The position numbers were made by a program, and so were the translations under genes. Shown here one piece after another: positions 1 through 64,000 of a stretch of DNA of 64,000 bases. The stretch lies in the NCBI GenBank assembly GCA_038227375.1, contig JBBRPY010000007.1, positions 6,681 to 70,680 on the forward strand, read 5' to 3'. This DNA comes from Dehalococcoidia bacterium. GTDB taxonomy: Bacteria > Chloroflexota > Dehalococcoidia > DSTF01 > JACRBR01. How positions within the stretch are numbered: position 1 is the stretch's first letter; every line of letters begins with the position of its first letter. The notes beneath the pieces are model-generated. The model searched no databases. It was not told where the DNA came from and saw only the letters and a list, made by a program, of their open reading frames with translations.

Positions 1-953
1 GCGATCACGAACATCGGGTCAGACCAGCGTGCAAGCAGCATCAGACAGACGCCCGTCACCGCGAACCCCGGGACCATCACCCGCTTCGCGCCGATGCGGT
101 CGGCGATCGCGCCGCCCGGAATGACGGCGCAGGCGCCAAGCACGGCGGCGGGGATGAGCAGCGCATTCTGATGGGTCAGCGACGCATGCAGGACATCGCG
201 GCCGTAGGCGCGGTAGGCAGCGGTCAGCGCGCCCAGCGAGGCGGCCTCCGTCAGCACGATTGCGGCGAACATCGCCCGTTGTGGATGCCGGAGGAGTGCG
301 CGGAATTCGCCGGGAACCGGCAGTTGCCGCCGCATCGCCGATTCGTGCGGAGGCGTGCGCAGGCTGATGGCGATAGCGAGCACGAGCGCGAGGCTGATGG
401 CGCCAATCGGGGCAATCATCGCGAGATTGAAGGACAACAGCGTGTAGACAGCGTTCCCTCCGCCAAGAGCCACGAGCAGCGCGCCACCGGAAGCCAGCGT
501 GAGCAGGGCCGTGAACCGCCCTTTCGAACCCGCCGCAAACCGTGCGTCGCCGGAGGCGTAGACCGCCGGCCAGGTGACCGAGGAGCCCAACCCCTCGACC
601 GCCGCCGCCAGGACGATCAGCGGCGGCGCAACGTGCGCCAGCGGCAGCATCGACACGTCGGCTATCAGCAGCAGGACGATGCCACCGATCAAGGCGCGGC
701 GGGCGCCGAGCCGGTCGCTGATGAAGCCGCTCCCAAGCTGCGTCAGCAGCTTTGCGCCGCCGAACGCGGCGAGCGCGTAGCCGGCGATGGCGTCGCTGCG
801 ATGCAGCGACTCCGGAAGGTAGGTCTGTAGCGCGACGAGGAAGACGAAGAGAAACGCGCTGTCAACAAGAAATGCGATCGTGAGCAGCGGCCAGCCGCGC
901 CGTACGGTGTCCAGCGTCCCTGCCGCAGCGTCACGGATCGATCGGATGCTCAT
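1..953 (-). CDS. MFS transporter (3' part outside window)
   Basis: Manual minus-strand translation from ATG 953 (MSIRSIRDAAAGTLDTVRRGWPLLTIAFLVDSAFLFVFLVALQTYLP...) gives successive hydrophobic helices and an MFS motif-A-like GAIADRIGAKR near the window edge; ATG overlaps the upstream TGA (ATGA). Confidence 0.8.
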   Translation of the reverse strand, partial: MSIRSIRDAAAGTLDTVRRGWPLLTIAFLVDSAFLFVFLVALQTYLPESLHRSDAIAGYALAAFGGAKLLTQLGSGFISDRLGARRALIGGIVLLLIADVSMLPLAHVAPPLIVLAAAVEGLGSSVTWPAVYASGDARFAAGSKGRFTALLTLASGGALLVALGGGNAVYTLLSFNLAMIAPIGAISLALVLAIAISLRTPPHESAMRRQLPVPGEFRALLRHPQRAMFAAIVLTEAASLGALTAAYRAYGRDVLHASLTHQNALLIPAAVLGACAVIPGGAIADRIGAKRVMVPGFAVTGVCLMLLARWSDPMFVI

Positions 954-3055
954 GATCGCCCGCACGCTTTCGCTGAAGCCGGCCTGGGGCCGCTGTCCCG
1001 GAACGACGTCACGTCGTACACGCGGATGCGCTGGGCATCGGCGCCGTAGGTGAGCCGGGCCGATCCGCGCGCGACGAGATCGTCCAGCATCGGCTGCTCA
1101 TTCGTGCGGAATTCGTTCTGGTAGCCACGTTCGACGACGACGCGGTCGACGTGCTTCGCCGCCAGATAGCACTGATAGCTGCTCTCGCTCCAGTTGCCGC
1201 GGCGCTGGCTCTCGCTGAAGAGCTCGTTGGCAAGCACGGCGTGCTTCCGCATGAGGAAGTAGGCGCCCTGCTCGCGCTCATTCGGGCTGAGGACGCGATA
1301 GACGGCGCCCGCATGAAAGTCGCCAGACTGGAGATAGCCGCGATAGTTGTTCGGTGCGCTGTAGACGATGCCCGCGTAGCTCCCCTGCCTCGCGAAGGAA
1401 TAATCCTCGACGACGGGCACGCTCGCGAGCGCGCCACCGCTGAGCAGCACCGCCGGCACGGCGACGCCGGCGAATGCGGCGCCGAGCGGCCGGTAGTGCC
1501 GGCGAAGCAGCGGCGCCAGTGATGTGAGCGCAAAGGGCGCCGCAAGGACTGTGCCGCGACGGGGCAGATCTTGCAAGATGGAGAGGGCGACCGTGCGCCA
1601 GGAGTTCTCGGCGAGCGCCGGCGTCCGTAGTGAGAAGTAGAGCGAGGGCGCGAGCAGCGGCGCGACCACGGCGGCCGCGAGCACTATCGGCGTCCGCTTC
1701 TCGGGGCTGCGGACGGCGACCCAGGCGACGTACGCCCCGACGGCCAGCCCTCCCTCGATCGGATGTGTGGATGCGGTGAACCACATCGCTGCGCCGGCTA
1801 ACGCCCAGCTGCGGCGCTCGACGGACCAGACGAGCGCGAAAAACCCCGCCGCCGACCAGAGGAAGGAGTACTGCCCGCTCGCCAGCGCATCGATAAAGAA
1901 TGGGTTGGCGATGAACAGCAGCATCAGCCAGGGGTCCCGCATCGAGGGGCGCACGATCATCGCCGCGGCGGCGACGGCGACGGCGGCCAGCACCAGGAAG
2001 AGGGTGACGGACCAGTCCCCGAACAGCGGGTAGACGAGCGCATTCAGCGTCCACGGGACGGCGCCGTACGGGAAGGTGAATGCCCGGCCGCCGTCAAGCT
2101 CGGCGAACCGCAGCGGAATATGACCGCCACTAAAGAGCCGGTCGCTGATGTACCAGACATGGGCGTAGTTATTCACCGTGTCATCGCCGAGGAATATGGG
2201 GCGGGTGAGAATGCGCAGCACGCCTAGCAGCGCCGCCGCGAAGAACAGCGGCAGCATCCAATACGCGAACCACGTCGGCACACCAGAGGGCAAGTGCCGG
2301 GCCGCCATGACGCGCCACCAGGCGCAGGGCATGGCGACGAGGTCAATCGCCACATCCTTCAGTCGCGTACGCGAGCGGAACACGGGGATGTCAACCAGCG
2401 TCGTGTCATGCACACGGTAGCCGAGGATCGGCAGGATCACCGCGATCTCGACAGTCTCGCTGTACTTGTATCCCTTGTAGTAGCGCAGCGCATCGAGCAA
2501 CGGCCCGACACGAAACGCGCGGTAGCCCGACTCGACATCGTGATAACGGCGACCCGACCAGACCGAAGCCCAGGCGGACATCACCCAGTTGCCCATGCGC
2601 TTGTAGAGCGGGTACAGCCGGAAATCCCGGCGTGCGATGACGGCGTCGAATCCTTCCTCGATGGGCCGGAGCAGCAGATCCATGCTCGCCGGATCGTGCT
2701 GTCCGTCGGCGTCGACCGTCAGCACAACATCGTCCTGGTCGAGCTGGCCCAGCGCGACCATGCGGCCCAGGTGAAGAAACGCTTCGTAGTACGCGGCCGA
2801 CATGCCGCGATTCTTGTTGAAGGAGATCAGTTGCGCGTGGGGCTTGTCGGCGAGCCACGTGAACACCGCATGCCGCGTGCCGTCTTCCGAACCATCATCG
2901 ACGATGAGGAGGCGGTCGACAAGCGGATAGAGATGTTCGAGCACGCCGACGATCGTCGACTCCTCGTTGAACGCGGGCATGACCGCAACCAGCCGAGGCC
3001 GCGTCTTGGGGGCCGGCGCCTGCGTCGCGATGATGCGCTCCGGTGCTTCGATCAT
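950..3055 (-). CDS. GT2 polyprenol-phosphate glycosyltransferase fused to a polytopic GT-C-like membrane domain
   Basis: N-terminal VMPAFNEE, IVDDGSED, DADGQH and DVESGYRAF (DPM1/ArnC-like), then multiple TM helices with a GDDTVNNYAHVWY loop; ATG 3055 overlaps the epimerase stop. Confidence 0.85.
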   Translation of the reverse strand: MIEAPERIIATQAPAPKTRPRLVAVMPAFNEESTIVGVLEHLYPLVDRLLIVDDGSEDGTRHAVFTWLADKPHAQLISFNKNRGMSAAYYEAFLHLGRMVALGQLDQDDVVLTVDADGQHDPASMDLLLRPIEEGFDAVIARRDFRLYPLYKRMGNWVMSAWASVWSGRRYHDVESGYRAFRVGPLLDALRYYKGYKYSETVEIAVILPILGYRVHDTTLVDIPVFRSRTRLKDVAIDLVAMPCAWWRVMAARHLPSGVPTWFAYWMLPLFFAAALLGVLRILTRPIFLGDDTVNNYAHVWYISDRLFSGGHIPLRFAELDGGRAFTFPYGAVPWTLNALVYPLFGDWSVTLFLVLAAVAVAAAAMIVRPSMRDPWLMLLFIANPFFIDALASGQYSFLWSAAGFFALVWSVERRSWALAGAAMWFTASTHPIEGGLAVGAYVAWVAVRSPEKRTPIVLAAAVVAPLLAPSLYFSLRTPALAENSWRTVALSILQDLPRRGTVLAAPFALTSLAPLLRRHYRPLGAAFAGVAVPAVLLSGGALASVPVVEDYSFARQGSYAGIVYSAPNNYRGYLQSGDFHAGAVYRVLSPNEREQGAYFLMRKHAVLANELFSESQRRGNWSESSYQCYLAAKHVDRVVVERGYQNEFRTNEQPMLDDLVARGSARLTYGADAQRIRVYDVTSFRDSGPRPASAKACGRS

Positions 3056-3978
3056 GCGCTGTTCAGCACTGCCTGCTGCTGTGTCTCGCGGAACCAGGCG
3101 ACCGTGCGCTCCATACCGCGCGCGAAGCTGACCTTCGGCGTCCAACCGATCTCGCGCGCCGCCTTCGTGGACGAGACCTGCTTGCCGCCGTAGTCGCCCG
3201 CCCGGGCGGGCACGAATTCGATGCCCTTACCCCCGAGTAGCTTATGCACGGTCTCAGCGATCCGGAGGATAGTCACTTCCTCCGAGCCATCGATGTTGTA
3301 GGTCTGGTTCTCGGCCTCTGGAGCGAGTGCGAGCACGTGCGCGTCGGCGAGGTCTTCCACGTAGACGAACTTGCGGTTCTGGCTGCCGTCGCCGGCGACG
3401 GTCATTGGTTCGCCCGACACCGCCTTGCGCATGAAGATCGGGATCACCAGCGAGGGGCGCATGCGCGGCCCGTAGGGGATGCCATAGCGCAGCACGGTGA
3501 ACGGCACGTTGTAGAGCGTCTGGTAGTCGTGGCAGAGCATCTCCGCCGCGATCTTGGACGTGGTGTAGACGTGTCCGGTCAACGCCGGATCGAAGCACGA
3601 TGTCTCATCCACGCGCTGCTCGCGCGCCGCGCCATACACCCAGACTGTGCTCGCAAGCACGACGCGGCGGAGGTGATTGCGCCTGGCCGACTCCAGCACG
3701 TTTGCCGTGCCGAGCACGTTGAGCGCGACGGCGCCCGTCGGGTCAGCGGCGACGTTGTTGACATCGGCGAATGCCGCCAGGTGAAAGATCACGTCGATAC
3801 CGCGCGTCGCGTCGTCGAGCGCCTCTTGGTCCATGATGTCCACGCGCACGTGTTCGACATCGTTTCGGTGCGGTGTGCCGAGGTTGTCGAGCACGCGCAC
3901 TTCCAATTGCTGATCGCGAAGTTTGTCGACGACGTGCGAGCCGATAAACCCGCAGCCGCCGGTCACTGCTACCCTCAT
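3052..3978 (-). CDS. NAD-dependent epimerase/dehydratase (extended SDR)
   Basis: GGCGFIG Rossmann motif, HLAA, YTTSK (YxxxK), YGPR. Confidence 0.92.
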   Translation of the reverse strand: MRVAVTGGCGFIGSHVVDKLRDQQLEVRVLDNLGTPHRNDVEHVRVDIMDQEALDDATRGIDVIFHLAAFADVNNVAADPTGAVALNVLGTANVLESARRNHLRRVVLASTVWVYGAAREQRVDETSCFDPALTGHVYTTSKIAAEMLCHDYQTLYNVPFTVLRYGIPYGPRMRPSLVIPIFMRKAVSGEPMTVAGDGSQNRKFVYVEDLADAHVLALAPEAENQTYNIDGSEEVTILRIAETVHKLLGGKGIEFVPARAGDYGGKQVSSTKAAREIGWTPKVSFARGMERTVAWFRETQQQAVLNSA

Positions 3979-5111
3979 GAAGCCTCCACCGCCACCCGCT
4001 CATCCGCCAGCACCGCCGCCAGCGACTCCACGACGTACTCCGCGTCACCGTCCGACATCACTGCCGACACCGGCAGGCAGATGTGCCGGGCACACAGTTC
4101 CTCGGCGACCGGGAGCGTGCCCTGCGCCAGCGGACCGAAGACCGGCTGCAGGTGGCACGGCGCCTCGTACACCTCGCCGCTGAGGCCGATGTCGTACCCC
4201 TCACGCAGCTTCTTCTTCAGCGCGGCGCGGTCCACGCCGGCCGGCGCCATGGCGATGTATTTGTAGTAGTTGCTGATAGCGCCGACCGGCTCCCGCAGCG
4301 GCTCGATGCCGAGTGCCGGTAATGCGCGATCGTAGATGGCGGCGATGCGGCGGCGAGCAGCGATGAACTCCGGCAGCCGCCGAAGCTGCGAGTGGCCAAT
4401 CACCGCGTGTGGTTCACTGAGCCGCCAGTTGTTGCCCAGCAGCGTATGAAAATTCGACGTGAAGCCGGCCTTGCCCTGATCGCGGTAGACGCGCGCTTCG
4501 GCGTCGATGTTGTCATCGCTCGTCGCAATCATCCCGCCTTCGCCGGCTGTGATGACCTTCGTGGGGTAGAACGAGAAGGCGGCGGCAAGGCCGAAGCTGC
4601 CCGCAGGCTTGCCCTCGAAGCTGCTGCCGTGCGCGTGCGCCGCGTCCTCGATCAGCGGAATGCCGGCGTTAGCACACATCGACTGGAGCTCGCCGATCCG
4701 CGGCGTGATCAGGCCGCCGATGTGGACGGCGACGACCGCTCGCGTATTCGGCCCGATCAGCGAGCGGGCGTGGTCGACGTCGATGCCGTATGTCGCCGGA
4801 TCGCATTCCGCGAAGCGGACGGCGCCGCCCGCGTGCATCACCGCCGCCGGCGTCGCGAAGAACGTGTTCGTCGGCACAATCACCTCGCCACCCTCGACGC
4901 CGATGGCGCGGAAGATGACCTCCAGCGCGCTGGTGCCGCTGCTGGTGGCGATGGCGTGCTTCGCGCCGGCCGTCTCGGCGAAGGCCGCTTCGAACGCCGC
5001 GCCGTGCTTGCCGAGCGTCAGCTGGCCCGTGGCGAGGCACTCATCGATGGCGGCCAGTATCTCGCGGCGGTCCTCCTCGGGGATGTGAATCTTGGCTGGG
5101 GGAACCCGCAT
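3975..5111 (-). CDS. DegT/DnrJ/EryC1/StrS PLP-dependent sugar aminotransferase
   Basis: SSGTSAL, IEDAAHAHG, FSFYPTKVITAGEGG (PLP lysine). Start ATG 5111 or GTG 5117. Confidence 0.93.
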   Translation of the reverse strand: MRVPPAKIHIPEEDRREILAAIDECLATGQLTLGKHGAAFEAAFAETAGAKHAIATSSGTSALEVIFRAIGVEGGEVIVPTNTFFATPAAVMHAGGAVRFAECDPATYGIDVDHARSLIGPNTRAVVAVHIGGLITPRIGELQSMCANAGIPLIEDAAHAHGSSFEGKPAGSFGLAAAFSFYPTKVITAGEGGMIATSDDNIDAEARVYRDQGKAGFTSNFHTLLGNNWRLSEPHAVIGHSQLRRLPEFIAARRRIAAIYDRALPALGIEPLREPVGAISNYYKYIAMAPAGVDRAALKKKLREGYDIGLSGEVYEAPCHLQPVFGPLAQGTLPVAEELCARHICLPVSAVMSDGDAEYVVESLAAVLADERVAVEAS

Positions 5112-5145
5112 GTACACCTCTCTGCGAGGATGGTCGCAGAGATTG

Positions 5146-5172
5146 ATGAAGATTTTGTTAATTCAGGCTGAA
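5146..5172 (-). promoter_or_regulatory. Putative OmpR-family binding site (three direct repeats at 11-bp period)
   Basis: Minus strand TTCAG-cctgaa-TTAAC-aaaatc-TTCAT in an AT-rich gap just upstream of the aminotransferase operon and next to an OmpR/HK pair. Confidence 0.55.
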
Positions 5173-5178
5173 GAACGC

Positions 5179-6567
5179 CTATGAGTTGACCGTGGAAAGC
5201 GGCAGCTCCACCGTCACGCTCGTGCCGGCATCGGATGACGTAAGCGCCACGCCGCCGCCGTGCGCTTCCGCGATGTGCCGTACGATCGCCAGCCCAAGGC
5301 CACTGCCGTCGCTGAACTGCCGTCGACCGCGGCTGCCGCGGAAGAAGCGCTCGAACGCGTGCCGGACCTCGTCTTCGCTCATCCCGGGGCCGATATCGTC
5401 GATCGATGCCTTCGCAAACCGGCCGTTGCGTCGCACGCTGATGCTAATGGGAGTGCCCGGATTTGCGTACCGCGCGGCGTTCTCGAGCAGATTCTCGAAT
5501 ACCTGCCGGACGCGCTGTTCGTCGGCGTCGATCCGCACCGGGCCGTCCACCGCGTCCAGCTTGATCTCGCGCGTAGGGAAGCGCTGCCGCCCGCGCTCGG
5601 CGACCGACGAGAGCAGGTGGTTGAGGTCCACCGGCTGCAACTGAAGGATCATCCGGGCGTCGACCTGGGAGAGCAGGAGCAGGTCCGCGAGGATGCGTGA
5701 CATCCGGCGCGATTCGGCGTCGGTTTCCTCGATCACCTGCTGCCGCTCGTCTTCCGGCAATGCTCCACTGGCGAGCACCTCGAGGTTCCCCCTCAGCACC
5801 GCCAGCGGCCTTCGCAACTCGTGCGACGAGTCGGCCAGAAACGCGCGATGGGCATCCAGCGTCGTCTCGACCTTTACGATTAACTCGTTCAGCGTGCGGA
5901 CGAGCTCGCCGACCTCGCCGTGCTGCTTCTCGCCCGAAATGCGCCGGGAGAAGTCGGCCGTCGCCTCGATCTCGGCGGCTGTCCTTGTCGCCTGCCGCAG
6001 CGGTCTCAGCGCGGGCGCCGCCACCAGGTAGGCCAGCACATTTGCGACGATGAGAAAGGCGACGCCGCCGCCGATCAGGATGATCCGAATGCGGTCAAGT
6101 GCGGCGTCTGTCGTGTGCAGCGAACGGGCGACGATCAGGAGTCCGGGCGCGCCCCCGTTCAGCGAGATGTCCTCATACAACACGCGCACGCGCTCGCCGT
6201 TGGCGCGGATCTGGTGCGTCTCGAAGCTCGGCGTGGCGGAGCTCGAGCGGCGGCTCGTACGCACCGGCAGCTGCGAGTTCAGGTTGTTCGAGCGGGCGAC
6301 GAGCGTGCCATCCGCCCTGAGGATCTCAACGTAGACGCCCGGGGAGGTGATCTCGTCGAGGGCGGATTGGTCCACGAGGGCGGAGCCGCCCGAATCGGAC
6401 GAGTTGGTGCTCTCAGACAGCACGCGCTCCGACCGCGTGCTCAGTGTGTCGTCGACCGATTCGTATAGCCGTTTCGACGTCTGCAAGTAGACGAGCACCC
6501 CGAATGAGGCGATCAGCACCGCGAAGAGGAGACTGTAGAGCAGCGTCAGGCGGATGCGGAGTGACAC
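5179..6567 (-). CDS. HAMP-domain sensor histidine kinase
   Basis: Two TMs, H-box SSHELRRPL, N-box ENLLENAARY, G1 DIGPG, G2 GSGLGLAI. Confidence 0.95.
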   Translation of the reverse strand: MSLRIRLTLLYSLLFAVLIASFGVLVYLQTSKRLYESVDDTLSTRSERVLSESTNSSDSGGSALVDQSALDEITSPGVYVEILRADGTLVARSNNLNSQLPVRTSRRSSSATPSFETHQIRANGERVRVLYEDISLNGGAPGLLIVARSLHTTDAALDRIRIILIGGGVAFLIVANVLAYLVAAPALRPLRQATRTAAEIEATADFSRRISGEKQHGEVGELVRTLNELIVKVETTLDAHRAFLADSSHELRRPLAVLRGNLEVLASGALPEDERQQVIEETDAESRRMSRILADLLLLSQVDARMILQLQPVDLNHLLSSVAERGRQRFPTREIKLDAVDGPVRIDADEQRVRQVFENLLENAARYANPGTPISISVRRNGRFAKASIDDIGPGMSEDEVRHAFERFFRGSRGRRQFSDGSGLGLAIVRHIAEAHGGGVALTSSDAGTSVTVELPLSTVNS

Positions 6568-7280
6568 TAGTTTTCTTGCAAGGTGTACCCGAAGGAGCGC
6601 ACCGTCTGGAGCAGCCGCGGACGGCCCTGAGCCTCGAGCTTTTCGCGCAGGTGGCCGACGTGTACGTCGAGGTAATTGGATTCGCCGCCCTCATATCCCC
6701 AGACGTTGACCATCACCGCCTCCCGCGCGAGCACCGCCTCCGGGTTGCGCAAGAAGTATTCGAGCAGCCGGTACTCCGTCGGCGTCAGCGAGAGCGCGTC
6801 GCCGGCGCGGGTCACGATATGGCGCCGCGTGTCGAGCACGACATCGGAATACGTCAGCCGCTCGTCGGGCGTCTCACGGTCGATGCGGCGGAGCAGGGCG
6901 CGCAGCCGGGCCGCCAGCTCCGCGATCTCGAAGGGCTTCGTGACATAGTCGTCCGCGCCCGACTCGAGTCCAAGGATGCGGTCGGGCACGGTGTCGCGCG
7001 CGGAGAGCATCAGGATCGGGATCGTCTGCGTCTGGCGCAGGCGACGGCAGAGTGAGACGCCGTCGAGGTCGGGCATCATCACGTCAAGCACGACGACGTC
7101 CGCGGCGCGCGTTTCCAGATACGCGAGGGCCTCCCGCGGGTCCGGGAACGTCGTCACGTCGAAGCCATGGAGGCGCAGGCCGCGCTTGATGACGCCGAGC
7201 AGCCGCTCATCATCGTCGACGATGACGGCGCGAATCGCGCGCGGCGGCGCTGCTGTGCCTGCGGCGTTGCTCGAAACCAC
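6567..7280 (-). CDS. OmpR-family response regulator (MprA-like)
   Basis: VDDD, LDVMMP, GADDYVTKPF and winged helix LTPTEYRLL...QTVRSFGY. Confidence 0.95.
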   Translation of the reverse strand: MVSSNAAGTAAPPRAIRAVIVDDDERLLGVIKRGLRLHGFDVTTFPDPREALAYLETRAADVVVLDVMMPDLDGVSLCRRLRQTQTIPILMLSARDTVPDRILGLESGADDYVTKPFEIAELAARLRALLRRIDRETPDERLTYSDVVLDTRRHIVTRAGDALSLTPTEYRLLEYFLRNPEAVLAREAVMVNVWGYEGGESNYLDVHVGHLREKLEAQGRPRLLQTVRSFGYTLQEN

Positions 7281-7349
7281 GTTCCGTGCCTCACTCCCGG
7301 TCTCGCACCATAATAGCCAACGCTTCTCGCAGCGGTCTGCTGGGTCAGT

Positions 7350-8618
7350 TCAGCACGATGGCAGATACCCGGGCACGCCGACCAGCTTGTCGAGCGTGAC
7401 CGGCGCCAGCCCGCGCGCCCGCAGCCCGTCGAGGATGATCGGCAGCGCCTCGAGAATGACGCCGCGGTCGGCGCCGATGTTCCCGTCGCTGCCGTCGTGC
7501 AGCAGGATGATCGACCCGGGCCGCACATGGTCCAGCACACGCTTCGCGACGAGCTGCGCGTCATCGGTGGCCCAATCGCCGGCCGACACGTCCCACGTCA
7601 CCATCCGCATGTCGTGGTCCGAGACGACGTGCGCCATGAAGGGCGTGTGACTGCCGTGCGGCGGCCGGTAAAGGGCAGGACACACGCCGAGATTTTTCTT
7701 GAAGGCGTCCTGCGTGTCTTGTAGTTCGGGATAACGGGGATCGAGCCAGCGCACGGCGTCGTGACGATACGAGTGATTCCCGAGCAACTGGCCGTCGTCA
7801 AGCAGCGCCTTCGCGACGTCGGGGCGCGCATCGAGGGCTTTCCCCACCGTGAAGAACGTCCCCTTCACGCCGTGGGCATCGAGCATGCTCGCAATCTCCA
7901 GCGTGAACGGCGGGTTGGGGCCGTCGTCGAAGGTGATCGCGACCTCGTTCCCGCTGCGAGGGCCGTGCGAAGTCAACGACCCGAACCAGCCGGCGCTCGG
8001 CGTCGTTGCGCCGATGTAGCCAGCGGTGCTCAGCGAGAGCAGTGCGGCGAAGAACACGACAGCCGCGTCTCCAATCTGTAATCGACCTAACCTGAGCGCA
8101 AATAGCGCGGGGGCCGCCACCACCAGCACGAACAAGGATCCAGCGATCATCGCCGCGTCTCGCCCGACGCCAAACCGAAGCCCAGCGAGCAGCGCGGCCC
8201 CGACGAGTGCGACCGCGATCGGACCCGACCGCCAACCGCTGACCGCTGCCGGCCGTGCGAGCGCGACGCCCAGCGCGAGCATAGGCGCGATGATCCAGCC
8301 GGCCACCGGATACGACGCCTGCGACAGCAGCCACGTCGCAGCACCGACGACGGCGACACCCGCCGCCAAAAGCAGCGGCGAGCGAGGAAGCCGTAGTCCG
8401 GCCATGAACGCGAACAGCGCGATCGCTGCCGCCACCGCGATCTGCAGCGCCGACGCGTGCGCAGGCGCGCCGGCGATCGCGAGCGACGGCAGCGCGAGCG
8501 CGCCTGATCCAACCGCACCGAGCAGCCCCAAGAAGGGTCCGCCGAAGAGGGCGCGCTCAACGTCCGCTGATGCCCGAGGACCGGCACTGCTATCCTCAGT
8601 CCGGTGTGTAGTAGCCAT
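7350..8618 (-). CDS. Polysaccharide deacetylase (CE4/NodB) with N-terminal multi-TM domain
   Basis: TFDDGP, NHSYRH, RPPHG and ILLHDG motifs after ~200 aa of hydrophobic helices; start uncertain. Confidence 0.85.
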   Translation of the reverse strand: MATTHRTEDSSAGPRASADVERALFGGPFLGLLGAVGSGALALPSLAIAGAPAHASALQIAVAAAIALFAFMAGLRLPRSPLLLAAGVAVVGAATWLLSQASYPVAGWIIAPMLALGVALARPAAVSGWRSGPIAVALVGAALLAGLRFGVGRDAAMIAGSLFVLVVAAPALFALRLGRLQIGDAAVVFFAALLSLSTAGYIGATTPSAGWFGSLTSHGPRSGNEVAITFDDGPNPPFTLEIASMLDAHGVKGTFFTVGKALDARPDVAKALLDDGQLLGNHSYRHDAVRWLDPRYPELQDTQDAFKKNLGVCPALYRPPHGSHTPFMAHVVSDHDMRMVTWDVSAGDWATDDAQLVAKRVLDHVRPGSIILLHDGSDGNIGADRGVILEALPIILDGLRARGLAPVTLDKLVGVPGYLPSC

Positions 8619-9942
8619 GCTCGTACAGACTAACCCAACCGCCGCGAGCCGTTCCCGGCGCGATGCGGCGGCGACATGGGTCCGCGAGCCCGCGCACGCC
8701 GTGCTTCTGCTGACGGCGCTCGCATGGGCAGCCGTCCTCGCAGTCATGCTGACGCACCGCATCTTCGTCACGAACGACTCACTCAGTAACTACATCCACG
8801 TCTGGTACATCGCGGACCGATTCTGGCACGGCCACGGCGTGCCGCTCTACATGCCTGTGCTGGGCCACGGCGATGCCTTCGCCTTCCCCTACGGCTTCAT
8901 TCCGTGGGCGAGCGCGGCGCTGCTCCGGCCGGTCTTCGGCGACTGGATCGTCACGGCCTGGCTGGTCGCCGGATTCGCCGGCGTGGTCGCGGCGCAGTGG
9001 TGGGCGTTCCCCGAACTGCGCAGCGGCTGGTGGCCCGCGTTGCTGCTGGTCGATCCGATGCTCGTGGAAGCGCCGCTGCTCGGTCAGTTGCCGTTTCTCT
9101 GGGCGACCGCGATGCTCTTCGGCGCCATCGCCTGCTGGCGGCGGGACCGCCGCGCGTGGGCGGCACTGCTCGCCGGCGCCGCGCAGGCGACGCACCCGGC
9201 CGTGCTGCTGCCCATCGCCGGCGTGCTGGTCGTCGTCTGGTGGTTCTGGGAGCCGCGTCGGCGGTCGCTCCTCGGATGGTACGCACTGTCGCTCGCGCTG
9301 GCGGCGCCCGCGGTCTTGATCGTGCTGGCGTCGCCGTCGGTCGGCGACGCATCCACTTCCACGCTGCTCAGCACATTCTTCGGGACGGTAGTCCTGCGGG
9401 CGATCGTCGTTGCCGCTCCGTTCATCGGCATCGCCGCGCAGCACACGCCGCTCGCGCGCATCCAGCCGTTGATCTACGCGGGCCTGATCGCGCTGACGGC
9501 GGCGCTGATCCCGATCCGGCACAACGGCTACGCCTACTGGGCGCTGACGCGATCGCCCGACGAATCGATGCTGGCATTCGTTCACTCCGCCGATTTCGCG
9601 CCGGGAGCGAACTATCGAATCCTTCGCGTCGGCGACGGCAAGATCGGCATGTACGACCTCGTGCGCAACGGCGCCCGGTTGGACTCCGAGCCCTTCCCCG
9701 AGAGCATCGACCGACGCAGCTTTCCGACTTCCGCTCAATATCTGCGGTTCCTCGGCGCGCGGGATGTAGACTACGTGATCGTCTACGACGCCTACGACGC
9801 CCGCTACGGCACGAACGAGCATCATCTGCTCCGTGAGATGGCGCTCGATCCGTCACTCCAGTGCGCCTCCGTGACGACGCAGGGCGACGGATATGACGTC
9901 TATCAGATTGCACCCGCGGATCAGTGCGCGCTCTTGCGGTGA
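8617..9942 (+). CDS. Polytopic membrane protein, GT-C-like; paralogue of the C-terminal domain of 950-3055
   Basis: Shared motifs NDSLSNYIHVWYIADR / DDTVNNYAHVWYISDR, AFAFPYGFIPW / AFTFPYGAVPW, GQLPFLW / GQYSFLW, ATHP / STHP, YGTNEH / FRTNEQ. Start uncertain. Confidence 0.75.
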   Translation: MLVQTNPTAASRSRRDAAATWVREPAHAVLLLTALAWAAVLAVMLTHRIFVTNDSLSNYIHVWYIADRFWHGHGVPLYMPVLGHGDAFAFPYGFIPWASAALLRPVFGDWIVTAWLVAGFAGVVAAQWWAFPELRSGWWPALLLVDPMLVEAPLLGQLPFLWATAMLFGAIACWRRDRRAWAALLAGAAQATHPAVLLPIAGVLVVVWWFWEPRRRSLLGWYALSLALAAPAVLIVLASPSVGDASTSTLLSTFFGTVVLRAIVVAAPFIGIAAQHTPLARIQPLIYAGLIALTAALIPIRHNGYAYWALTRSPDESMLAFVHSADFAPGANYRILRVGDGKIGMYDLVRNGARLDSEPFPESIDRRSFPTSAQYLRFLGARDVDYVIVYDAYDARYGTNEHHLLREMALDPSLQCASVTTQGDGYDVYQIAPADQCALLR

Positions 9943-9956
9943 GGTACGCTACCGAC

Positions 9957-11357
9957 ATGGAACCGCGCATCCAGTACGCGACGGCGCCGGACGGCGTCAG
10001 CATCGCATTCTCCACGCTGGGCGCGGGATTGCCGCTCGTGATACCGCCGCCCGCCCTCCCCTGGAGCCACCTCGAGCTGGAGTGGCAGATTCCGGAATGG
10101 CGCCACTACTACGAGCATCTGGCGGACCGGTATCGCGTCGTCCGTTACGACAGCCGGGGAGCGGGCCTCTCCGACCGGAACATTGGCGACTACACCTTCG
10201 ACGACCTGTTGAGCGACCTCGAGGCGGTAGTCGACCGGCTCGGGACGGATCGCATCGCACTCTTCGGGACGTACTACACCGCGCCGGTCGCCATCGCCTA
10301 CGCCGCACGCCACCCCGAACGCGTCTCGCATCTCCTCCTCTGGTGCGGCTTCGCGCGCGCGTCGGACAACGACCAGCCGCCCGCGGTCGCCGCAGCGGTG
10401 GAGCGGCTGCTCGAGCTCGACTACGCGCTGTTCACCGAAACGCTCGCGCACACTGTCTTCGGCTGGTCAGAGGGCGAAGCGGCGCATCGTGTGGCGCAGT
10501 ACATGCAGCAGAGCCTTAGCGCCCACGCGGCGGGCCGCTTCTGGAAACTGAACCAGTCGTTCGATGTGGAAGATCTGCTCCCCGATATCACGGCGCCGGC
10601 ACTGATCCTGCACCGGCGCGACTTTCCCTTTGTCGGCCAGAACGTCGCCCGCCGCCTTGCGGCTCGCATTGCGGACGCTCGCCTCGTCCTGCTCGATGGC
10701 GAATCGCTCGCGCCGTACACAGGCGACATCGAACCGCTGTTGAAGATCCTCGACGAGTTTCTCGGCGGCGCGCCGTCCGAGGTCCCGGCTTCGAGGAGCT
10801 CTCACCCGCACGTCGGGTCTACGGGGCAGGCCGCCACCGCCGGTGGCTTTCGCACGATCATGTTCACCGACATGGAGGGATCGACCGCCCTCACGCAGCG
10901 CCTCGGCGACGCCGCTGCGCAAAATCTCGTCCGCCTGCACAACAGCATCGTCAGCGATGCGCTGAGGACGCACGGCGGCACCCACGTGAAGCACACCGGC
11001 GACGGCATCATGGCGTCCTTTCTGACGGCCTCGGCCGCCGTCGAGTGCGCGATCGCGGTTCAGCGCGAGCTGGCGCGGCACAACGAGCGCAACCCGCATG
11101 AGCCGGTATCGGTGCGCATCGGCATCAACGCGGGCGAGCCCGTCCTCGAAGGCGATGACCTCTTCGGCACCGCGGTGCAGCTTGCCTCCCGCGTCTGCGC
11201 CAGGGCCGATGCCGGCGCGATCCTCGCCTCCGATGTCGTGCGGCAACTGGTGGCCGGCAAGGGCTTTCTGTTCGCGAACCACGGCGAAGCAGAACTGCGC
11301 GGTTTCGAAGACCCAGTCCGGCTCTACGAAGTGCGCTGGCACGATGACAGTCGCTAG
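9957..11357 (+). CDS. Alpha/beta-hydrolase-fold plus class III adenylate/guanylate cyclase (LipJ-like)
   Basis: RYDSRGAGLSD hydrolase segment; cyclase motifs FTDMEGST, KHTGDG, RIGINAGE, DLFGTAV. Confidence 0.88.
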   Translation: MEPRIQYATAPDGVSIAFSTLGAGLPLVIPPPALPWSHLELEWQIPEWRHYYEHLADRYRVVRYDSRGAGLSDRNIGDYTFDDLLSDLEAVVDRLGTDRIALFGTYYTAPVAIAYAARHPERVSHLLLWCGFARASDNDQPPAVAAAVERLLELDYALFTETLAHTVFGWSEGEAAHRVAQYMQQSLSAHAAGRFWKLNQSFDVEDLLPDITAPALILHRRDFPFVGQNVARRLAARIADARLVLLDGESLAPYTGDIEPLLKILDEFLGGAPSEVPASRSSHPHVGSTGQAATAGGFRTIMFTDMEGSTALTQRLGDAAAQNLVRLHNSIVSDALRTHGGTHVKHTGDGIMASFLTASAAVECAIAVQRELARHNERNPHEPVSVRIGINAGEPVLEGDDLFGTAVQLASRVCARADAGAILASDVVRQLVAGKGFLFANHGEAELRGFEDPVRLYEVRWHDDSR

Positions 11358-11445
11358 TCGCCGAGGCGGCCCGCACCCGGCTCCCTCACCGAAACTGCGC
11401 TAGAATCGCTCCGGACGCCATAGCGCGAGGACGAGCGGAGCCGTC

Positions 11446-12912
11446 ATGAAGCAGCTTGATGATGCCACCCGAGAACGGCTGGGCGCGGCCGCCGCTGAGC
11501 TGATCGAGAAGCACCACCTCCCCGGCATTTGCATCGGCGTCGTGCACGGCGACGACCTCGTCTACGCCGAGGGCTTCGGCTACGCCGACATCGAGAGCGG
11601 CGAGCCGCAGGATCCTGGCCGGCGGCAGCGCGTCGCCTCGATCACGAAGACGATGACCGGGCTCTGCGTGATGGCGCTGGTCGATGAGGGCCGGCTTTCG
11701 CTCGACGACCGCGCCGTTGACCACCTGCCGGAGATCGCGTTCGACGGCCCCGGCGAGCGCATCACCCTGTGGCAGCTCCTCACGCACACATCGGGCATCG
11801 GCGAAGCTCCAACGCTGGACGCGCTGGCTGCCACGATCGACCCGAACCATGTTGGTGGCGACGGCGAGTTCGCGACGATGTATCCGAAGGGCATCGTCGT
11901 CGAGGCGGAGCCCGGCACGAAGTGGGCGTACGCCAACCACGGATATGCGCTGCTCGGCGAAATCGTCGCTCGGGCGGATAAGGCCAGCTTTGCCGACGTC
12001 CTCCAGCGGCGCATCTTCGAGCCGCTGGGCATGAGTGAGACGGCGTGCACGCGCGAGGCGCACCCGCTCGTCACCACCGGCTATCACCGCACCACGAACG
12101 CCGACACGCGCGAGCTGCTCGAACGCGCGGGCCTGCCGGTGACCGCGGAAGAGCCGGTCGACGGCTACAACATCCGCGGCAAGGGCGTGGCAAACGACCA
12201 TCACGGCATGCTCGCTGCCGGAGCGGTGCAATCGACCATGGAGGACATGGCGCGCTATGCGTCCGCGCTCCTCCGGCGCGGCGGCGGCATCGTGCGGCCG
12301 GAGACGTTCGATGCGATGGTGGCGCCGCAGTGGTGCCCCGACGACCGGCTTGCGAGCTGGGGGCTTTCGTTCGCGCGGCTGCTGCGTGGCGGCAGGCGCT
12401 CCTTCGGACACGGCGGCGCCTACTTCGGCGGCTGGAACTCGCATCTCGGCGTCTTCCCGGCCGAGGACATGGCGCTCATCGTGCACATGAACGTCATGCT
12501 CGACACCCCGGCGCCGGTCTACGCCCGGATCGAGCGCGCGCTGTTCAACGCGCCTGCGCCATCAGCCCCTGCGGTCGCCGCCGACGCGGGGGTTGTCGCC
12601 GCGGCGCCTGGAGTCTACGAATGCACTCCCGGCAAGCTGACGAACTTCCGGCCGAGCACGAACCTCGGCCGCATCCAGATCACCGCCGCCGGCGACGCGC
12701 TGGCGATCCGCTCCCGCCGTGGAGTCTGGAAGCGCGGCGTCCCGCTGCTCCCGAGCGATCCGTCCGACCCGCTGATGTGCGCCGCGTACGCGCCGGATGG
12801 CGATCCCGCGCCCGTCCTGCTGACGCGCGGCGCGGACGGCCGCATCGATGGCATCCGCTTCGGGGAGATCCAGCACATGGTGCGCAACGATGATGTAGCG
12901 CCGTGGGCATAG
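11446..12912 (+). CDS. Serine hydrolase, beta-lactamase class C/PBP-like family
   Basis: SITK (SxxK), LLTHTSG, YAN (YxN), HGG. Confidence 0.9.
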   Translation: MKQLDDATRERLGAAAAELIEKHHLPGICIGVVHGDDLVYAEGFGYADIESGEPQDPGRRQRVASITKTMTGLCVMALVDEGRLSLDDRAVDHLPEIAFDGPGERITLWQLLTHTSGIGEAPTLDALAATIDPNHVGGDGEFATMYPKGIVVEAEPGTKWAYANHGYALLGEIVARADKASFADVLQRRIFEPLGMSETACTREAHPLVTTGYHRTTNADTRELLERAGLPVTAEEPVDGYNIRGKGVANDHHGMLAAGAVQSTMEDMARYASALLRRGGGIVRPETFDAMVAPQWCPDDRLASWGLSFARLLRGGRRSFGHGGAYFGGWNSHLGVFPAEDMALIVHMNVMLDTPAPVYARIERALFNAPAPSAPAVAADAGVVAAAPGVYECTPGKLTNFRPSTNLGRIQITAAGDALAIRSRRGVWKRGVPLLPSDPSDPLMCAAYAPDGDPAPVLLTRGADGRIDGIRFGEIQHMVRNDDVAPWA

Positions 12913-12928
12913 CGGCCAGGAGAACCAG

Positions 12929-13993
12929 ATGAAGGCAGCAGTCCTCCGCGAAGTGAAGCAGGCGATGCCAATCGAGGAGATCACCCTCGACGACCCCGGG
13001 CCCGGGCAGGTGCTGGTGCGGACCGCCGCCGCCGGAATCTGCCACAGCGACCTGCACTTCATCGACGGCGCATGGCCGATGCGCCTGCCGGCCGTGCTCG
13101 GCCACGAGGCCGCCGGCGTGATCGAGCAGGTGGGTGCGGGCGTCACGGGATTTGCGGCGGGCGACCACGTGATCCTCCTCTTCGTCGCCTCCTGCGGGAA
13201 ATGCGCGTACTGCAGCATCGGCCGCCCGAATCTCTGCGCCGATGGGCGGCTGACGGCGCCCACGATGCACATTGGCGACCGCGTGATCGCGCCGTTCCTG
13301 GGCATGTCGGCCTTTGCCGAATACATGGTGGTGCCTGAAGGCGCGCTGGTGAAGATTCGCGACGACATGCCCCTCGACCGCGCGTCGCTGATCGGCTGCG
13401 GCGTGATGACGGGCATCGGCGCCGCCATCAACACCGCGCGCGTCCAACCGGGAAGCAGCTGCGCGGTGATCGGCTGCGGCGGCGTCGGGCTGAACGTGAT
13501 CCAGGGATGCGCGCTTGCCGGCGCCGCACAGATCATCGCCATCGACGTGCGTGCAGGCAAACTCGAGATGGCGAAGATGTTCGGCGCCACGCACGTCATC
13601 GACGCGTCCAGCGACGACGCCGTGAACGCCGTCCGCGAACTGACGCACGGCGGCGCGGACTACGCCTTCGAGGTGATCGGGCTGCCCTCCGCGATCACAC
13701 AGGCATTCGACATGGTGCGGCGCGGCGGCGAGGCGATTGTCGTCGGCATGGCGCCGTTCGGCTCCGAGGTCACCGTGAGCGCGACGGCATTCCTGTCCGA
13801 AAAGGTCCTGAAGGGGTGTGTCTACGGCTCGGCGCGCCCGCGCGTTGACATGCCCCGGATCATCGACCTCTACATGTCCGGCAAGCTCAAACTTGATGAG
13901 CTGGTGTCGCGAAGGTATCCACTGACGGGCATCAACGATGCGTTCGATGCCCTGCGCGCCGGAGAAGTCGCCCGCAGCGTGATCGCATTTTGA
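12929..13993 (+). CDS. Zn-dependent alcohol dehydrogenase (class III-like)
   Basis: CHSDLH, GHEAAG, CGKCAYC...C structural Zn, GCGGVG. Confidence 0.93.
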   Translation: MKAAVLREVKQAMPIEEITLDDPGPGQVLVRTAAAGICHSDLHFIDGAWPMRLPAVLGHEAAGVIEQVGAGVTGFAAGDHVILLFVASCGKCAYCSIGRPNLCADGRLTAPTMHIGDRVIAPFLGMSAFAEYMVVPEGALVKIRDDMPLDRASLIGCGVMTGIGAAINTARVQPGSSCAVIGCGGVGLNVIQGCALAGAAQIIAIDVRAGKLEMAKMFGATHVIDASSDDAVNAVRELTHGGADYAFEVIGLPSAITQAFDMVRRGGEAIVVGMAPFGSEVTVSATAFLSEKVLKGCVYGSARPRVDMPRIIDLYMSGKLKLDELVSRRYPLTGINDAFDALRAGEVARSVIAF

Positions 13994-14448
13994 GCAAGGC
14001 GGCCGGTCCCTCGGTCACGATCAGACGGTTCGAAGCGGCGGATCAAGACGCCGTGAGATGGCTGATCTTGCGTGGTCTTGGCGAGCATTTCGGGACGATC
14101 GACGAGCGCATCAACACCGACCTCGACGAGATCGCTTCCAGCTACCGCGAGGCGGACTTCCTGCTTGCGTGCGAAGGCGGGGCGATCGTCGCCACCGGAG
14201 CATTGATGTCACCGGAGAACGGCGTCGCCCGGATCGTGCGGATGTCCTGTGCGGCGTCGCATCGGCGGCGCGGCATCGGCACGGCGATCGTGCGCGCGCT
14301 GCTCGAGCATGCGCGGCATCGCGGCTGCGGACGGATCACGCTCGCGACGAACGAAGACCGGGACGACGCCAACAGCTTCTACCGCACGCTGGGCTTCGTC
14401 GAAACCACCCGCCCACTCGGCGGCGTGGTTTACGAATTGCGGCTGTGA
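13990..14448 (+). CDS. GNAT N-acetyltransferase
   Basis: RRRGIGTAIV acetyl-CoA motif, FYRTLGF; overlaps the ADH stop. Confidence 0.85.
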   Translation: MSKAAGPSVTIRRFEAADQDAVRWLILRGLGEHFGTIDERINTDLDEIASSYREADFLLACEGGAIVATGALMSPENGVARIVRMSCAASHRRRGIGTAIVRALLEHARHRGCGRITLATNEDRDDANSFYRTLGFVETTRPLGGVVYELRL

Positions 14449-14527
14449 TCGCCGCGGCGATCGGCCGAGACGAGCCCGGAGGTGTTGCCTGCAGATCAGC
14501 GCAAGCGGGCCACCCCCATGCGCTCGA

Positions 14528-15733
14528 CTAGATCGCTGAACGGCGCGTCCATCTCCGCGCCGCTGCGAACGCGATCGTGGCCGCCGCAAGCGCGGTGGCG
14601 ACGCCGGCCAACCGATACAACACACCGTGCGCGGGCGATGGACCGCGCGTAGCTGCTTGCAGCGCGCTCGCATCGATCGGATCCGAGATGCCGCCCACGC
14701 TCGCCGGGGCGAGGCGCGAGGTGATTGCGGCCCACGCCGGCTTCGCCTGATAGCTTGTGTCAAACGGCAGCGGGGACTCCGACGTACCGAGCCAGGTGTA
14801 GCTGTCGGTGAAGCCCCATGTCGTGAACGCCCAGCACGAAGGGGCGGCCTGGCAGGCGCGGGCCGCGTCGTCGTAGATCACCCGCTGCGCCTCATACTTC
14901 TGTGCCTGCGTCCCGGGATAGTGCGATGTCCCCACATCCATCTCCGTGATGTCGGTGCGCAGACCAAGGTTGCCGAGCCGCGTCATGTTCGCCAGCAGGT
15001 CGGAGTACGCCGCCGGCCACCGCGTGTCCGAATGCACCTGAAATCCGATCCCGTCGAGCGGGACGGCTCGGGCTGCGAAGTCCTGAGCGATCGCGTACAG
15101 GGCGTCCGACTTTGGCCAGAGCCACTCGGTGCTGTACTCGTTGATGTAGAGACGTGCCGTCGGATCTGCGGCGTGCGCGATCACCAACGCCTGCTCGATG
15201 TAGTCGTTGCCGATCACCTGCTGCCAAATGTTCTGCTTGTACGTCCCATCATCATTGAGCGGCTCGTTCACGACGTCCCACTCGTGAATGCTTCCGGCGT
15301 AGCGATTCATCGCCGTGGTGATCCACTGGTTCATCACCGCGAGGAGCGTCGCGCGGGTCCATGGCGTCGCCGGGTTCGTAAGCCAGGCCGGCACTTGAAG
15401 ACCCCAGATGAGCACGTGCCCGCGCATCTGGAGGCCGTTGCTCTGGGCGAACTGGAGCATCGCATCGGGCTTGCTGAAGTCGAAGACCCCTGGCGAGGTC
15501 TCCACCTGGTCCATGTACTGCTCCCATTCCGGAGTCAGCACCTTGAAGTTGTGAGACAGGAGCTGCGTCGTGTACGCCGGGTCAGTTTGGATCGCGCCGT
15601 ACTGGAAGGCAGTGCCCAGCAGCACAGGCCCCGTGCGCGCCGGGACGGCGGCGTCCGCCCGTACGCCTGCGACTAGCGGCATCAATAGCGCTGTTGCGAC
15701 GAGGAACAGGAGCCGCAGCGCATTGCCCTTCAA
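14528..15733 (-). CDS. Secreted GH10 endo-1,4-beta-xylanase with C-terminal membrane anchor
   Basis: Signal peptide, RGHVLIW, WDVVNE (acid/base), DGIGFQVH, ITEMD (nucleophile), C-terminal TM plus basic tail. Confidence 0.9.
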   Translation of the reverse strand: MKGNALRLLFLVATALLMPLVAGVRADAAVPARTGPVLLGTAFQYGAIQTDPAYTTQLLSHNFKVLTPEWEQYMDQVETSPGVFDFSKPDAMLQFAQSNGLQMRGHVLIWGLQVPAWLTNPATPWTRATLLAVMNQWITTAMNRYAGSIHEWDVVNEPLNDDGTYKQNIWQQVIGNDYIEQALVIAHAADPTARLYINEYSTEWLWPKSDALYAIAQDFAARAVPLDGIGFQVHSDTRWPAAYSDLLANMTRLGNLGLRTDITEMDVGTSHYPGTQAQKYEAQRVIYDDAARACQAAPSCWAFTTWGFTDSYTWLGTSESPLPFDTSYQAKPAWAAITSRLAPASVGGISDPIDASALQAATRGPSPAHGVLYRLAGVATALAAATIAFAAARRWTRRSAI

Positions 15734-15840
15734 GCTCTAACCTCCGTGACGCGCCGACGCACGCCGGTCCTCGCGGCTGGCGCCATGCCATCGTGGTGTT
15801 TCTTCCGAAGGGCGCGGGACTTGCGTACGATGATAGCACC

Positions 15841-16875
15841 ATGACACCGCATCGCCGTTCTGTCCGGCTGATCGAGATCCAGGACCTGCTGAAGTCCCGC
15901 AGGCTGGGCTACACCGTCAAGGAGTTCGCCGCTCAAACGGGTATGAGCACGCGGTCGATCCAGCGTGACCTGCTCGTGCTGCAAACGGAGTACGTTCTGC
16001 CGCTCACGGAGGACAATGGCCGCTGGGCGCTGATGCGTCCCGAGCGCTTGTCTCCGTTGGACATCTCACTGCAGGAAGCGCGCGCCATCCTCATCGCCAC
16101 GCGGCTCTTTCTCCGCCACAGCGATGAGGGGGACCAGCACGCGGTGACGGCCCTCAAGCGGCTGGCCGAGATCATGCCCGATGGCGTCCGCGACCAGGTG
16201 CGCGCGGCGGCGGATGCGATATCGGAGCGCAGGATCGACCCCACGTTTTCGCGCAACATGACGACGGTCACCGAGGCGTGGGCGCGCCATCGGGTGCTGC
16301 GGCTGCTCTATCGTTCCGCCGGCAAGAGCCGCTCGAAGGAAGTTACCGTTGAGCCGTACTTTCTCGAGCCGAGCGCGGCCGGATTTGCGACGTACCTCAT
16401 CGGCTATTCCCGCACGCACGAACAGATCAGGACGTTCAAGATTGAGCGCATCGTCTCGGCCGAGAAGCTGCCAGCGACGTTCGAAATGCCATCGAACACC
16501 GACATCGACCAGCTTCTGGCGTCCGCGTGGGGGATCATCTTCGGCGAGGGGTGCATCGTAAAGCTGCGGTTCACGCCCGACGTCACCTGGCGCGTGAAGG
16601 AGTCGCGCTGGCACCCATCGCAGGAGGTGGAAGACCTGGCCGATGGCGGTTGCATGCTCACGGTCAGCGTCGCGAGTTTGATGGAGATTGGCCGCTGGGT
16701 GCGCAGCTGGGGCGACCGCGTCGAAGTGCTCGCGCCCGCGGAGCTGCGCGAAGAACTGCGGCGCGAGGCGGTGCGCCTCGCCCGCACGTACTCGGCGCCC
16801 GTGGTCCGTCCAAAGAGACCGCGGCGAGCGCAAAACAGCACGCCAAATTCGGGGGCCGGCTCGGCCGCGAGCTAG
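15841..16875 (+). CDS. HTH-WYL-WCX transcriptional regulator (PafB/C-like)
   Basis: HTH with STRSIQRDL, VEPY...TYLIG...RTFKIERI, C-terminal WVRSWGDRVEVLAPAELR. Confidence 0.9.
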   Translation: MTPHRRSVRLIEIQDLLKSRRLGYTVKEFAAQTGMSTRSIQRDLLVLQTEYVLPLTEDNGRWALMRPERLSPLDISLQEARAILIATRLFLRHSDEGDQHAVTALKRLAEIMPDGVRDQVRAAADAISERRIDPTFSRNMTTVTEAWARHRVLRLLYRSAGKSRSKEVTVEPYFLEPSAAGFATYLIGYSRTHEQIRTFKIERIVSAEKLPATFEMPSNTDIDQLLASAWGIIFGEGCIVKLRFTPDVTWRVKESRWHPSQEVEDLADGGCMLTVSVASLMEIGRWVRSWGDRVEVLAPAELREELRREAVRLARTYSAPVVRPKRPRRAQNSTPNSGAGSAAS

Positions 16876-17186
16876 GGCGTCGCGAACTCCTGCTCGATGA
16901 CCGCATCGTAGAGCTTGACCGCGGGTGGCCCTTGCAGCACACCCATCAGCGAGCCGCCCTGGCGGTGCCCGGCGACGAAGGCCTCGCTCTGCGTCCACTT
17001 CGTGAAGGCGTCGCGGTCCTGCCACGTGCTGTGGCTGATGTACTCGCCCTCGGCATCACCGCGGAGCAGCGAGAATCTGACAAAACCCGGCACGCCGCGC
17101 AGATGGGAGTCGCGGGTCTTCCAGATCTGCTCGAATTCTTCGCCCTTCCCAGGCGCGACCTTGAAGTTGTTCATGGCGACAAACAT
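16872..17186 (-). CDS. ABM-domain monooxygenase, IsdG/HmoA-like
   Basis: MFVAMNNF, VPGF, W...F..WTQSEAF...H pattern. Confidence 0.8.
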   Translation of the reverse strand: MFVAMNNFKVAPGKGEEFEQIWKTRDSHLRGVPGFVRFSLLRGDAEGEYISHSTWQDRDAFTKWTQSEAFVAGHRQGGSLMGVLQGPPAVKLYDAVIEQEFATP

Positions 17187-17365
17187 GGGGGCCTCCGAAC
17201 GGGTGGTGGTGCTCTTTGCGCGTCTCAGCCGGTCACCCGCCGTGGCAGGGACGGATGCCGCTTCGCATGAAGCAGATTAGCACGTCGAGAAGCGTGGCCT
17301 GACCGCGGCTGAGGCGGTTCCAGGATCTGGTCTCGTACCGCTGGCGCACGGGTCTGGCACCTGAG

Positions 17366-17405
17366 CTCACCTCTCCACCTGTGGAGAGGTGCAAGGGGTG
17401 AGGCC
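17366..17405. repeat. REP-like palindromic element, possibly terminator of tad operon (copy 1)
   Basis: CACCTCTCCAC-CT-GTGGAGAGGTG hairpin plus GGGGTGAGGCC tail; related to 41498-41558. Confidence 0.6.
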
Positions 17406-17409
17406 AGCC

Positions 17410-18327
17410 CTACTTGGGAAAGCCGTTCATGATCGTGATGATCGCCGGGCCAAGAATGACGATGAAGAGCGTCGGAAAAATGCACAGCACCAGCGGAAAG
17501 AGCATCTTCACTGGCGCCTTGTACGCCGCCGCTTCGGCGCGCTGACGCCGGCGCACGCGGAGCTGATCCGCCTGTACGCGCAGCACGGTACCCACGGACG
17601 AGCCCATCGCCTCGGCCTGAATGACCGCGTTTGTGAACTGAATGAGGTCCGGCACGTCCGTGCGCTCACCGAGTTCCTTCAACGAGTCTCGGCGCGTCTT
17701 GCCCAGCGAAACGTCGCGTAGTGAACGCTTCAGTTCCTGCGCAAACGGCCCCGCCACCTTTTCCGAAACGCGGGCGAGCGCGGCGTCGAGGCCGAGGCCC
17801 GCCTCCACGCACGTCGTAATCAGATCAAAGGCGTCGGCAAGGCTCTTGATGATCGCGTTCTGGCGCGCGCGCGCGCGCGAGCCAATGAGGTAGAACGGCA
17901 GATAAAAGCCGACCAACATCAGCACTGCACAGAGTCCGAGTTGGATCTTCCCGATCGACGCGCCGGCGACAGAGAGAATCAGCACGCCCATGCCCGTCGA
18001 GGCGACGCTCGAGATGACGACCATCGTGAGGAAGCCCGTCATCGTCATCGGCTCGCCGGCGACGACCAGCTTCTTCTCGACGCCAGTCAAGAGCGACTTC
18101 GGAAGCAGGTTGCCCGCAGCATTGGCGACGCCGCCGGCCAGCGGCCCCAGCACGCGCGTCCCAAAGGCGTCACGTTGCGGCGAAATCGGCAGGTCCTGGG
18201 CGCCGCGCCTAAAGCCCTCCAGCCGCTCCCTGGCGGCGACCGCGCCGGCCGTCTGGCCACCGGATGTCAGGCCTAGTACGAGAAAGACCACCGTGAAGAA
18301 CAGGAAGATCGTGGCGATCAAAATCAT
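17410..18327 (-). CDS. tadC: Tad pilus membrane platform protein TadC
   Basis: DLITTCVEAGLGLDAAL, RRQRAEAAAYKAPVKMLFPLV. Confidence 0.92.
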   Translation of the reverse strand: MILIATIFLFFTVVFLVLGLTSGGQTAGAVAARERLEGFRRGAQDLPISPQRDAFGTRVLGPLAGGVANAAGNLLPKSLLTGVEKKLVVAGEPMTMTGFLTMVVISSVASTGMGVLILSVAGASIGKIQLGLCAVLMLVGFYLPFYLIGSRARARQNAIIKSLADAFDLITTCVEAGLGLDAALARVSEKVAGPFAQELKRSLRDVSLGKTRRDSLKELGERTDVPDLIQFTNAVIQAEAMGSSVGTVLRVQADQLRVRRRQRAEAAAYKAPVKMLFPLVLCIFPTLFIVILGPAIITIMNGFPK

Positions 18328-18330
18328 CCT

Positions 18331-19305
18331 CTACACCTCGATGTTCAGAATGCGCTGGATGATCATGATACCGACCGTCTCCAGCACCACTGCGACGGCC
18401 AGCATCAGCTTGCCGACCAGCGTGTGGAAGAGCGGGTCGATGTAACCGGGACTGAGCACCGTAAAGCCAAGACCGAGCGCTACCGGCAGTAGGCCGATGA
18501 CGATGCCTGTCAACATCTGCTGGCCCGTGAGCGTCGCGATCTCGCCGCGGATGCGGATGCGCTCACGCATCGTTTCCGCCACCGTGTCCAGAATCTCGCC
18601 GAGGTTTCCGCCGACGGAGCGCTGTACGACGATCGCGGTGACCACGATGTCCAGATCGTAGCTGCCGGAGCGCTCGCTCAGTCCGAGCAAGGATTCTTCC
18701 GCGCTCGAACCGATGTTCATCTCGTGGATCGTCCGCCCAAGCTCGGTCGAGATCGGGTGGCTCATCTGTTCGGCCGCGACGTTCATCGCCTGGAGCAGAC
18801 CGAACCCCGCCTTGAGCGAGTTCGAGATCATCGTCAAGGCTTCCGGGAGCTGCGCGTTGAGCTTGTTCACCCGGCCCTTGCGGCGGCGGTTGAGGTACCA
18901 CTTTGGCAGGTTGTAGCCGATCAATGCCGCGACAATCCCGACGAGCACGCCGGTGGCGCCCACGCCAAGAATGAACAGCGGCACGGCAAATCCGGCGAGC
19001 GCCAGCGCGAGGCGCAGCATCACAAACTCGCCCGGTGAGATCGTCAGGTCGGCGCGTTCGAGCTGCAGCGCGAGGGTCTCGCTCAGCCCGCCGCTGAGCA
19101 GACCGCTGAAGGGCCGGCCCTCACTACCGGATTTCTTGAGGGCGACCGCGTTCCCGCTCTCGATCACGGACGTACCGGACATCAGTCCGTTCAACCTGCC
19201 GCGCACGGCGGCGGATGAAGGCACCGCGGACCCGTAGAACGCAAACAGCCCAATCACGACCGTCACCATCGCGGACAACGCGGCAACTGCCGCCAGTGGA
19301 TCCAT
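18331..19305 (-). CDS. tadB: Tad pilus membrane platform protein TadB
   Basis: QLPEALTMISNSLKAGF, GGNLGEILDTVAETMRER. Confidence 0.92.
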   Translation of the reverse strand: MDPLAAVAALSAMVTVVIGLFAFYGSAVPSSAAVRGRLNGLMSGTSVIESGNAVALKKSGSEGRPFSGLLSGGLSETLALQLERADLTISPGEFVMLRLALALAGFAVPLFILGVGATGVLVGIVAALIGYNLPKWYLNRRRKGRVNKLNAQLPEALTMISNSLKAGFGLLQAMNVAAEQMSHPISTELGRTIHEMNIGSSAEESLLGLSERSGSYDLDIVVTAIVVQRSVGGNLGEILDTVAETMRERIRIRGEIATLTGQQMLTGIVIGLLPVALGLGFTVLSPGYIDPLFHTLVGKLMLAVAVVLETVGIMIIQRILNIEV

Positions 19306-19307
19306 GA

Positions 19308-20669
19308 CTACAACCCCGCTATCGCAAAGAGGTCCGCCGGAAGATGAATGCCGGAGACCTCGAATTTCTCCGAGAACCGCGGCCGGATGCCTGTCGTGCG
19401 CAGTTCTCCCAAAATGCGTCCATCGGTGTCGACGCCGGTCTGCTCGAAGCGGAACAGGTCCTGCATCGTCACGACCTGGCCTTCCATGCCGGAGACCTCC
19501 GCGACGGCCGTCACCTTTCGTGTTCCGTCCGGGAAGCGGGCGATCTGGATGACGAGATGGATCGCCGACTGCATCTGCTCGCGAATCGCCTTCACCGGCA
19601 GCTCGAACCCGGCCATCATCACCATGTTCTCGATACGGGAGAGGGCGTCGCGCGGCGTGTTCGCGTGGACGGTGCCCAGCGACCCCTCGTGGCCCGTGTT
19701 CATCGCCTGGAGCATGTCAAACGCTTCGGCGCCACGCACCTCACCGACGAGAATGCGGTCGGGCCGCATGCGCAGCGAGTTGCGCACGAGGTCGCGCTGC
19801 GTCACCTCACCGCGCCCCTCCAGCGATGGCGGGCGCGCCTCGAGCGTGACGACGTGCCCTTGCTGAAGCTGGAGCTCCGTCGGGTCCTCGATGGTGACGA
19901 TGCGCTCGGTATCCGGGATGAACGACGAGAGGGCGTTGAGCATTGTCGTCTTACCCGATCCGGTGCCGCCGGAGATGATGATGTTGAGTTTCGCCTGCAC
20001 GCAGGCGCGGAAGAACTCCGCAAGCTCGTTCGTTAGCGCGCCGGTCGCGACCAGGTCGCTGAACGTCATCTTGTCCGAGCGAAATTTTCGAATCGTCACC
20101 GTCGGGCTCTTCGGCGCCACCGGCGGAATGATGATATTGACACGCGACCCGTCAGGTAGACGCGCATCCACCATCGGCGACGACTCATCGACACGGCGTC
20201 CGAGGGGAGCGACGATGCGCTCGACGATACGCATGATGTGCTGGTCATCGCGAAAGCGCACCGAGCTGAGGTACAACCGGCCTTCCTTCTCATAGAAGAT
20301 TGTGTCGGGCGCGTTCACCATCACTTCCGTTATGTTGGCATCGCGCAGCAGCGGCTCGAGCGGGCCGAAGCCCAGCACTTCATCCGCGACGGCGGAGACC
20401 AGCTCGTCGCGCGTGGTGCCGACGATTCCGGGCATCTCCTGCGCGACGAGCGTGCGGGCAGCCTGCTCGACGGCCTCGCGGGCCTTGTCCTTGCCCAGAC
20501 CTTCGAGCTTGTTCGGGTCCAGCTCCTCGATGAGCCGCTGGTGCAGCGTGAATTTGAGCTCGTTAAGCGCGACCACATTCTGGGAAAGCTGGTTCGGCCG
20601 GTTGAACGTCCCGTTCGCGCCCGCCCCTGGCGGTTGGCCCTTCCGCGACTGCCACTGGAACTGACTCAT
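19308..20669 (-). CDS. cpaF: Tad pilus assembly ATPase CpaF/TadA
   Basis: GGTGSGKTT, LRMRPDRILVGEVRG, AMNTGHEGS. Confidence 0.96.
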   Translation of the reverse strand: MSQFQWQSRKGQPPGAGANGTFNRPNQLSQNVVALNELKFTLHQRLIEELDPNKLEGLGKDKAREAVEQAARTLVAQEMPGIVGTTRDELVSAVADEVLGFGPLEPLLRDANITEVMVNAPDTIFYEKEGRLYLSSVRFRDDQHIMRIVERIVAPLGRRVDESSPMVDARLPDGSRVNIIIPPVAPKSPTVTIRKFRSDKMTFSDLVATGALTNELAEFFRACVQAKLNIIISGGTGSGKTTMLNALSSFIPDTERIVTIEDPTELQLQQGHVVTLEARPPSLEGRGEVTQRDLVRNSLRMRPDRILVGEVRGAEAFDMLQAMNTGHEGSLGTVHANTPRDALSRIENMVMMAGFELPVKAIREQMQSAIHLVIQIARFPDGTRKVTAVAEVSGMEGQVVTMQDLFRFEQTGVDTDGRILGELRTTGIRPRFSEKFEVSGIHLPADLFAIAGL

Positions 20670-20726
20670 GCTGCTGTCCTCCGGCTATGTGCTGGCGCCA
20701 CGCGCCCGTCTTCGCGGCTGGGTGTC

Positions 20727-21920
20727 CTAGGCGGACCGCCCCAGGAACCGGTCCAGGAATCCGCGCTTCTCTTGTTTGGTGCCGGTCAGCGCGTGCGCGA
20801 GGTCGATGATCGCCCGGGACACGCGCGCGTACGGCTTCGCCATTACAATCGGCTGACCGAGCTGCGTACTGCTGGACACGCTCAAGTCATGCGGGATGCG
20901 CCAGAACACCTCGTACTCCAGCACCCGCGACACATCCTCCTCGCGCAGCGTGTTCGCCGCCGTCGAGTGGTTGATCGTGAGCTTCACCTTGTCTTCGGAC
21001 ACGGCCGCGGCGCGCAGCATCTCCAGCGCGAGCGCGGTGTCCTTGATGCTCGCGATGTCCATGCTCGTCACCAGCAGGATCAGGTTCGCCATCTCCAGCG
21101 TCGCTGCAATCAGCTCGTTGAACGTGCCGGGGGTGTCGATGACGACGTAATCGTGCGTCTGCGCGAGCAGCTCGACGATCTTCTCGATGTGCTGCGGCGT
21201 CATGTTGCGCCACTCGGTCGGGTGCAGGGGCGCCGGCAGAATTGACACGCCGCTCTGGTGCTTGACCAGGTAGTCGCGGATCTTGTCGCGGTCGATGTCC
21301 TCGATGCGGCGGGCGACGTCGGCAATGCTCGCTTCGACCGCCACATCCATCATGATCGCGACGTCGCCGAAGCGCGTGTCCATATCGAGCAAACAGACGC
21401 TGGCGCCCGTGATTTTTGCCAGCGTCACGGCCAGGTTCGTCGAGATCGTTGTCTTGCCGATGCCGCCCTTGGCGCCGAACACCGTCAGCACCGTGCCGCG
21501 CGCGGCGGTCTCCGACGTGAGGCCCTCGCTGCGCATGCGCTTGCGCTCTTCTTGCTCGAGCACGCCGTACACCGCGCGGCTCAAATCTTCGGGCTTGAGC
21601 GGCTTGATGATGAAGTCCCGGGCGCCCGCCAGCATCGCCCGCCGCACGGACTGCGCGTCCGCCAGCGATGAGTAGACGATCGTGGGCGCGTTCGGCACGG
21701 CGTCGGCCAGCGACTCGATCGTCTGGACGGCGAGTGCGATCGGCTCCTCGAAGGAGATCAGGAACGCATCCGGCGGCGTCTCCTTCGCCACCGTCACAGC
21801 CTCGACGCCGTACCCCGCTTCACCGACCACCGTAAAGTGGGCAAGCTGCACGGCGCGCTTCGTCTCGGCCCGGCTCCCGAGGTCCGGGTCTACGGTGACG
21901 ATCTCTGGATTCCTCGCCAT
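20727..21920 (-). CDS. cpaE: Tad pilus localisation protein CpaE/TadZ (pseudo-receiver plus MinD/ParA ATPase)
   Basis: Receiver-like N-terminus (AMLAGARDFIIKP), GAKGGIGKTT, VVIDTP. Confidence 0.9.
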   Translation of the reverse strand: MARNPEIVTVDPDLGSRAETKRAVQLAHFTVVGEAGYGVEAVTVAKETPPDAFLISFEEPIALAVQTIESLADAVPNAPTIVYSSLADAQSVRRAMLAGARDFIIKPLKPEDLSRAVYGVLEQEERKRMRSEGLTSETAARGTVLTVFGAKGGIGKTTISTNLAVTLAKITGASVCLLDMDTRFGDVAIMMDVAVEASIADVARRIEDIDRDKIRDYLVKHQSGVSILPAPLHPTEWRNMTPQHIEKIVELLAQTHDYVVIDTPGTFNELIAATLEMANLILLVTSMDIASIKDTALALEMLRAAAVSEDKVKLTINHSTAANTLREEDVSRVLEYEVFWRIPHDLSVSSSTQLGQPIVMAKPYARVSRAIIDLAHALTGTKQEKRGFLDRFLGRSA

Positions 21921-21987
21921 CGGTTGCGTCTCCTACGGGTATCGCCCGTTGCGTTCGAAAAGACTCTTCGTTCCTTCGACTGCCCTG

Positions 21988-22839
21988 CTACCGGCGGAAG
22001 TTCGGCGGGCGCAACTCGTCGGGCAAGGCCTTCACGGTATCGATTGGCACGAGCTGGGCGACGTCCGCAACGCCGCTGTCGGCGACATCCTGATCGCCCT
22101 TGTTTCGGAGCGTCGCGCGAATCGTGCCATTCTGCTCGGCCAGGAACACCTTCTGCGCGTCCGGCTCCGAAAGCAGCAGCGTCAGCGTGACGGCGTCGGG
22201 CACCGGCTTGGCGGCGGCGTCAGCGGCCACGGGCGCGCCCGCCGTTGCGGTACCCGCTGCCGTCGGCGCCGGACCGGAGTTGACGATCGCCTGCGCCACT
22301 GCCGCGATCTGCACGTTGCGCAGGATCGTCTTGCTGGTCAGCGGCTCCGTCTTCGGCCACGACCAGACGAGGTCCACGAAGTCACCCGGAAGAATGAGCC
22401 CGCCCGCGCTGATGATCTGCGACGCCTGGATGGACACCGCGCGCTGGCCCACGGGCACGACGCCAGAGAGACCAGCGGTCGCGCCCGGAGTCGTGTCGAC
22501 GATCGCCTCCGCGGTGACCTGCTGGTTGGCCGAGATCGGGAAGCGGGTGACCTTGCCCACGACGCTCTTGATGTCCGGGAAGGAGCCCGTCGCGGAGGCG
22601 CTCAGCGGCACGCTCTTGAGTTCGAGCAGGTCTTGCGTGATCGTCGTGCGCTGGGGAATGATCCTCTTCGCCACGACTACCTGGACGTCGCCCGCCGACC
22701 CACTTGACGAGCTCGACGTGCCGCCCCGCGAAGTCAAGGCGTAGAACAGTACGGCGGTCAGCGCGCCGAACAAGACTGCCACAATGAGGAACTTACGATT
22801 CGTCCGGCCACGCGCTGATCCGGTCGCTGCTCGTGCCAT
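21988..22839 (-). CDS. cpaB: Flp pilus assembly protein CpaB/RcpC
   Basis: TM, SAF domain (VVVAKRII), GQRAVSI...GGLILPGDFVD, VTLTLL...LRN. Confidence 0.9.
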   Translation of the reverse strand: MARAATGSARGRTNRKFLIVAVLFGALTAVLFYALTSRGGTSSSSSGSAGDVQVVVAKRIIPQRTTITQDLLELKSVPLSASATGSFPDIKSVVGKVTRFPISANQQVTAEAIVDTTPGATAGLSGVVPVGQRAVSIQASQIISAGGLILPGDFVDLVWSWPKTEPLTSKTILRNVQIAAVAQAIVNSGPAPTAAGTATAGAPVAADAAAKPVPDAVTLTLLLSEPDAQKVFLAEQNGTIRATLRNKGDQDVADSGVADVAQLVPIDTVKALPDELRPPNFRR

Positions 22840-22893
22840 AGCAATTCTCCCAACGTCGCGATCGCCCGGTTGGGGGCGAACTAAGCTGTATAG

Positions 22894-22920
22894 GTATCGG
22901 CCTCGCGCCGTGCCGCTTTA
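22894..22920 (-). promoter_or_regulatory. sigma28 (FliA/WhiG)-type promoter of the tad operon
   Basis: Minus strand TAAA-N15-GCCGATAC, 55 nt upstream of cpaB. Confidence 0.75.
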
Positions 22921-23004
22921 CGTCCCCTGAGGTCGAAGCTCCTGAATGCCGCTTCCCCAAAGCCATGCCGTCTCACTGGCTGACATAGCCATGTTCGACC
23001 CCGA

Positions 23005-23580
23005 TCAGGTCGCCGGGTCCACCTGCTTCATTGTTTTCCGGAGTGAATTGAGGGCGCGATGCTGGATCACCCGGATGGCGGCCACACTCTTCCCGATAAT
23101 CTCCGCTACTTCTCGGTAATCCAGATCTTCGATGAAACGGAGGATGATCACCTGGCGCTGCTCTTCCCGCAGCGTCAGAATCGCCTCCCGCACCAGTTCC
23201 TCCTCGGCGGTCCGCTCGTAGGCCGATTCTGGGTCGCGGTCGGACTTGTGCTCGACGATGCCGTCGTGGAGTTCCGATGACTCGCGCTTGGAGCGGAGGT
23301 AGCTCACGCCGAGATTGTGGGCGATGCGCAGCAGCCACGAGACGAAGGGCGCTCCCCGCACCTGATATCGCTCGATCGCCTCCCAGGCGCGCAGGAACGC
23401 CTGTGCTGTCAGATCCTCTGCCTCGGCGGCGTTGCCCACCATGTAATAGATGTGGCGGTAGACGCGGACCACGTGGCGGTCGTACAGCTCGCCGAACGCC
23501 TCCTGGTCCTTCTGGATGGCACGCAGGACGAGCGGAAGGTCGTCGTTCGCGCGCGGGACGGAGGAGTTGACGCTGACCAT
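23005..23580 (-). CDS. ECF sigma factor, BldN-like
   Basis: EAFGELYD...VYRHIYY...AEDLT...FLRA...SWLLRIAHN; region 4 KSVAAIRVIQHRAL. Start 23580 or 23625. Confidence 0.88.
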   Translation of the reverse strand: MVSVNSSVPRANDDLPLVLRAIQKDQEAFGELYDRHVVRVYRHIYYMVGNAAEAEDLTAQAFLRAWEAIERYQVRGAPFVSWLLRIAHNLGVSYLRSKRESSELHDGIVEHKSDRDPESAYERTAEEELVREAILTLREEQRQVIILRFIEDLDYREVAEIIGKSVAAIRVIQHRALNSLRKTMKQVDPAT

Positions 23581-23677
23581 ATGCCCTTGCACTCCCCGAA
23601 CTGACGCCGCGCACATTCGGGACAAATGAGCGCCGTCGATGGTGAAGTCACCTACGGGTGCGTTTGCGTCCCAATGA

Positions 23678-23705
23678 GAATCGGCAGAGTGCGGACGAAG
23701 CTTGA
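23678..23705 (-). promoter_or_regulatory. sigma28-type promoter of the ECF sigma gene
   Basis: Minus strand TCAAG-N15-GCCGATTC. Confidence 0.6.
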
Positions 23706-23759
23706 GGGCGGAGGGGGCGGGCGAATGGATTGTCGGCCGAGAGGCCGCCAGACGGCGTA

Positions 23760-25571
23760 TCAGTCGCTGCGCGGCATCAGCTCGGAAACGCTCGATGAGG
23801 GCATCTGGGTGCTCGGCCGCGCGGGCGGCTCCGGCGCGCGCCGGACGCTCGGCGGCACGGTCTCTTCGCCCGCCAGCGGCGGAGGCAGCAGCCGGAACTC
23901 GAATGTGTGCTGGCCGATCGCGAACGTGTCGCCGGATTCAAGGATCTGCCAGCCGCCGCTCGATCCGTCGGTCACCATCGCTGTCAGCCGCGTCATCTTG
24001 TGGACCATCAGCTGGCCCTTGCGGATCCAGATGCGCGCCTCCTCGGCCGTAAGCTCCGGGTCAGGAACGCGCACTGCACAGCGCGCGCCGGAACCGATGC
24101 TGACCGGGCTGGCGCCAACGCTGTACTCGCTCCCCAGGTCTGATCCGGCGCGCGAGATCAATATGCCAAGCGCCTCACCGACGGCTTCGTCCGGGGCCGA
24201 ATCATCGGGAGCGTCGGCGGGGCCGCCGCGGGTCAGGATTGGCTTGGCGAACGGCACGACGCGGCCGATGTCCGGAGCGTCTCCTCGCCGCGCGACGCGC
24301 ACCCGCGCCACGACGAACACGATAATCGCGATGATAGCCCCCACCGCGGCGCCGATGAAGACGAGCGGCGTGCTCGAGCCACCGCCGGCCGCCGGCACAA
24401 TCACCGGAACTACCGAGGAGAACTGCACGGATGCCTCAGAACTCCGGCCGCCCGTCTGGGCGCCCACGGAGAGCACGTGCGATCCGCCAGTGAATGATCG
24501 CGGATCGAACATCCAGGCGTACGGCGGGTCCACCGTCTCGAAGACCCTGACGCCATCCACGTGAAACGAGACGCGCGTACCGGCGCCGCTTGCGCCCGCA
24601 TCGACGGTGATCGTCCGCGCCGTCGTCAGCGATTCGCCGGCGGCCAGTCCCTTGATTGTGATCGGGACAGGGAAAAAGCCGGCGCCCGGGGTGTACGCCG
24701 CGGCCGCGATCACGGACGACCCCGAGTGCGCGACGCCGATCGACACCTGCGACCCTGTCGCGACCGCCGCCGAGGCGTCGAAGCTGACGATGTACTGCGA
24801 ATGAAGCAACTGCCCGACACCGGCGTAGAGCGCCGACAGGTCTTTCGGATCGGGCGCTTCGAGGTAGCGACCGTGCGTGACCTCGGCTAGCTGCTTCAGA
24901 TACGCCCGGTCAATGTCGCGGCCCTCACCAATGGTGAAGAAGGGCACGCCGATCCCACCAGCGGCGCCGATTGCTTGATCGCGTCCGATCGTCAGCGGCA
25001 CGCCGTCCTGCGCGCCATCGCTGAGGAAGATCACCGCGCGGCGGCTCGCGACCGATGTATTGACCTTGATCGCGGTGTTCGCCGTGGCTTGATAGAGCGC
25101 GGTGTTTCCGCGGGCAACCAGCCCATCAATCGCGTCGGTCATCGCTTTGCGGTCGGTCGTGTAGTCCTGCACGGACTGCACCTGGTCGGCGAAGCTGAAC
25201 AGCGCCACGCGGTCGCCGGGCACGAGCCCGGTGAGAAATCCCTTCGCCGCCTCCTTCGCCCGCGCGATCGGCTCGCCGCCCATGCTGCCGCTGGTGTCGA
25301 TGACGAACAGCACATCGAGTAGGATGTTCTGGCTCGATGCGAGGTCGGCGGAAACGACGGCGGCGGGCTTGCCGTCCACCGTGGCGGTGAAGTCCGCCGT
25401 CTTCAGGCCGGCGATCGCGGCGCCGGACCGGTCGTCGAGGTTGACCAGCGCGCGGGCGTTCGGGTAGTCGCCGTCCTTGATGCTTACGATGTCCGCGCGC
25501 AGCGTCGAGGGCTGCTGGGCGTGCGCCAGCGATAGCGTCAACACGCCCACGAGAGCGATGACGAGGACCAT
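23760..25571 (-). CDS. Single-pass protein: extracellular VWA plus Ig-like domain, TM, cytoplasmic FHA-like domain
   Basis: Signal peptide, MIDAS DTSGS, TALY, FLSDG; VSFHVDG...PPY Ig-like; TM; C-terminal LESGDTFAIG FHA-like end. Confidence 0.82.
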   Translation of the reverse strand: MVLVIALVGVLTLSLAHAQQPSTLRADIVSIKDGDYPNARALVNLDDRSGAAIAGLKTADFTATVDGKPAAVVSADLASSQNILLDVLFVIDTSGSMGGEPIARAKEAAKGFLTGLVPGDRVALFSFADQVQSVQDYTTDRKAMTDAIDGLVARGNTALYQATANTAIKVNTSVASRRAVIFLSDGAQDGVPLTIGRDQAIGAAGGIGVPFFTIGEGRDIDRAYLKQLAEVTHGRYLEAPDPKDLSALYAGVGQLLHSQYIVSFDASAAVATGSQVSIGVAHSGSSVIAAAAYTPGAGFFPVPITIKGLAAGESLTTARTITVDAGASGAGTRVSFHVDGVRVFETVDPPYAWMFDPRSFTGGSHVLSVGAQTGGRSSEASVQFSSVVPVIVPAAGGGSSTPLVFIGAAVGAIIAIIVFVVARVRVARRGDAPDIGRVVPFAKPILTRGGPADAPDDSAPDEAVGEALGILISRAGSDLGSEYSVGASPVSIGSGARCAVRVPDPELTAEEARIWIRKGQLMVHKMTRLTAMVTDGSSGGWQILESGDTFAIGQHTFEFRLLPPPLAGEETVPPSVRRAPEPPARPSTQMPSSSVSELMPRSD

Positions 25572-25694
25572 GATCCGTGCCAGTGTTATCGATGCGTTCG
25601 CCGTCGGATCCTCTCGATCTTGTGTGTCCGCTTACTCGCAGATGCGGCGAACAGCGGGCCTTCCATTTTTGTGTAAAGTTCGTCTCGTCGACTC

Positions 25695-25723
25695 TTGACA
25701 ACCGGTCCGCCGGATGCCAGAAT
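25695..25723 (+). promoter_or_regulatory. Housekeeping sigma70 promoter
   Basis: TTGACA-N17-CAGAAT with extended TGn. Confidence 0.75.
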
Positions 25724-25729
25724 CGACCC

Positions 25730-25967
25730 ACTTGAAGCGCGCGTTCGGCCAGTGGCACGCCGATCCCTCCGGGGCCGTCGCACTTCACAAGGCAGTATCG
25801 ACAGAATGTGGGCCGCGCTGAGCGGTACCGCGCGCCAAGCACGGATGCTAGGGCACGCAAGTCCGAAGCAGTTCCAGGGCGCGCTTTTTCGTCGCGCGCC
25901 AGATCGCGCCTTTGCTCTGCAAAGGCCCTCACATCGGGGCTACGGGTCCAGGGGACGCGCGTTCAGG
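25730..25967 (+). ncRNA. Candidate structured small RNA (~240 nt; 6S/Ms1-like hypothesis)
   Basis: Starts at the predicted TSS; 25731-25764 pairs with 25933-25967 in four stacked helices; several internal hairpins; no credible ORF. Confidence 0.6.
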
Positions 25968-26048
25968 AGGCGGGGCCTGGCTGGCGTCCTCTGGCCCCAA
26001 CCCATTTCCCGCCGAACCGCCCTCCCTCTCATCGCCGCCTCCCCTAAG

Positions 26049-26075
26049 TGCAGCTTTCTCGGCGCCAACCGATAT
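26049..26075 (+). promoter_or_regulatory. Possible sigma28-type promoter of the AAA ATPase
   Basis: TGCAG-N14-ACCGATAT; -35 is a weak match. Confidence 0.35.
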
Positions 26076-26196
26076 TCCTTTCGGAGGGCATCCGAAGGGC
26101 CGCGGCTCTTTCCGTCTCCATGCGACCGGGACGAACCCGCTCGGACACAGTAGTGGGAGCAGACGTGAGCAACGCGCGCGCTTCGGAGTGCACCTC

Positions 26197-27621
26197 ATGA
26201 CGACCGAGATCGCCGGCGGTCTGCGCACATCCCTGGCCGACACTCCCACCCTCCTCGACGCCGCCGCGACGGATGACACGGCAGCGCCGTTCGTGCCTCA
26301 ACCGCAGACCATCGAGGAAACCGGGCTCGACTTCTCGATGATGCTGGATCTCGTCGTGAAGTCCATCTACTTCGCCGGCCGACCGGCGGCGCGTCAGATC
26401 GCCGCCCAGCTCGCCCTCAGCTTTCCCGTGCTCGAGGAGGTGCTTGCCTTCATGAAGCGGGAGCAGCTCGCGGAAGTGGTCGGGAGCTCCGGGATGGGCG
26501 AGCAGCTCTATCAGTATTCGCTCTCCGGCAAAGGGCTGGAGAAGGCGGAGGAGGCGCTGAGCCGCAACCAGTACATCGGGCCGGCGCCCGTGCCCTTCGA
26601 GGTGTATCTCGAAGTGCTGAAGAAGCAATCCGTGCGTTCGGTACGCATCAGCTCGCAGTCGGTCGAGCAGGCAATCTCACATCTCGTGCTCGCCGAGCAG
26701 GTCGGCCTCGCCCTCGGACCGGCGGTCAATTCCGGGCGCTCGATGCTGCTGTACGGCGGGTCGGGCAACGGCAAGAGCACGATCACCAGCGCTATCGGCC
26801 GGATGCTGCCGGGCGAGGTGTTGATCCCGTACGCGATTGACCTCAACGGCATCATCGTCAAGGTCTTCGACCCGCGCGTCCACCACGAGATCCCGACAGA
26901 AAAGCAGATGGAGCGCCGCGCATCAGACGCGCCCGTCAACGGCGGCGCCGAGCGCAGACGCGACCGGCGCTGGGTCGTCGCGCGGCGGCCGATGATCACG
27001 GCCGGCGGCGAGTTGACGCTGAAGGACTTGGAGCTCCGCTACGCCGCGCAGTCGCAGTTCTACATCGCGCCGCTGCAGTGGAAGGCGAACAGTGGCATTC
27101 TCATCGTCGACGACTTCGGGCGCCAGATGATCCAGCCGAAGGAGCTGCTCAACCGCTGGATCGTGCCGATGGAGGAGCGCATCGACCACCTGTCCCTGCA
27201 CACGGGCGACATGGTGGAAGTGCCGTTCGACGTGCTGCTGATCTTTTCGACGAACCTCCGGCCCTCCCAGCTCGGCGATGAGGCGTTCTTTCGCCGCATC
27301 CGCCACAAGATCGAGATCCCCGACCCCACGCGCGAGCAGTTTCTCGAGATCCTCGCCCGCGTCTGCCAGCAACGCGAGATGCCGCTGGACACCGACGCCG
27401 CTCTCTACCTCATCGACGAGTACTACGACCGCACCGGGCGCGGCTTCAAGGGATGCCATCCGCGCGACATCATGGAGCTCGTCGTCGATATCTGCATGTA
27501 CCACGATGAGTCACCGGCGTTTACGCGCCGCCACCTCGACGCCGCCTGCCACTCGTACTTTGTCGACATGCAGGAAGATCCGGCGCCGGCGCGGACCAGC
27601 TTCGGCGGCCTCGCAGCGTAG
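26197..27621 (+). CDS. AAA+ ATPase of unknown function (N-terminal winged-helix-like region)
   Basis: Walker A GGSGNGKS, Walker B ILIVDDFGRQ, FSTNL, AFFRRIRHK; GGAG RBS before ATG 26197. Confidence 0.85.
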   Translation: MTTEIAGGLRTSLADTPTLLDAAATDDTAAPFVPQPQTIEETGLDFSMMLDLVVKSIYFAGRPAARQIAAQLALSFPVLEEVLAFMKREQLAEVVGSSGMGEQLYQYSLSGKGLEKAEEALSRNQYIGPAPVPFEVYLEVLKKQSVRSVRISSQSVEQAISHLVLAEQVGLALGPAVNSGRSMLLYGGSGNGKSTITSAIGRMLPGEVLIPYAIDLNGIIVKVFDPRVHHEIPTEKQMERRASDAPVNGGAERRRDRRWVVARRPMITAGGELTLKDLELRYAAQSQFYIAPLQWKANSGILIVDDFGRQMIQPKELLNRWIVPMEERIDHLSLHTGDMVEVPFDVLLIFSTNLRPSQLGDEAFFRRIRHKIEIPDPTREQFLEILARVCQQREMPLDTDAALYLIDEYYDRTGRGFKGCHPRDIMELVVDICMYHDESPAFTRRHLDAACHSYFVDMQEDPAPARTSFGGLAA

Positions 27622-27782
27622 CCGGTACGTCACATCTGCCCCGTCCGACAACGCGCGGCCCGCTTGGCGATCATTGGTGATCTTGCGGACGCGCCTGCAT
27701 GTGCTCTCCAACGCCGTGGGCCGAAGTCAGCGTGGTATAGTTGCGGCTCAACGCGCATGCATCGTAGACGCGGGAGGAGCCC

Positions 27783-28898
27783 ATGGGCGACACGCTGCCG
27801 AAGTTCACCGCAGCCGCCGTGCAGGCAGCGCCGCTGTTTCTCGACCGCGACGCGACCGTTGAGAAAGCCTGCGACCTGATCTCCGATGCGGCCAGCGCGG
27901 GCGCGGACCTTATCGTCTTTCCCGAGACGTGGGTGCCCGGATACCCCTTCTGGCATGCGTCGCCCGGCGTGTTTTCGGGCAACACCTTCGCCGAACTCTG
28001 GAAGAATTCAGTGGAAGTTGCCTCCGCCTCAACGAACAGGCTGGGAGAAGCCGCCCGCCAGGCAAACGCCTACGTCGTCATCGGCATCAACGAGCGATGC
28101 ACGGTCAGCCGCGGCACCCTCTACAACACGATGCTTTACTTCGCGCCGACTGGTGAGGTGGTCCACCGGCACCGCAAGCTCATGCCCACGTTCACGGAGC
28201 GAACGATCTGGGGGATGGGCGACGGGAGCGACCTGTCAGTGCTCGATACGCCGCTGGGCCGTCTCGGCGGCCTGATCTGCTGGGAGCACGAGATGACGCT
28301 CGCCAAGTACGCGCTCTACGCGCAGGGCGAGCAAGTGCACTGCGCGACGTGGCCCGCATTCTCGCACCAGAACAACCACATCGATTTTGGCATGCGACAG
28401 TACGCATTCGAGGGCGCCTGCTTCGTCGTGTCATCCTGCGGGCTTGTCACGCCCGGTTCGATGCCGGCCGCGCTCGAAGGCGATCATCTGCGCGCAAACG
28501 GTGGAAGCGGGATCATCGGCCCCGATGGGGAGTACCTCGCGGGCCCGATCTACGACAAGGAAGAGACCCTCTACGCCGAGATCGACCTTGAAGTGGCCCT
28601 CCGCGAGAAGCATTCGCGCGACATCGCCGGACACTATGCGCGGCCCGACGTCCTCCAGTTGGTGGTGCATGCGGAGCGCAAAGCGTCGATGACCGTAGGC
28701 TCGATCGCGGCGCGAGAAGAGCCCCTCGACGGCGCCACCGCGGAGGAAGTGGTGGACCGCCTGGAAGCCGTCCGGGAATACCTCGGCAGCCTCATCGGGC
28801 GGATCGAGACGGACGGCGATTCCGAGGTGAACGCCGCGCTCGCCGAAGCGCTGGCGTCCATCGACCTGGCCGCCGCCGGCATGTGGAGCAGCAAGTAG
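27783..28898 (+). CDS. Nitrilase (carbon-nitrogen hydrolase branch 1) with C-terminal extension
   Basis: Triad FPE, HRKLMPT, ICWEH; GHYARPD. Confidence 0.92.
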   Translation: MGDTLPKFTAAAVQAAPLFLDRDATVEKACDLISDAASAGADLIVFPETWVPGYPFWHASPGVFSGNTFAELWKNSVEVASASTNRLGEAARQANAYVVIGINERCTVSRGTLYNTMLYFAPTGEVVHRHRKLMPTFTERTIWGMGDGSDLSVLDTPLGRLGGLICWEHEMTLAKYALYAQGEQVHCATWPAFSHQNNHIDFGMRQYAFEGACFVVSSCGLVTPGSMPAALEGDHLRANGGSGIIGPDGEYLAGPIYDKEETLYAEIDLEVALREKHSRDIAGHYARPDVLQLVVHAERKASMTVGSIAAREEPLDGATAEEVVDRLEAVREYLGSLIGRIETDGDSEVNAALAEALASIDLAAAGMWSSK

Positions 28899-28902
28899 CG
28901 CC

Positions 28903-29592
28903 TTGCCGACGAACGCGGGGCCCGAACCAACTCCCTCGCCTGCCAAGGCCAACCTGCGCTCGCAGATGCGCAAACGCCGCCTCCCCTACGACGCGGAAGC
29001 GGCGCAGCAACATCTCGCGGCCGTCGATCCCGTGATGAAAGAGGTTATCGATGGCGTGGGCGAGTACGCCATCGAGGTCCGCGGCGAGCCGTACCAACAA
29101 CTGCTTCGCTCGATCCTGTACCAGCAACTCGCTGGCGCAGCCGCAGCTGCGATCGAGCGCCGCTTTCTGGCGATCTTTGGCGGCATTCCGTCGCCCGACG
29201 AACTGGCGCTGGTTTCCGATGAAGCGGTGCGAGCCGCAGGCGTCTCGCGCCAGAAGGCCGGCTACATGCGCAGCCTGGCGGAACGATTCGCCTCCGGAGC
29301 GCTCGACGACAAGACGCTCCGGCGCGCCTCCGATGCCGACGTGATCGAGATGGTCACCGAGGTCAAGGGGATCGGGCGCTGGACGGCCGACATGTTGCTG
29401 CTCTTCTGCCTCGGCCGGCCTGACGTGCTGCCCGTAGGCGACCTCGGCGTGCAGAACGCGATGCGTTCCGCCTACGGCCTTGCGGCGCCGCCAAAACCGG
29501 CGGCGATGGAGGCGATAGCGGAGCGATGGCGCCCGTACCGCAGCGCGGGTACCTGGTACCTCTGGCGGCGCACCGACATCGTGACGCTGTAG
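28903..29592 (+). CDS. DNA-3-methyladenine glycosylase II (AlkA-like HhH-GPD)
   Basis: SILYQQL, KGIGRWTADM, DVLPVGDLG, WRPYRS. Confidence 0.92.
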   Translation: MPTNAGPEPTPSPAKANLRSQMRKRRLPYDAEAAQQHLAAVDPVMKEVIDGVGEYAIEVRGEPYQQLLRSILYQQLAGAAAAAIERRFLAIFGGIPSPDELALVSDEAVRAAGVSRQKAGYMRSLAERFASGALDDKTLRRASDADVIEMVTEVKGIGRWTADMLLLFCLGRPDVLPVGDLGVQNAMRSAYGLAAPPKPAAMEAIAERWRPYRSAGTWYLWRRTDIVTL

Positions 29593-29603
29593 CGGCTCAT
29601 ACG

Positions 29604-29981
29604 ATGCACGAGATCGACCGCGCGGAGTACGAGTCGGTGGTGATGCGCGCCGTGCAGGGACTGCCTGAGGCGTTCCGCGAGCGCATCTCGAACCTCGAGT
29701 TCGCAGTGGAGGATTGGGCGCAGCCGGACGACTACGCCCGCGGTGGCACGCCGCCCGGCAGCACGATCCTTGGCATCTATCGCGGCGTGCCTCTTCCAAA
29801 GCGCCACGCCGGGTACAACATGATGCTGCCGGACCGCATCGTCATCTTCCGGGAACCGCTCCAGCGGATCGCCCGGGACGAAGCGGATCTGACCGCTCGC
29901 ATCGAGCACGTCGTGCGGCACGAGATCGCGCACTATTTCGGCATCAGCGATGAACGCCTGCGCGAGATCGACGCCTACTGA
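29604..29981 (+). CDS. Zinicin-like metallopeptidase
   Basis: LGIYRGVP, PDRIVIFR, VRHEIAHYFG (HExxH). Confidence 0.88.
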   Translation: MHEIDRAEYESVVMRAVQGLPEAFRERISNLEFAVEDWAQPDDYARGGTPPGSTILGIYRGVPLPKRHAGYNMMLPDRIVIFREPLQRIARDEADLTARIEHVVRHEIAHYFGISDERLREIDAY

Positions 29982-29999
29982 TCGCGAGCGGCCTCCTGC

Positions 30000-31481
30000 T
30001 CAACCGCACGCGGCGTTGTCTGCGGTCAATCGCGGACAGACGACGTAGAACGCGATGCCCCCGCGATCCCAACCCGGACGATCCCGGACCGACAGCGCCT
30101 CCTGACTATCGCGGCGCCAGCGGTACACCGGCTGGGTGTGGATGGCGCCGCCGTCGGCCGACGCATAGACGTAGAACGCAGGTGCTCCCGGTACCGTGGG
30201 CGGCCGGATGGTGTACGTGCCGTCGCCTGAGACGGAGACTGGCGCGAGGCCGTCGACCTGGCGGCCCGACGCGTAGAACGAGACACCCTGGTCGGTGAAG
30301 CCGGCGCCGGGCGATGCGGCGGCGAAGCGCAGCGCACCACCAGCATCCTTCCACTCGTGAATCGCCACGCCGAGGTGCAGTTCCACTAGCGTGACATCGT
30401 ATGGCTTCTGGCTCGAGAACGTCACGTACAGCGTCGACGGGTCGTGCGACGACAGCTCCTTGTGTACTTCCGCGCTGTAGCAGTACGGATAGACATCCTC
30501 GACCAGCGGGCGGCAGTCGAGCCAAGTCACCGGCTCCGACCACGGCCCCCAGGGGTGTTCCGCCGTACGGACGGCGACCGTCGCTAGTTGTCCGTTGTAC
30601 ATCGCCAGCCACTTGCCGCTGGCGTCGTCGAACGTGACCGAGACTCCGTTGTCCGCGGGCAGGCCCTCTGCGCCTTCGGGCGCGGCCCATATCGGCTGCG
30701 CCGCTTGCGGTCGCGGTTGCCATCGCGTTCCATCCCAGTAGGTGTACGCGCCGACGTCCGCCAGGCGGTCGATCGGCGCGCGCGCCACGTAGTTCGCGCC
30801 GCGCTCGGTGCGCAGGTAGACGATGACATCCGCCCCATCGCGTACGGGCGATCGCGCGCCGGCGAGCCGGTCGCCGAAGCCGCTGTTCGCGTCCCAGATG
30901 GTCTCCGCCGTCCGGGCGCCGTCGGTGGATCCGGCGGCCACGCGTCCAAGCCCGACAGAGGAGACGTGCCAGGCGAACGGAGAATCGCGACGCACCTTCA
31001 CCATGTAGAACACGATGCTGCCGTCGTCGAGGACGAGGGTGCCGTCAGGCCAGGCGGTCGTCTCCTCCGCCGGAGGGAAGAGCGGCTGCGCGACGCCCGC
31101 GCTCTTCTTGAAGTCGAGGCGCACGCAGTCCTTGCCCTCGACATCCGTGCTCGTCGCGACCGCCGCCGGGACCACGTCCTGCCGGCCGCCGGGGCCGTTG
31201 CGGATCGTGTCTCCGAACAGCCAGTAGCTCCTGCCGCCGGCGACGACGCTGGCGGCGCCGTCGGCGCCCCGCACCTGCGCGACGGCGGAGTCGGGGTTGT
31301 CGGCGATGAGACGGCAGACCATGCGCGCGGCGACGACAACAGGGGCAGCCGCCTGCGAGGGTGACGCTGTGACGATGTCGCTGCCTGCGGCGTGACCACC
31401 GGGCGATTGGGAGCACGCCGACAGGCCTACAGCGACACAACACAGCGCGAACGCTGTCAAGAATTGGGGTCGAAGGATCAT
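30000..31481 (-). CDS. Putative lipoprotein, DUF4185-like beta-propeller
   Basis: Lipobox GLSAC, YWLFGDT, YTYWDG, PWGPWS. Confidence 0.7.
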   Translation of the reverse strand: MILRPQFLTAFALCCVAVGLSACSQSPGGHAAGSDIVTASPSQAAAPVVVAARMVCRLIADNPDSAVAQVRGADGAASVVAGGRSYWLFGDTIRNGPGGRQDVVPAAVATSTDVEGKDCVRLDFKKSAGVAQPLFPPAEETTAWPDGTLVLDDGSIVFYMVKVRRDSPFAWHVSSVGLGRVAAGSTDGARTAETIWDANSGFGDRLAGARSPVRDGADVIVYLRTERGANYVARAPIDRLADVGAYTYWDGTRWQPRPQAAQPIWAAPEGAEGLPADNGVSVTFDDASGKWLAMYNGQLATVAVRTAEHPWGPWSEPVTWLDCRPLVEDVYPYCYSAEVHKELSSHDPSTLYVTFSSQKPYDVTLVELHLGVAIHEWKDAGGALRFAAASPGAGFTDQGVSFYASGRQVDGLAPVSVSGDGTYTIRPPTVPGAPAFYVYASADGGAIHTQPVYRWRRDSQEALSVRDRPGWDRGGIAFYVVCPRLTADNAACG

Positions 31482-31584
31482 CCGGCTCCTGAAACGGCGA
31501 GGGGTGTCATGATAGGAGAACGCCCGCGGCGGTAAAAGGTCAACGCATGCCCGCACGGTCGCGGTGACGCATACAGCCAGCGCA

Positions 31585-31818
31585 TCAACGGCGGCGGTAC
31601 CAGCGCTGGGCCGCGACACCAGACCAGACGATCTCGACCACGCCGAAAGGCCAGGCGCCCTGCAGGAACCCATACAGCGACGACGCCAGGCACGCGGCCG
31701 CGAACGCCAGCAGAACGATCGCCGCGCGCTCCTCCAGTGCGTAGAAGAGCAGCATCGACCCGACCGCGATGACGCCGAAGACCGTGAGCGTCAAGAGGTC
31801 AGCCTCAACCTCTGGCAA
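31585..31818 (-). CDS. Small membrane protein (three TMs)
   Basis: Hydrophobic, YGFLQGAWPFGVVEIVW motif; start uncertain. Confidence 0.7.
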   Translation of the reverse strand: MPEVEADLLTLTVFGVIAVGSMLLFYALEERAAIVLLAFAAACLASSLYGFLQGAWPFGVVEIVWSGVAAQRWYRRR

Positions 31819-31926
31819 GCGCCTCGAAGCTGTTTACGAGCGTGTCGGGTTGCGATGTGCACTGCCTTCGTCTCCTCCAGCAACCGCATCGTTGAAACAC
31901 GGCCAGTTCGCTTGGACAGCACCGCC

Positions 31927-33303
31927 TCAGTACCGCGCGGCGACGCCGTGCGTACGTGCGCCTTCGTCCGACTCCTCGTTCCGGCCACGGAATACGAGCT
32001 TGATCGCTGTGCCGTCGAACCCGAAGGTCCGGCGGATGACGTTCTCCATGTACCGTCGGTAGCCGAAGTGCACATTCGACGCCACGTTCAGGAAGAAGAC
32101 GAAGGTCGGCGGGTCGACCTCCGCCTGCGTGACGTAGAGCAGCTTGATGCGATTGCCCTTCGGCGGCGCCGGCGGCGGCTTCTCGGCGACGGCCCGGCGC
32201 ACTGCCTGGTTGAGCGCGCCCGTATCGACGTGCCGCTGTCTCTCCTCGCCGACGCGCACGCATTCGGCGAGAAGCTCCGGAATGCCGGTGCCCTCCTTCG
32301 CCGAGATGAAGCGGATCGACACCCACGAGGCGAATTTTAGTTTCCAGCGAAGGCGCTTCTCCCAGGCTTCCTGATCCCACTCCTCGTCGCGCACGAGGTC
32401 CCACTTCTTGGCGGCGACGATGACGCCACGTGCCGCATCGAGGGCGAAGCCGATCACGTGCGCATCCTGCGCCGTGAAGCTCTCGGAGAGATCGAAGAGG
32501 CAAAGGGCGACCTGCGCCCGTTCGAGGGCGCGGCGCGCACGCAGGGTCGAATGCTTCTCGACGCCCGGCTCGATCGAGCCTCGCCGTCGCAGACCGGCCG
32601 TATCGATCAGCACGAGGGGATGTCCCTCAAAGTCGAACGTCGTGTCGATCGCATCCCTCGTTGTGCCAGGCACCTCGCTGACGATGACGCGATCCTCGCC
32701 GAGAATGGCATTGAGCAGCGACGACTTCCCCACATTGGGCCGCCCGACGATCGCCAGCCGCAGGCCCTCGTCGGCCTCCTCGGCTTCGGACGGCGGCAGT
32801 GTATCGACGATCATGTCGAGCACATCAGCGACGCCGTGGCCGTGGTGCGCGCTGATCGGGATCGGCTCGCCAACGCCCAGCTCGTAGAACGAGATGGCGG
32901 CCTCCTCACGCTCGCGGTTCTCGGCCTTGTTCACGATCAGCAGCACCGGCTTGTTCGAGCGGCGAAGCATCTCGGCGACTTCCTGATCGGCGGCGGTCGA
33001 CCCGCTAATCGAATCGACCACGAAGAGGACAAGCTGCGCTTCGGCGAGCGCGTATTCCACCTGCGAGCGAATGAGCGGCGTGTAGGTGCCGGGCACGTCG
33101 GGCTCGAGGCCGCCGGTGTCGACCACCTGGAACTCGCGGTCGCGCCATTCGACTTCGCCGTAGATGCGGTCGCGGGTCGTCCCCGCAAGGTCTTCCACCA
33201 GAGCGGGGCGCCCTCCGACCATCCGGTTGAACAGCGCCGACTTCCCCACGTTCGGCCGGCCGACGATGGCGACGATCGCTTGTTTGGAAGGCGTGGTCAC
33301 CAT
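31927..33303 (-). CDS. der: Ribosome biogenesis GTPase Der (EngA)
   Basis: Two [13 protein letters not shown] GTPase domains and KH-like C-terminus (PPTFVFF, YRRYMEN). Confidence 0.96.
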
Positions 33304-33346
33304 GCCCTACCTTCCGCCAACGAACTTTGGCAGCAGAACCGCGCGC

Positions 33347-33381
33347 CATCCAACATCCAACATCCAACTTCCAACATCTAG
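33347..33381. repeat. Heptamer tandem repeat (CATCCAA)x5, degenerate
   Basis: catccaa catccaa catccaa cttccaa catctag right after the cdaR stop. Confidence 0.85.
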
Positions 33382-33382
33382 A

Positions 33383-34645
33383 TCACCTGCGCTCCGAGAG
33401 GGCGATGCCGATCTGCCCCGGGTCGGTGCGCGTCACCGACGTGCCCGCGGGCGGCGTCACCTGCAGCGGCAGCGCGTGCAGTCCGGCGGCAAGCCCCTGC
33501 GCATCCGCCGTGACGATGATCGACGCCGGCGCAACGGCCTGGAGGACCGGCAGATCGCCCGATATCGTCACCGAGACGGCTTGCGGCGGCGTCAGCGCCA
33601 GGCCCGAAGCGACGTTCCGGATCTGCGGCGCGACGCTGTAGGTCGCCTCACCGCGCGCTGGCCTGATCGATATCGTTACCTTGACCGAGGCAGAGCCCCG
33701 CACGGCTGTCCCCGCCGGCAACACCACCTGCACCGCCCGCACGACATCCGCCCGCGCGTCCGCAATCGAGATCTCCTCCGTGGAGATGCCCTTCACGGCG
33801 TCGATCGACTGGAGCACGTCGAGCGGGCCGGTGACCAAGATCAGCGCCGGTTCCACGCCGACGCCGCCGATGTTATAACCCGTGGCCGGCGCGCCCGTAA
33901 CCAACGGGTTGACGCGAAATTCAATGCTGAACTCCTTTTGTTCCAGGTCGACGTTGACGCTCGCCCGGGGAGGATTGAGCTTGACGCGGCTAACATCGCC
34001 GCCCCGCACGTCGCGCGGCTTGAGGTCGATGCTGTCGGTGACGTCGGCGCGGAGGCCCGTAAGGTTCACCTCCGCGACCGCCGAATCCACGAGCGCCACG
34101 AGGCTCTCCGGGCCTGTGACGGTGACGCTCTCCGGCTGCGACGTCTGCCCCACCGCGCCGAACCCCTGCTGCGGCGAGCCAAGCAGCGCTACATTGACCC
34201 GCACCTGGTTGCTGCGCAGGTTTTCGAGGGTGATATCGACGTGGTCGGGAGTTGTCGTCGCCACGCTGACGTTGGCGCTCGCGGGCGCGACATCGACGGC
34301 GACGCTCGCCTGGCCCTTCGCCACCCCACCTAGGTCCACGGTCGCCTGAAAGTCGTCGGCGCGCAGACTCTTCAGCTGATTTGCCGTCGCTTCGACGCGA
34401 ATGCGCACGCTCGTCTCCGATGCGTTCGCAACCGCGAGGTCGTTCGGCACGTTGACGAACTTCACCGGGATCGCGCTGCTGAAGCTCTGCACCTGCTTGG
34501 GGTTCTCGCGGTCGATGACGAAGAGCCAGAGGCTCAGCCCCAGCGCCACCGAAAGCAGCGCAAGGCTCATGTTGCCGAACGTGGCCGTGATCACGCCGCG
34601 GCCGAGGAAGAGCATCGCGCCCGGCAGGCGGCGGAACGTCCCCAT
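33383..34645 (-). CDS. cdaR: CdaR/YbbR-domain regulator of diadenylate cyclase
   Basis: N-terminal TM (LSVALGLSLWLFV), repeated P..V.VTGP YbbR units, directly downstream of cdaA. Confidence 0.88.
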   Translation of the reverse strand: MGTFRRLPGAMLFLGRGVITATFGNMSLALLSVALGLSLWLFVIDRENPKQVQSFSSAIPVKFVNVPNDLAVANASETSVRIRVEATANQLKSLRADDFQATVDLGGVAKGQASVAVDVAPASANVSVATTTPDHVDITLENLRSNQVRVNVALLGSPQQGFGAVGQTSQPESVTVTGPESLVALVDSAVAEVNLTGLRADVTDSIDLKPRDVRGGDVSRVKLNPPRASVNVDLEQKEFSIEFRVNPLVTGAPATGYNIGGVGVEPALILVTGPLDVLQSIDAVKGISTEEISIADARADVVRAVQVVLPAGTAVRGSASVKVTISIRPARGEATYSVAPQIRNVASGLALTPPQAVSVTISGDLPVLQAVAPASIIVTADAQGLAAGLHALPLQVTPPAGTSVTRTDPGQIGIALSERR

Positions 34646-35439
34646 CAGTGCCGCCCGTTCCGGTGATTCCCCGCCAGCCGGTCGAGCAGCGCGCGTAGCC
34701 GCGGTTCATCGAGGCGCGTGTACATCCGCCCTTCTGCCGCCACGGAAATGGCGCCCGTCTCTTCGGACACAACGACCGAGATCGCATCCGTCCCTTCGGT
34801 GATGCCGAGGCCCGCCCGGTGCCGCGTGCCCAGCTCTCCTGGCAGGCTATTCTGCGACAGCGGCAGCGTCACGGCAGCCGCCACGACGCGGTTGCTGCGG
34901 ACGATCACCGCGCCATCGTGCAGCGGTGAGTTCGGAAAGAAGATGCCGTGCAGCAGCTCCGGCGACGGCAGCGCGTCCACCGGGACGCCGCTTTCGATGT
35001 AGTCCTGGAGCCCGGTCTCGCGCTCGAGGACGATCAGCGCGCCCACCTTGCGCTTTGCCATGTCCGACGCCGCCTCACTCACTGCCTCGATCGTGCCGGG
35101 GTTGCTGCTGATGCTCGCGCCGAACGCCCGCGAGCCCGTGCGACCGACGCGTTCGAGCGCGCGCCGCAGCTCCGGCTGGAAGATGATCGGCAGCGCGATC
35201 AGCAAGCCGGTGAACGAGTTGCGCAAGAGGAAGTTCAGCACGCGCAGATCGAAGATGCGGGCGAGCAGAAAGGCGCCGATGAGGAGAATGAAGGCGCCGC
35301 GCATGACGGCCATCGCCGTCGTGCCGCGAAGGAGCATCAGCACGCCAAAAAAGATCAGCGAGATCAGGGCGACATCGAGCGCCGAAGTCGCATCGAACTG
35401 CTGGAAGTCGTCGCGGAGCAGCTGGAGGAGGTCGCTCAT
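34645..35439 (-). CDS. cdaA: Diadenylate cyclase CdaA
   Basis: Three TMs, IFQPELRRALE, PLHDGA, GTRHRA, VSEETG. Confidence 0.96.
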   Translation of the reverse strand: MSDLLQLLRDDFQQFDATSALDVALISLIFFGVLMLLRGTTAMAVMRGAFILLIGAFLLARIFDLRVLNFLLRNSFTGLLIALPIIFQPELRRALERVGRTGSRAFGASISSNPGTIEAVSEAASDMAKRKVGALIVLERETGLQDYIESGVPVDALPSPELLHGIFFPNSPLHDGAVIVRSNRVVAAAVTLPLSQNSLPGELGTRHRAGLGITEGTDAISVVVSEETGAISVAAEGRMYTRLDEPRLRALLDRLAGNHRNGRH

Positions 35440-35451
35440 GGGCGTCGCGAC

Positions 35452-36378
35452 CTATACGTCGTGGTCGCTCGTGGTGAGCGCCAGGATCGCTTTCTGCGCG
35501 TGCAGCCGGTTCTCGGCCTGATCGAAGACGACGGACTGCGGGCCTTCGATCACCTCCTCCATCACTTCTTCGCCGCGATGGGCCGGCAGGTCGTGCATGA
35601 AGATGGCCGTGGGCTTGGCAAGCGCCATCAGGTCGGCTGTGATGGCGAAGCCGGTGAACGCCTCGCGGCGCTCCGCGATCGAATCCTCCTGCCCCATGCT
35701 CGCCCAGACGTCGGTGTAGACGACGTCGGCGTCCCGGATGGCGGCGGCCGGTGCGTCGTACAGATCGACGGCGCCGCCGCTTCGGGCAGCCAGATCGCGG
35801 ATGAGGCGCTGCGCCGGTTCCGGGAGCTCGTAGCCCGCCGGTGCGGCCATCGCGAACGACATGCCGACCAGCGCGGCGCCCTCGGCCAGCGAGACGGCGA
35901 CGTTGAAGCCATCTCCGACAAACGCCAGCCGGATGCCTCGTAGCCTCCCAAACCGCTCGAGCACCGTCAGCAGGTCGGCCATCGCCTGGCACGGGTGCTC
36001 CTCGTCGGACAGCGCGTTGATCACCGGCACATCCGCGTGGCGCGCCAGGTCCAGCAGCGTCTGGTGCTGGTATGTACGGGCGGCGATCACGTCGACGTAC
36101 CGGGCGAGCACGCGCGAGACGTCGGCCACGGACTCGCGCTGGCCGAGGCCGACCTCCGCCTGGCTGAGATAGATCGCGTGCCCGCCCAGCTCCTGCATCG
36201 CCACGTCGAAGCTGACGCGGGTGCGAAGCGACGGCTTCTCGAAGAGCAACGCCAGCGTCTTGCCGCGCAGGAGGTCGTGGCCGCCGCCATCCCGCTTCAG
36301 GCTCAGGGCCGTCTGCAGGGTGCGCTCGATCTCGTCCGGCGAGAGATCGGCGATAGAGAGGACGTCGCGCCCGCGCAT
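35452..36378 (-). CDS. argF: Ornithine carbamoyltransferase
   Basis: FEKPSLRTR, HPCQ, YTDVWASMGQE, HDLPAHRG; GGAGG RBS before ATG 36378. Confidence 0.93.
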   Translation of the reverse strand: MRGRDVLSIADLSPDEIERTLQTALSLKRDGGGHDLLRGKTLALLFEKPSLRTRVSFDVAMQELGGHAIYLSQAEVGLGQRESVADVSRVLARYVDVIAARTYQHQTLLDLARHADVPVINALSDEEHPCQAMADLLTVLERFGRLRGIRLAFVGDGFNVAVSLAEGAALVGMSFAMAAPAGYELPEPAQRLIRDLAARSGGAVDLYDAPAAAIRDADVVYTDVWASMGQEDSIAERREAFTGFAITADLMALAKPTAIFMHDLPAHRGEEVMEEVIEGPQSVVFDQAENRLHAQKAILALTTSDHDV

Positions 36379-36452
36379 GGTGCCTCCGCAGCTTCGATGT
36401 GAGCGCAGTATAACGCCGTTCCGAGTCTGGAGACGGCGCTTCAGGGGTCGAT

Positions 36453-36480
36453 TCAAGATGGCAGCGCCCCAAGCCGATAC
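36453..36480 (+). promoter_or_regulatory. sigma28-type promoter of the tadE-tadG-tadE locus
   Basis: TCAAG-N15-GCCGATAC, ~80 nt upstream of tadE. Confidence 0.68.
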
Positions 36481-36561
36481 TGAGATCGGAAGAATGGGTG
36501 GAGGGACTCTGACGCCGGCGGTTCTCCGCTGCCACGCATCTGCCGCCTGAGGGATCACGCA

Positions 36562-36999
36562 ATGCCCAGCACGCCCGGCTTCAATCCCCAGCAGTCCGTC
36601 GCCGGCCGGCGCCGTACTTCGGGCCAGCGCGGCCAGGGCACGGCGGAGCTGGCGCTGATGTTGCCGCTGTTGCTGATCTTGATCGTCGGCATCATCGAAT
36701 CGACCGCTGCCTTCAACGCATACACGACCGTCGTCAGCGGCTCTCGCGACGGCGCTCGTCTCGGGTCGAAGGGCGCGGCGACCACCGCGCAGATCCAGAC
36801 GCTTGTCGTGAAGGACCTCGGGCGCCTGAAGAACACCACCCCCGCTTCGAACATCACTGTGTCGTTTCCTGTCGTCTCAGGAGTGAACTCCATCAAGGTG
36901 CGAGCCTGCTACAACCACACCACGTTTCTGAAGGTGCCGTTGATCATGCCGAACTCCATCCAGATGTGCTCCGAGACGACGATGCCGAAACTCAGTTGA
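36562..36999 (+). CDS. tadE: TadE-like pseudopilin
   Basis: RGQGTAELALMLPLL prepilin motif, SRDGAR. Confidence 0.88.
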   Translation: MPSTPGFNPQQSVAGRRRTSGQRGQGTAELALMLPLLLILIVGIIESTAAFNAYTTVVSGSRDGARLGSKGAATTAQIQTLVVKDLGRLKNTTPASNITVSFPVVSGVNSIKVRACYNHTTFLKVPLIMPNSIQMCSETTMPKLS

Positions 37000-37007
37000 G
37001 GTGCATC

Positions 37008-38264
37008 ATGCTTAGCGTTCGTCGCCGCATCGTCGGAGAGTCGGGACAGGTCCTGCCCTTCATGGCCCTCCTGTTGTTCATCATCATCGGGCTGCTTGGC
37101 CTGGCGGTGGACGTCGGGCACATCTATGCCGCCCGCGCCCAGCTTGGGCGCTCGGTCGACGCCGCGGCGCTCGCCGGCGCGCAGCAGTTGCCCAACGTCA
37201 CCGCCGCCGACGCGAAGGCGCGCGCCTTCATCGCCGCGAACGACCCCGACGCCACGATCAACGTGCAGGTGTATCCGAACGTGCCCTCGCAGCAGGTCGG
37301 AGTGAAGGCGACGAAGACGGTGAAGACGTTCTTTATGCGCGTCTTCGGCATCTCGACGGTGCAGGTCACCAACGACGCGCTCGCCGGGTTCGGCGTGATT
37401 CCGGTGGACGCCGTCCTCGGCATCGACTCCACCGGCAGTATGCGCAACGCCCCGTGCACGAGCGCCTTCGACGCAACGACACCCGGCTGCCCGATTAAGG
37501 AGGCGAAGGACGCCGCCAAAGCGTTCGTCAACACGCTGCTCCCCAGCAGCTCCACGCAGGTCGGGATGTACCCGTATCGCGGCTGCTACAACCCGCCGGA
37601 CCCGAGCGGCACCTGCATCCCGACGAGCGCGATCCAGAACCTCACCTCGAACGCGGCGACGATCAACGCCAAGATCACCGCGATCGACTCGACGGGTGGC
37701 TCCGGAACGAACACCTGTCTCGCGCTGCTCCAGGGGGATCAGACCGTCTTCGGCCCGGGGTATTCGACGGCATCAAATACACGCCGTTATGTCGTTCTGC
37801 TCACCGACGGCGACAACGTGTACAACAGCGTCTCGTACGTCGCGGGCCTGGCGCCGCCGACGGCCTGCCGCCCGTCCAACAGCCAGACTTCTGACACCTA
37901 CGTCGGCACACAGTGTTCGGGCATTGGTGACCCAAGTGCGGGCGCCAACTCGAACCCGAAGGAGCGCGAGCTCGACACCAAGGGCAAGACGGAGTCAGAC
38001 ACGCTGAAGACCAAAGGCGTGGAGGTCTACATCGTCGCCCTCAGCGTCTGCGGCTCGGAGGACAACCAGTTTCCCGGCACGAGCTACTGCTCGAATATCG
38101 GGAACAGCGACCCTGACACGATCTCCGACCAGCGTACGCTGAAGTGTGTCGCCTCGTCGTCGCCCGGCACGAACGACCACTACTTCCGCACAGACAACGC
38201 CGCGGACCTGCCAGCGATCTTCTCGAAGATCGCGCAGATCATCGCATTCAGGTTGATCAAATGA
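37008..38264 (+). CDS. tadG: TadG-like pseudopilin with Cys-rich VWA domain
   Basis: ESGQV, LAVDVG, DAAALAGA, MIDAS DSTGS, LLTDG. Confidence 0.85.
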   Translation: MLSVRRRIVGESGQVLPFMALLLFIIIGLLGLAVDVGHIYAARAQLGRSVDAAALAGAQQLPNVTAADAKARAFIAANDPDATINVQVYPNVPSQQVGVKATKTVKTFFMRVFGISTVQVTNDALAGFGVIPVDAVLGIDSTGSMRNAPCTSAFDATTPGCPIKEAKDAAKAFVNTLLPSSSTQVGMYPYRGCYNPPDPSGTCIPTSAIQNLTSNAATINAKITAIDSTGGSGTNTCLALLQGDQTVFGPGYSTASNTRRYVVLLTDGDNVYNSVSYVAGLAPPTACRPSNSQTSDTYVGTQCSGIGDPSAGANSNPKERELDTKGKTESDTLKTKGVEVYIVALSVCGSEDNQFPGTSYCSNIGNSDPDTISDQRTLKCVASSSPGTNDHYFRTDNAADLPAIFSKIAQIIAFRLIK

Positions 38265-38743
38265 GCCATCCACGAGCAACTCGACGCCGTGAGCTGGGCC
38301 AGACACTTGTGGAGTTCGGGTTGATCTTGCCCGTCTTCATGCTGATGATCTTCGGCCTCGTCGATCTGGCGCGGCTGATGCAGTCGCACGTCACGATCCA
38401 AGAGGGCGCGCGCGACGGCGCCCGCTACGCTGTCACCGGGCGGATCGACTGTGTGACGGCGGGGACGCAGACCCGCGACAACTGCATCAAGCAGGCTGTG
38501 AAGGATCGCACGGCGGATCTGAACAACAGCTCGACCATCACCTCGTCGTTCAAGAGCTGGACCTTCCCCTCGTACGCCGACCCGGCGACGCCGAATAACG
38601 CGGGGAAGCAGTGCGACGCTATCGAGGTCGCTGTGAAATACGACTACAAACCGATCACGCCGATGTTCAAGTTTCTCATTCCGAACGTGACACTGAGCGC
38701 CTCCGAGCGAATGGTAAACGAGCCCTTCGGCACCTGCAGCTAG
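38261..38743 (+). CDS. tadE: TadE-like pseudopilin
   Basis: GQTLVEFGLILP, ARDGARYA; ATG overlaps the tadG stop. Confidence 0.88.
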   Translation: MSHPRATRRRELGQTLVEFGLILPVFMLMIFGLVDLARLMQSHVTIQEGARDGARYAVTGRIDCVTAGTQTRDNCIKQAVKDRTADLNNSSTITSSFKSWTFPSYADPATPNNAGKQCDAIEVAVKYDYKPITPMFKFLIPNVTLSASERMVNEPFGTCS

Positions 38744-38832
38744 CGCGTTCGAGGCGAGCGCCTGGGCGCGCAGGTGCGGTTGGAATGCTATAGTTCTCTC
38801 AACATCGAGACCTCGATCCCGCACGAGGGCCT

Positions 38833-39903
38833 GTGAGCGAATCAGCCCCGCCCCGCCCCGCCCAGCTCGCGCTGATCTTTCCCGGCCAGGGTTCGCAGCA
38901 TCCTGGCATGGGCAAGCGCATCGCGGCCGCCTCGGCGGCCGCGCGCGACGTATTCGCGCAGGCCGACGAGATCCTCAACGTCGATCTCACCCGTATCACG
39001 ACGGAGGGCTCGGCACGAGACCTCCGCAAGACAGCGAACACGCAGCCGGCCATTCTCGCCGTGAGCTGGGCGTACCTCGCGTACCTGCGTGAGCGCGCTG
39101 CGGAGATGGGGAGGCAGCTGCTGCCGTCGCACGTCTCCGGCCACAGCGTCGGCCAGTTCTCCGCCGCCGCCGCCGCCGACGCGATCTCGTTTTCGGATGC
39201 GCTGAGCCTCGTGCGGGAACGCGGCCGCATCATGAGCGTCTGGTCGAAGCGGCGCCCGGGCGGCATGGCGAGCGTCATTGGCCCCACTGACGACGACGTC
39301 GCCGACATCTGCAGCCGCGTCTCGCCCGATGGGGACGTTGCGGTCGCCGCAGTCAATGCCCCCGGCCAGACCGTGATCTCCGGCACGCTTGCCGCCCTCG
39401 CCCGCGCGGTCGAGTCGCTCAAGGAGCGGGGTCGCGTCGTCCAGTTGCCCATCTCGGTGCCCGGCCACTTCCCGAAGATGGCTGAGGCGCGCGATGAGCT
39501 GCGCCGCTTCATCGATGGCATCGAGTTCCACGACCCGCAGGCGCCGGTCGTCTCGAGTCTCACCGGCAAGCTCCTGACGACCGCCGACGAGGTCCGTCAG
39601 GAGTTGAGCGATCAGATGACGGGCGCGATCAACTGGATGCGCGCGTTCCGCGAGATGCGCCGCGGCGGCGCTTCGGCGTTTTTGGAGATGGGGCCCGGGC
39701 ACGTGCTCGGCAACATCAGCAAGCGCGTCGACCGTGACGCGCAGATCATCGACCTCTTCGACGAGTCCCAATGGCGCGGCTTGATCCTTGCCGGTCCCCC
39801 GCTCCTCCCTCAGGCGGCGCCGTACGCGACCGCGGCCGCGGATGGATCCGCGCTCGCGGCGCCGTACGTGCGCGTTGCGGCCCCGCGCGCAGCGCGCCCG
39901 TGA
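38833..39903 (+). CDS. fabD: Malonyl-CoA:ACP transacylase
   Basis: FPGQGSQ, TQPAI, GHSVG, EMGPG. Confidence 0.9.
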   Translation: MSESAPPRPAQLALIFPGQGSQHPGMGKRIAAASAAARDVFAQADEILNVDLTRITTEGSARDLRKTANTQPAILAVSWAYLAYLRERAAEMGRQLLPSHVSGHSVGQFSAAAAADAISFSDALSLVRERGRIMSVWSKRRPGGMASVIGPTDDDVADICSRVSPDGDVAVAAVNAPGQTVISGTLAALARAVESLKERGRVVQLPISVPGHFPKMAEARDELRRFIDGIEFHDPQAPVVSSLTGKLLTTADEVRQELSDQMTGAINWMRAFREMRRGGASAFLEMGPGHVLGNISKRVDRDAQIIDLFDESQWRGLILAGPPLLPQAAPYATAAADGSALAAPYVRVAAPRAARP

Positions 39904-41162
39904 CGAGACCGGAGTCCCTGCCAAACCGCCGGGTCGTCGTCACCGGCATGGGCACGGTCTGCCCACTCGGCAACAACTGGCGCGACGCCTGGCAGGCGAT
40001 GACCGAGGGCCGCTCCGGCGTCGCCCTCCTCACGCAGTTCGACACCAGCCAATTCGAAGTAAAAATCGGCGCCGAGGTGAAGGACTTCCATCCGGAAGAG
40101 ATCATCCCCTCCAAAGAGCTGCGCCGGATGGATGAGAACGGGCAGTTCGCCGTCGTGTCGGCGCTCGAAGCGCTTGCCGACTCCGGTCTCGTGATCGATC
40201 AGCGCAACCGCGATGATGTCGGCGTCATCTTCGGCACGGCGGGCGGCGGCTACGGCTTGCTGCTCGAACAGGAGGAGATCTTCGCCAAGAGCGGTCACCG
40301 CCGCGTCAGCCCGTTTCTCATCAGCAATATGCTTCCCGATGCCGCGTCCGGCCACGTCGCGATCGCGATCGGCGCATGCGGGCCGAACTTCGCGGTCGCA
40401 TCGGCGTGCTCGACGGGCGCTGGCGCGATCGGTGAGTCATGGGAGACGATTCGCCGCGGCGATGCGGAGGCGATCATCACGGGCGGGACCGACAATCCGC
40501 TGCTGCCAGTCTTGCTTGCGGGCTTTCATGCGCTACGGGCGCTCGCCGACGATGCCGAACATCCGGAACGCGCCTGCAAGCCCTTCGACGCGCGGCGGAG
40601 CGGCTTCGTCGTCGGCCAGGGCGCCGCGGCGCTGGTGCTGGAGAGCCTCGACTCAGCTCGGGCGCGCGGCGCCGAAATCTACGCCGAGGTGATCGGCTAC
40701 GCCACCAGCAACGACGCCACGGACATGGTGGCGTCGCTCGAGACCGGGCGCGCTTCGGCGCAGGCGATGACTCGCGCCATGCGCAAAGCCGGCATCGAAC
40801 CGAGCGAGGTGGACTACATCAACCCGCACGGCACCGGCACGCCGCTGAACGACCGGGCTGAGACGCGGGCGATCAAGCTCGCGTTCGGAGACCACGCGCG
40901 GAAGCTCGCCATAAGCTCTACGAAGTCGATGCACGGGCACCTGATGGGCGGCGCCGGCGCGCTCGAGGCGATTGCTTCCATCCAGGCGATCCGCACCGCC
41001 ATCATCCCGCCCACGATCAACTACGAAGTCCCGGACCCGGATTGCGATCTGGACTACGTGCCCAACATCGCGCGCCAGGCCGATGTGCGGGTGGCCCTCA
41101 GCAACTCTGTCGGCCTCGGCGGCCACAACGCCTGCGTGCTGTTCCAGAGGTACGAGGAGTAG
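39900..41162 (+). CDS. fabF: Beta-ketoacyl-ACP synthase II
   Basis: RRVVVTGMG, SACSTG, NPHGTGT, KSMHGH, GLGGHNA. Confidence 0.92.
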   Translation: MTRPESLPNRRVVVTGMGTVCPLGNNWRDAWQAMTEGRSGVALLTQFDTSQFEVKIGAEVKDFHPEEIIPSKELRRMDENGQFAVVSALEALADSGLVIDQRNRDDVGVIFGTAGGGYGLLLEQEEIFAKSGHRRVSPFLISNMLPDAASGHVAIAIGACGPNFAVASACSTGAGAIGESWETIRRGDAEAIITGGTDNPLLPVLLAGFHALRALADDAEHPERACKPFDARRSGFVVGQGAAALVLESLDSARARGAEIYAEVIGYATSNDATDMVASLETGRASAQAMTRAMRKAGIEPSEVDYINPHGTGTPLNDRAETRAIKLAFGDHARKLAISSTKSMHGHLMGGAGALEAIASIQAIRTAIIPPTINYEVPDPDCDLDYVPNIARQADVRVALSNSVGLGGHNACVLFQRYEE

Positions 41163-41263
41163 CATCGCCGGCTTCCGGCGAGTCTTCGACTTCGGCGACC
41201 GTGATACACTCAGACTGTGAGTCGTTTCGGCTCGCGTGGCCGGTTGAACCTGAGAATTGCCGC

Positions 41264-41473
41264 ATGCCTGAGCCGATCTTCGAAAAGACGTTTCCCCTGC
41301 CGCTCGGCTACACCTTCACGGCGCGCGCGCGGCCGTCGACGATCAAGCGCACCGTTATCCGGCTGCTGCCGTGGGCGCTGTTTGCGATGATGCCCACCGG
41401 CCGCCGCGCTCGGCTAGCGCTGATGGTCGCCCGCAAAGTTTCACCGCTGATGCGGCAGAAGATCCGCGGCTGA
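41264..41473 (+). CDS. Small basic hypothetical protein (69 aa)
   Basis: MPEPIFEKTF...QKIRG; upstream TGa-TACACT -10; GC-biased codons. Confidence 0.5.
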   Translation: MPEPIFEKTFPLPLGYTFTARARPSTIKRTVIRLLPWALFAMMPTGRRARLALMVARKVSPLMRQKIRG

Positions 41474-41497
41474 GGGTAGAGGATCTGCCGCCGCACG

Positions 41498-41558
41498 GGC
41501 CTCACCCTTCTCCACGGCGAGTCCGCGAACGGCCTCTCCCACTGCATGGAGAGGGGAG
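41498..41558. repeat. REP-like palindromic element (copy 2)
   Basis: GGCCTCACCC...CCTCTCC-N-GGAGAGG.GAG, same architecture as the reverse complement of 17366-17405. Confidence 0.55.
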
Positions 41559-41609
41559 CTAGCAACCGCCATGGGAAACGTGAAGGCGCGTCGCTGACAT
41601 CGAGCCCCC

Positions 41610-41637
41610 TTTGCCGTTTGCTGTTTGCCGTTTGCTG
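41610..41637. repeat. Heptamer tandem repeat (TTTGCYG)x4
   Basis: tttgccg tttgctg tttgccg tttgctg just after the RodZ-like stop. Confidence 0.85.
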
Positions 41638-41647
41638 TACCAGCGGC

Positions 41648-42328
41648 TCAGCCGCGCGGCACGACCAGCGTCACGGAGGTGCGGGCGCCGCCCTTCGTCC
41701 CCGGCGCAGGGTCTTGCGATGCGACGACACCCGGTTGGCCGCTGACGCCCGCCGTCTCGACGACGACGTAGCTCAGCCCCGCCTGCGACAGCGCCGCCAG
41801 CGCGTCATCAACGCGCACATCCTTGAGGTCAGGCACCGTACCCTTCTTCACGTCGGGCGGCGGCTTGCCGACGGCCGGCGCCTGGCCGCCACCGAGCGCC
41901 TCCGTCGTGATTGCCGGCACAACCGACGGCGACTTCACCGTCTTGGCGCTGCTGCCGCCGCTGGAGTACCAGAGAAATCCCCCGATAATCGCCAGCGCCA
42001 CCAGCACGCCGCCCGCCAACAGCCAGCTCGCCGAGCCGGTCACGGGGGGCGCCTGGACCTGCGGAAGCGGCTTGAACGCCGGCTGCTCCTGCTGTTCCTC
42101 GGCCTGCGCGTGGAACAGCCGCATCAGCTCGGCCGGATTCTGGCCCAGATATTGCGCGTAGGTGCGGAGAAACGCCCGGCTATAGACGGGCGCGGGGAAG
42201 ACATTCCAGTCCTCGCGCTCCAGCGCGTCCAGGTAGCGCTTGGAGATGCGGGTGTCGCGCTCGCAGTCTTCGAGCGTGAGCCCGCGCTGGATTCGCCCCT
42301 GGGACAGGGTCTTGCCGAGTTGCGTCAT
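41648..42328 (-). CDS. RodZ-like HTH-TM protein with C-terminal PASTA domain
   Basis: LGKTL...TRISKRYLDALE...YSRAFLRTYAQYLG; TM; VPDLKD...A...L...GL...VVASQDPAPG PASTA pattern. Confidence 0.85.
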   Translation of the reverse strand: MTQLGKTLSQGRIQRGLTLEDCERDTRISKRYLDALEREDWNVFPAPVYSRAFLRTYAQYLGQNPAELMRLFHAQAEEQQEQPAFKPLPQVQAPPVTGSASWLLAGGVLVALAIIGGFLWYSSGGSSAKTVKSPSVVPAITTEALGGGQAPAVGKPPPDVKKGTVPDLKDVRVDDALAALSQAGLSYVVVETAGVSGQPGVVASQDPAPGTKGGARTSVTLVVPRG

Positions 42329-42581
42329 GGAGGCCGTTTCGGGGTAGCTTCGAAGCTGGATGTCTCTCGGGAGGGTAGCGAACGCTCACATGCCGGTCAA
42401 CGGGCCCCTGGGTATGGCAGCCAGCTCCCCGAAGCTAACGCCGCGCTTATGAGCGGGCCCCAGCGACGGCGATCGGAGGATGTTAAGTGACCTTCTCGCC
42501 CGACGGCTCGGGCGGAGCCTGTTTCGCCGCCAGGCCGCATATGGGCAGAAAACCGCCGGATTGGCGAGGGATCCGGTTCAA

Positions 42582-42609
42582 TTGACACCTACCGGGCCGA
42601 CGATAAGCT
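42582..42609 (+). promoter_or_regulatory. sigma70 promoter of the Zn-dehydrogenase
   Basis: TTGACA-N16-TAAGCT. Confidence 0.6.
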
Positions 42610-42666
42610 TTTTCCACACATCACGAGGAACTCGCGTCACAGACGCGCAGCGAAAGGGACATCATC

Positions 42667-43779
42667 ATGGGCGCAACCGGTAAGGCGGCGGTCTTACTCG
42701 GCCCCGGCAAGGGCTACGAGATCCAGGAGTTTGACATTCCGGTTCCCGAACCGGATGCGGTCGTCGTTAAGGTGTCGATGGGCGGCATCTGCGGCTCCGA
42801 TCTGCACATCTGGCGCGGCGACTCACCGCTGTTCGCCGCGATGGCGGGCAGCGTCGCCGGACACGAGATGACCGGGCGCGTGCACAGCCTCGGCTCGAAC
42901 ATCAAGACGGACTCGCTGGGGCGGCCGCTGAAGGAAGGCGACCGCGTCGCCTACGCCTACTTCTACCCCTGCCAGCGGTGCTACCAGTGCAACAAGGGCG
43001 AATTCGCCACCTGCCCGAATAAGATGGGCCGGATGGGCCCGAGTGTCAGTCGCTTCAGCGGCGCCTACGGCGAGTACTACTACCTGAAGCCCGGCGGCTG
43101 GATCTTCAAGGTGCCCGACGCGATCAGCGACGAAGTCGCGACGCCGGTGAACTGCGCGCTCTCGCAGGTGACGTACGGCCTGCAGAAGGCGGGTTTGCGG
43201 TATGGCGACACCGTGGTCGTGCAGGGGGCGGGCGGCCTCGGCCTGAACGCGATCGCCGTCGCCAAAGAGATGGGCGCCGACGCCGTGATCGCCATCGACG
43301 GCGTGCCGAGCCGGCTCGCGCTCGCCAAAAAGTTCGGCGCCGATGAGGTGATCGACATCAACGACAATCCGACGCCGATGGACCGCATTGCCAAGGTGAA
43401 GGGGATGACCGGCGGCCGCGGCGGCGACGTGGTCGTCGAGGTGGTGGGCATGCCGGCGGTCGTACCCGAGGGCCTGCAGATGCTGCGGGAGGGCGGCACC
43501 TATCTGGAAATCGGCAACATCTCCTTCGGCCGCACCGCGGAGATCGACCCGTCGCAGCTCGTCTGGGGGTCGAAGCGCATTCAGGGCGTGATCATGTACG
43601 ACCCCTGGGTGATCCCGGAGGCGCTCGACTTTCTCGTGCGGACGAAGGACAAGTACCCGCACGGCGATGTCATCTCGCACAAGTTCAAGCTCGAAGACAT
43701 CAACGAAGCCTTCGAGAACAGCGAGTGGGCGCGCGAGGGCACGACCACGAAGGTGAACCGCGCCGTCATCACGATGTAG
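42667..43779 (+). CDS. Zn-binding medium-chain dehydrogenase
   Basis: CGSDLH, GHEMTG, CQRCYQC...C, GAGGLG. Confidence 0.92.
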   Translation: MGATGKAAVLLGPGKGYEIQEFDIPVPEPDAVVVKVSMGGICGSDLHIWRGDSPLFAAMAGSVAGHEMTGRVHSLGSNIKTDSLGRPLKEGDRVAYAYFYPCQRCYQCNKGEFATCPNKMGRMGPSVSRFSGAYGEYYYLKPGGWIFKVPDAISDEVATPVNCALSQVTYGLQKAGLRYGDTVVVQGAGGLGLNAIAVAKEMGADAVIAIDGVPSRLALAKKFGADEVIDINDNPTPMDRIAKVKGMTGGRGGDVVVEVVGMPAVVPEGLQMLREGGTYLEIGNISFGRTAEIDPSQLVWGSKRIQGVIMYDPWVIPEALDFLVRTKDKYPHGDVISHKFKLEDINEAFENSEWAREGTTTKVNRAVITM

Positions 43780-43891
43780 CGCGAAATGGCGCCTCACGGT
43801 CCTCCATGGCCTGGGACAACGATCGGTTCGAAGGCCCGCCGCCGTTGCGTGCGTGGTGAAGGGGGCGGCCGCGCGCTGGGTGCGGAGGGAT

Positions 43892-45262
43892 TCAGCTCCC
43901 GCGCGCTTGCGCGGTGACGTCTTCGAGCGCCTTCCTCGCCGTGGAAGCATAGAGCACGCTGAAGTTCGGCGCGGTCTGCTCCAGGCGGTCGAGGTAGGTC
44001 TTCGCTTTCGCCGTGTCGCCCGCGGCTTTGTAGATCATGCCCGCATGGAAGGTGATCAGGGGGTCGAGCGTGCCGGAACTGAGCGCCTGCTCGACGGCGG
44101 TCTGTGCCTCGGCAATATTCCCCGCCTTGAACTGCACCCACGCCAGCACGTCGGCCGCCAGGATGCTCGGTTGCTGCGCGAACGCCGTCTTCGCGCGGTC
44201 GACCGTCGCCGCGACGTTCCGGTCGTGGTCGGCGTTGAAGAGGCCGATCTGCAGGTCAAGATTCACGCCGTTGGCCGCATAGAGCTGCTCGATCGCGCCG
44301 ATGAGGTCGTACTGCGCCTGTGCGTTCTTCTGATCACCCGAAGACGCATAGACATCGCCGAGCGCCGTCACATACTCGGGCAGTGGTACGGCATTGATCG
44401 CGCGGGTGTAGTACTCGATGGCGCGCGCGGTATCACCCTGCGCCGCGGCGACGCGGCCAGTGCCCGCGAGCGCGTGGACGTAGCCGGGGAAAGCGTCGAG
44501 CGATAGCTGATATTGTTTCGCTGCGTCGTCGACCCGGCCGAGGGCGAAGTAGAAGCTCGCGATCTGTGCGTGCGCCCAAGCGGAATGCTCCGGCGTCCCA
44601 TCGCCTTTCGCGCGCTTGATCGCCTCCTGCCAGCTACCCTCGGCGTCGCCGATCTGACCGCGCGTCTGAAACAGCGCTGCCCGCCGGCCGAACGCGGAGA
44701 GGTCGGGCGAAAGCTCAATCAGCTTCTCGTACGCGAAGTCCGCTTCCTTGTACTGCCCCAGCCCCATATAGGCATCGCCGAGCACACCGTATCCATAGGC
44801 GCTCTTCGGCTTCAGCGGGATCGCCGCCGCAGCCAGCGCGAGGCCGGCGGCGTATTCGTGCTTCGTGTTCTGGACGTTGGCGAGCAATGCGATGCCGTCG
44901 TAGTTGCTGTTCAACCTGATCTTTAGTGAACGACGCAGCGCGTCCTCGGCGCGGGCAATCTCCGACACGTCGCCCGTCTCTCGCGCGCGCTGCTGGTGCT
45001 CGATCGCAAGGTTGTTCAGGCTGAAGACGTCGAGCGGGTCACCGGCGGCGCGCTCTTCTAGAAACGCGATGCGCGCATCCTGCCGTTGGCGGGCATCCGC
45101 AACGGCAGTCGGCCCGCTGGCGGCGCCCGAGCCTGTGCTCTTGCTCGCCGCACCACCTCCGCACGCCGCGAGCAGGAGCATCGCAAGCGCCATGCTGGTG
45201 CCAAGAAGGTGCAACCTGATGTGGGTTGCCGCGGCGTTGCCGGTGTTCATTCTCGCGCGCAT
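43892..45262 (-). CDS. TPR lipoprotein (typical DUF4331 neighbour)
   Basis: Lipobox LLAAC, multiple TPRs (GVLGDAYMGLGQY), DVLAWVQF, FHAGMI. Confidence 0.82.
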   Translation of the reverse strand: MRARMNTGNAAATHIRLHLLGTSMALAMLLLAACGGGAASKSTGSGAASGPTAVADARQRQDARIAFLEERAAGDPLDVFSLNNLAIEHQQRARETGDVSEIARAEDALRRSLKIRLNSNYDGIALLANVQNTKHEYAAGLALAAAAIPLKPKSAYGYGVLGDAYMGLGQYKEADFAYEKLIELSPDLSAFGRRAALFQTRGQIGDAEGSWQEAIKRAKGDGTPEHSAWAHAQIASFYFALGRVDDAAKQYQLSLDAFPGYVHALAGTGRVAAAQGDTARAIEYYTRAINAVPLPEYVTALGDVYASSGDQKNAQAQYDLIGAIEQLYAANGVNLDLQIGLFNADHDRNVAATVDRAKTAFAQQPSILAADVLAWVQFKAGNIAEAQTAVEQALSSGTLDPLITFHAGMIYKAAGDTAKAKTYLDRLEQTAPNFSVLYASTARKALEDVTAQARGS

Positions 45263-45441
45263 CGACGATGCTCCGCCTTCCTGAGGTTCGGTACCGAGGT
45301 GGCGCCGCTCGTCCCGCGCGGCGCACCAAGTGCCTTCTCGCTGCTGGTCCTGCGGAGGATCAGCTCCGTGAGCGTCGGCGGCTGTCGTCCGGGACGGCTC
45401 GATCGACGTTTGTTGAGCACTGGCCGTCGGCAATGGTGGTG

Positions 45442-45474
45442 GGGCCGGGGGTCGCCAGTGGCGACCCCCGGCCC
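45442..45474. terminator. Perfect 15-bp hairpin after the DUF4331 gene
   Basis: GGGCCGGGGGTCGCC-AGT-GGCGACCCCCGGCCC; no U-tract. Confidence 0.6.
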
Positions 45475-45486
45475 GCTCGCATCAAA

Positions 45487-46740
45487 CTATCGCCCGCGTC
45501 CGCGCACGGCGAAGGCGCCGCCGGCGAAGACGACCGCGGCCGCGCCAAGCGCGAGCGCGATCCAGAGCGAGGTGTTGCTCCCGCCGCCGGACGCATCACC
45601 CGTGCCCGTGTTCGGAGCGGTCACCCCGGACGGTCGGGTCGCCGTGGCGACTGCGGCGGCCGGCGAGCCCGACGTAGCCGGAGCCGTCGCCGCTGCAGCA
45701 GCCGCCGGGATTGGCGTCGGGGCTGGCGACGTGTTCGCAACGCCGACGTACGGGAACGAGCTGAGGAACGTGCTGTCGTTCGCGACGTTGTCGCTGGCAG
45801 CGGCGTTGCCGGTAATCAACTGGAGCTCGCCGTCGATCACGTCGTCGGTGAGGGAACGGCCGTTGAGGAAGTTCAGCGGCTTGCCCGTGTCAAACGTCAG
45901 GATGTCGGGAAGTAGTGCGTCAGCAAGCTTCGGGTCCGAACCAAGGCCCGTCAGCGCAGAGACGAGCGTGGGCTTCCACGATGCCACATCGTTGGCCGGC
46001 TTGGTGTTGTTGAACGCATCCTTCTGGCCTTCCGGAATGAAGACCGTGGCGATCGCCGGGCGGCCCATCCGGTCGATCACACTGCCGCCCTTGCTGGTGA
46101 CGGCCCAGACGCCGGCGGCCGTCGAGCCAGACTTCTCGATGTCCGCCGGTGGCAACTCCATCACGATGGCCGAAACATTCAGCCCCTTGAAGAAGTTGTT
46201 ACCCGGGTTGCGGAACTTCAGACCCGCCTTAAAGGCGTTGAAGTCAAAGAAGAACGGGTCGTCGCGCAGGCCGGCGAACACCTTCACGCTGCCGGCGGTA
46301 TTGATCACCGGCGCATTCGTGCCGACCGATGTGTTGCCGGTCACGACCACGCTGCCGCCGTCGGCTTGCGTGTCCGCTGCGGCGCCGGTGGCCTTCTTCA
46401 CCGACATCGTCTGTGTGCCGTCGGCGGCGGCCGCGCCGAACGTCACGTTGTAGGTGACATCGGGAACGGCGTCGCCGTTGTTGTCGATGAGGAACTGGTA
46501 GAGGCCAGCGCTGTCGAATACCGGCTTGTCACCGGGCATCGCCAGACCGTTGACCGTCATCGTAAGGACGACGTTCCCGCCAGAGCCGGCAGACGCGTAG
46601 ACGTCGGCCAAGTCCAAGGGGTGGTTTGCCTTCGTCAGCGGCGCCTCGCTGTGGTCCGCGCCCGACGCCGGCGCCAGCGCGCCAACGAGCACGGCGGCGA
46701 TCGCGGCGATGCCGCTAAGTGCGAGCAGTAGTTTCTTCAC
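45487..46740 (-). CDS. DUF4331 family secreted protein with sortase-like tail
   Basis: ADHSEAP, DLADVY, FAGLRDDPFFFD, DRMGRPAI, NGRSLTDDVID, FPY; APNTG plus TM plus RGRGR. Confidence 0.88.
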   Translation of the reverse strand: MKKLLLALSGIAAIAAVLVGALAPASGADHSEAPLTKANHPLDLADVYASAGSGGNVVLTMTVNGLAMPGDKPVFDSAGLYQFLIDNNGDAVPDVTYNVTFGAAAADGTQTMSVKKATGAAADTQADGGSVVVTGNTSVGTNAPVINTAGSVKVFAGLRDDPFFFDFNAFKAGLKFRNPGNNFFKGLNVSAIVMELPPADIEKSGSTAAGVWAVTSKGGSVIDRMGRPAIATVFIPEGQKDAFNNTKPANDVASWKPTLVSALTGLGSDPKLADALLPDILTFDTGKPLNFLNGRSLTDDVIDGELQLITGNAAASDNVANDSTFLSSFPYVGVANTSPAPTPIPAAAAAATAPATSGSPAAAVATATRPSGVTAPNTGTGDASGGGSNTSLWIALALGAAAVVFAGGAFAVRGRGR

Positions 46741-46887
46741 GTAGTCTCCTCCTGAACTTTAGATGACCACCGACCTGACTGACGCACGTCCGTGGTGTGT
46801 GACCGTCCGCAATCCGCGGATCCTCTTGTGGCGGCGTACACCTCCTGTGGCTACCGGGCGCCCTGCCCGCTCCTGTTCTGGCACTTA

Positions 46888-46913
46888 TTCGCCTTGCCCA
46901 CTCAAAGGGATCA
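46888..46913 (-). promoter_or_regulatory. SigK-like ECF promoter of the DUF4331 gene
   Basis: Minus strand TGATCC-N15-GCGAA resembles the mycobacterial SigK consensus CCATCC-N15-CCGAA. Confidence 0.45.
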
Positions 46914-47028
46914 TCGGGGAAGTGTTGAAGCAACATGGTAACGAGGCCATCCGCGATCGTTGCGTACAAAGATCATTTGGTGCCTGACGTCTCCTGCCGT
47001 CAACGGAAGTGACGCCTAATTGCGGCGT

Positions 47029-47667
47029 CTAAGGGCGCGTTCCCTGCGCCCGCGGTGAGATGACAAATGAGTTTACAACGTCGGGATTGACAAGTTGTTG
47101 GAAGCTGTCGCACGGTGTCTGGATCATCACCACGCGGCCATCTCTTATGTGAAGCGCAACTCCGCTTGGGCTGCCATCGGCCCGCGCTCCGCTCTGCATC
47201 ACCAGCACGAACTGCGCGCCAAGGCTTGCGCCGAAGGCAGCGCTATTCGGCTTGGGTACGTACATCGCGTACAGCGTGGAGGTCGCCGGCAAGGCCGACC
47301 GGTATGCATCTGGCACCGCTTCCGGGCGCAACCAGCTGCCATCGCACTGCAGCGCGCCCAGGGCGTCGACCTGCTTGCCAGCATCTTCGCCCTCGCGGCA
47401 ACCGGGCGCTTGCGTGGACCCATCCCCCGCGACGCAACCAAGCTGCGTGTAGCCCGTCAGCCGCGCCAGCTCGATGTTGTCGCCGGCGAGCGCCGCATTC
47501 AAGATGAGGACGACCGGCTCGGTGCCGGGCACCTTAATCTCTACTGCTGTGGGCGCCGGACCCGACGACGGCTGGTCCGTGTTCGTCGCCGACTTCTTGC
47601 CGCCTCCGCCGCTACAGGCGGCGATCAGCAGCGCGGAGGTGGCGAGGACGAGGGCGATGATGCGCAT
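47029..47667 (-). CDS. Hypothetical lipoprotein
   Basis: Lipobox LIAAC; four further Cys; no family recognised. Confidence 0.72.
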   Translation of the reverse strand: MRIIALVLATSALLIAACSGGGGKKSATNTDQPSSGPAPTAVEIKVPGTEPVVLILNAALAGDNIELARLTGYTQLGCVAGDGSTQAPGCREGEDAGKQVDALGALQCDGSWLRPEAVPDAYRSALPATSTLYAMYVPKPNSAAFGASLGAQFVLVMQSGARADGSPSGVALHIRDGRVVMIQTPCDSFQQLVNPDVVNSFVISPRAQGTRP

Positions 47668-47789
47668 GTGCAGTGTGCTCCGGCTGGCGCTGACGAGTCC
47701 TACGACTCGGCTCCCTCAAGTATCCTCGAACGCCCGCTCAAACGGAAAGCCCCCGGTATCGAGGGGCCTCGCTCTCGCACACGCCGCAA

Positions 47790-48293
47790 TCACCCGGCCG
47801 AAGGCGCCAGCTCCTTCGCGGGCGCGGCCGCGTCATCCTCCTCAGGCCAGGCACGTCGCTTCAGCATCTCCCGCGGTGGGTCGATGTAGATGGCGCCCCA
47901 ACCGCAGGCGTCCTCACACAGGCGGCAACCCGTGCAGCGCTTCTCGTTCAGCACGGCGATCCCGTAGAAGTCGCCGATCGTCCGTTCGGGCTCCCCGAGC
48001 GACAGCGCGTCGAACGGGCAGATTTGGATGCAGAGCTCGCAGCCGCTGCCGATGCAATTGTCTTCGACGACGATGGCTTTCGGCCATTCCTTGCGCGGGA
48101 ACGTCTTGCAGATGTCCCCCAGGTCATCGAGGATGGCCTCCGGCGGACAGACGACGCCGCACGCGCCGCAGTCGATACAGAGCGCCGCGTCGATGACGTG
48201 GACGACATTCCGCGAGCCCGTGATCGCGTTCGTCGGACAGCGCTTCGTGCAAGCGGTACAGCCGATGCACGTGTCGATGATGGTGTACGCCAC
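47790..48293 (-). CDS. Polyferredoxin (four 4Fe-4S motifs)
   Basis: CIGCTACTKRCP, CIDCGACGVVCP, CIGSGCELCIQICP, CTGCRLCEDACG. Confidence 0.92.
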   Translation of the reverse strand: MAYTIIDTCIGCTACTKRCPTNAITGSRNVVHVIDAALCIDCGACGVVCPPEAILDDLGDICKTFPRKEWPKAIVVEDNCIGSGCELCIQICPFDALSLGEPERTIGDFYGIAVLNEKRCTGCRLCEDACGWGAIYIDPPREMLKRRAWPEEDDAAAPAKELAPSAG

Positions 48294-48457
48294 GCTCGCT
48301 CCTCGGAACTCCGGCTGATCTCAAGCCTCGCCCTTGTGAAATCCGTTACTTGAGTATAGGACGCCCACCCGGAGGCGGGCAACTTCATACCCGATGAGAC
48401 GGGCGAGCGCCGCGTGTTCGCCGTAGCGAGCCGGGCAAGCTTCGGTCGCTCTCGTCC

Positions 48458-49273
48458 CTAATACACGTCGCGAATCTCGAAGCGCGGTCCGTCCTTGCAG
48501 ACGAGCTTCATCGCCTGTCCGCCGCGCACACGCACCTCGACAGCGCACCCGTAACAGATCCCGGTGCCGCAGCCCATCCGCTCTTCGAGCAGCGCCTGCA
48601 CCGACCGCCGCGACCCTGACTGGCGCGCCGCGTCGGCGAGCGAGCGGAACATCGGCGTCGGGCCGCACGCGAACGCCTGGTCGCACCACTCGAGCAGTTC
48701 CGCGAATGGCGCCGTCACCACGCCCTGGCGTCCGGCCGTCCCGTCGTCGGTTGTCAGCACTACCTCGACCTCCTGCGGCAACAGCTTCGCCGGAAAGAGC
48801 GCTTCCGCCGTGCGCGCGCCGAGCACCATCGTGACGCTCAGGCCCTTCGCCACGGCCTCGTCAGCCAGCCAGACCAGCGGGGCGACGCCAATGCCGCCGG
48901 CGACGAGCAGCAGGTTTCGCGATGTGCGGCCGATCTTGTAGCCATTGCCAAGGGGCCCCCAGGCGAACACCTCGTCGCCAGGCCTGCGCCGCGACAGCCA
49001 CGCCGTGCCACGGCCGACCACGTCGTACAGAATCGCCCACTCCGGACCATGCGCGCCGCTGCGCAGGCGGTAGTAGCTCATCGGCCGCGGCAGCAGCGGG
49101 TCATCCGCGCGCCCCGCCACACCGTCCGCGTACACCGCGTCGTCCGTGCAGCGCAGCATGAGGAACTGGCCCGGCACCGCGCCATTGCCCAGCGCCGGCG
49201 CGCGAAACCACGTGACGTACGTGTCCGCATACAGCCGCTCGTTCTCGACAACCTCCGCATACCCGACCTTCAC
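48458..49273 (-). CDS. pyrK: Dihydroorotate dehydrogenase electron transfer subunit
   Basis: [45 protein letters not shown]...CKDGP; GTG overlaps the carB stop. Confidence 0.93.
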
Positions 49274-52200
49274 GCGCGACCCGTCCTGCGGTACTCCGGG
49301 AACGGGCGCACCTGGTAGGCGCTGCCATCGGGCTGCTGCATGCCGGCGATCAGCGCGCCGACGGCGGCGCGGGCGGTGTCGATGCTCGTGAAGCAAGGGA
49401 TGCGCTTTTCGGTCGCGGCGCGGCGGATGTAGAAACCGTCGCGCAGCGTGCCCGTGTACCGGCCCTCCGGCGTGTTGATCACGCACGTGACCAGGCCATC
49501 GTTGATGACGTCGACGACGTTCGGGTGGCCTTCGTTCAGCCGCTTGGTCACCTGTTCTACCGGCAGGCCGAGCGCTGCGATCATGCCGGCCGTCCCCTCC
49601 GTCGCATAGAGCCGGAATCCCGCGTCGTGCAACTGATGGATTACGGTCAGAAGCTGCTGCTTGTGGCGGTCCGCGACGCTCAGCAACACGCCGCCGCCGG
49701 GCCGGAGCGCCATGTCCGACGACAGCAGCGCCTTCGCGAACGCCGCCGGAAAGTCGGCGTCGATACCCATCACCTCGCCCGTGGACTTCATCTCGGGCCC
49801 GAGATACGTGTCGACGCCGATCAGCTTCGACATCGAGAACACGGGCGCCTTTACCGCCACCAGGTCCTGCTTCGGCCAGAGTCCACCATCGTACCCTTGA
49901 TCGCGCAGCGACTTGCCGAGCATGATGTTCACCGCCACCCGCACCATCGGCACGCCGGTCACCTTCGAGAGGAAGGGCACCGTCCGTGACCCGCGCGGGT
50001 TCACCTCGATCACATAGACATCCGATTCGCCGGGCCGCGCGGCGTCCTCGGACGGCATGATCACGTACTGGACGTTGACGAGACCCCTGGCGTTCAGCGC
50101 GACGCCGATGCGCTCGGTGTAGTCGACGATGGTCGCCACTTCGGCCTCGCTGAGGTGGATGCCGGGATACACCGCCATCGAGTCACCCGAATGCACGCCG
50201 GCCCGCTCGATATGCTCCATGATGCCCGGAATGAGCACCCGCTCTCCGTCGCAGATGGCGTCGACTTCGACCTCTTTCCCCTCGAGATACTTGTCGATGA
50301 GGATCGGCTTGCCTTCGCTCACTTCGGCGGCCTGCTGCACGAAGCGCGCGAGCTCTGTCGGGTTCTGCACGATCTCCATCGCCCGGCCTCCCAGCACGTA
50401 GCTCGGACGCACGAGGACGGGATAGCCGAGCAGCTCGGCCGTATGGATCGCGTCTTCCACCCGCAGCACGGCGGCGCCCGGCGGCTGCGGTATGCCGAGC
50501 GTATTCAGGAACTCCTCGAACCGCCTGCGGTCCTCCGCGAGATCGATCGTCTCGGAGGATGAGCCGATAATCGTCGCGGCGGCGTTGTGCAGCGGACCAG
50601 CGAGATTGATCGCGGTCTGGCCGCCAAACTGCACGATCGCCGCCGGCATCTCGCCGCCGCCCTCGGCCTCGTTCTCGAGGATGTCGCGCACCGACTCCTC
50701 ATCCAGCGGCTCGAAGTACAAGCGGTCGCTGGTGTCGAAGTCGGTTGACACGGTCTCCGGGTTGGAGTTCGCCATGATCGACTTGTAGCCGGCGGCATCG
50801 AGCGCCCACGCGGCGTGCACCGAGCAGTAGTCGAACTCGATCCCCTGGCCGATCCGAATCGGCCCGCTGCCGATGACGAGCGCCCGCTTGCCAGGCTGCG
50901 GCTGCGCTTCGTTCTCCTGCTCGTAGGTGCTGTAGAAGTACGGCGTCGCCGCGTCGAACTCTGCGGCGCACGTATCGACCATCTTGTACACCGGGCGTAT
51001 GTCCCACTGATCGCGCAGGTCGCGCACCTGTTCGGGCAGGCGGTCGCTGAGCGTTGCGACCTGCTTGTCGGCGAAGCCCATGCGTTTTGCCGCGCGCAGA
51101 AGGTCCGGCGTCAGCGGCTCGGCGAGCAGCCGCTTCTCCATCTCGATGATGTTCATGAGCTTGTGCAGAAACCACTGGTCAACACCGGTCCTGCGCGAGA
51201 TCTCTGCCACTCCGCCGCCGCGCCGCAGCGCAGACATGATCGACCAGAGGCGCTCGTCGGTGGCGTGCAGCGGGCGCTCTTCGTAGTTGCCCTGCCATGT
51301 CGGGTCCTCCCAGAGCAGCGAGCGGCCGCCGATCTCCAGCGAACGCACCGCCTTCTGCAGCGCCCCCTCGAACGTGCGGTCGATCGCCATCACCTCACCG
51401 GTCGCCTTCATCTGCGTGCCGAGCGAGCGGTCGCCGAACGGAAACTTGTCGAACGGCCAGCGTGGGATCTTCACGACGACGTAGTCGAGGGCCGGTTCGA
51501 ACGCCGCCGTGGTCTTCTTCGTCACGGCATTCGGGATCTGGTCCAGCGTCTTGCCGATGGCGATCTTCGACGCCACCCGCGCGATCGGGTAGCCGGTCGC
51601 CTTGCTCGCCAGCGCCGAGCTGCGCGAGACGCGAGGGTTGACCTCGATGACGTAGTACGGCGGCAGGGCATTCCCGGGCGGCGCCTCCCAGGGCGTGGTC
51701 TCCGGATTGGGCGCGAGCGCGAGCTGGACGTTGCAGCCGCCTTCGATGCCGAGCGTCGAGATGATCTTCAGCGAGGCCGTACGCAGCATCTGGTACTCAC
51801 GGTCGGAGAGCGTCTGGCTGGGAGCGACGACGATGCTGTCGCCCGTGTGCGTGCCCATCGGGTCGAAGTTTTCCATGTTGCAGACAGTGATCACATTGCC
51901 GGCGCTGTCGCGCATCACCTCGTACTCGATCTCCTTCCAGCCGAGCAGCGACTGCTCCACGAGCACCTGGCTGATCGGGCTGGCGGCGAGGCCGCCGGCG
52001 ACAATGCGATCGTACTCTTCGGACGAATGCGCGATGCCGCCGCCGGTACCGCCCAGCGTGTACGCGGGCCGGACGACGGCCGGCAAGCCGATCTCCTCAA
52101 GAGCGGAGGTGGCTTCGCGCATGTTGGTGACGATCACGGAGTGCGGGGTCGGCTCTCCGATGCTGTCCAGCATCGTCCGGAAGAGCTCCCGGTCCTCGGC

Positions 52201-52566
52201 TTTGCGGACGGCTTCGATCGGCGTACCGAGCAGGCGCACGCCATACTTCTCGAGCACGCCCCCTTCATGCAGCGCCACGGCCATGTTCAGTCCTGTCTGG
52301 CCGCCCAGCGTCGGCAGCAGGCCGTCCGGCCGCTCGCGCGCGATGATGCGCGTGATCACCTCGACCGTGATCGGCTCGATGTAGACGACATCGGCGACCC
52401 CTTCGTCAGTCATGATCGTCGCCGGGTTGGAGTTGACGAGGACGGAGACGACGCCTTCTTCGCGCATCGCCTTACACGCTTGCGTGCCGGCGTAGTCGAA
52501 TTCGGCAGCCTGGCCGATGACGATCGGGCCGGAGCCGATGATCAGCACCTTCGATGGTTTGTTCAC
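49270..52566 (-). CDS. carB: Carbamoyl-phosphate synthase large subunit
   Basis: [16 protein letters not shown], second [19 protein letters not shown] domain; start GTG 52566 inferred. Confidence 0.97.
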
Positions 52567-52606
52567 GCGCGGTGGTTGCCCATAGCGGCGGCATCGTTCA
52601 CCCGCA

Positions 52607-53107
52607 CTAGCGGTGCCTCGCCGTCGCGCGCTGGCGCTCGCGCTCTTCGCGCTGATCGGGCAGCACGCGCATGCCACCGAGGTGGCCGGCCACCAGCAGC
52701 CCGGCGACGAACGCCGCGGCCATGGTGATGGCGAACGAGCCGTAGATGGGCACCGGAGTGGACGTGAGCAGATAGCCGTTGACGGCATTCGCCGCGGCGG
52801 CGATCCCGAACGCGACGGCGTATCCCGGCCACTCGGTGATCCAGTCGCCCGACCAACGCCAGCAGAAGACGCCGAGTCCGATGCCGGCCGCTGCGACACC
52901 AATCCCCGTGGCCCAGCCGCCGAGCCAGACGGCGATTGCGGCGCCGCGGTTGTCGTGCCAAACCACGAAGGGGATGACGCAAGCGACGATAAAGATGAGC
53001 GGGCCGGCGATCATCGCCATGGCGGCGACGCACTGGCCGCCGAACGCGAGGCGGCCAAAGACGTCGATGCTCTTCATGACAGACTCGAGCCTGAGTTCGT
53101 TGTTCAT
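52607..53107 (-). CDS. Hypothetical membrane protein (four TMs)
   Basis: MNNELRLES... four hydrophobic helices; lies within the car operon. Confidence 0.65.
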
Positions 53108-53154
53108 TTCGTGCGTTCTCGAGGCGCCCGGCCACGCGCCATCTCTTGCGGCCG

Positions 53155-53628
53155 CTAGACGAGCGGCAACTCGAACCGCGCCTCCGGATTGTAGATGGGC
53201 ACCAATGCGCCGATGCTGCTCAGAAATGTCAGTGCGACTTCGTTGTCCTGCGGCAGGCGGCCGCGAATGCGCTTGTAGCCTTTGTCCCGCGCGAAGCCCA
53301 GCGCATACTCCGCCAGCGCGGTGCCGATGCCGCGGCGCCGAACATCCTGGATCATCCAGACGCCAAGCACGACGGTATCGGGCTCGAACGTGTTGTAGTC
53401 GAGTGCGGCAAAGCCGACCAGACTTCCATCGATCGTCCCCAGGAAGACGCCGCCCTCGCCGCCCATCCGGCTCAGCCACGTGCGGATCTCGTCAGGCGTC
53501 AGCGCGCGCTCGAACCCGACAGGGTTGGGCTCCTGCAGCACCGTCGCGATCACCCGCGAAATCGCGTCCGCGTCGTTGACGTTCGCCTGCCGGTATGTCG
53601 GTTCGCTCTGCACCTTCGTGTCGCTCAT
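53155..53628 (-). CDS. GNAT N-acetyltransferase
   Basis: RRRGIGTAL motif; GGAGG RBS. Confidence 0.85.
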   Translation of the reverse strand: MSDTKVQSEPTYRQANVNDADAISRVIATVLQEPNPVGFERALTPDEIRTWLSRMGGEGGVFLGTIDGSLVGFAALDYNTFEPDTVVLGVWMIQDVRRRGIGTALAEYALGFARDKGYKRIRGRLPQDNEVALTFLSSIGALVPIYNPEARFELPLV

Positions 53629-53677
53629 CGCAGCCTCCGCTCTCCGCAGAATCTCGCTCGCCGCGTACCGCGGCGCC

Positions 53678-54775
53678 TTACGCGCGCACGGCGCTGACCA
53701 TCTCCATGAACCGCTCGAACAGGTAGAGATTGTCGAGCGGGCCGGGCGATGCTTCCGAATGGTACTGGATACTCATGACCGGCTCGCTCCGGTGGCGCAG
53801 ACCCTCCACGGTTCCGTCGTTCACGTTCCGGTGGCTCACCTCCACATCGGAAGAAAGCCCTGAGTCGTCGACGGCGTATCCGTGGTTCTGCGCGGTCACG
53901 TACACTCGGCCCGACGCCTCATCCCGCACCGGATGATTAGCGCCGCGATGCCCAAACTTCAGCTTGAACGACGACGCGCCGAATACCTCACCCAGGACCT
54001 GGTGCCCGAGGCAGATCCCCATCAACGGCGTCTTGCCTACGAGCCCCGCGGTCGTGGAGACGGCGTAGTCGATGAGCGCGGGGTCGCCGGGTCCCGGCGA
54101 GAGCAGCACCCCGTCAGGCTTCAGGGCGAGAATGTCTTCCGCGCTCGTCTTGCACGGCACGACGACCGGCGCCGCGCCCAGCCTCTGCAACACGCGCAGG
54201 ATATTGTATTTCACGCCGAGATCGAGGACGACGATGCGCGGTCCGTTGTTGCGGGGCCCGTCCACCGGATATTCGTACGACGTCCGCGTGCTTACCCAAG
54301 GCACGAGGTCGGTTGAGCCGTAGCGCGGCAGATCGCGCACGCGCGCCAGCGCTTGTTCCGGCGTCTCGTCGTGCGTCACCGCACCCATCATCACGCCGCC
54401 CGTGCGAAGCTTCCGGGCGAGTGCGCGGGTGTCGACGCCGGCGATGCCGGGCACGTGGTTCGCGGCCAGGTACTGGTGCAGCGTGCCTTTCGAGCGCCAA
54501 TGGCTCGGCGTCTCGCAATCCTCGCGCACGACGAAGCCGCGCACCTGGATGCGGCGCGACTCCACATCGAATTCGTTGATGCCGTAGTTGCCCTGGAGGG
54601 GATACGTCATCACCAGCACCTGCTCCGCGAACGAGGGGTCGGTCAGCGCCTCCTGATAACCGGTCATCGCGGTGCAGAAGACAACTTCCCCGTGCGCGCG
54701 CACCGGCGCGCCGATCGCGGCGCCCGAGAACACCGTGCCGTCTTCGAGGACGAGTAGCGCACTAGACAACGGCAA
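53678..54775 (-). CDS. carA: Carbamoyl-phosphate synthase small subunit
   Basis: LEDG, TGYQEALTDPS, GICLGHQ, QYHSEASPGP; TTG start inferred. Confidence 0.96.
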   Translation of the reverse strand: MPLSSALLVLEDGTVFSGAAIGAPVRAHGEVVFCTAMTGYQEALTDPSFAEQVLVMTYPLQGNYGINEFDVESRRIQVRGFVVREDCETPSHWRSKGTLHQYLAANHVPGIAGVDTRALARKLRTGGVMMGAVTHDETPEQALARVRDLPRYGSTDLVPWVSTRTSYEYPVDGPRNNGPRIVVLDLGVKYNILRVLQRLGAAPVVVPCKTSAEDILALKPDGVLLSPGPGDPALIDYAVSTTAGLVGKTPLMGICLGHQVLGEVFGASSFKLKFGHRGANHPVRDEASGRVYVTAQNHGYAVDDSGLSSDVEVSHRNVNDGTVEGLRHRSEPVMSIQYHSEASPGPLDNLYLFERFMEMVSAVRA

Positions 54776-56096
54776 CCTCGTGTTCGTGGGCGGTCCGTCC
54801 GCCGGAAATCGTCGCGACGACCGCGCCACGCAGCGTGACCCCGGCGAGCGGCGTATTCTTCCCCTTTGAAGCGAATCGCTCGGGATCCACCAGCCAGTCG
54901 GCGGTCGGATCGAGCAGCACGATCTCGGCCGGCGCGCCCGCGGCGAGAGTGCCGATCCCGGCCACGTGGCGGTCGAGGCGCAGCGCGCGGACGGCGCCGG
55001 CGGTCATCCGCTCGATCAGCGCCGGCAGGGGCAGCGCGCCGCCGTGTACGAGCCGCATACACAATCCGAATGCGGTCTCGAGTCCGCTGATCCCGAACGC
55101 CGCCTCGTCGAACTCGCACAGCTTTTCCGTGATCGCATGCGGCGCGTGGTCGGTGGCGATACAGTCGATCGTGCCGTCGACGAGACCGACGACGCAAGCG
55201 TCGACGTCGTCCTGAGAGCGAAGGGGCGGGTTCACCTTCGCATTCGTCTCGTATACGAGGCCTTCGCCGCCGAGTGCGCCGTACGCGACGACCTCGTCCG
55301 TCAGCGTCAGATGATGGGGTGTGACCTCGGCGGTGACGCGCACGCCCCGCGCCTTCGCCGCCCGCACCGCTGCCACCGCGCCGCGCGTGCTGATGTGCGC
55401 GATGTGCACGTGCGCGCCCGTCGCTTCGGCCAGCGCGATGTCGCGCATGACGGCGGCTTCCTCCCCTGCTGATGGAGCGCCCCGCAGACCAAGCCGTGTG
55501 GACACCCACCCTTCGTGCATGACGGCATCGTGCGCAAGAGACTCGTCTTCGCAGTGGTCGATGATCGGCAGGTCGAAGGTGGATGCGTATTCCAGCGCCC
55601 GGCGCATTAGCATCGCGTCGTGGACGGGCGCGCCATCGTCGCTGAACGCCACGCATCCCGCGGCCGCCAGGTCGCCCAGCTCCGCAAGCTCTCGTCCGGC
55701 GCGCTCCTTGCTCACGGCGCCGATAGGCAGCACGCGGACGCTGCCGCGAGCCGCTGCTTCGCGCAGCACGTATTCCACGATCGAGCGCGAATCCATCGCC
55801 GGCACCGTGTTCGGCATCGCGCAGACGGTGGTGAAGCCACCCCGCGCGGCGGCGCGCGTGCCCGATGCGATGTCCTCCTTGTACTCGAGACCGGGGTCCC
55901 GGAGATGGGTATGCAGATCGACGAACCCCGGCGCCACGACGAGCCCCCGCGCGTCCATCTCGCGCGCACCCTCGACGTTCAGATCCGGCGCGACGGAGAC
56001 AATGCGTCCGTCTTCGACGAGCACGTCGGCGACGCGGTCGTGATGCGCTGCCGGGTCGATGACGCGCCCGTTGCGGATGATCAGGCGGTCGGTCAT
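54762..56096 (-). CDS. pyrC: Dihydroorotase (type I)
   Basis: DLHTHLRDPG, MPNT, AEVTPHH, KVNPPLR, ATDHAPH, SKGKNTP. Confidence 0.95.
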   Translation of the reverse strand: MTDRLIIRNGRVIDPAAHHDRVADVLVEDGRIVSVAPDLNVEGAREMDARGLVVAPGFVDLHTHLRDPGLEYKEDIASGTRAAARGGFTTVCAMPNTVPAMDSRSIVEYVLREAAARGSVRVLPIGAVSKERAGRELAELGDLAAAGCVAFSDDGAPVHDAMLMRRALEYASTFDLPIIDHCEDESLAHDAVMHEGWVSTRLGLRGAPSAGEEAAVMRDIALAEATGAHVHIAHISTRGAVAAVRAAKARGVRVTAEVTPHHLTLTDEVVAYGALGGEGLVYETNAKVNPPLRSQDDVDACVVGLVDGTIDCIATDHAPHAITEKLCEFDEAAFGISGLETAFGLCMRLVHGGALPLPALIERMTAGAVRALRLDRHVAGIGTLAAGAPAEIVLLDPTADWLVDPERFASKGKNTPLAGVTLRGAVVATISGGRTAHEHEVAVV

Positions 56097-57139
56097 AGCG
56101 CGCTCCCCGCCGGCAGGCGGCCGCCGCGAGAAAGCGTGCGCGTGATCAGCCAGAGCACCGCCATGCGCACGGCGACGCCGTTCGTCACCTGCTCCTCGAC
56201 GTGCGACTGCAGGCCATGGGCGACTTCATGGCTGATCTCGACGCCCTCGTTCATAGGCCCCGGATGCAACACAAGCGCTCCGGGCTTTGCCCGCGCCAGC
56301 CGCGCGGCATTGATCTGGTACAGCCGCGAGTATTCGCGTACCCCCGGCACGAAGCCCCCCTGCATGCGCTCGTGTTGCATCCTCAGCGCCATCACGACGT
56401 CCGCGCCCACGATCGCCCGGTCGAGGTCGATCTCGACGCGCACCGGAGGCAGCGTTCCCTCCGGCGCGTGCTCCAGCCCTACCGGCACGAGCGTGCGCGG
56501 GGCGCACACGGTGACATCGGCGCCCAGCGCCGTCAGCGACCAGAGGTTCGAGCGAGCCACCCGGCTGTGCAGCACATCGCCGACGATCACCACGCGCTTG
56601 CCCCGCACGTCGCCGATCCGCGAACGGATCGTCAGAAGGTCCAGCAGTGCTTGCGTCGGGTGCGCGTGCAGGCCATCCCCCGCGTTGATAATGCTGCAGC
56701 GCGCGTGTCGGGCGGCGAGGTACGGCGCCCCGGAGCGGTTGTGCCGGAGGACGATCACGTCAGCGCCCACCGCCTGAAGCGTCTTCACGGTATCGATAAG
56801 AGACTCGCCTTTCGACACGCTGCTTGCTGACGCCGATACGTTGATCACGTCGGCTCCCAGAACCTTGCCCGCGAGCTCGAAGGATGCCCGCGTGCGCGTG
56901 CTGTTCTCGTAGAAAAGCGTCATGATCGTCGTGCCACGAAGCGCCGGCACGCGCGGCACCTCGCGCGACAGCACTTCCTTCATGGTGTCAGCCGTCTGCA
57001 GCACGAGATCGAGCTCGTCGACCGATACGTCGTCGAGGTCGAGCAGGTGGCGTCGCTGCCAGGCGCTCTCGTCGGCGTCGGATGTTGTCAGCGGAGCGGG
57101 CGCGTCGGTCGGGCGCGGCTGTGGAGCTCGAATCGTCAC
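56093..57139 (-). CDS. pyrB: Aspartate carbamoyltransferase
   Basis: [38 protein letters not shown]. Confidence 0.96.
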
Positions 57140-57687
57140 CGCAAAGCCTCCGCTTCTTCACCAGCGGCGACACGCACGTACTCCTCGCCGTCTGTCTCGC
57201 CAAGCCGCACCTGTACGTCGTCGCCACGGGAGGTCGGGATATTCTTTCCGACAAAGTCGGCGCGAATCGGCAGCTCACGATGGCCGCGGTCGACAAGCAC
57301 CGCGAGCTGGATCCGTTCGGGGCGGCCGAAGTCGATCAGCGCGTCCAGCGCGGCGCGCACGGTCCTTCCCGTGTAGAGCACGTCGTCGCACAGCACCACC
57401 CGCTTGCCCGCGACGTCCGGCAGGTCGCTGGGCTGAATGTTCACACTCGATCCGCGTTCCGTGAGGTCGTCGCGGTACAGTCCGACGTCAAGCGTCCCGA
57501 CGGGAAGCTGCTCGTGCTCGAACTCGGTGATCGCAGCCGCTATTCGCTGCGCGAGCGGCACGCCGCGCGTGCGCATCCCCACGAACACGAGATCCTGCGT
57601 ACCGCGGTTGTGCTCGACGATCTCGTGAGCGATGCGTACGATCGCGCGGCGAATGTCGGCCGGGGACATGATGTTGGCTTCGGGCAT
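57136..57687 (-). CDS. pyrR: Pyrimidine operon attenuation protein/UPRTase PyrR
   Basis: [40 protein letters not shown]. Confidence 0.97.
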
Positions 57688-57723
57688 CAAAAAACCTCCT
57701 GTCCGGCAAATCGGTTGGAGGTT
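57688..57723 (-). terminator. Attenuator terminator hairpin overlapping the pyrR RBS
   Basis: Minus strand AACCTCC-AACCGATTTGCCGGACA-GGAGGTT-TTTTG-ATG. Confidence 0.8.
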
Positions 57724-57776
57724 GGGTGCGCGAAGGGGCGCACGCCCAGCGACGAATGCAGCTTCAGCACGATCTT

Positions 57777-57808
57777 CCTTCCCGGCCTCACGGGACCGGA
57801 TTAAAGGT
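57777..57808 (-). promoter_or_regulatory. PyrR binding loop (anti-antiterminator RNA element)
   Basis: Minus strand CCTTTAA-TCCGGTCCCGTGAGGCCGGG-AAGG matches the UUUAA and GUCCnGnGAGGC consensus. Confidence 0.9.
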
Positions 57809-57824
57809 GCGCTATGTTCTCGGA

Positions 57825-57854
57825 ACTATAGATCGATCCGATGGAACTGTTCAA
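57825..57854 (-). promoter_or_regulatory. sigma70 promoter of the pyr operon
   Basis: Minus strand TTGAAC-N18-TATAGT upstream of the PyrR element. Confidence 0.6.
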
Positions 57855-57885
57855 GGGGGCGCCGTCACCTCGCGCGAGAGCGGCG

Positions 57886-59172
57886 CTAGGCGCGAGCGCG
57901 CCGCTGCCAGGCCGCGGCGCCGAGTCCCAGCACAACGACGGCGGAGATCAGCCGGTGGGCGAGTGCGCCATCGAGCGCGAGGTCCGCCGGGACGCGAGCG
58001 AAGAGCACCGTGTGGAGCGCGAATCGCACCGGCATCTGGAGCAGCGGAAACTCCCACGCAGAGAACCCGGTGACGAACATGCCCGCGACCGCCGCCGTCC
58101 AGAGCGCCGCAGCAGGCACGAAGCGCAGCCATTGCGCGCGTTTCGGCAGCACGAGCGACGGCAGGCCGTCCGGCGCGAACGCGGTGACCACGGCGATCGC
58201 AGGAAACAAGATGCTTCCGCGATAGATGAAGAAATTGTCTTCCCAGAAGGTCGGTGCAAACTTCTTCTTGAAGTGATTCAGCGACTTAAAGCTGTAGATG
58301 AAGTTGGCCTTCGTGCAGAGCGCCTTGAACACGACGGACAGCAATCGAAACGTCCCGTAGGGTTGGCGGCCAGCGCCCTGCAGCGGCGACGTGCCGAGGC
58401 TAAACAGCACGATCCCTTCCGCTTGCGCGACCCGCCGCGCTTCATCAATGAGGATCTCACTCGTGCCGTACGGCGCGTCGAGCCGGCGCACTTGCTCTTC
58501 TACATAGAGCATGCTGCGCGCGGCGGCCGGGGCGCAGGTCATCGCCCCGACGATGCGGCCCTCGTGCGTGGCGATGAAGATCCGCTTCCGTCGCCGCTGC
58601 GCGAACGGCCGTGATCGGAGGAGAAACCCCATCGCAGGAGCGTCGCGGCTGTTCAGCCACTCATTCGCGACTTCTTCGATCTCCGAATCGACAGCGGGCG
58701 ATGCAGCACGATACTCCTCGACAACGATGCCGCTGCGCTTCGCCAGGTTGATCGCGGAACGAGCCTTCTTCGCGCCCTTGCCGCTCAACGTATAGGAACG
58801 AAGGTCGAAGAACGGCTCTTCACCAATCTTGACCGCCTGGAAGCCGAGCCCGGACGCCACCTTCCCCACACGTGCGCTGGCGCCAACAAAGCTGAACCGC
58901 CAGCCGCGCCCAGAGCAGTACTCGGCAAACCGGGAGATCATCTCGGCGATGTCGCCCTCGGGGCACACGGGATCTCCGCACGCCACGGCGGTGCCGCAAT
59001 GCAGTTCGAACGCGATGAATCCGTCGACGTCGGACGGCTCGAAATATCGCCAGCCATCGTACGTCGTCAGCAGGGCAAGCCCGTTGTAGGCGTACGCCTC
59101 GATCTGCCGCAGCCGCCGCTCAGAGGCGGACTCGTTGCGATGAGCGCTGGGAGGCGACTGTAGTTGTGCCAT
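57886..59172 (-). CDS. MprF/LysX-like aminoacyl-lipid synthase domain (DUF2156) with C-terminal TMs
   Basis: ACGDPVC, KIGEE, LSGKGAKKARSAIN, FSLGTSPL, YSFKSLNHFKKKFAPTFWE. Confidence 0.85.
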   Translation of the reverse strand: MAQLQSPPSAHRNESASERRLRQIEAYAYNGLALLTTYDGWRYFEPSDVDGFIAFELHCGTAVACGDPVCPEGDIAEMISRFAEYCSGRGWRFSFVGASARVGKVASGLGFQAVKIGEEPFFDLRSYTLSGKGAKKARSAINLAKRSGIVVEEYRAASPAVDSEIEEVANEWLNSRDAPAMGFLLRSRPFAQRRRKRIFIATHEGRIVGAMTCAPAAARSMLYVEEQVRRLDAPYGTSEILIDEARRVAQAEGIVLFSLGTSPLQGAGRQPYGTFRLLSVVFKALCTKANFIYSFKSLNHFKKKFAPTFWEDNFFIYRGSILFPAIAVVTAFAPDGLPSLVLPKRAQWLRFVPAAALWTAAVAGMFVTGFSAWEFPLLQMPVRFALHTVLFARVPADLALDGALAHRLISAVVVLGLGAAAWQRRARA

Positions 59173-59331
59173 GCGCTTCCATGGTACGTCACCGGGGTCG
59201 CGATCTCGCCCGCATTTCCTAAAGATAAAATGAAGGTTCAGCGACGTGCCAACCACGTGCCGTTCATGCTCTACAATAGGGCGCGAGATCGTCGCCAGCC
59301 GAAGCGCCCACGGGCGCGTCAAGGAGCGAGT

Positions 59332-61797
59332 ATGCAGCGCATCGCCCTTGTCCTCGCTACCGTCGTCCGAACGCATCCCCTGCTGCTGATGGCCGGTGCG
59401 CTATGCCTTGCGCTGGCGTTGTCGTTTGGCATACCGAGGCTGAAGTTCCGCACCGGCCAGGACACGCTCCTCGATCCGAACTCGCGCATTTCGCGCGACA
59501 ACACCCGTTTCCAGGCGGCGTTCGGCGGCGACCCGATGCTGGTCCTGTTCACCATCCCGGCTGATGGCGAGGGCGTCCAGCGCTTGTTCACAGCGTCCAA
59601 TCGCGCGGAGATGGCCCGTCTCAAGCAGGATCTCGACGCCAGCGGCTCGTACGAGACCGTACTGACGCCGCTGGTCATCGTCGAGTTCGCCCAACAGCAG
59701 ATCGAACAACGCATGGTGTCCCAGCCGCTGAAGCTCGCCGCAGACGAGCAGTCGGCCATGGCAGACGCCCGCGCGGCGTCGGCGGCGCGTGGTGACGCGC
59801 AGTCGCAGCAGGATGCCGCCGCCGGCGCGGCCCGCGACAAGGTCGACCAGGAGTTCACCGCAGCATTCGGCGCTGATGCCGCGCGCTTCCTGACGATCGG
59901 CGACCAATCGCTCGACAACCCGAAGTTCGTCGAGTTCGTGCTGTACGGGGCCGACGGCCAGCTACGGCCCGAGCTCAGCGGCGAGTTCCCGGATACGCAT
60001 CATGCCCTGATGATCGCCCGCCTGAAGGGGAACCTCACCATCGACGAGAACTCCCGGGTGGCGGGCGGGCTCGCATCGCAGGTCGCGTCGTACCGCTTCG
60101 ACGGCGTGACGACGTTGGTGTCCGGCCCGCCGCTGCTGGTCAAGGAGATCAACGACAAGATGAAAAGCGCGCTGGCGCTGATGGCGGTCTTCGCCATCGT
60201 CATCATGGTCGCCGTCCTGTCGATCATCTTTCGCGCACGCTGGCGGCTGCTCTCGCTGCCGGCGGTGCTGGTCGGATGCGTCTCCGCCTTCGGGCTGATG
60301 GGATTCGCCGGCATCCCACTGACGATCGTCACAATTTCCGGCTTGCCGATCCTGATCGGGCTCGGCGTCGACTTCGCGATCCAGGTCCACAGCCGGATCG
60401 AGGAAGAGACCGCGATCACCGGTTCGGCGGAGGCAGGCGTCGACCGCGCGCTGACGCACGTCGGACCGCCGCTCGCCGTCGCCGCGCTCGCCGCCTGCAT
60501 CGGCTTCATCGTGCTGCATCTTTCGCGCGTGCCGATGATCCGGGACTTCGGTTCGATGCTCGCGGTGGGCGCCATCATCGTCTTCATCACCAGCATCGCC
60601 CTCGTCAGCAGCGTGGTCTACCTGCGCGAGCGTCAGCGCATCGGAGAGCAGCCGCGGCCGAGGGCTCGGTTCGAGGTGGAGCGCATTGTCGGCGGCCTGA
60701 CATCTCGCGCCGTCGGCCGGCTCGCGCCCATCGCCCTCGTGGCCGTGGTGGTCGCGGCCCTTGGCCTCTACCTGAACCACAAGATTCCGACGCAGACCGA
60801 CCCGGAGAAGTTCGTGCCGGCCGACAGCAGCGTGCTGAGCGATCTCCATCACTTGAGCGCCGTCGTCGGGTCGACGAGCGAGCTCGACCTGCTCGTCGCT
60901 GCCGGTGAGGGACGGCGCGTGACCGACCAGGCCGTGCTGGATTGGATGGCCGACTTCGAACAGCGCCAGCGACGGGAGCACCCGGAACTGATGCAGTCGA
61001 TCAGCCTCGCCTCGTTCACGTCATCAGTCACCGGCGCTCCGCCGACGACGGACTCGGCCAAGCAGGCGCTGGCATCGGCGCCGGCCGCCTTGCGCGGCAG
61101 CGTCGTGAACGCCGACAGCACGCTCGCCGCCATCACCTTCGCGATCAGCGACAGCACGACGCTGAGCGGCCGCAAGGCGATCACTGACGCCATCGAGCGC
61201 GATGCCCAGCCCCCGCCGGGTGTCAGCGTCGCCCCCGCCGGCATCGCGGTCGTCGGCACCGCCGCTGTCGACGCGATCAGCGGCAACCGCGACCTCATGT
61301 CGCTCGTCGCCGTCGGGGCGATCTTCGCGACGTTGTTGGTCGTGTTCCGGAGCCCGATCAAGGCGGTCGCGCCACTGCTTCCGGTGGTGCTCGCGCTCGG
61401 CGCGTCGGCGATGCTGCTCTACGTCGCAGGCATCGAGTACAGCCCGTTGACATCGATCTCGGGGCCGCTGATCATCGCCATGGGGACGGAATTCAACATT
61501 CTCCTGATGTCCCGGTACTACGAAGAGCGGACCGCTGGCGCGATGCCGCGCGATGCGATGACCGAGGCGTCGCTGCGCATCGGCCGGGCGATCGCGGCGT
61601 CCGGCCTGACGGTGATGGGTGGATTCGCGGTGCTTGCCTTTAGCGACTTTCCCTTGCTCGACAACTTCGGCAAGGTGACCGCGATGAACATCGGCCTCAG
61701 CCTGCTCAGCACGCTCATCCTGCTGCCTCCACTGTTGGTCTGGGCGGACGAGGACCACGACGCCGTCTCGGTCGCGCCCGAGGCGGTCGGCGAGTAA
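59332..61797 (+). CDS. MMPL/HAE3-type RND transporter
   Basis: Two repeats with IGLGVDFAIQ and AMGTEF...RYYEE, FG...TLILLPPLL. Confidence 0.9.
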   Translation: MQRIALVLATVVRTHPLLLMAGALCLALALSFGIPRLKFRTGQDTLLDPNSRISRDNTRFQAAFGGDPMLVLFTIPADGEGVQRLFTASNRAEMARLKQDLDASGSYETVLTPLVIVEFAQQQIEQRMVSQPLKLAADEQSAMADARAASAARGDAQSQQDAAAGAARDKVDQEFTAAFGADAARFLTIGDQSLDNPKFVEFVLYGADGQLRPELSGEFPDTHHALMIARLKGNLTIDENSRVAGGLASQVASYRFDGVTTLVSGPPLLVKEINDKMKSALALMAVFAIVIMVAVLSIIFRARWRLLSLPAVLVGCVSAFGLMGFAGIPLTIVTISGLPILIGLGVDFAIQVHSRIEEETAITGSAEAGVDRALTHVGPPLAVAALAACIGFIVLHLSRVPMIRDFGSMLAVGAIIVFITSIALVSSVVYLRERQRIGEQPRPRARFEVERIVGGLTSRAVGRLAPIALVAVVVAALGLYLNHKIPTQTDPEKFVPADSSVLSDLHHLSAVVGSTSELDLLVAAGEGRRVTDQAVLDWMADFEQRQRREHPELMQSISLASFTSSVTGAPPTTDSAKQALASAPAALRGSVVNADSTLAAITFAISDSTTLSGRKAITDAIERDAQPPPGVSVAPAGIAVVGTAAVDAISGNRDLMSLVAVGAIFATLLVVFRSPIKAVAPLLPVVLALGASAMLLYVAGIEYSPLTSISGPLIIAMGTEFNILLMSRYYEERTAGAMPRDAMTEASLRIGRAIAASGLTVMGGFAVLAFSDFPLLDNFGKVTAMNIGLSLLSTLILLPPLLVWADEDHDAVSVAPEAVGE

Positions 61798-61829
61798 CGC
61801 CATCGGCCTCATCTTGCGGAGGGGAGCCA

Positions 61830-62816
61830 ATGTCAGAGGAACATATGCGCGCCGTGCGGCTGCTCCGAATCGATGGCCCGGAAGCGCTGGCCGTGCAGCA
61901 GGTGCCGGCCCCGACGTCTGATGACGACGTGATCATCGATGTCCACGCCGCCGGCGTGGCATTCGCCGACTTGCTTGTGACGCGCGGCAAGTATCAGGTC
62001 AAGCAGGAGCCGCCGTTCACGCCGGGCGCGGAAGTGGCCGGCACCGTGCGGTCCGCCCCGGAGGCGTCGGGGTTGCGCGCGGGTGATCGCGTGGCCGCGG
62101 TGGCAACATCGGGTGCGTGGGCCGAAGTCGCCGCCGCGCCGCCTGAGATGGCGTTCCGCATCCCGGACGACATGAGCTTCGAGCAGGCGGCGGCGCTGCC
62201 GATCAACTACCAGACGTCATACTTCGGGCTGATCTGGCGCGGCCAGTTGCAGGCCGGCGAGACCGTGCTCGTGCATGGCGCCGCAGGCGGCGTCGGCTCC
62301 GCCGCCGTGCAGATAGCGCGAGCGGCGGGAGCGCGCGTCATCGCCATCGCGCAGGGCGAGCAGAAGCTCGCGGTGGCGCGCGACTCCGGCGCTCACGAAT
62401 GCATCGATGCGGATGCCGACTGGCTTCCGCAGGTGCGCGCCCTCACCGACGGACGCGGCGTCGATATCGTGTACGACCCGGTCGGCGGCGATCGCTTCAC
62501 CGACAGCGTGCGTTCGCTGGCGCCGGCCGGACGGCTGCTGGTCGTCGGATTCGCCGGTGGCGCGATACCGACGGTGGCCGTCAACCGGCTGCTGCTGCGC
62601 AACACGTCGGTGGTCGGCGTCGCCTGGCCAGAGTACGCGCGCGTCGACCCCGACATGCCGCGTGCGGTCGCAGCCGGACTGATGAAGATGTGGGAGACGG
62701 GCGCGATCCGGCCCCTGATCACCAGCCGCTACCCGCTCGAAGGTGCCGCCGACGCGCTGCGGGAGCTGGACGAGCGCCGTGCCATCGGCAAGATCGTGCT
62801 GTTTGTGCGCAGCTAG
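61830..62816 (+). CDS. NADPH:quinone oxidoreductase (zeta-crystallin-like MDR)
   Basis: GKYQVK.EPPFTPGAE, HGAAGGVG, VVGFAGG, GKIVL. Confidence 0.92.
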   Translation: MSEEHMRAVRLLRIDGPEALAVQQVPAPTSDDDVIIDVHAAGVAFADLLVTRGKYQVKQEPPFTPGAEVAGTVRSAPEASGLRAGDRVAAVATSGAWAEVAAAPPEMAFRIPDDMSFEQAAALPINYQTSYFGLIWRGQLQAGETVLVHGAAGGVGSAAVQIARAAGARVIAIAQGEQKLAVARDSGAHECIDADADWLPQVRALTDGRGVDIVYDPVGGDRFTDSVRSLAPAGRLLVVGFAGGAIPTVAVNRLLLRNTSVVGVAWPEYARVDPDMPRAVAAGLMKMWETGAIRPLITSRYPLEGAADALRELDERRAIGKIVLFVRS

Positions 62817-62872
62817 CGTAGGAGAGCCGTCATCGCCCGTCGAGACCGAGCATCCGCCCTGGCTGCTGCGCG

Positions 62873-62900
62873 ACCAATCACGAGTCACCAATCACCAGCC
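62873..62900. repeat. Degenerate heptamer tandem repeat (ACCAATC)x4
   Basis: accaatc acgagtc accaatc accagcc just after the stop of the HK remnant. Confidence 0.65.
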
Positions 62901-62901
62901 C

Positions 62902-63024
62902 CTACCCCGGCAGCGAGAGCGTGAAGGTGGCGCTGCCGCCGTCGCTGCTCGCCGTGATCGAACCGCGATTGAGCTCCACCAGCTCCCGCGTGATCGCGAG
63001 GCCAAGACCACTGCCCGCGGCCGG
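62902..63024 (-). pseudogene. C-terminal remnant of a histidine kinase (HATPase_c G2 box)
   Basis: Translates PAAGSGLGLAITRELVELNRGSITASSDGGSATFTLSLPG*; in-frame TGA immediately upstream (63025-63027) and no start before the motif. Confidence 0.8.
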
Positions 63025-63060
63025 TCAAAACCGACAGCCCTTGTTACTGAGTAGTGAACG

Positions 63061-64000
63061 CTAGTCGTCGTCGTTGCGACAGTGGCGGCCTAGCTGCGAC
63101 CAAGCGAGGGCGGCGCCCGTCGTGGTGACCTTGCCGTCGCCGTTCAGGTCATACCTGTCCCGATAACCCGGATCGCCCTTCTTCAGGCCAATCCTCAGCG
63201 AGATCTGCAGCGCATCGTTCGCGGTCACGACGCCGTTTCTGTCGACATCAGCGCACTTTACCCGTGGAGTGGGCGTCTTCGTCGGTGTGCGCGTTGGCGT
63301 CTTCGTCGGCGTGTTGGTCGCCGTCTTCGTCGGCGTCGTGGTCGCTGTGTTGGTGGCTGTCTTCGTCGCGGTATCCGTCGGGGTGTTGGTAGGCGTATTG
63401 GTGGCCGTGTCCGTCGGCGTCGGTGTCGCGGTGTTGGTGGGCGTGTCGGTTGCGGTATTCGTTGGCGTGCTTGTCGCCGTAGCGGTGTCCGTCGGCGTCG
63501 CTGTCGCCGTATCGGCCGGTGTGTTCGTGGGCGTGTTCCTGGGTGTATCGGTCGGCGTAGGTGTCGCCGTGTCTGTCGGCGTCGCGGTGGCCGTGTCGGT
63601 CGCGGTCGACGTCGGCATGTTGGGTAGCTCTACCTCATACGCGCCGATGTCACAGAGTGCGTTTTGTGGACGGCTCACGCCGCGCTGGTCCGTCGTGACC
63701 GTGGTGCCGCAACCGTTGGCGCCGTTCGGGATCTTGTCGATGGCCGGACTGTTCGTGAGCAGCGCCATCGTCTCGGTCGTGCCCGGTGCGTTCAGCGCCA
63801 GCGCGCCGAGCAGCGGGTCGGCGCCGGGTTGATCGCCGATGGCCGTCAGGTTGCAGGTATTGTCGCTGTCGATGTTGTAGCCCAACGAGGTCGGAGGCGT
63901 GCCAACACAGTCGCCTCCCTGCAATTGCTTCACAACGATGCTGGAGTCGAGCTTCACACTGCCCGCATCGTTATTGAGATTGGAAATGCCACCGCCGGTG
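63061..64000 (-). CDS. Secreted protein, C-terminal part: choice-of-anchor-Q-like domain, T/P linker, dockerin-like domain
   Basis: SLGYNID, DPLLGAL, SPAID, DQRG..RP...CDIGAYE; (PT/AT)n linker; DVDRNGVV..D and DLNGDGKV. Confidence 0.85.
63269..63616 (-). repeat. Coding low-complexity Thr/Pro/Ala linker
   Basis: [13 protein letters not shown] repeats within the CDS. Confidence 0.85.

Follow-up and report, generated by a model that had tools for sequence, protein, structure and literature searches.

Conserved sigma-28-type promoters before Tad pilus, c-di-GMP and ECF sigma genes suggest a sigma-28-family regulon in a non-flagellated Dehalococcoidia bacterium

Among the closest known systems is that of Rubrobacter radiotolerans, where the predicted, TSS-mapped WhiG regulon has 3 of its 12 promoters in the pilus cluster and 5 before DGC/PDE genes, and where WhiG is controlled by a (RsiG)2-(c-di-GMP)2-WhiG switch (PMC8325347). 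Across the Actinomycetota, the WhiG1 and WhiG2 targets predicted most widely are DGC/PDE genes; further predicted targets include type IV pilus genes and certain sigma factor genes, and the reported WhiG2 consensus is T(A/C)AA-N16-GCCGATAA (bioRxiv 10.64898/2026.01.14.699351, PMC13595943). That study is limited to the Actinomycetota, with the Chloroflexota serving just as a tree outgroup, and its main text makes no mention of Tad, ECF, BldN, Flp or archaell*. For flagellar sigma-28 factors, the P. aeruginosa fliC promoter carries TCTAAAG at -35 and GCCGATAA at -10, TAAAG and GCCGATAA lying 14 nt apart, and the -35 is read by S224 and Q228 of region 4.2, located in an ESRVSQ-type helix (PMC12784957). 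In the Chloroflexota, about one third of genomes have Tad pili, 243 of 3,780 have archaellum clusters, and loss of flagella has occurred repeatedly (PMC12488501); in the main text of that survey the word 'promoter' is absent, and the lone 'sigma' is a chemical supplier.

We analysed a 64,000-nucleotide stretch of DNA (the window) from an uncultured, non-flagellated Dehalococcoidia-class Chloroflexota bacterium, whose genome (3,096,883 bases, 97.6% complete) likewise carries Tad genes and an archaellin-family gene (compare PMC12488501). An earlier note on this DNA had proposed four sigma-28-type promoters there, and all four were found where it had placed them, each pointing at the gene it had named (Table 1). 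P_cpaB agrees with the sigma-28 consensus at 4/4 positions of the -35 and 7/8 of the -10, and with its 14-nt spacer it is laid out like fliC of P. aeruginosa (PMC12784957). P_ECF and P_tadE, with a TCAAG -35 and a 15-nt spacer, also have sigma-28 boxes and spacing, and the Actinomycetota WhiG2 consensus (PMC13595943) covers both -35 variants, TAAA and TCAA. Unlike flagellar FliA/SigD promoters, those described here end the -10 in AC, TC or AT rather than AA, and they tolerate TnnAG as a -35; this looseness of the -35 counts against a sigma-28 assignment. The ATG at 26197 is likely the true start of the AAA ATPase gene; in the frame extended to a TTG at 25912, coding-type GC3 bias is absent upstream of about 26200.

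Table 1. Promoter sites and genes discussed in the text. Positions are those of the window, except for the two sigma-28 paralogues.
Feature	Position	Strand	Description
P_cpaB	22894..22920	-	TAAAG-N14-GCCGATAC; between ECF gene and cpaB, 55 nt ahead of cpaB ATG (22839)
P_ECF	23678..23705	-	TCAAG-N15-GCCGATTC; ~53 nt ahead of ECF sigma gene start (23625/23616)
P_tadE	36453..36480	+	TCAAG-N15-GCCGATAC; ahead of pseudopilin operon, 82 nt ahead of tadE ATG (36562)
P_AAA	26049..26075	+	TGCAG-N14-ACCGATAT; ahead of AAA ATPase gene (ATG 26197)
Tad assembly operon cpaB-cpaE-cpaF-tadB-tadC	17410..22839	-	Pfam RcpC/CpaB, Response_reg+ParA, T2SSE, T2SSF
cpaB	21988-22839	-	CpaB equivalog TIGR03177, 137.6 vs cut-off 71
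cpaE-like	20727-21920	-	receiver + ParA/MinD ATPase
cpaF/tadA	19308-20669	-	Tad operon member
tadB	18331-19305	-	Tad operon member
tadC	17410-18330	-	Tad operon member
ECF sigma gene	23005..23625	-	start TTG 23625 or ATG 23616; Pfam Sigma70_r2 + r4
VWA membrane protein gene	23760..25571	-	VWA + Ig + TM + FHA-like cytoplasmic domains (Pfam, translation)
AAA-type ATPase	26197..27621	+	Walker A GGSGNGKST, Walker B ILIVDD (translation)
Pseudopilin operon	36562..38743	+	Pfam TadE, Tad, VWA
tadE	36562-36999	+	pseudopilin operon
tadG-like with VWA	36966-38264	+	pseudopilin operon
tadE-like	38144-38743	+	pseudopilin operon
Sigma-28 paralogue A	C17:13903-14724		sigma2-3-4 architecture
Sigma-28 paralogue B	C12, about 29622-30350		sigma2-3-4 architecture

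Pfam and NCBIfam identify the full Tad core set, including the prepilin peptidase, with the Peptidase_A24 genes located away from the Tad locus (on C2 and C20). Two Flp_Fap genes (C1:98436 and C1:98990) have a poor motif-like stretch upstream, and at a second Tad locus (C22) a sigma-28-type site is absent, a point against the sigma-28 reading. The ECF sigma, which has regions 2 and 4 only, had been called BldN-like: the two-domain (sigma2 + sigma4) BldN family is indeed its nearest curated NCBIfam model (TIGR02952), but the score of 142.8 bits lies well under the cut-off of 206.45, and what stands is membership of the general ECF superfamily (TIGR02937, 106.3 bits, cut-off 42.9). It also differs from the BldN family in having no anti-sigma gene adjoining it, in its sigma-28-type promoter and in its position beside the Tad operon. 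Upstream of the ECF gene lies the VWA gene, a match to which occupies this place in 40/41 related loci, with the N-terminal VWA part in 39; the exceptions are L088, which matches residues 468-559 only, and L090, which begins within the ECF gene. The AAA ATPase gene is divergent from the VWA gene, and its product, which gives only weak profile AAA matches, is about 80% identical in relatives, where synteny is retained.

In the comparison set of 41 related genomes or loci the promoters are kept while their spacers have diverged, in line with what the earlier note had led us to expect. The P_cpaB form CGTAAAGC-N12/13-GCCGATACCTATACAGC is present in 34 of the 41 loci, and four of the seven loci missing it stop short of cpaB. 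P_ECF is kept order-wide, with T..AG-N15-[GA]CCGA[TCA] in 36/41 loci, where TGCCGAT is almost invariant and the -35 varies between CTCAAG, CTAAAG, CTCTAG, CTTTAG and CTACAG. For P_AAA, T(C/G/T)CAGCTTT-N10/11-(G/A/T)CCGAT(A/T) occurs in 25 of 31 aligned rows; the six rows that lack it belong to the loci most distant from this one, and a strict regular expression fits 15/31. Since this site is kept across the family, the AAA ATPase, previously listed as a possible member, can be placed more firmly in the set. Conservation of P_tadE is weaker and partial, which again weighs against the sigma-28 reading: a PWM score of at least 12 within 260 nt upstream was obtained in 6 of the 19 tadE-matching loci, this one included, where the genome-wide PWM rate predicts about 0.16. 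Overall, both boxes are held at orthologous positions around a free spacer, the pattern sought in sigma-28 promoters.

Promoters of the same type precede unlinked genes for a GGDEF cyclase, an HD-GYP phosphodiesterase, an archaellin-family protein, a 28-aa membrane peptide and a small acidic protein; the GGDEF, archaellin-family, small acidic protein and HD-GYP promoters are independent of the PWM training set. That of the GGDEF diguanylate cyclase is the third-best PWM match in the genome (22.6) and is kept in 19/22 same-family loci. Upstream of the archaellin-family filament gene (PF01917), CCTAAAGC-N12-CGCCGACAAT is found at 12 of the 14 loci with close orthologues, and CCTAAGGG-N13-TGCCGATACT precedes the small acidic protein gene in 18/21. 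The promoter of the 28-aa peptide gene is also conserved, and a DUF5317 gene then follows. The HD-GYP gene immediately follows sigma-28 paralogue B, an order kept in 11/12 relatives, and the spacer between them contains a (G/T)(G/C)CCGATA box at 11 of 12 loci, the remaining one having GTCGATAC; this site reaches a PWM score of at least 13 in only 5/13 loci, to the disadvantage of the sigma-28 reading. The genome also has a KaiC-like and T2SSE gene pair, but apart from the TadB/C and PilC genes no ArlJ-type platform was found, and there is thus no sign of a complete archaellum.

The sigma-28-family gene anticipated by the earlier note is present twice, as two FliA/WhiG-like paralogues with the group-3 architecture (regions 2, 3 and 4). 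Among NCBIfam models they score highest with FliA_WhiG and WhiG, which outscore the SigB/F/G models (117 and 108 bits), and the cut-off of the FliA_WhiG family (TIGR02479, 189.6) is narrowly missed by both A (186.1 bits) and B (177.8 bits), which we count against the assignment. The best solved relative is S. venezuelae WhiG (6PFV), with alignments over the full length (E 5.6e-41 and 5.8e-36), followed by the FliA entries 6PMI, 9WSM and 1RP3. In these alignments both paralogues retain the region 4.2 motif ESRxxQ and, in regions 2.4-3.0, RIRG...PRS, and the -35-reading helix (PMC12784957), mapped by motif, is ESRASQ in A and ESRVCQ in B. Flagellar genes are missing: neither FlhA nor flagellin was found in this 97.6%-complete genome, and, in a further difference from flagellar sigma-28 systems, FlhA occurs in 0/93 genomes of the order. 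Two observations count against the sigma-28 reading here, namely that none of the 12 loci listed for paralogue A has a sigma-28 motif upstream of its gene, and that among flagellated class members the 300 nt upstream of flagellin genes reach a PWM score of 8 or more in just 2 of 12 cases. The RsiG-controlled WhiG2 switch, marked by an RsiG motif and by WhiG K57/G61/R62, is not matched here. A six-frame scan for the RsiG motif E-x3-S-x2-R-x3-Q-x3-D gave no plausible ORF, its single match lying in an 841-aa frame without RsiG character, and the residue aligned with WhiG Gly61 is N in A and S in B. The one small candidate examined gave no match to the FlgM family.

We consider it probable, from the sequences compared, that a regulon of pilus and c-di-GMP genes, with the ECF sigma gene among its members, is under the control of a sigma-28-family factor. 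The earlier note had suggested this for the Tad and ECF genes, and the sigma-28 genes and the promoter conservation are now on its side. One or both FliA/WhiG-family factors would guide RNA polymerase to a limited number of conserved promoters, which have the form T-n-n-A-G, 14-15 nt, GCCGAT(A/T)(C/T). Within the window these would drive the Tad assembly operon, the tadE-tadG-tadE operon, the AAA ATPase and the ECF sigma; at a distance they would drive the GGDEF, HD-GYP-type and archaellin-family genes, the 28-aa peptide gene with DUF5317, and the small acidic protein gene. Because P_ECF is kept order-wide, a cascade in which the ECF sigma forms a second tier below the sigma-28-family factor would be the natural reading. 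The assignment of the motif to a sigma factor is comparative throughout, and promoter activity and the cascade are likewise predictions.

The main rival, which we regard as unlikely, is that the ECF sigma itself reads the motif, autoregulating through P_ECF and activating the Tad operon and the other members, while the sigma-28-like proteins serve other targets. The layout of the locus speaks for this, since a motif before a sigma's own gene and an adjoining target operon is the classic arrangement of an autoregulated ECF sigma, and here the motif precedes the start of the ECF gene, which lies directly upstream of cpaB. The regulon is small, and the ECF sigma matches the promoters in conservation and in its universal presence across the order, with an orthologue of 60-90% identity in 41/41 relatives; the five flagellated class members examined have ECF matches of 37-40% only, so the ECF sigma looks specific to the promoter-bearing lineage. 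Paralogues A and B are also each present in all 41 relatives, and co-occurrence therefore cannot discriminate, a point that counts against the sigma-28 reading. The boxes themselves argue for a sigma-28 paralogue as the probable reader: ECF sigma promoters are typically of the AAC / CGT type, whereas these form a near-perfect sigma-28 element, with a -10 conserved across 7-8 nt, a length that suits sigma-28 better than an ECF sigma. Nor does a second GCCGAT-like motif class remain for the two sigma-28 paralogues, and the HD-GYP member is fixed beside paralogue B, not beside the ECF gene. The ECF gene also lacks an accompanying anti-sigma gene, and in the literature matches listed for GCCGATA together with ECF, such a motif is not assigned to any ECF sigma.

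It is decidedly improbable that the boxes are instead a promoter of the housekeeping sigma, whose -10 would be of the GATAC(T/C) type, or shared transcription-factor sites. In favour of such a reading, GCCGATACT occurs at other intergenic sites too, once behind a TTGACA box (C5:83677), GCCGATAC is only mildly enriched outside genes (52/168, against a non-coding fraction of 24.6%) and the bases right after the -10 are likewise conserved. But these promoters have no TTGACA-like -35 at the housekeeping distance, and their boxes are non-palindromic and paired at a fixed 14-15 nt around a spacer of unconstrained sequence, which is the signature of recognition by a sigma factor.

Genome-wide, the strict pattern T[AC]AAG-N14-15-GCCGAT[AT]C has exactly three matches, P_cpaB, P_ECF and P_tadE, every one at the studied locus, and the looser TMAAG-N14-15-GCCGATNC gives 170 matches in the 41 related genomes, where the pattern reversed gives 50. 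The PWM scan suggested in the earlier note recovered the GGDEF promoter near its top, but its genome-wide specificity is modest: with the same scan on the reversed genome as control, there were 7 matches versus 3 at a score of at least 20 and 3 versus 1 at 22 or above, and several of the top scorers fall within genes, all of which counts against the sigma-28 reading. That the boxes are chance resemblances in GC-rich spacers is scarcely credible and already contradicted by the conservation data, the boxes being kept in dozens of genomes while the spacers diverged; the -10 heptamer alone is unremarkable in the window (11 GCCGATA against 7.1 expected, with 11 attained in 10/100 shuffles), but none of 100 dinucleotide-preserving shuffles of the window matched either half-pattern or the composite.

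The evidence reaches only as far as pili, surface proteins and the turnover of c-di-GMP. Like the Rubrobacter WhiG regulon (PMC8325347), the predicted regulon is small, belongs to a non-flagellated, non-sporulating organism and has a sigma-28-type consensus before pilus genes, of type IV in that case, and several c-di-GMP cyclase or phosphodiesterase genes. It differs in that its promoters are predicted from sequence rather than TSS-mapped, in the presence of two sigma-28 paralogues without an RsiG motif and with N or S at the Gly61 position, and in having an ECF sigma gene among its targets. With shared promoters before filament and c-di-GMP genes, this would therefore be a regulon of sigma-28 type that serves surface filaments and the turnover of c-di-GMP, resembling that of Rubrobacter WhiG but set in the Chloroflexota rather than the Actinomycetota, and acting on a Tad (type IVc) system and an archaellin-family gene rather than a pil cluster.

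The comparison of related genomes supports a predicted sigma-28-type regulon of pilus and c-di-GMP genes in a Chloroflexota order without flagella, in which the Tad machine, an archaellin-family filament gene and an ECF sigma gene would be conserved targets. The earlier note had described four sigma-28-type sites, before cpaB, the ECF sigma gene, the AAA ATPase gene and tadE (P_cpaB, P_ECF, P_AAA and P_tadE, respectively); all four lie at the positions and in the orientation claimed, and their reading as promoters of this type now has comparative support. Throughout the 3.10 Mb genome (66% GC, 91 contigs, 97.6% complete) T[AC]AAG-N14-15-GCCGAT[AT]C, the pattern combining both boxes, is matched only three times, at P_cpaB, P_ECF and P_tadE, and not at all in 100 dinucleotide-preserving shuffles of the window (C7:6681-70680); the -10 word on its own is not significant. 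A looser pattern occurs 170 times in 41 related genomes, against 50 for the reversed-pattern control.

Conservation in relatives, on which the earlier note had let its proposal stand or fall, was followed in 41 loci around the ECF orthologue from named public metagenome-assembled genomes, the only kind among the public relatives of this gene. P_ECF is present in 36 of them and P_cpaB in 34, four of the seven loci without the latter ending short of cpaB. At P_ECF the -35 element reads CTCAAG, CTAAAG, CTCTAG, CTTTAG or CTACAG, TGCCGAT is nearly invariant and the 15-nt spacer varies freely; within the family P_cpaB takes the form CGTAAAGC-N12/13-GCCGATACCTATACAGC, and both footprints were seen again in a second genome set. 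The relatives' counts for the ECF gene, the looser pattern and the sigma-28 paralogues include one unpublished genome (G001), on which no conclusion rests. P_AAA, previously called weak, turned out to be conserved as T(C/G/T)CAGCTTT-N10/11-(G/A/T)CCGAT(A/T) in 25 of 31 aligned rows, being absent from the six most distant, and this form resembles the E. coli FliA consensus, TAAAGTTT-N11-GCCGATAA. P_tadE is the least conserved site, with a weight-matrix score of at least 12 upstream in 6/19 loci where about 0.16 would be expected; the genomic position of the pseudopilin operon differs between genomes. At several regulon promoters, heptamers of the CCCTAAG / CCTTAGG type recur within the spacer and the 5' leader (loci L084, L086, L165-L185 and L195-L208 of relatives).

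The related loci keep the gene order P569 (the AAA ATPase), VWA, ECF, cpaB, cpaE, cpaF. For the AAA ATPase gene, the TTG that opens the frame was ruled out as the start by both the coding-type GC3 bias and the cross-species alignment, which begin near ATG 26197. The 625-nt spacer between the VWA and AAA ATPase genes also holds an element of about 73 nt that is 79-96% identical (89-96% in most) across 30 related loci, far more than its flanks, and folds into a 20-pair hairpin with compensatory changes at two pairs, most pairs being invariant. A variable GC hairpin stands before it, a TTGACA-N17-CAGAAT box is found at 25695-25723, and the element may be a novel small RNA or leader; an Rfam search of 22700-26400 with E up to 1 gave one spurious miRNA match and none for the 5' leaders or this element. 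The window also carries, between its two Tad loci, cdaA (DAC domain) and YbbR-repeat genes, so that a c-di-AMP synthase module is present as well.

Coordinates of the features discussed (unprefixed positions are in the window; C numbers are contigs of the genome)
Feature	Position	Strand	Remarks
tadC	17410-18330	minus	Tad assembly operon
tadB	18331-19305	minus	Tad assembly operon
cpaF	19308-20669	minus	Tad assembly operon
cpaE-like	20727-21920	minus	Tad assembly operon; receiver and ParA/MinD domains
cpaB	21988-22839	minus	Tad assembly operon; Pfam/NCBIfam
ECF-type sigma gene	23005-23625	minus	immediately 5' of Tad assembly operon, co-oriented
VWA/Ig/TM/FHA-like membrane protein gene	23760-25571		5' of ECF gene
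AAA-type ATPase gene	open frame from TTG 25912		divergent from VWA membrane protein gene
Element of about 73 nt	25936-26008	plus (as written)	VWA/AAA ATPase spacer
cdaA and YbbR-repeat genes	33383-35439	minus	between the two Tad loci
tadE / tadG-like (VWA) / tadE-like	36562-38743	plus	about 13 kb off
Flp-family pilin genes	C1:98436-99118	plus	two, tandem
Archaellin-family gene	C1:139761-140336		Pfam Arch_flagellin E 9e-25; archaellin/type IV pilin N-terminal domain above cut-off
Broken archaellin-like gene	C2:128290-128560	plus	L210-L215 in relatives
Small acidic protein gene	C3:16420-16716	minus	relatives' loci L245-L265
GGDEF cyclase gene	C6:7881-8702		site 125 nt upstream
Sigma-28 paralogue B	C12, about 29622-30350		
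28-aa hydrophobic peptide gene	C16:48863-48949 = L161:864-950	plus	product MARFIPTALVALSILATTAVMVAPWTWR; conserved; own Shine-Dalgarno
KaiC-like and T2SSE ATPase genes	C17:1993-4575	minus	adjacent
Sigma-28 paralogue A	C17:13903-14724		
Second Tad-like operon	C22:6443-13395	plus	cpaB, cpaE-like, cpaF, tadB, tadC
Type IVa locus	C43:5287-8241 and 13295-14644	plus	pilB, pilC, pilT-like

A weight matrix trained on instances of P_ECF, P_cpaB and P_AAA places the cpaB (25.5) and ECF (25.2) sites first in the genome, followed by a site before a GGDEF cyclase gene (22.6). The high scores of the three training sites follow from their use in building the matrix, and its specificity is modest, with seven genome matches at or above 20 against three in the reversed genome. 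The sites before the GGDEF, archaellin-family, small acidic protein, HD-GYP and membrane peptide genes were all outside the training set. The GGDEF site is retained in 19 of 22 orthologue loci of the same family and in one of eight from other families, the archaellin-family gene carries CCTAAAGC-N12-CGCCGACAAT in 12/14 close orthologue loci, and the small acidic protein gene has CCTAAGGG-N13-TGCCGATACT upstream in 18/21. An HD_5/MASE9 (HD-GYP phosphodiesterase) gene follows sigma-28 paralogue B in 11 of 12 relatives' loci, which were picked through their sigma match independently of the motif, and the spacer holds a (G/T)(G/C)CCGATA box in 11 and GTCGATAC in the twelfth, the matrix score reaching 13 in only 5/13 loci. 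At C16:48797, TCAAG-N14-GCCGATAG precedes the 28-aa membrane peptide gene, beyond which a terminator-like hairpin is followed by a DUF5317 gene; the motif's presence in 7/7 genomes is circular, since the six relatives compared were picked by a pattern search for the motif, and the finding of the same small ORF and DUF5317 downstream in all seven is independent of that selection. Altogether, the predicted regulon comprises about nine promoters. In relatives a separate GCCGATACT-like box belongs to the DUF5317 membrane protein gene. The small acidic proteins (98-140 aa) have a long N-terminal half rich in Ala, Glu and Pro, begin with MAFGKKK in most relatives, share the C-terminal block LLxMFxTxxxExxDxSxLLxLAGxVxxDDLLEELxTVAAALG, end in AA and gave no Pfam or NCBIfam match.

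Sigma-28 factors are textbook flagellar regulators. Among 13 Sigma70_r2 matches in the genome, two group-3 proteins, paralogues A and B, have FliA_WhiG and WhiG as their best models (186.1 and 177.8 bits, just short of the 189.6 cut-off); the earlier note had called for a search for such a FliA/WhiG homologue. Both are present in 41/41 relatives, and both end in EDAA or EEAA, tails that, like that of the small acidic protein, may be ClpXP-type degrons. Among solved structures they come closest to S. venezuelae WhiG and then to the FliA proteins of E. coli, P. aeruginosa and Aquifex. They retain the RIRG...PRS segment and the ESRxxQ helix, in which S224 and Q228 of P. aeruginosa sigma-28, mapped here by motif, read the -35 TCTAAAG (PMC12784957). 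Neither FlhA nor flagellin was found in this 97.6%-complete genome, FlhA was found in none of 93 genomes of the order, and a sample of 401 genomes from the class included 44 with flagellin. In flagellated members of the class 2/12 flagellin upstream regions match the matrix, and the sigma-28 genes of five such genomes are only 33-38% identical to paralogue B and so not assignable as orthologues of A or B. No recurrent GCCGAT-type site that would point to autoregulation precedes the paralogue A gene among 12 of 30 loci listed. The genome has no RsiG motif in any plausible ORF, and the WhiG glycine that contacts c-di-GMP (PMC13595943) is replaced in both paralogues, so that these sigmas are not controlled by the known switch.

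A motif before an ECF gene that lies immediately upstream of the Tad operon is also the layout of an autoregulated ECF sigma, which might itself read the promoters. Presence or absence cannot discriminate here, because all three factors, the ECF sigma and the two sigma-28 paralogues, occur throughout the order. We nevertheless judge an ECF reader improbable, since the boxes come close to the textbook sigma-28 element and their -10 is long, the two sigma-28 proteins would be left with no further GCCGAT-like class to read, and one regulon member is fixed beside paralogue B. Counted against recognition by sigma-28 were the modest specificity of the matrix, the few flagellin regions matched and the second complete Tad-like operon, on C22, where no sigma-28-type site was found.

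Other filament genes were also surveyed. At the type IVa locus the one candidate site, TCAAT-N14-GCCGATAC some 470 nt upstream of pilB, is weak, and contig C1 carries two tandem Flp-family pilin genes. KaiC-like (263 aa) and T2SSE (594 aa) ATPase genes stand next to each other in ArlH-ArlI order, adjoined by a GAF-GGDEF gene and separated from sigma-28 paralogue A by about 10 kb; a complete archaellum was ruled out, as this pair is isolated on C17 and, TadB/C and PilC genes apart, the genome encodes no platform of the ArlJ type. In relatives, arrays of as many as five tandem archaellin-like genes share the upstream element (T)CAAGTCGGGTGC-N5-ACC(A/G)TGCGAG, also found before this genome's broken second copy (frame interrupted, then truncated) as TCAAGTCGGGTGC-N5-ACCGTGCGAG, with internal GGTG...CACC symmetry. 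Its -35-like part resembles that of the sigma-28-type regulon, whereas the -10 region differs. The element has a single occurrence in this genome, and no link between it and the ECF sigma could be established.

The content of the predicted regulon, pili and c-di-GMP enzymes, has the same composition as the WhiG targets of Rubrobacter radiotolerans supported by transcription start sites (PMC8325347). That paper describes sigma-28-family control of type IV pili in Rubrobacter and, in its discussion, in Actinoplanes zoospores. Both -35 forms found here fit the published WhiG2 consensus T(A/C)AA-N16-GCCGATAA (10.64898/2026.01.14.699351; PMC13595943). That 2026 survey predicts WhiG targets in Actinomycetota only, with Chloroflexota as outgroup, and the text of the article contains none of the terms Tad, ECF, BldN, Flp and archaell-. 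A paper on the Chloroflexota archaellum gives the prevalence of Tad pili, archaella and flagella in the phylum (PMC12488501), and in its main text "promoter" is absent and the sole "sigma" is a chemical supplier. Full-text literature searches listed no work on sigma-28 control of Chloroflexota Tad pili, nor any on a cascade leading from sigma-28 to an ECF sigma.

We tentatively propose that in this order the flagellar sigma lineage survived the loss of flagella and, once rewired, became the master switch for a programme of surface filaments and c-di-GMP, and regard all the steps of this proposal holding jointly as possible but rather doubtful. Sigma-28 would drive the Tad pilus, a filament protein of the archaellin family that was acquired horizontally, a lineage-specific ECF sigma as second tier, and both an HD-GYP phosphodiesterase and a diguanylate cyclase, which could form a c-di-GMP feedback loop. 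It would be restrained by a new kind of partner replacing FlgM or RsiG, for which the sigma-28-promoted small acidic protein, with its disordered N-terminal half, conserved C-terminal helix and AA tail, is a candidate.

Cases in which sigma-28 was reused to control type IV pilus and c-di-GMP enzyme genes had previously been described in Actinomycetota only (Rubrobacter, Actinoplanes and the 2026 survey), and the same logic now appears in an uncultured, flagellum-less Chloroflexota order. Three features would be new: that the target is a Tad (type IVc) machine, that a bacterial promoter of the flagellar type serves an archaellin-family filament gene, and that an ECF sigma gene is a conserved target, which implies a two-tier sigma cascade. 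A concrete set of some nine promoters makes a lineage without genetics testable by promoter-reporter assays or in vitro transcription, and such a regulon would explain why non-motile Chloroflexota have retained FliA-like genes.

Follow-up and report, generated by a model that had tools for sequence, protein, structure and literature searches.

What occupies the non-coding stretch that separates the genes of a Tad (Flp) pilus from an uncharacterised ATPase gene in a Dehalococcoidia bacterium (Chloroflexota)? To our knowledge, regulatory RNAs of the Chloroflexota are almost unknown. A first-pass annotation of the window, the 64,000-nucleotide stretch of DNA analysed here, had placed in this gap an unannotated, highly structured RNA behind a sigma-70 promoter, and had read it either as a 6S- or Ms1-like RNA that binds RNA polymerase or as a new class of non-coding RNA. 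The first part of that proposal is borne out by our analysis: covariation, conservation and the lack of any matching Rfam family identify a structured RNA gene of ~280 nt on the plus strand, with no earlier description (Table 1).

A conserved RNA gene between Tad-pilus and ATPase genes

Positions 25572-26196 are non-coding, GC content by codon position being without periodicity. The RNA is flanked by the divergent pilus operon, whose further genes encode CpaB, a REC-ParA protein (TadZ-like), CpaF, TadB and TadC, and by p474, the gene of a 474-aa AAA+ ATPase. This synteny is kept in 28 of 30 loci, with the RNA always upstream of p474 and in the same orientation. p474 matches no Pfam family above threshold, and its identity across family f1 is 75-88%.

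A covariance search of the whole window at the gathering score gave no match to any of 4227 Rfam families, which leaves the RNA unannotated. A permissive search of positions 25400-26400 returned four matches below threshold, to Atu_L6 (16.3 bits against a gathering score of 100) and to three microRNA families, all of which we attribute to chance. No tRNA or tmRNA was found within the 64-kb window, and since the SRP RNA and the RNase P RNA are located elsewhere in the same genome, the RNA is not a divergent housekeeping RNA. A full-text literature search found neither this RNA nor a 6S RNA described in Dehalococcoidia.

Homologous intergenic regions were collected and their covariation computed, and a conserved, covarying structure is present in the relatives. 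The RNA was matched in 31 of 41 related genomes (f1, 24/24; f4, 2/2; f5, 3/4; f2, 1/5; f3, 0/5), and according to the core model, R1, it is present in a single copy in the genome studied here. It was found in all 38 loci with a p474 at least 58% identical and in none of the 42 loci with a p474 of 45% identity or less. Across the class, 5 of 151 sampled genomes carry the RNA, all of them in f1 or f2, and the other sampled families have none. A metagenome scan with a 16-mer found 118 stretches; among the matches listed (80 loci), 10 were counted as cores by model R1 at E ≤1e-5, the other 70 listed being taken as chance matches to the 16-mer. Judged from these sequence searches, the RNA is restricted to one order of Dehalococcoidia.

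Table 1 Features of the RNA gene and its surroundings, in window positions
Feature	Position	Strand	Remarks
VWA / Ig-like / FHA-like protein gene	23760..25571	-	Pfam matches; opens the divergent Tad (Flp) pilus operon; conserved upstream neighbour
AT-rich block GTAAAGTT	25673..25680	+	~15 nt 5′ of the -35 hexamer; UP-element-like or regulator site (putative)
Sigma-70-type promoter TTGACA-N17-(TG)C-CAGAAT	25695..25723	+	Predicted start near 25730
Whole RNA gene (5′ domain and 3′ core)	25730..26008	+	~280 nt; both ends predicted
5′ sub-domain	25730..25793	+	P1/P2/P3 in relatives, possible pseudoknot
Conserved motif AGUAUCGAC	25794..25802	+	Apparently unpaired; near-invariant; UAUCG(A/G) anchor in 41/43 distinct sequences
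Hairpin c, GCCGC-GCUGA-GCGGU	25812..25826	+	RNAalifold pairs 91-95/102-106; conserved GNUGA-type loop
Central region GCANGGAYGC...CACGCA...GUCCG	25839..25865	+	Sequence conservation
Hairpin e, GGCGCGC-loop-GCGCGCC	25878..25900	+	Arms 25878-84/25894-900; RNAalifold
Hairpin f, GCCUUUGC-UCU-GCAAAGGC	25908..25926	+	Arms 25908-15/25919-26; directly before the core
Ultra-conserved 3′ core	25936..26008	+	73 nt, long hairpin; 82-100% identity in 30 loci
Core outer helix, GGG/CCC	25937-39 / 26001-03	+	Covariation model
Core middle helix, GGG/CCC	25944-46 / 25995-97	+	Covariation model
Core long helix	25948-57 / 25985-94	+	Covariation model
Apical stem-loop CAGG-AGGCGGGG-CCUG	25964..25979	+	Contains AGGAGG; near-invariant; 8-nt loop
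Bipartite motif GCAGCTTT-N11-CCGATATT	26050..26076	+	Before the ATPase gene; conserved in 31 aligned downstream regions
p474, uncharacterised AAA+ ATPase	26197..27621	+	GC3 periodicity; weak AAA+ matches; conserved downstream neighbour

Covarying helices of the core and the 5′ domain

The 3′ core is conserved at a level like that of rRNA or tRNA throughout an order whose members are uncultured and live in soil and sediment (runs with small shares were left out of the inference of habitat). Its hairpin is paired in 97.8% of cells over 55 distinct sequences, and 11 of its 21 pairs show changes on both sides; on four of five measures none of 500 shuffles scored as high, and slid controls reached 25-65%. 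Two hairpins of the first-pass annotation, GGGC/GUCC and a terminal GGGGCC/GGCCCC (25972-25998), clash with the covarying core helix. The apical stem-loop is unchanged in all six members of the most divergent subgroup and carries one or two substitutions in few of the 55 cores (L026/L053, L057, L058, L059 and L060), its four-pair stem showing only four single-side changes and one double change. Because the loops are conserved as well as the stems, a specific molecular partner is implied.

The same changes bear on whether the region encodes any RNA. One might instead propose a small protein gene or a conserved DNA site such as an array of operators, given a 116-codon ORF on the minus strand (25929-26279), the plus-strand ORFs that overlap the region and a contig from an RNA library, described below, whose direction could fit the minus strand. 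Neither would account for compensatory changes in 11 helix pairs, or for G-U variants in the core helices that fit the plus strand only, many of which would be A-C mismatches if the minus strand were transcribed. The core moreover contains 1-nt indels in L021 and L024, its three codon positions are equally conserved, codon periodicity is lacking, and three overlapping ORFs tested had no Pfam match. We consider a DNA site or a protein gene extremely improbable.

The helices of the 5′ domain are paired in 94.9% of cells, with double changes in nine pairs and none of 500 shuffles as high (11/32 sequences); in helices P1-P3, both sides have changed in seven pairs among 11 relatives. The window's own 5′ sub-domain is atypical, with a P3-like AGUG-G-C (25751-56) opposite GCACU (25780-84) and UGAAG (25733-37) opposite CUUCA (25783-87), P3 having been placed on this copy by eye from the window fold. 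Hairpin c is paired in 96.4% of cells, with 36 distinct 5′ arms among 41 sequences, and hairpin e in 95.5%, with one pair changed on both sides. Hairpin f is variable in sequence and constant in position, many different pairs of complementary arms being found across the relatives. Hairpins e and f, both of which the first-pass annotation had recognised, are thus conserved and covarying, whereas of its AGCA/UGCU hairpin a 2-bp GC/GC element survives and the remainder of the stem is not kept. For the central region there are two competing pairings, CGGAU/GUCCG or GC/GC inside GCGCGCC/GGCACGC, and covariation, together with inspection by eye, favours neither.

Two further candidates in this domain were rejected. 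A relation was considered between the motif AGUAUCG(G/A) and the -10-like box of p474, CCGATACT, to which it is reverse-complementary; the variants do not co-vary, ACUAUCGAC occurring with CCGATACT and AGUAUCGAC with CCGATAGT (by eye). In L002, GGUGGUACCG resembles the T-box sequence, but its position at the 5′ end and the lack of a match to RF00230 speak against a T-box.

The long closing stem that had been proposed to join the two ends of the RNA did not hold. In 29 aligned homologues its 15 pairs (25731-25746 with 25953-25967) are paired in 63.0% of cells, a value reached by 433 of 500 shuffles. The helices listed with it can be drawn, the MFE fold of 25728-26000 containing the closing stem, GGCC, GUGGC, CCGAU and GGGGCC, but they do not rise above chance: the fold, at -125.1 kcal/mol, has a z of -0.59 and is equalled in stability by 56 of 200 dinucleotide shuffles, and the MFE fold of the minus strand has a z of -0.84. 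As far as the aligned sequences tell, what is conserved is a series of local helices followed by a 3′ hairpin, not a rod.

This architecture is hard to reconcile with an RNA polymerase-binding RNA of the 6S or Ms1 kind. The likeness to 6S RNA (RF00013) lies in a non-coding RNA of a few hundred nucleotides with a strong promoter, conserved enough to suggest an abundant product, and RF00013 is itself found neither in this genome (97.55% complete) nor in 31 genomes of the order, so that the place of a 6S RNA might seem vacant. Ms1 is of similar size (~300 nt), and a looser parallel, noted in the first-pass annotation, is that in mycobacteria it lies near tad genes. However, a conserved closing stem and a central bubble are both lacking, and Rfam gave no match at any threshold, RF00013 failing in the window at its gathering score, in 25400-26400 at E ≤10 and in the whole genome, although it does detect 6S RNA in other Chloroflexota (L070). 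The distribution within the order is patchy, f3 (0/5) and most of f2 being without the RNA and yet also without a detectable 6S RNA, and in some relatives the core occurs inside an mRNA leader. Ms1 belongs to another phylum, its rod-like fold is not conserved here, and none of the 4227 Rfam families, among which Ms1 may not be included, matches. We therefore regard the RNA polymerase-binding interpretation as very unlikely.

Promoter, predicted transcript ends and c-di-GMP riboswitches

The near-consensus promoter TTGACA-N17-CAGAAT was confirmed: the pattern occurs at one site, against 0.1 expected from shuffles, with 10 of 12 matches to the consensus and an upstream TG. In relatives from the one Dehalococcoidia order, CTTGACA and TGnCAGAAT stand at an unchanged distance from the core, and the divergent subgroup has TTGACT-N17-TGGCACCAT. 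The upstream block GTAAAGTT is partly conserved (four positions in at least 70% of rows among 25 aligned upstream regions of family f1) and may act as an UP-like element or a regulator site. Conservation from the promoter through the end of the core extends across 45 distinct loci. The element of ~240 nt proposed earlier was about right in size (240-280 nt), but its end at 26000 was set too early, the conserved core reaching ~26008.

Whether the transcript is separate from the mRNA of p474 depends on the region downstream. The bipartite motif ~120 nt 5′ of the p474 start resembles the consensus of sigma-28 (FliA/WhiG) promoters; the spacer between the core and the motif is unalignable and variable in length. 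The genome contains FliA/WhiG-like sigma genes, at 186 and 177 bits, both slightly below the cut-off of 189.6, and because the strict pattern GCTTT-N10-12-CCGATA occurs at only two sites in the genome, a regulon could not be defined. In 7 of 51 distinct loci, a hairpin followed by a U-run lies between the core and the motif; the first 8 nt 3′ of the core contain at least three U in 34 of the 51 and at least five in 7, for example GUUUUUUG in L168 and GUACUUUUUU in L200. In the window, a terminator scan finds none after the core, which is followed by AUUUCCC with only three U, and read-through into p474 is thus possible. With a conserved promoter-like motif in front of p474 itself and terminators 3′ of the core in several relatives, the RNA is probably transcribed separately. 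The same two observations make it unlikely that, as the first-pass annotation had allowed, it is nothing more than a long 5′ UTR belonging to the ATPase gene.

In f4, f5, L012 and L064, a c-di-GMP-I aptamer with a terminator lies within ~50 nt after the core, so that the core there is part of an mRNA leader, and in some relatives a c-di-GMP-I riboswitch and then the gene of an LPXTG surface protein are found 3′ of the core. The aptamer comes after the core and not inside it. The window's intergenic region has no match to c-di-GMP-I (RF01051), the three such aptamers of the genome lying elsewhere, and no c-di-GMP riboswitch was found upstream of distant p474 homologues in 20 loci.

These arrangements suggest another reading, that of a cis-acting leader, whether an orphan aptamer of the riboswitch kind or an attenuator under protein control, in which the core would be a regulated terminator acting on the LPXTG gene in tandem with c-di-GMP-I (f4, f5) and on p474 through read-through (f1). 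Core and aptamer share one leader in L012, L017, L019, L027 and L064, with L029 just below threshold; the constant orientation upstream of p474 and the U-runs immediately 3′ of the core in many loci would also fit, and in L014, L022 and L068 AACCCG, which forms the 3′ strand of the outer helix, can alternatively pair with a downstream GGG(U)U (by eye). The core has, in addition, conserved loop and bulge nucleotides of the kind that is typical of ligand or protein pockets. However, the terminator of a riboswitch is normally its least conserved part, and here the core hairpin is the most conserved part of the RNA. The variable spacer, the promoter-like motif of p474 itself and the separate terminators in 7 of the 51 loci also argue against a leader, and no conserved antiterminator pairing was found, pairing between the 5′ end and the core remaining at shuffle level. 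We judge a cis-acting leader rather unlikely.

The transcript data were assembled contigs only, from one RNA study and a relative and none from this organism; X2 cover is absent over 25623-26032 and X6 cover is confined to 25933-26003, such gaps being uninformative. An RNA-seq library of another study yielded one 108-nt contig, at a depth of 12, that covers 25933-26003 with one mismatch and has loose ends on both sides that we take to be Illumina adapter sequence. The contig hints weakly at a discrete product. Its source could be carried-over DNA or a single molecule copied by PCR, and its read direction would indicate the minus strand if the library was dUTP-stranded. Its sharp 5′ end led us to consider an HDV-like or hatchet-like ribozyme topology for the core, which was rejected: catalytic-core features could not be placed by hand and no Rfam ribozyme matched.

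Candidate functions and their meaning for attachment

Taken together, we favour, with somewhat better than even confidence, a gene for a structured small RNA of ~280 nt that is specific to this lineage and transcribed separately. The strong sigma-70-type promoter would start transcription near 25730, and the 5′ domain of the product would consist of local helices (P1-P3 and hairpins c, e and f) with a single-stranded AGUAUCGAC. The product would end in a 70-nt hairpin (25936-26005/8) that displays the G-rich, Shine-Dalgarno-like apical stem-loop. This hairpin would probably serve as the 3′-end structure, as a leaky terminator or a stabiliser, and may also contact the partner of the RNA, a protein or a pyrimidine-rich RNA. 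Because the gene always lies in a surface-attachment neighbourhood (Tad, p474 and, in some loci, LPXTG and c-di-GMP-I), we infer a regulatory RNA of that module; our best guess is a regulatory small RNA that would act, presumably in trans, via the near-invariant loop.

Complementarity to the apical loop was at chance level wherever it was sought: in the spacer 3′ of the core (mean z 0.19; 19 of 45 spacers contain CCUCC or CUCCU), in the 5′ UTR of p474 (mean z 0.07; 5 of 31 below -1) and in the genome, where a 12-mer had 46 sites with at most one mismatch against 36 for the reversed control. The complements in the window at 26037-26044, CCGCCUCC, and at 26107-26118 are therefore treated as chance.

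The apical CAGGAGG, together with other A(N)GGA motifs, could alternatively provide the sites of an RNA that sequesters CsrA, as CsrB, RsmY and RsmZ do. Like these, the RNA would be a stand-alone structured small RNA with GGA-containing motifs in a genome that bears CsrA; there are two CsrA genes, one of them 2.3 kb from a FliA-like sigma gene, and CAGGAGG and GCACGGAUGC resemble the CsrA site. Unlike in these, the motif GGA shows no enrichment (in 32 RNAs, 6.3 per RNA on average where 5.5 would be expected, z 0.38; z 0.7 for ANGGA) and is mostly paired, both G of the apical GGA included, and the RNA of the window has only three GGA. CsrA and the RNA are not co-distributed either, CsrA being present in 41 of 41 genomes of the order, those without the RNA included. 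A CsrA sponge is accordingly improbable.

Two further described systems offer parallels. In Vibrio cholerae, small RNAs have been described whose 3′ end is the Vc2 c-di-GMP-I riboswitch (Pursley and Waters, bioRxiv 10.1101/617340), and f4, f5, L012 and L064 are alike in having an untranslated RNA with its own promoter and then, on the same strand, a c-di-GMP-I aptamer before a lifestyle gene, so that here too a non-coding RNA is physically joined to a riboswitch of this class at its 3′ side. There is no similarity in sequence or structure to the Vibrio leader; the window and most of f1 lack the riboswitch, the RNA ending in its own ultra-conserved hairpin. The raiA motif, or ModT, is an orphan conserved structured RNA (PMC11706538). 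Like the RNA of the window it is complex and well conserved, is present as a single copy behind a promoter of its own, and does not reveal its biochemical function by its sequence. The two are unrelated in sequence and fold (no Rfam match), and the RNA described here is far narrower in distribution, being limited to one order.

A more speculative scheme, which we hold to be doubtful as a whole, would make the 70-nt core a new module, an orphan sensor of a ligand or a dedicated protein, originally in series with c-di-GMP-I for two-input control of surface-adhesin genes. In most lineages it would have been released to become the working part of an abundant, independent RNA that is trimmed to a stable product of tRNA size, and this product would aid switching between a motile (sigma-28) and an attached (Tad pilus, LPXTG) state.

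A complex RNA with a clean promoter, strong covariation and a conserved 70-nt module offers a well-defined case for adding a new family to Rfam and lends itself to fishing for a ligand or a protein. Its fixed site between the pilus genes and an ATPase gene of sigma-28 type points to control of attachment versus motility, and so does, in relatives, its coupling to c-di-GMP riboswitches and sortase-anchored proteins.

Genomic address and distribution of the RNA

The RNA gene, formed by a 5' domain and a 3' core, lies on the plus strand within the 625-nt gap between two genes at 25572-26196, where the codon-position GC periodicity present in both flanking genes is absent. On one side stands the divergent Tad/Flp operon, which begins with a VWA gene and also holds CpaB, a REC-ParA TadZ-like protein, CpaF, TadB and TadC. 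The 474-aa protein encoded on the other side (p474) matched no Pfam family over threshold and looks, from its sequence, like an uncharacterised AAA+ ATPase. The Tad operon also contains, behind its VWA gene, an ORF of 213 aa (22973-23614, minus strand) that likewise has no Pfam match; it aligns at 40 bits with the region 4-like, helix-turn-helix C-terminus in the FliA/WhiG model (G000:C7:29706-29978). Elsewhere in the window, 9924-11357 on the plus strand encodes a protein that joins an alpha/beta-hydrolase domain to an adenylate/guanylate cyclase catalytic domain.

The promoter TTGACA-N17-CAGAAT proposed by the first-pass annotation was recovered by a scan as one site against 0.1 expected, and its extended form, CTTGACA-N17-TGnCAGAAT, is common to relatives, 170-250 nt 5' of the core. 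In a divergent subgroup the promoter reads TTGACT-N17-TGGCACCAT. Here an inverted repeat, TTAACGC-N3-5-GCGTTA, is kept in the spacer between TTGACT and TGGCACCAT and resembles a repressor operator.

A DNA search matched 31 of 41 related genomes, distributed over five families of one Dehalococcoidia order as follows: f1, 24/24; f4, 2/2; f5, 3/4; f2, 1/5; and f3, 0/5. The core, a 73-nt block at 25936-26008, is 82-100% identical across all 30 loci, the DNA around it being far more variable. With the core covariance model R1, exactly one copy was found in the window's genome, and the block was present on the plus strand 5' of p474 in 38/38 loci with p474 at 58% identity or above, and in 0/42 loci (Anaerolineae, Nitrospirota, Bryobacterales and others) with p474 at most 45% identical (best E 0.09). 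In a sample of 151 genomes across the class, surveyed with R1 under stricter filters, it was detected in five, all of them members of f1 or f2 in this order, and was absent from the remaining families sampled.

The gene order VWA gene-block-p474 holds in most loci (VWA gene in 28/30, p474 in 26/30). p474 was not found near the core in L010 and L012, short loci in which only 0.8-0.9 kb after the core was examined, nor in L017 and L019, where the core has a different gene context.

Features of the RNA locus and associated elements (window coordinates unless a contig or locus is named)
Feature	Position	Strand	Remarks
VWA / Ig-like / FHA-like protein gene	23760-25571	-	heads Tad/Flp pilus operon
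-35 TTGACA	25695-25700	+	promoter scan
-10 CAGAAT	25718-25723	+	preceded by 17-nt spacer ending TG-C
5' sub-domain			P1, hairpin P2, P3 = GGUGGAGC with GCUCUCAC-like sequence
Unpaired motif AGUAUCGAC	25794-25802	+	anchor in 41/43 sequences
Hairpin c	25812-26	+	GNUGA loop
Central region GCANGGAYGC...CACGCA	25839-65	+	conserved by sequence
Hairpin e	25878-25900	+	
Hairpin f	25908-26	+	immediately 5' of core
Core, outer helix	GGG 25937-39 / CCC 26001-03	+	RNAalifold
Core, middle helix	GGG 25944-46 / CCC 25995-97	+	RNAalifold
Core, long helix	25948-57 / 25985-94	+	RNAalifold; bears internal loop and apical stem-loop; arm examples CCAGGGGACGC/GCGUCCCCUGG, CCGGAGAC/GUCUCCGG, CCGGAUGGC/GCCUCCGG, CCGGAAAGC/GCUUCCGG
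Apical stem-loop CAGG-AGGCGGGG-CCUG	25964-79	+	16 nt
Block YCCAGCTTT-N11-CCGATAYT	26050-26076	+	sharply conserved, 31 relatives aligned; ~120 nt upstream of p474
p474, 474-aa P-loop protein gene	26197-27621	+	gene after the gap
Inverted-repeat promoters	~160-200 nt upstream of core		L161, L168, L200, L210, L218, L124
c-di-GMP-I aptamer, own genome	C12:29455-29534		59.7 bits; L259 = G000:C12:27955-31034
Other c-di-GMP-I aptamers, own genome	C2:51614; C7:74835		C7 site ~4 kb past window's end

Structure of the core and the 5' domain

The core folds as three nested helices. A first set of 44 distinct core sequences has 98.3% of cells paired and double-sided changes at 4 pairs. Divergent copies were added later, one from f2 (genome G025, via R1) and ten from metagenomes via a 16-mer; among the metagenome matches listed (80 loci), at least 10 are true cores and at least 5 of those are divergent. 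In the resulting 55 distinct sequences 97.8% of cells are paired and double-sided changes occur at 11 of the 21 pairs (28 such cells). On at least four of five measures 0/500 shuffles were as high, and a control with partner columns slid gave 25-65% paired, counts to be read with an alignment fitted to the model and a relatedness of sequences that inflates shuffle tests. G-U and U-G variants are many (pair 20:61 has 9 GU and pair 24:57 has 8 UG, to name two); a minus-strand transcript would show A-C mismatches in their place, which makes the plus strand, that of the promoter, the one from which the RNA is read. A protein-coding function is excluded by one-base insertions within the block (L021, L024), together with codon positions that are all equally conserved. 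In the most divergent subgroup, whose internal loops are UUGAGGCA and GGCCGCA versus GCGCGUU and GCUG in f1, the apical stem-loop is unchanged in 6/6 sequences; it carries one or two substitutions in a few other cores (L026/L053, L057, L058, L059, L060).

The 5' domain follows a plan common to relatives: a 5' sub-domain, an unpaired motif, hairpin c, a central region and hairpins e and f, the last keeping its place while its complementary arms take many different sequences. In the best-aligning 11 of 32 f1 sequences, chosen by us and in part the source of the structure, 94.9% of cells in the six helices are paired, with double-sided changes at 9 pairs; 0/500 shuffles were as high, and slid controls gave 38-44%. 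Locus L023, in which an internal CTTGAC had been mistaken for the promoter, was left out of later comparisons of this domain. The same-genus example of a typical 5' domain, L003 (genome G001, flagged as unpublished), contributes one row to each of the alignments A1, A3, A4 and A7; its stretch is identical in the public record L065, and no claim depends on G001 alone.

The first-pass annotation had drawn a long closing stem around several inner hairpins. These helices correspond in essence to the minimum-free-energy fold of 25728-26000, which does no better than dinucleotide-matched shuffles (z -0.59; -0.84 on the minus strand): in a sequence of 70% G+C such helices come free. On A4 (29/32 sequences; L010, L012 and L068 left out) the 15-pair closing stem paired in 63.0% of cells, 433/500 shuffles were as high and one slid version reached 58.9%. 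This stem and the covarying long helix of the core are mutually exclusive, since the 3' half of the stem falls within that helix. The first 60 nt of the RNA in the window are atypical for the family (the congener L003 has the usual P1/P2) and carry CGCGCGUUC, a 9-nt direct copy of a core segment (repeat CGCGCGTTC at 25738-25746 and 25956-25964). Because CGCGCG is self-complementary, this copy produces the apparent closing stem; the repeat hints at local copying peculiar to the window's genome. Among the smaller hairpins, GGCGCGC/GCGCGCC and GCCUUUGC/GCAAAGGC reappear in the comparative structure as e and f, AGCA/UGCU keeps its GC/GC and loses the rest, and neither GGGC/GUCC nor the last hairpin, GGGGCC/GGCCCC, is supported.

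Downstream of the core

The sequence 3' of the core is unalignable for 20-150 nt. The sigma-28 (FliA/WhiG) consensus is TAAAGTTT-N11-GCCGATAA, and we take the conserved block at 26050-26076 to resemble it; a conserved structured 5' UTR (GGAGGACA...GGGGGAGCCGCCGCUC...CUCCG) and then p474 follow. The genome encodes two FliA/WhiG-like sigma factors (186 and 177 bits, below the 189.6 cut-off), and with these genes and the sigma-28-like block p474 very probably has a promoter of its own.

At least three U are found in the 8 nt after the core in 34/51 distinct loci and at least five in 7/51, including L168 (GUUUUUUG) and L200; a separate hairpin with a U-run lies between the core and the p474 motif in 7/51 (L009, L014, L018, L022, L023, L068, L210). 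The window has AUUUCCC after the core and a terminator scan finds none there, so the 3' end is not fixed. In X6, another study's public RNA-seq library, a single 108-nt contig of depth 12 covers 25933-26003 with one mismatch, and the letters flanking the match on both sides are presumably Illumina adapter ends. This is a weak hint of a discrete ~70-nt insert coinciding with the core in a relative, coming from the contigs of one study, possibly copies of one molecule, with library type not given; if the library is dUTP-stranded, the read direction indicates the minus strand, against all the plus-strand evidence.

In relatives, a c-di-GMP-I aptamer lies ~50 nt 3' of the core (L012, from f1 genus g8; L017 and L019, f4; L027, f5; and L064). 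The gathering score is 35 bits; these aptamers reach 39-50, with L029 just below the threshold (34.8), and bear a terminator hairpin followed by an ORF. The genes after this core and leader encode small or Thr/Pro-rich secreted proteins (L019, L027, L029, L030, L061, L064) that end in an LPSTG, LPTSG, LPVAG or LPPAG-type motif, a membrane span and a basic tail (f5 by eye); the motifs, which we take to resemble LPxTG, mark them as likely sortase substrates. The L019 ORF (L019:1800-2768, plus strand) is threonine/proline-rich and ends in LPSTG, membrane span and basic tail, and its upstream neighbour is ftsZ, not the Tad operon. In L010 and L012 only a remnant of ~36 codons is left.

From the aptamer and ORF that follow it in relatives, the core is a module that an mRNA leader can carry in front of a second-messenger riboswitch, an arrangement that recalls the Vibrio cholerae RNAs ending in the Vc2 riboswitch (10.1101/617340). 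The tandem favours the main rival to a separately transcribed RNA, namely a cis-acting leader or attenuator controlling the downstream genes; against it stand the conserved p474 promoter, the variable spacer after the core and the extra terminators there, and we regard it as unlikely, though a serious contender. The window has no c-di-GMP-I aptamer, the genome's three lying elsewhere. The one on C12 precedes a FliA/WhiG-like sigma gene (C12:29655-30326, 177.5 bits) by ~120 nt. A sigma-28-type regulon, perhaps with p474 among its members, may therefore be under second-messenger control.

Function and family status

The 6S- or Ms1-like identity suggested at first found no support: there is neither a model match nor a conserved rod. 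No Rfam family matches the window at curated thresholds, a permissive scan of 25400-26400 returned only four matches, at chance level, and ARAGORN found no tRNA or tmRNA. The RNA is, moreover, absent from f3 and most f2, families equally without detectable 6S; searches of 31 genomes from this order detected no 6S at all. An authentic 6S RNA (RF00013, 55.6 bits) does occur in an Anaerolineae MAG, at L070:7090-7268 (minus strand), a few kb from the p474 homologue there.

A CsrA sponge was rejected: GGA is not enriched in the RNA, and CsrA occurs in 41/41 genomes whether or not the RNA is present. There are two CsrA copies in the window's genome and most f1 genomes and one in f2 genomes; the own-genome gene L112 (C17:17023-17172) is 2.3 kb from a FliA/WhiG-like sigma gene, L114 (C17:14020-14697). 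No support was obtained for base-pairing of the loop with the p474 UTR or with the spacer beside the core, nor for an enrichment of matching sites in the genome.

The structured RNA encoded at the locus is thus conserved, single-copy and read from the plus strand; it has a strong promoter, presents a near-invariant loop and keeps a fixed genomic address in an attachment gene neighbourhood. On balance we lean towards a separately transcribed regulatory RNA whose 3' hairpin would serve both as end structure and as partner-binding part. It belongs to no family described in Rfam 15, and full-text literature searches on structured RNAs, 6S RNA and riboswitches of Chloroflexi and Dehalococcoidia turned up no description of it. 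The RNA is a new family among the conserved structured bacterial sRNAs and leaders, distinguished by the unusually high conservation of its 70-nt module.
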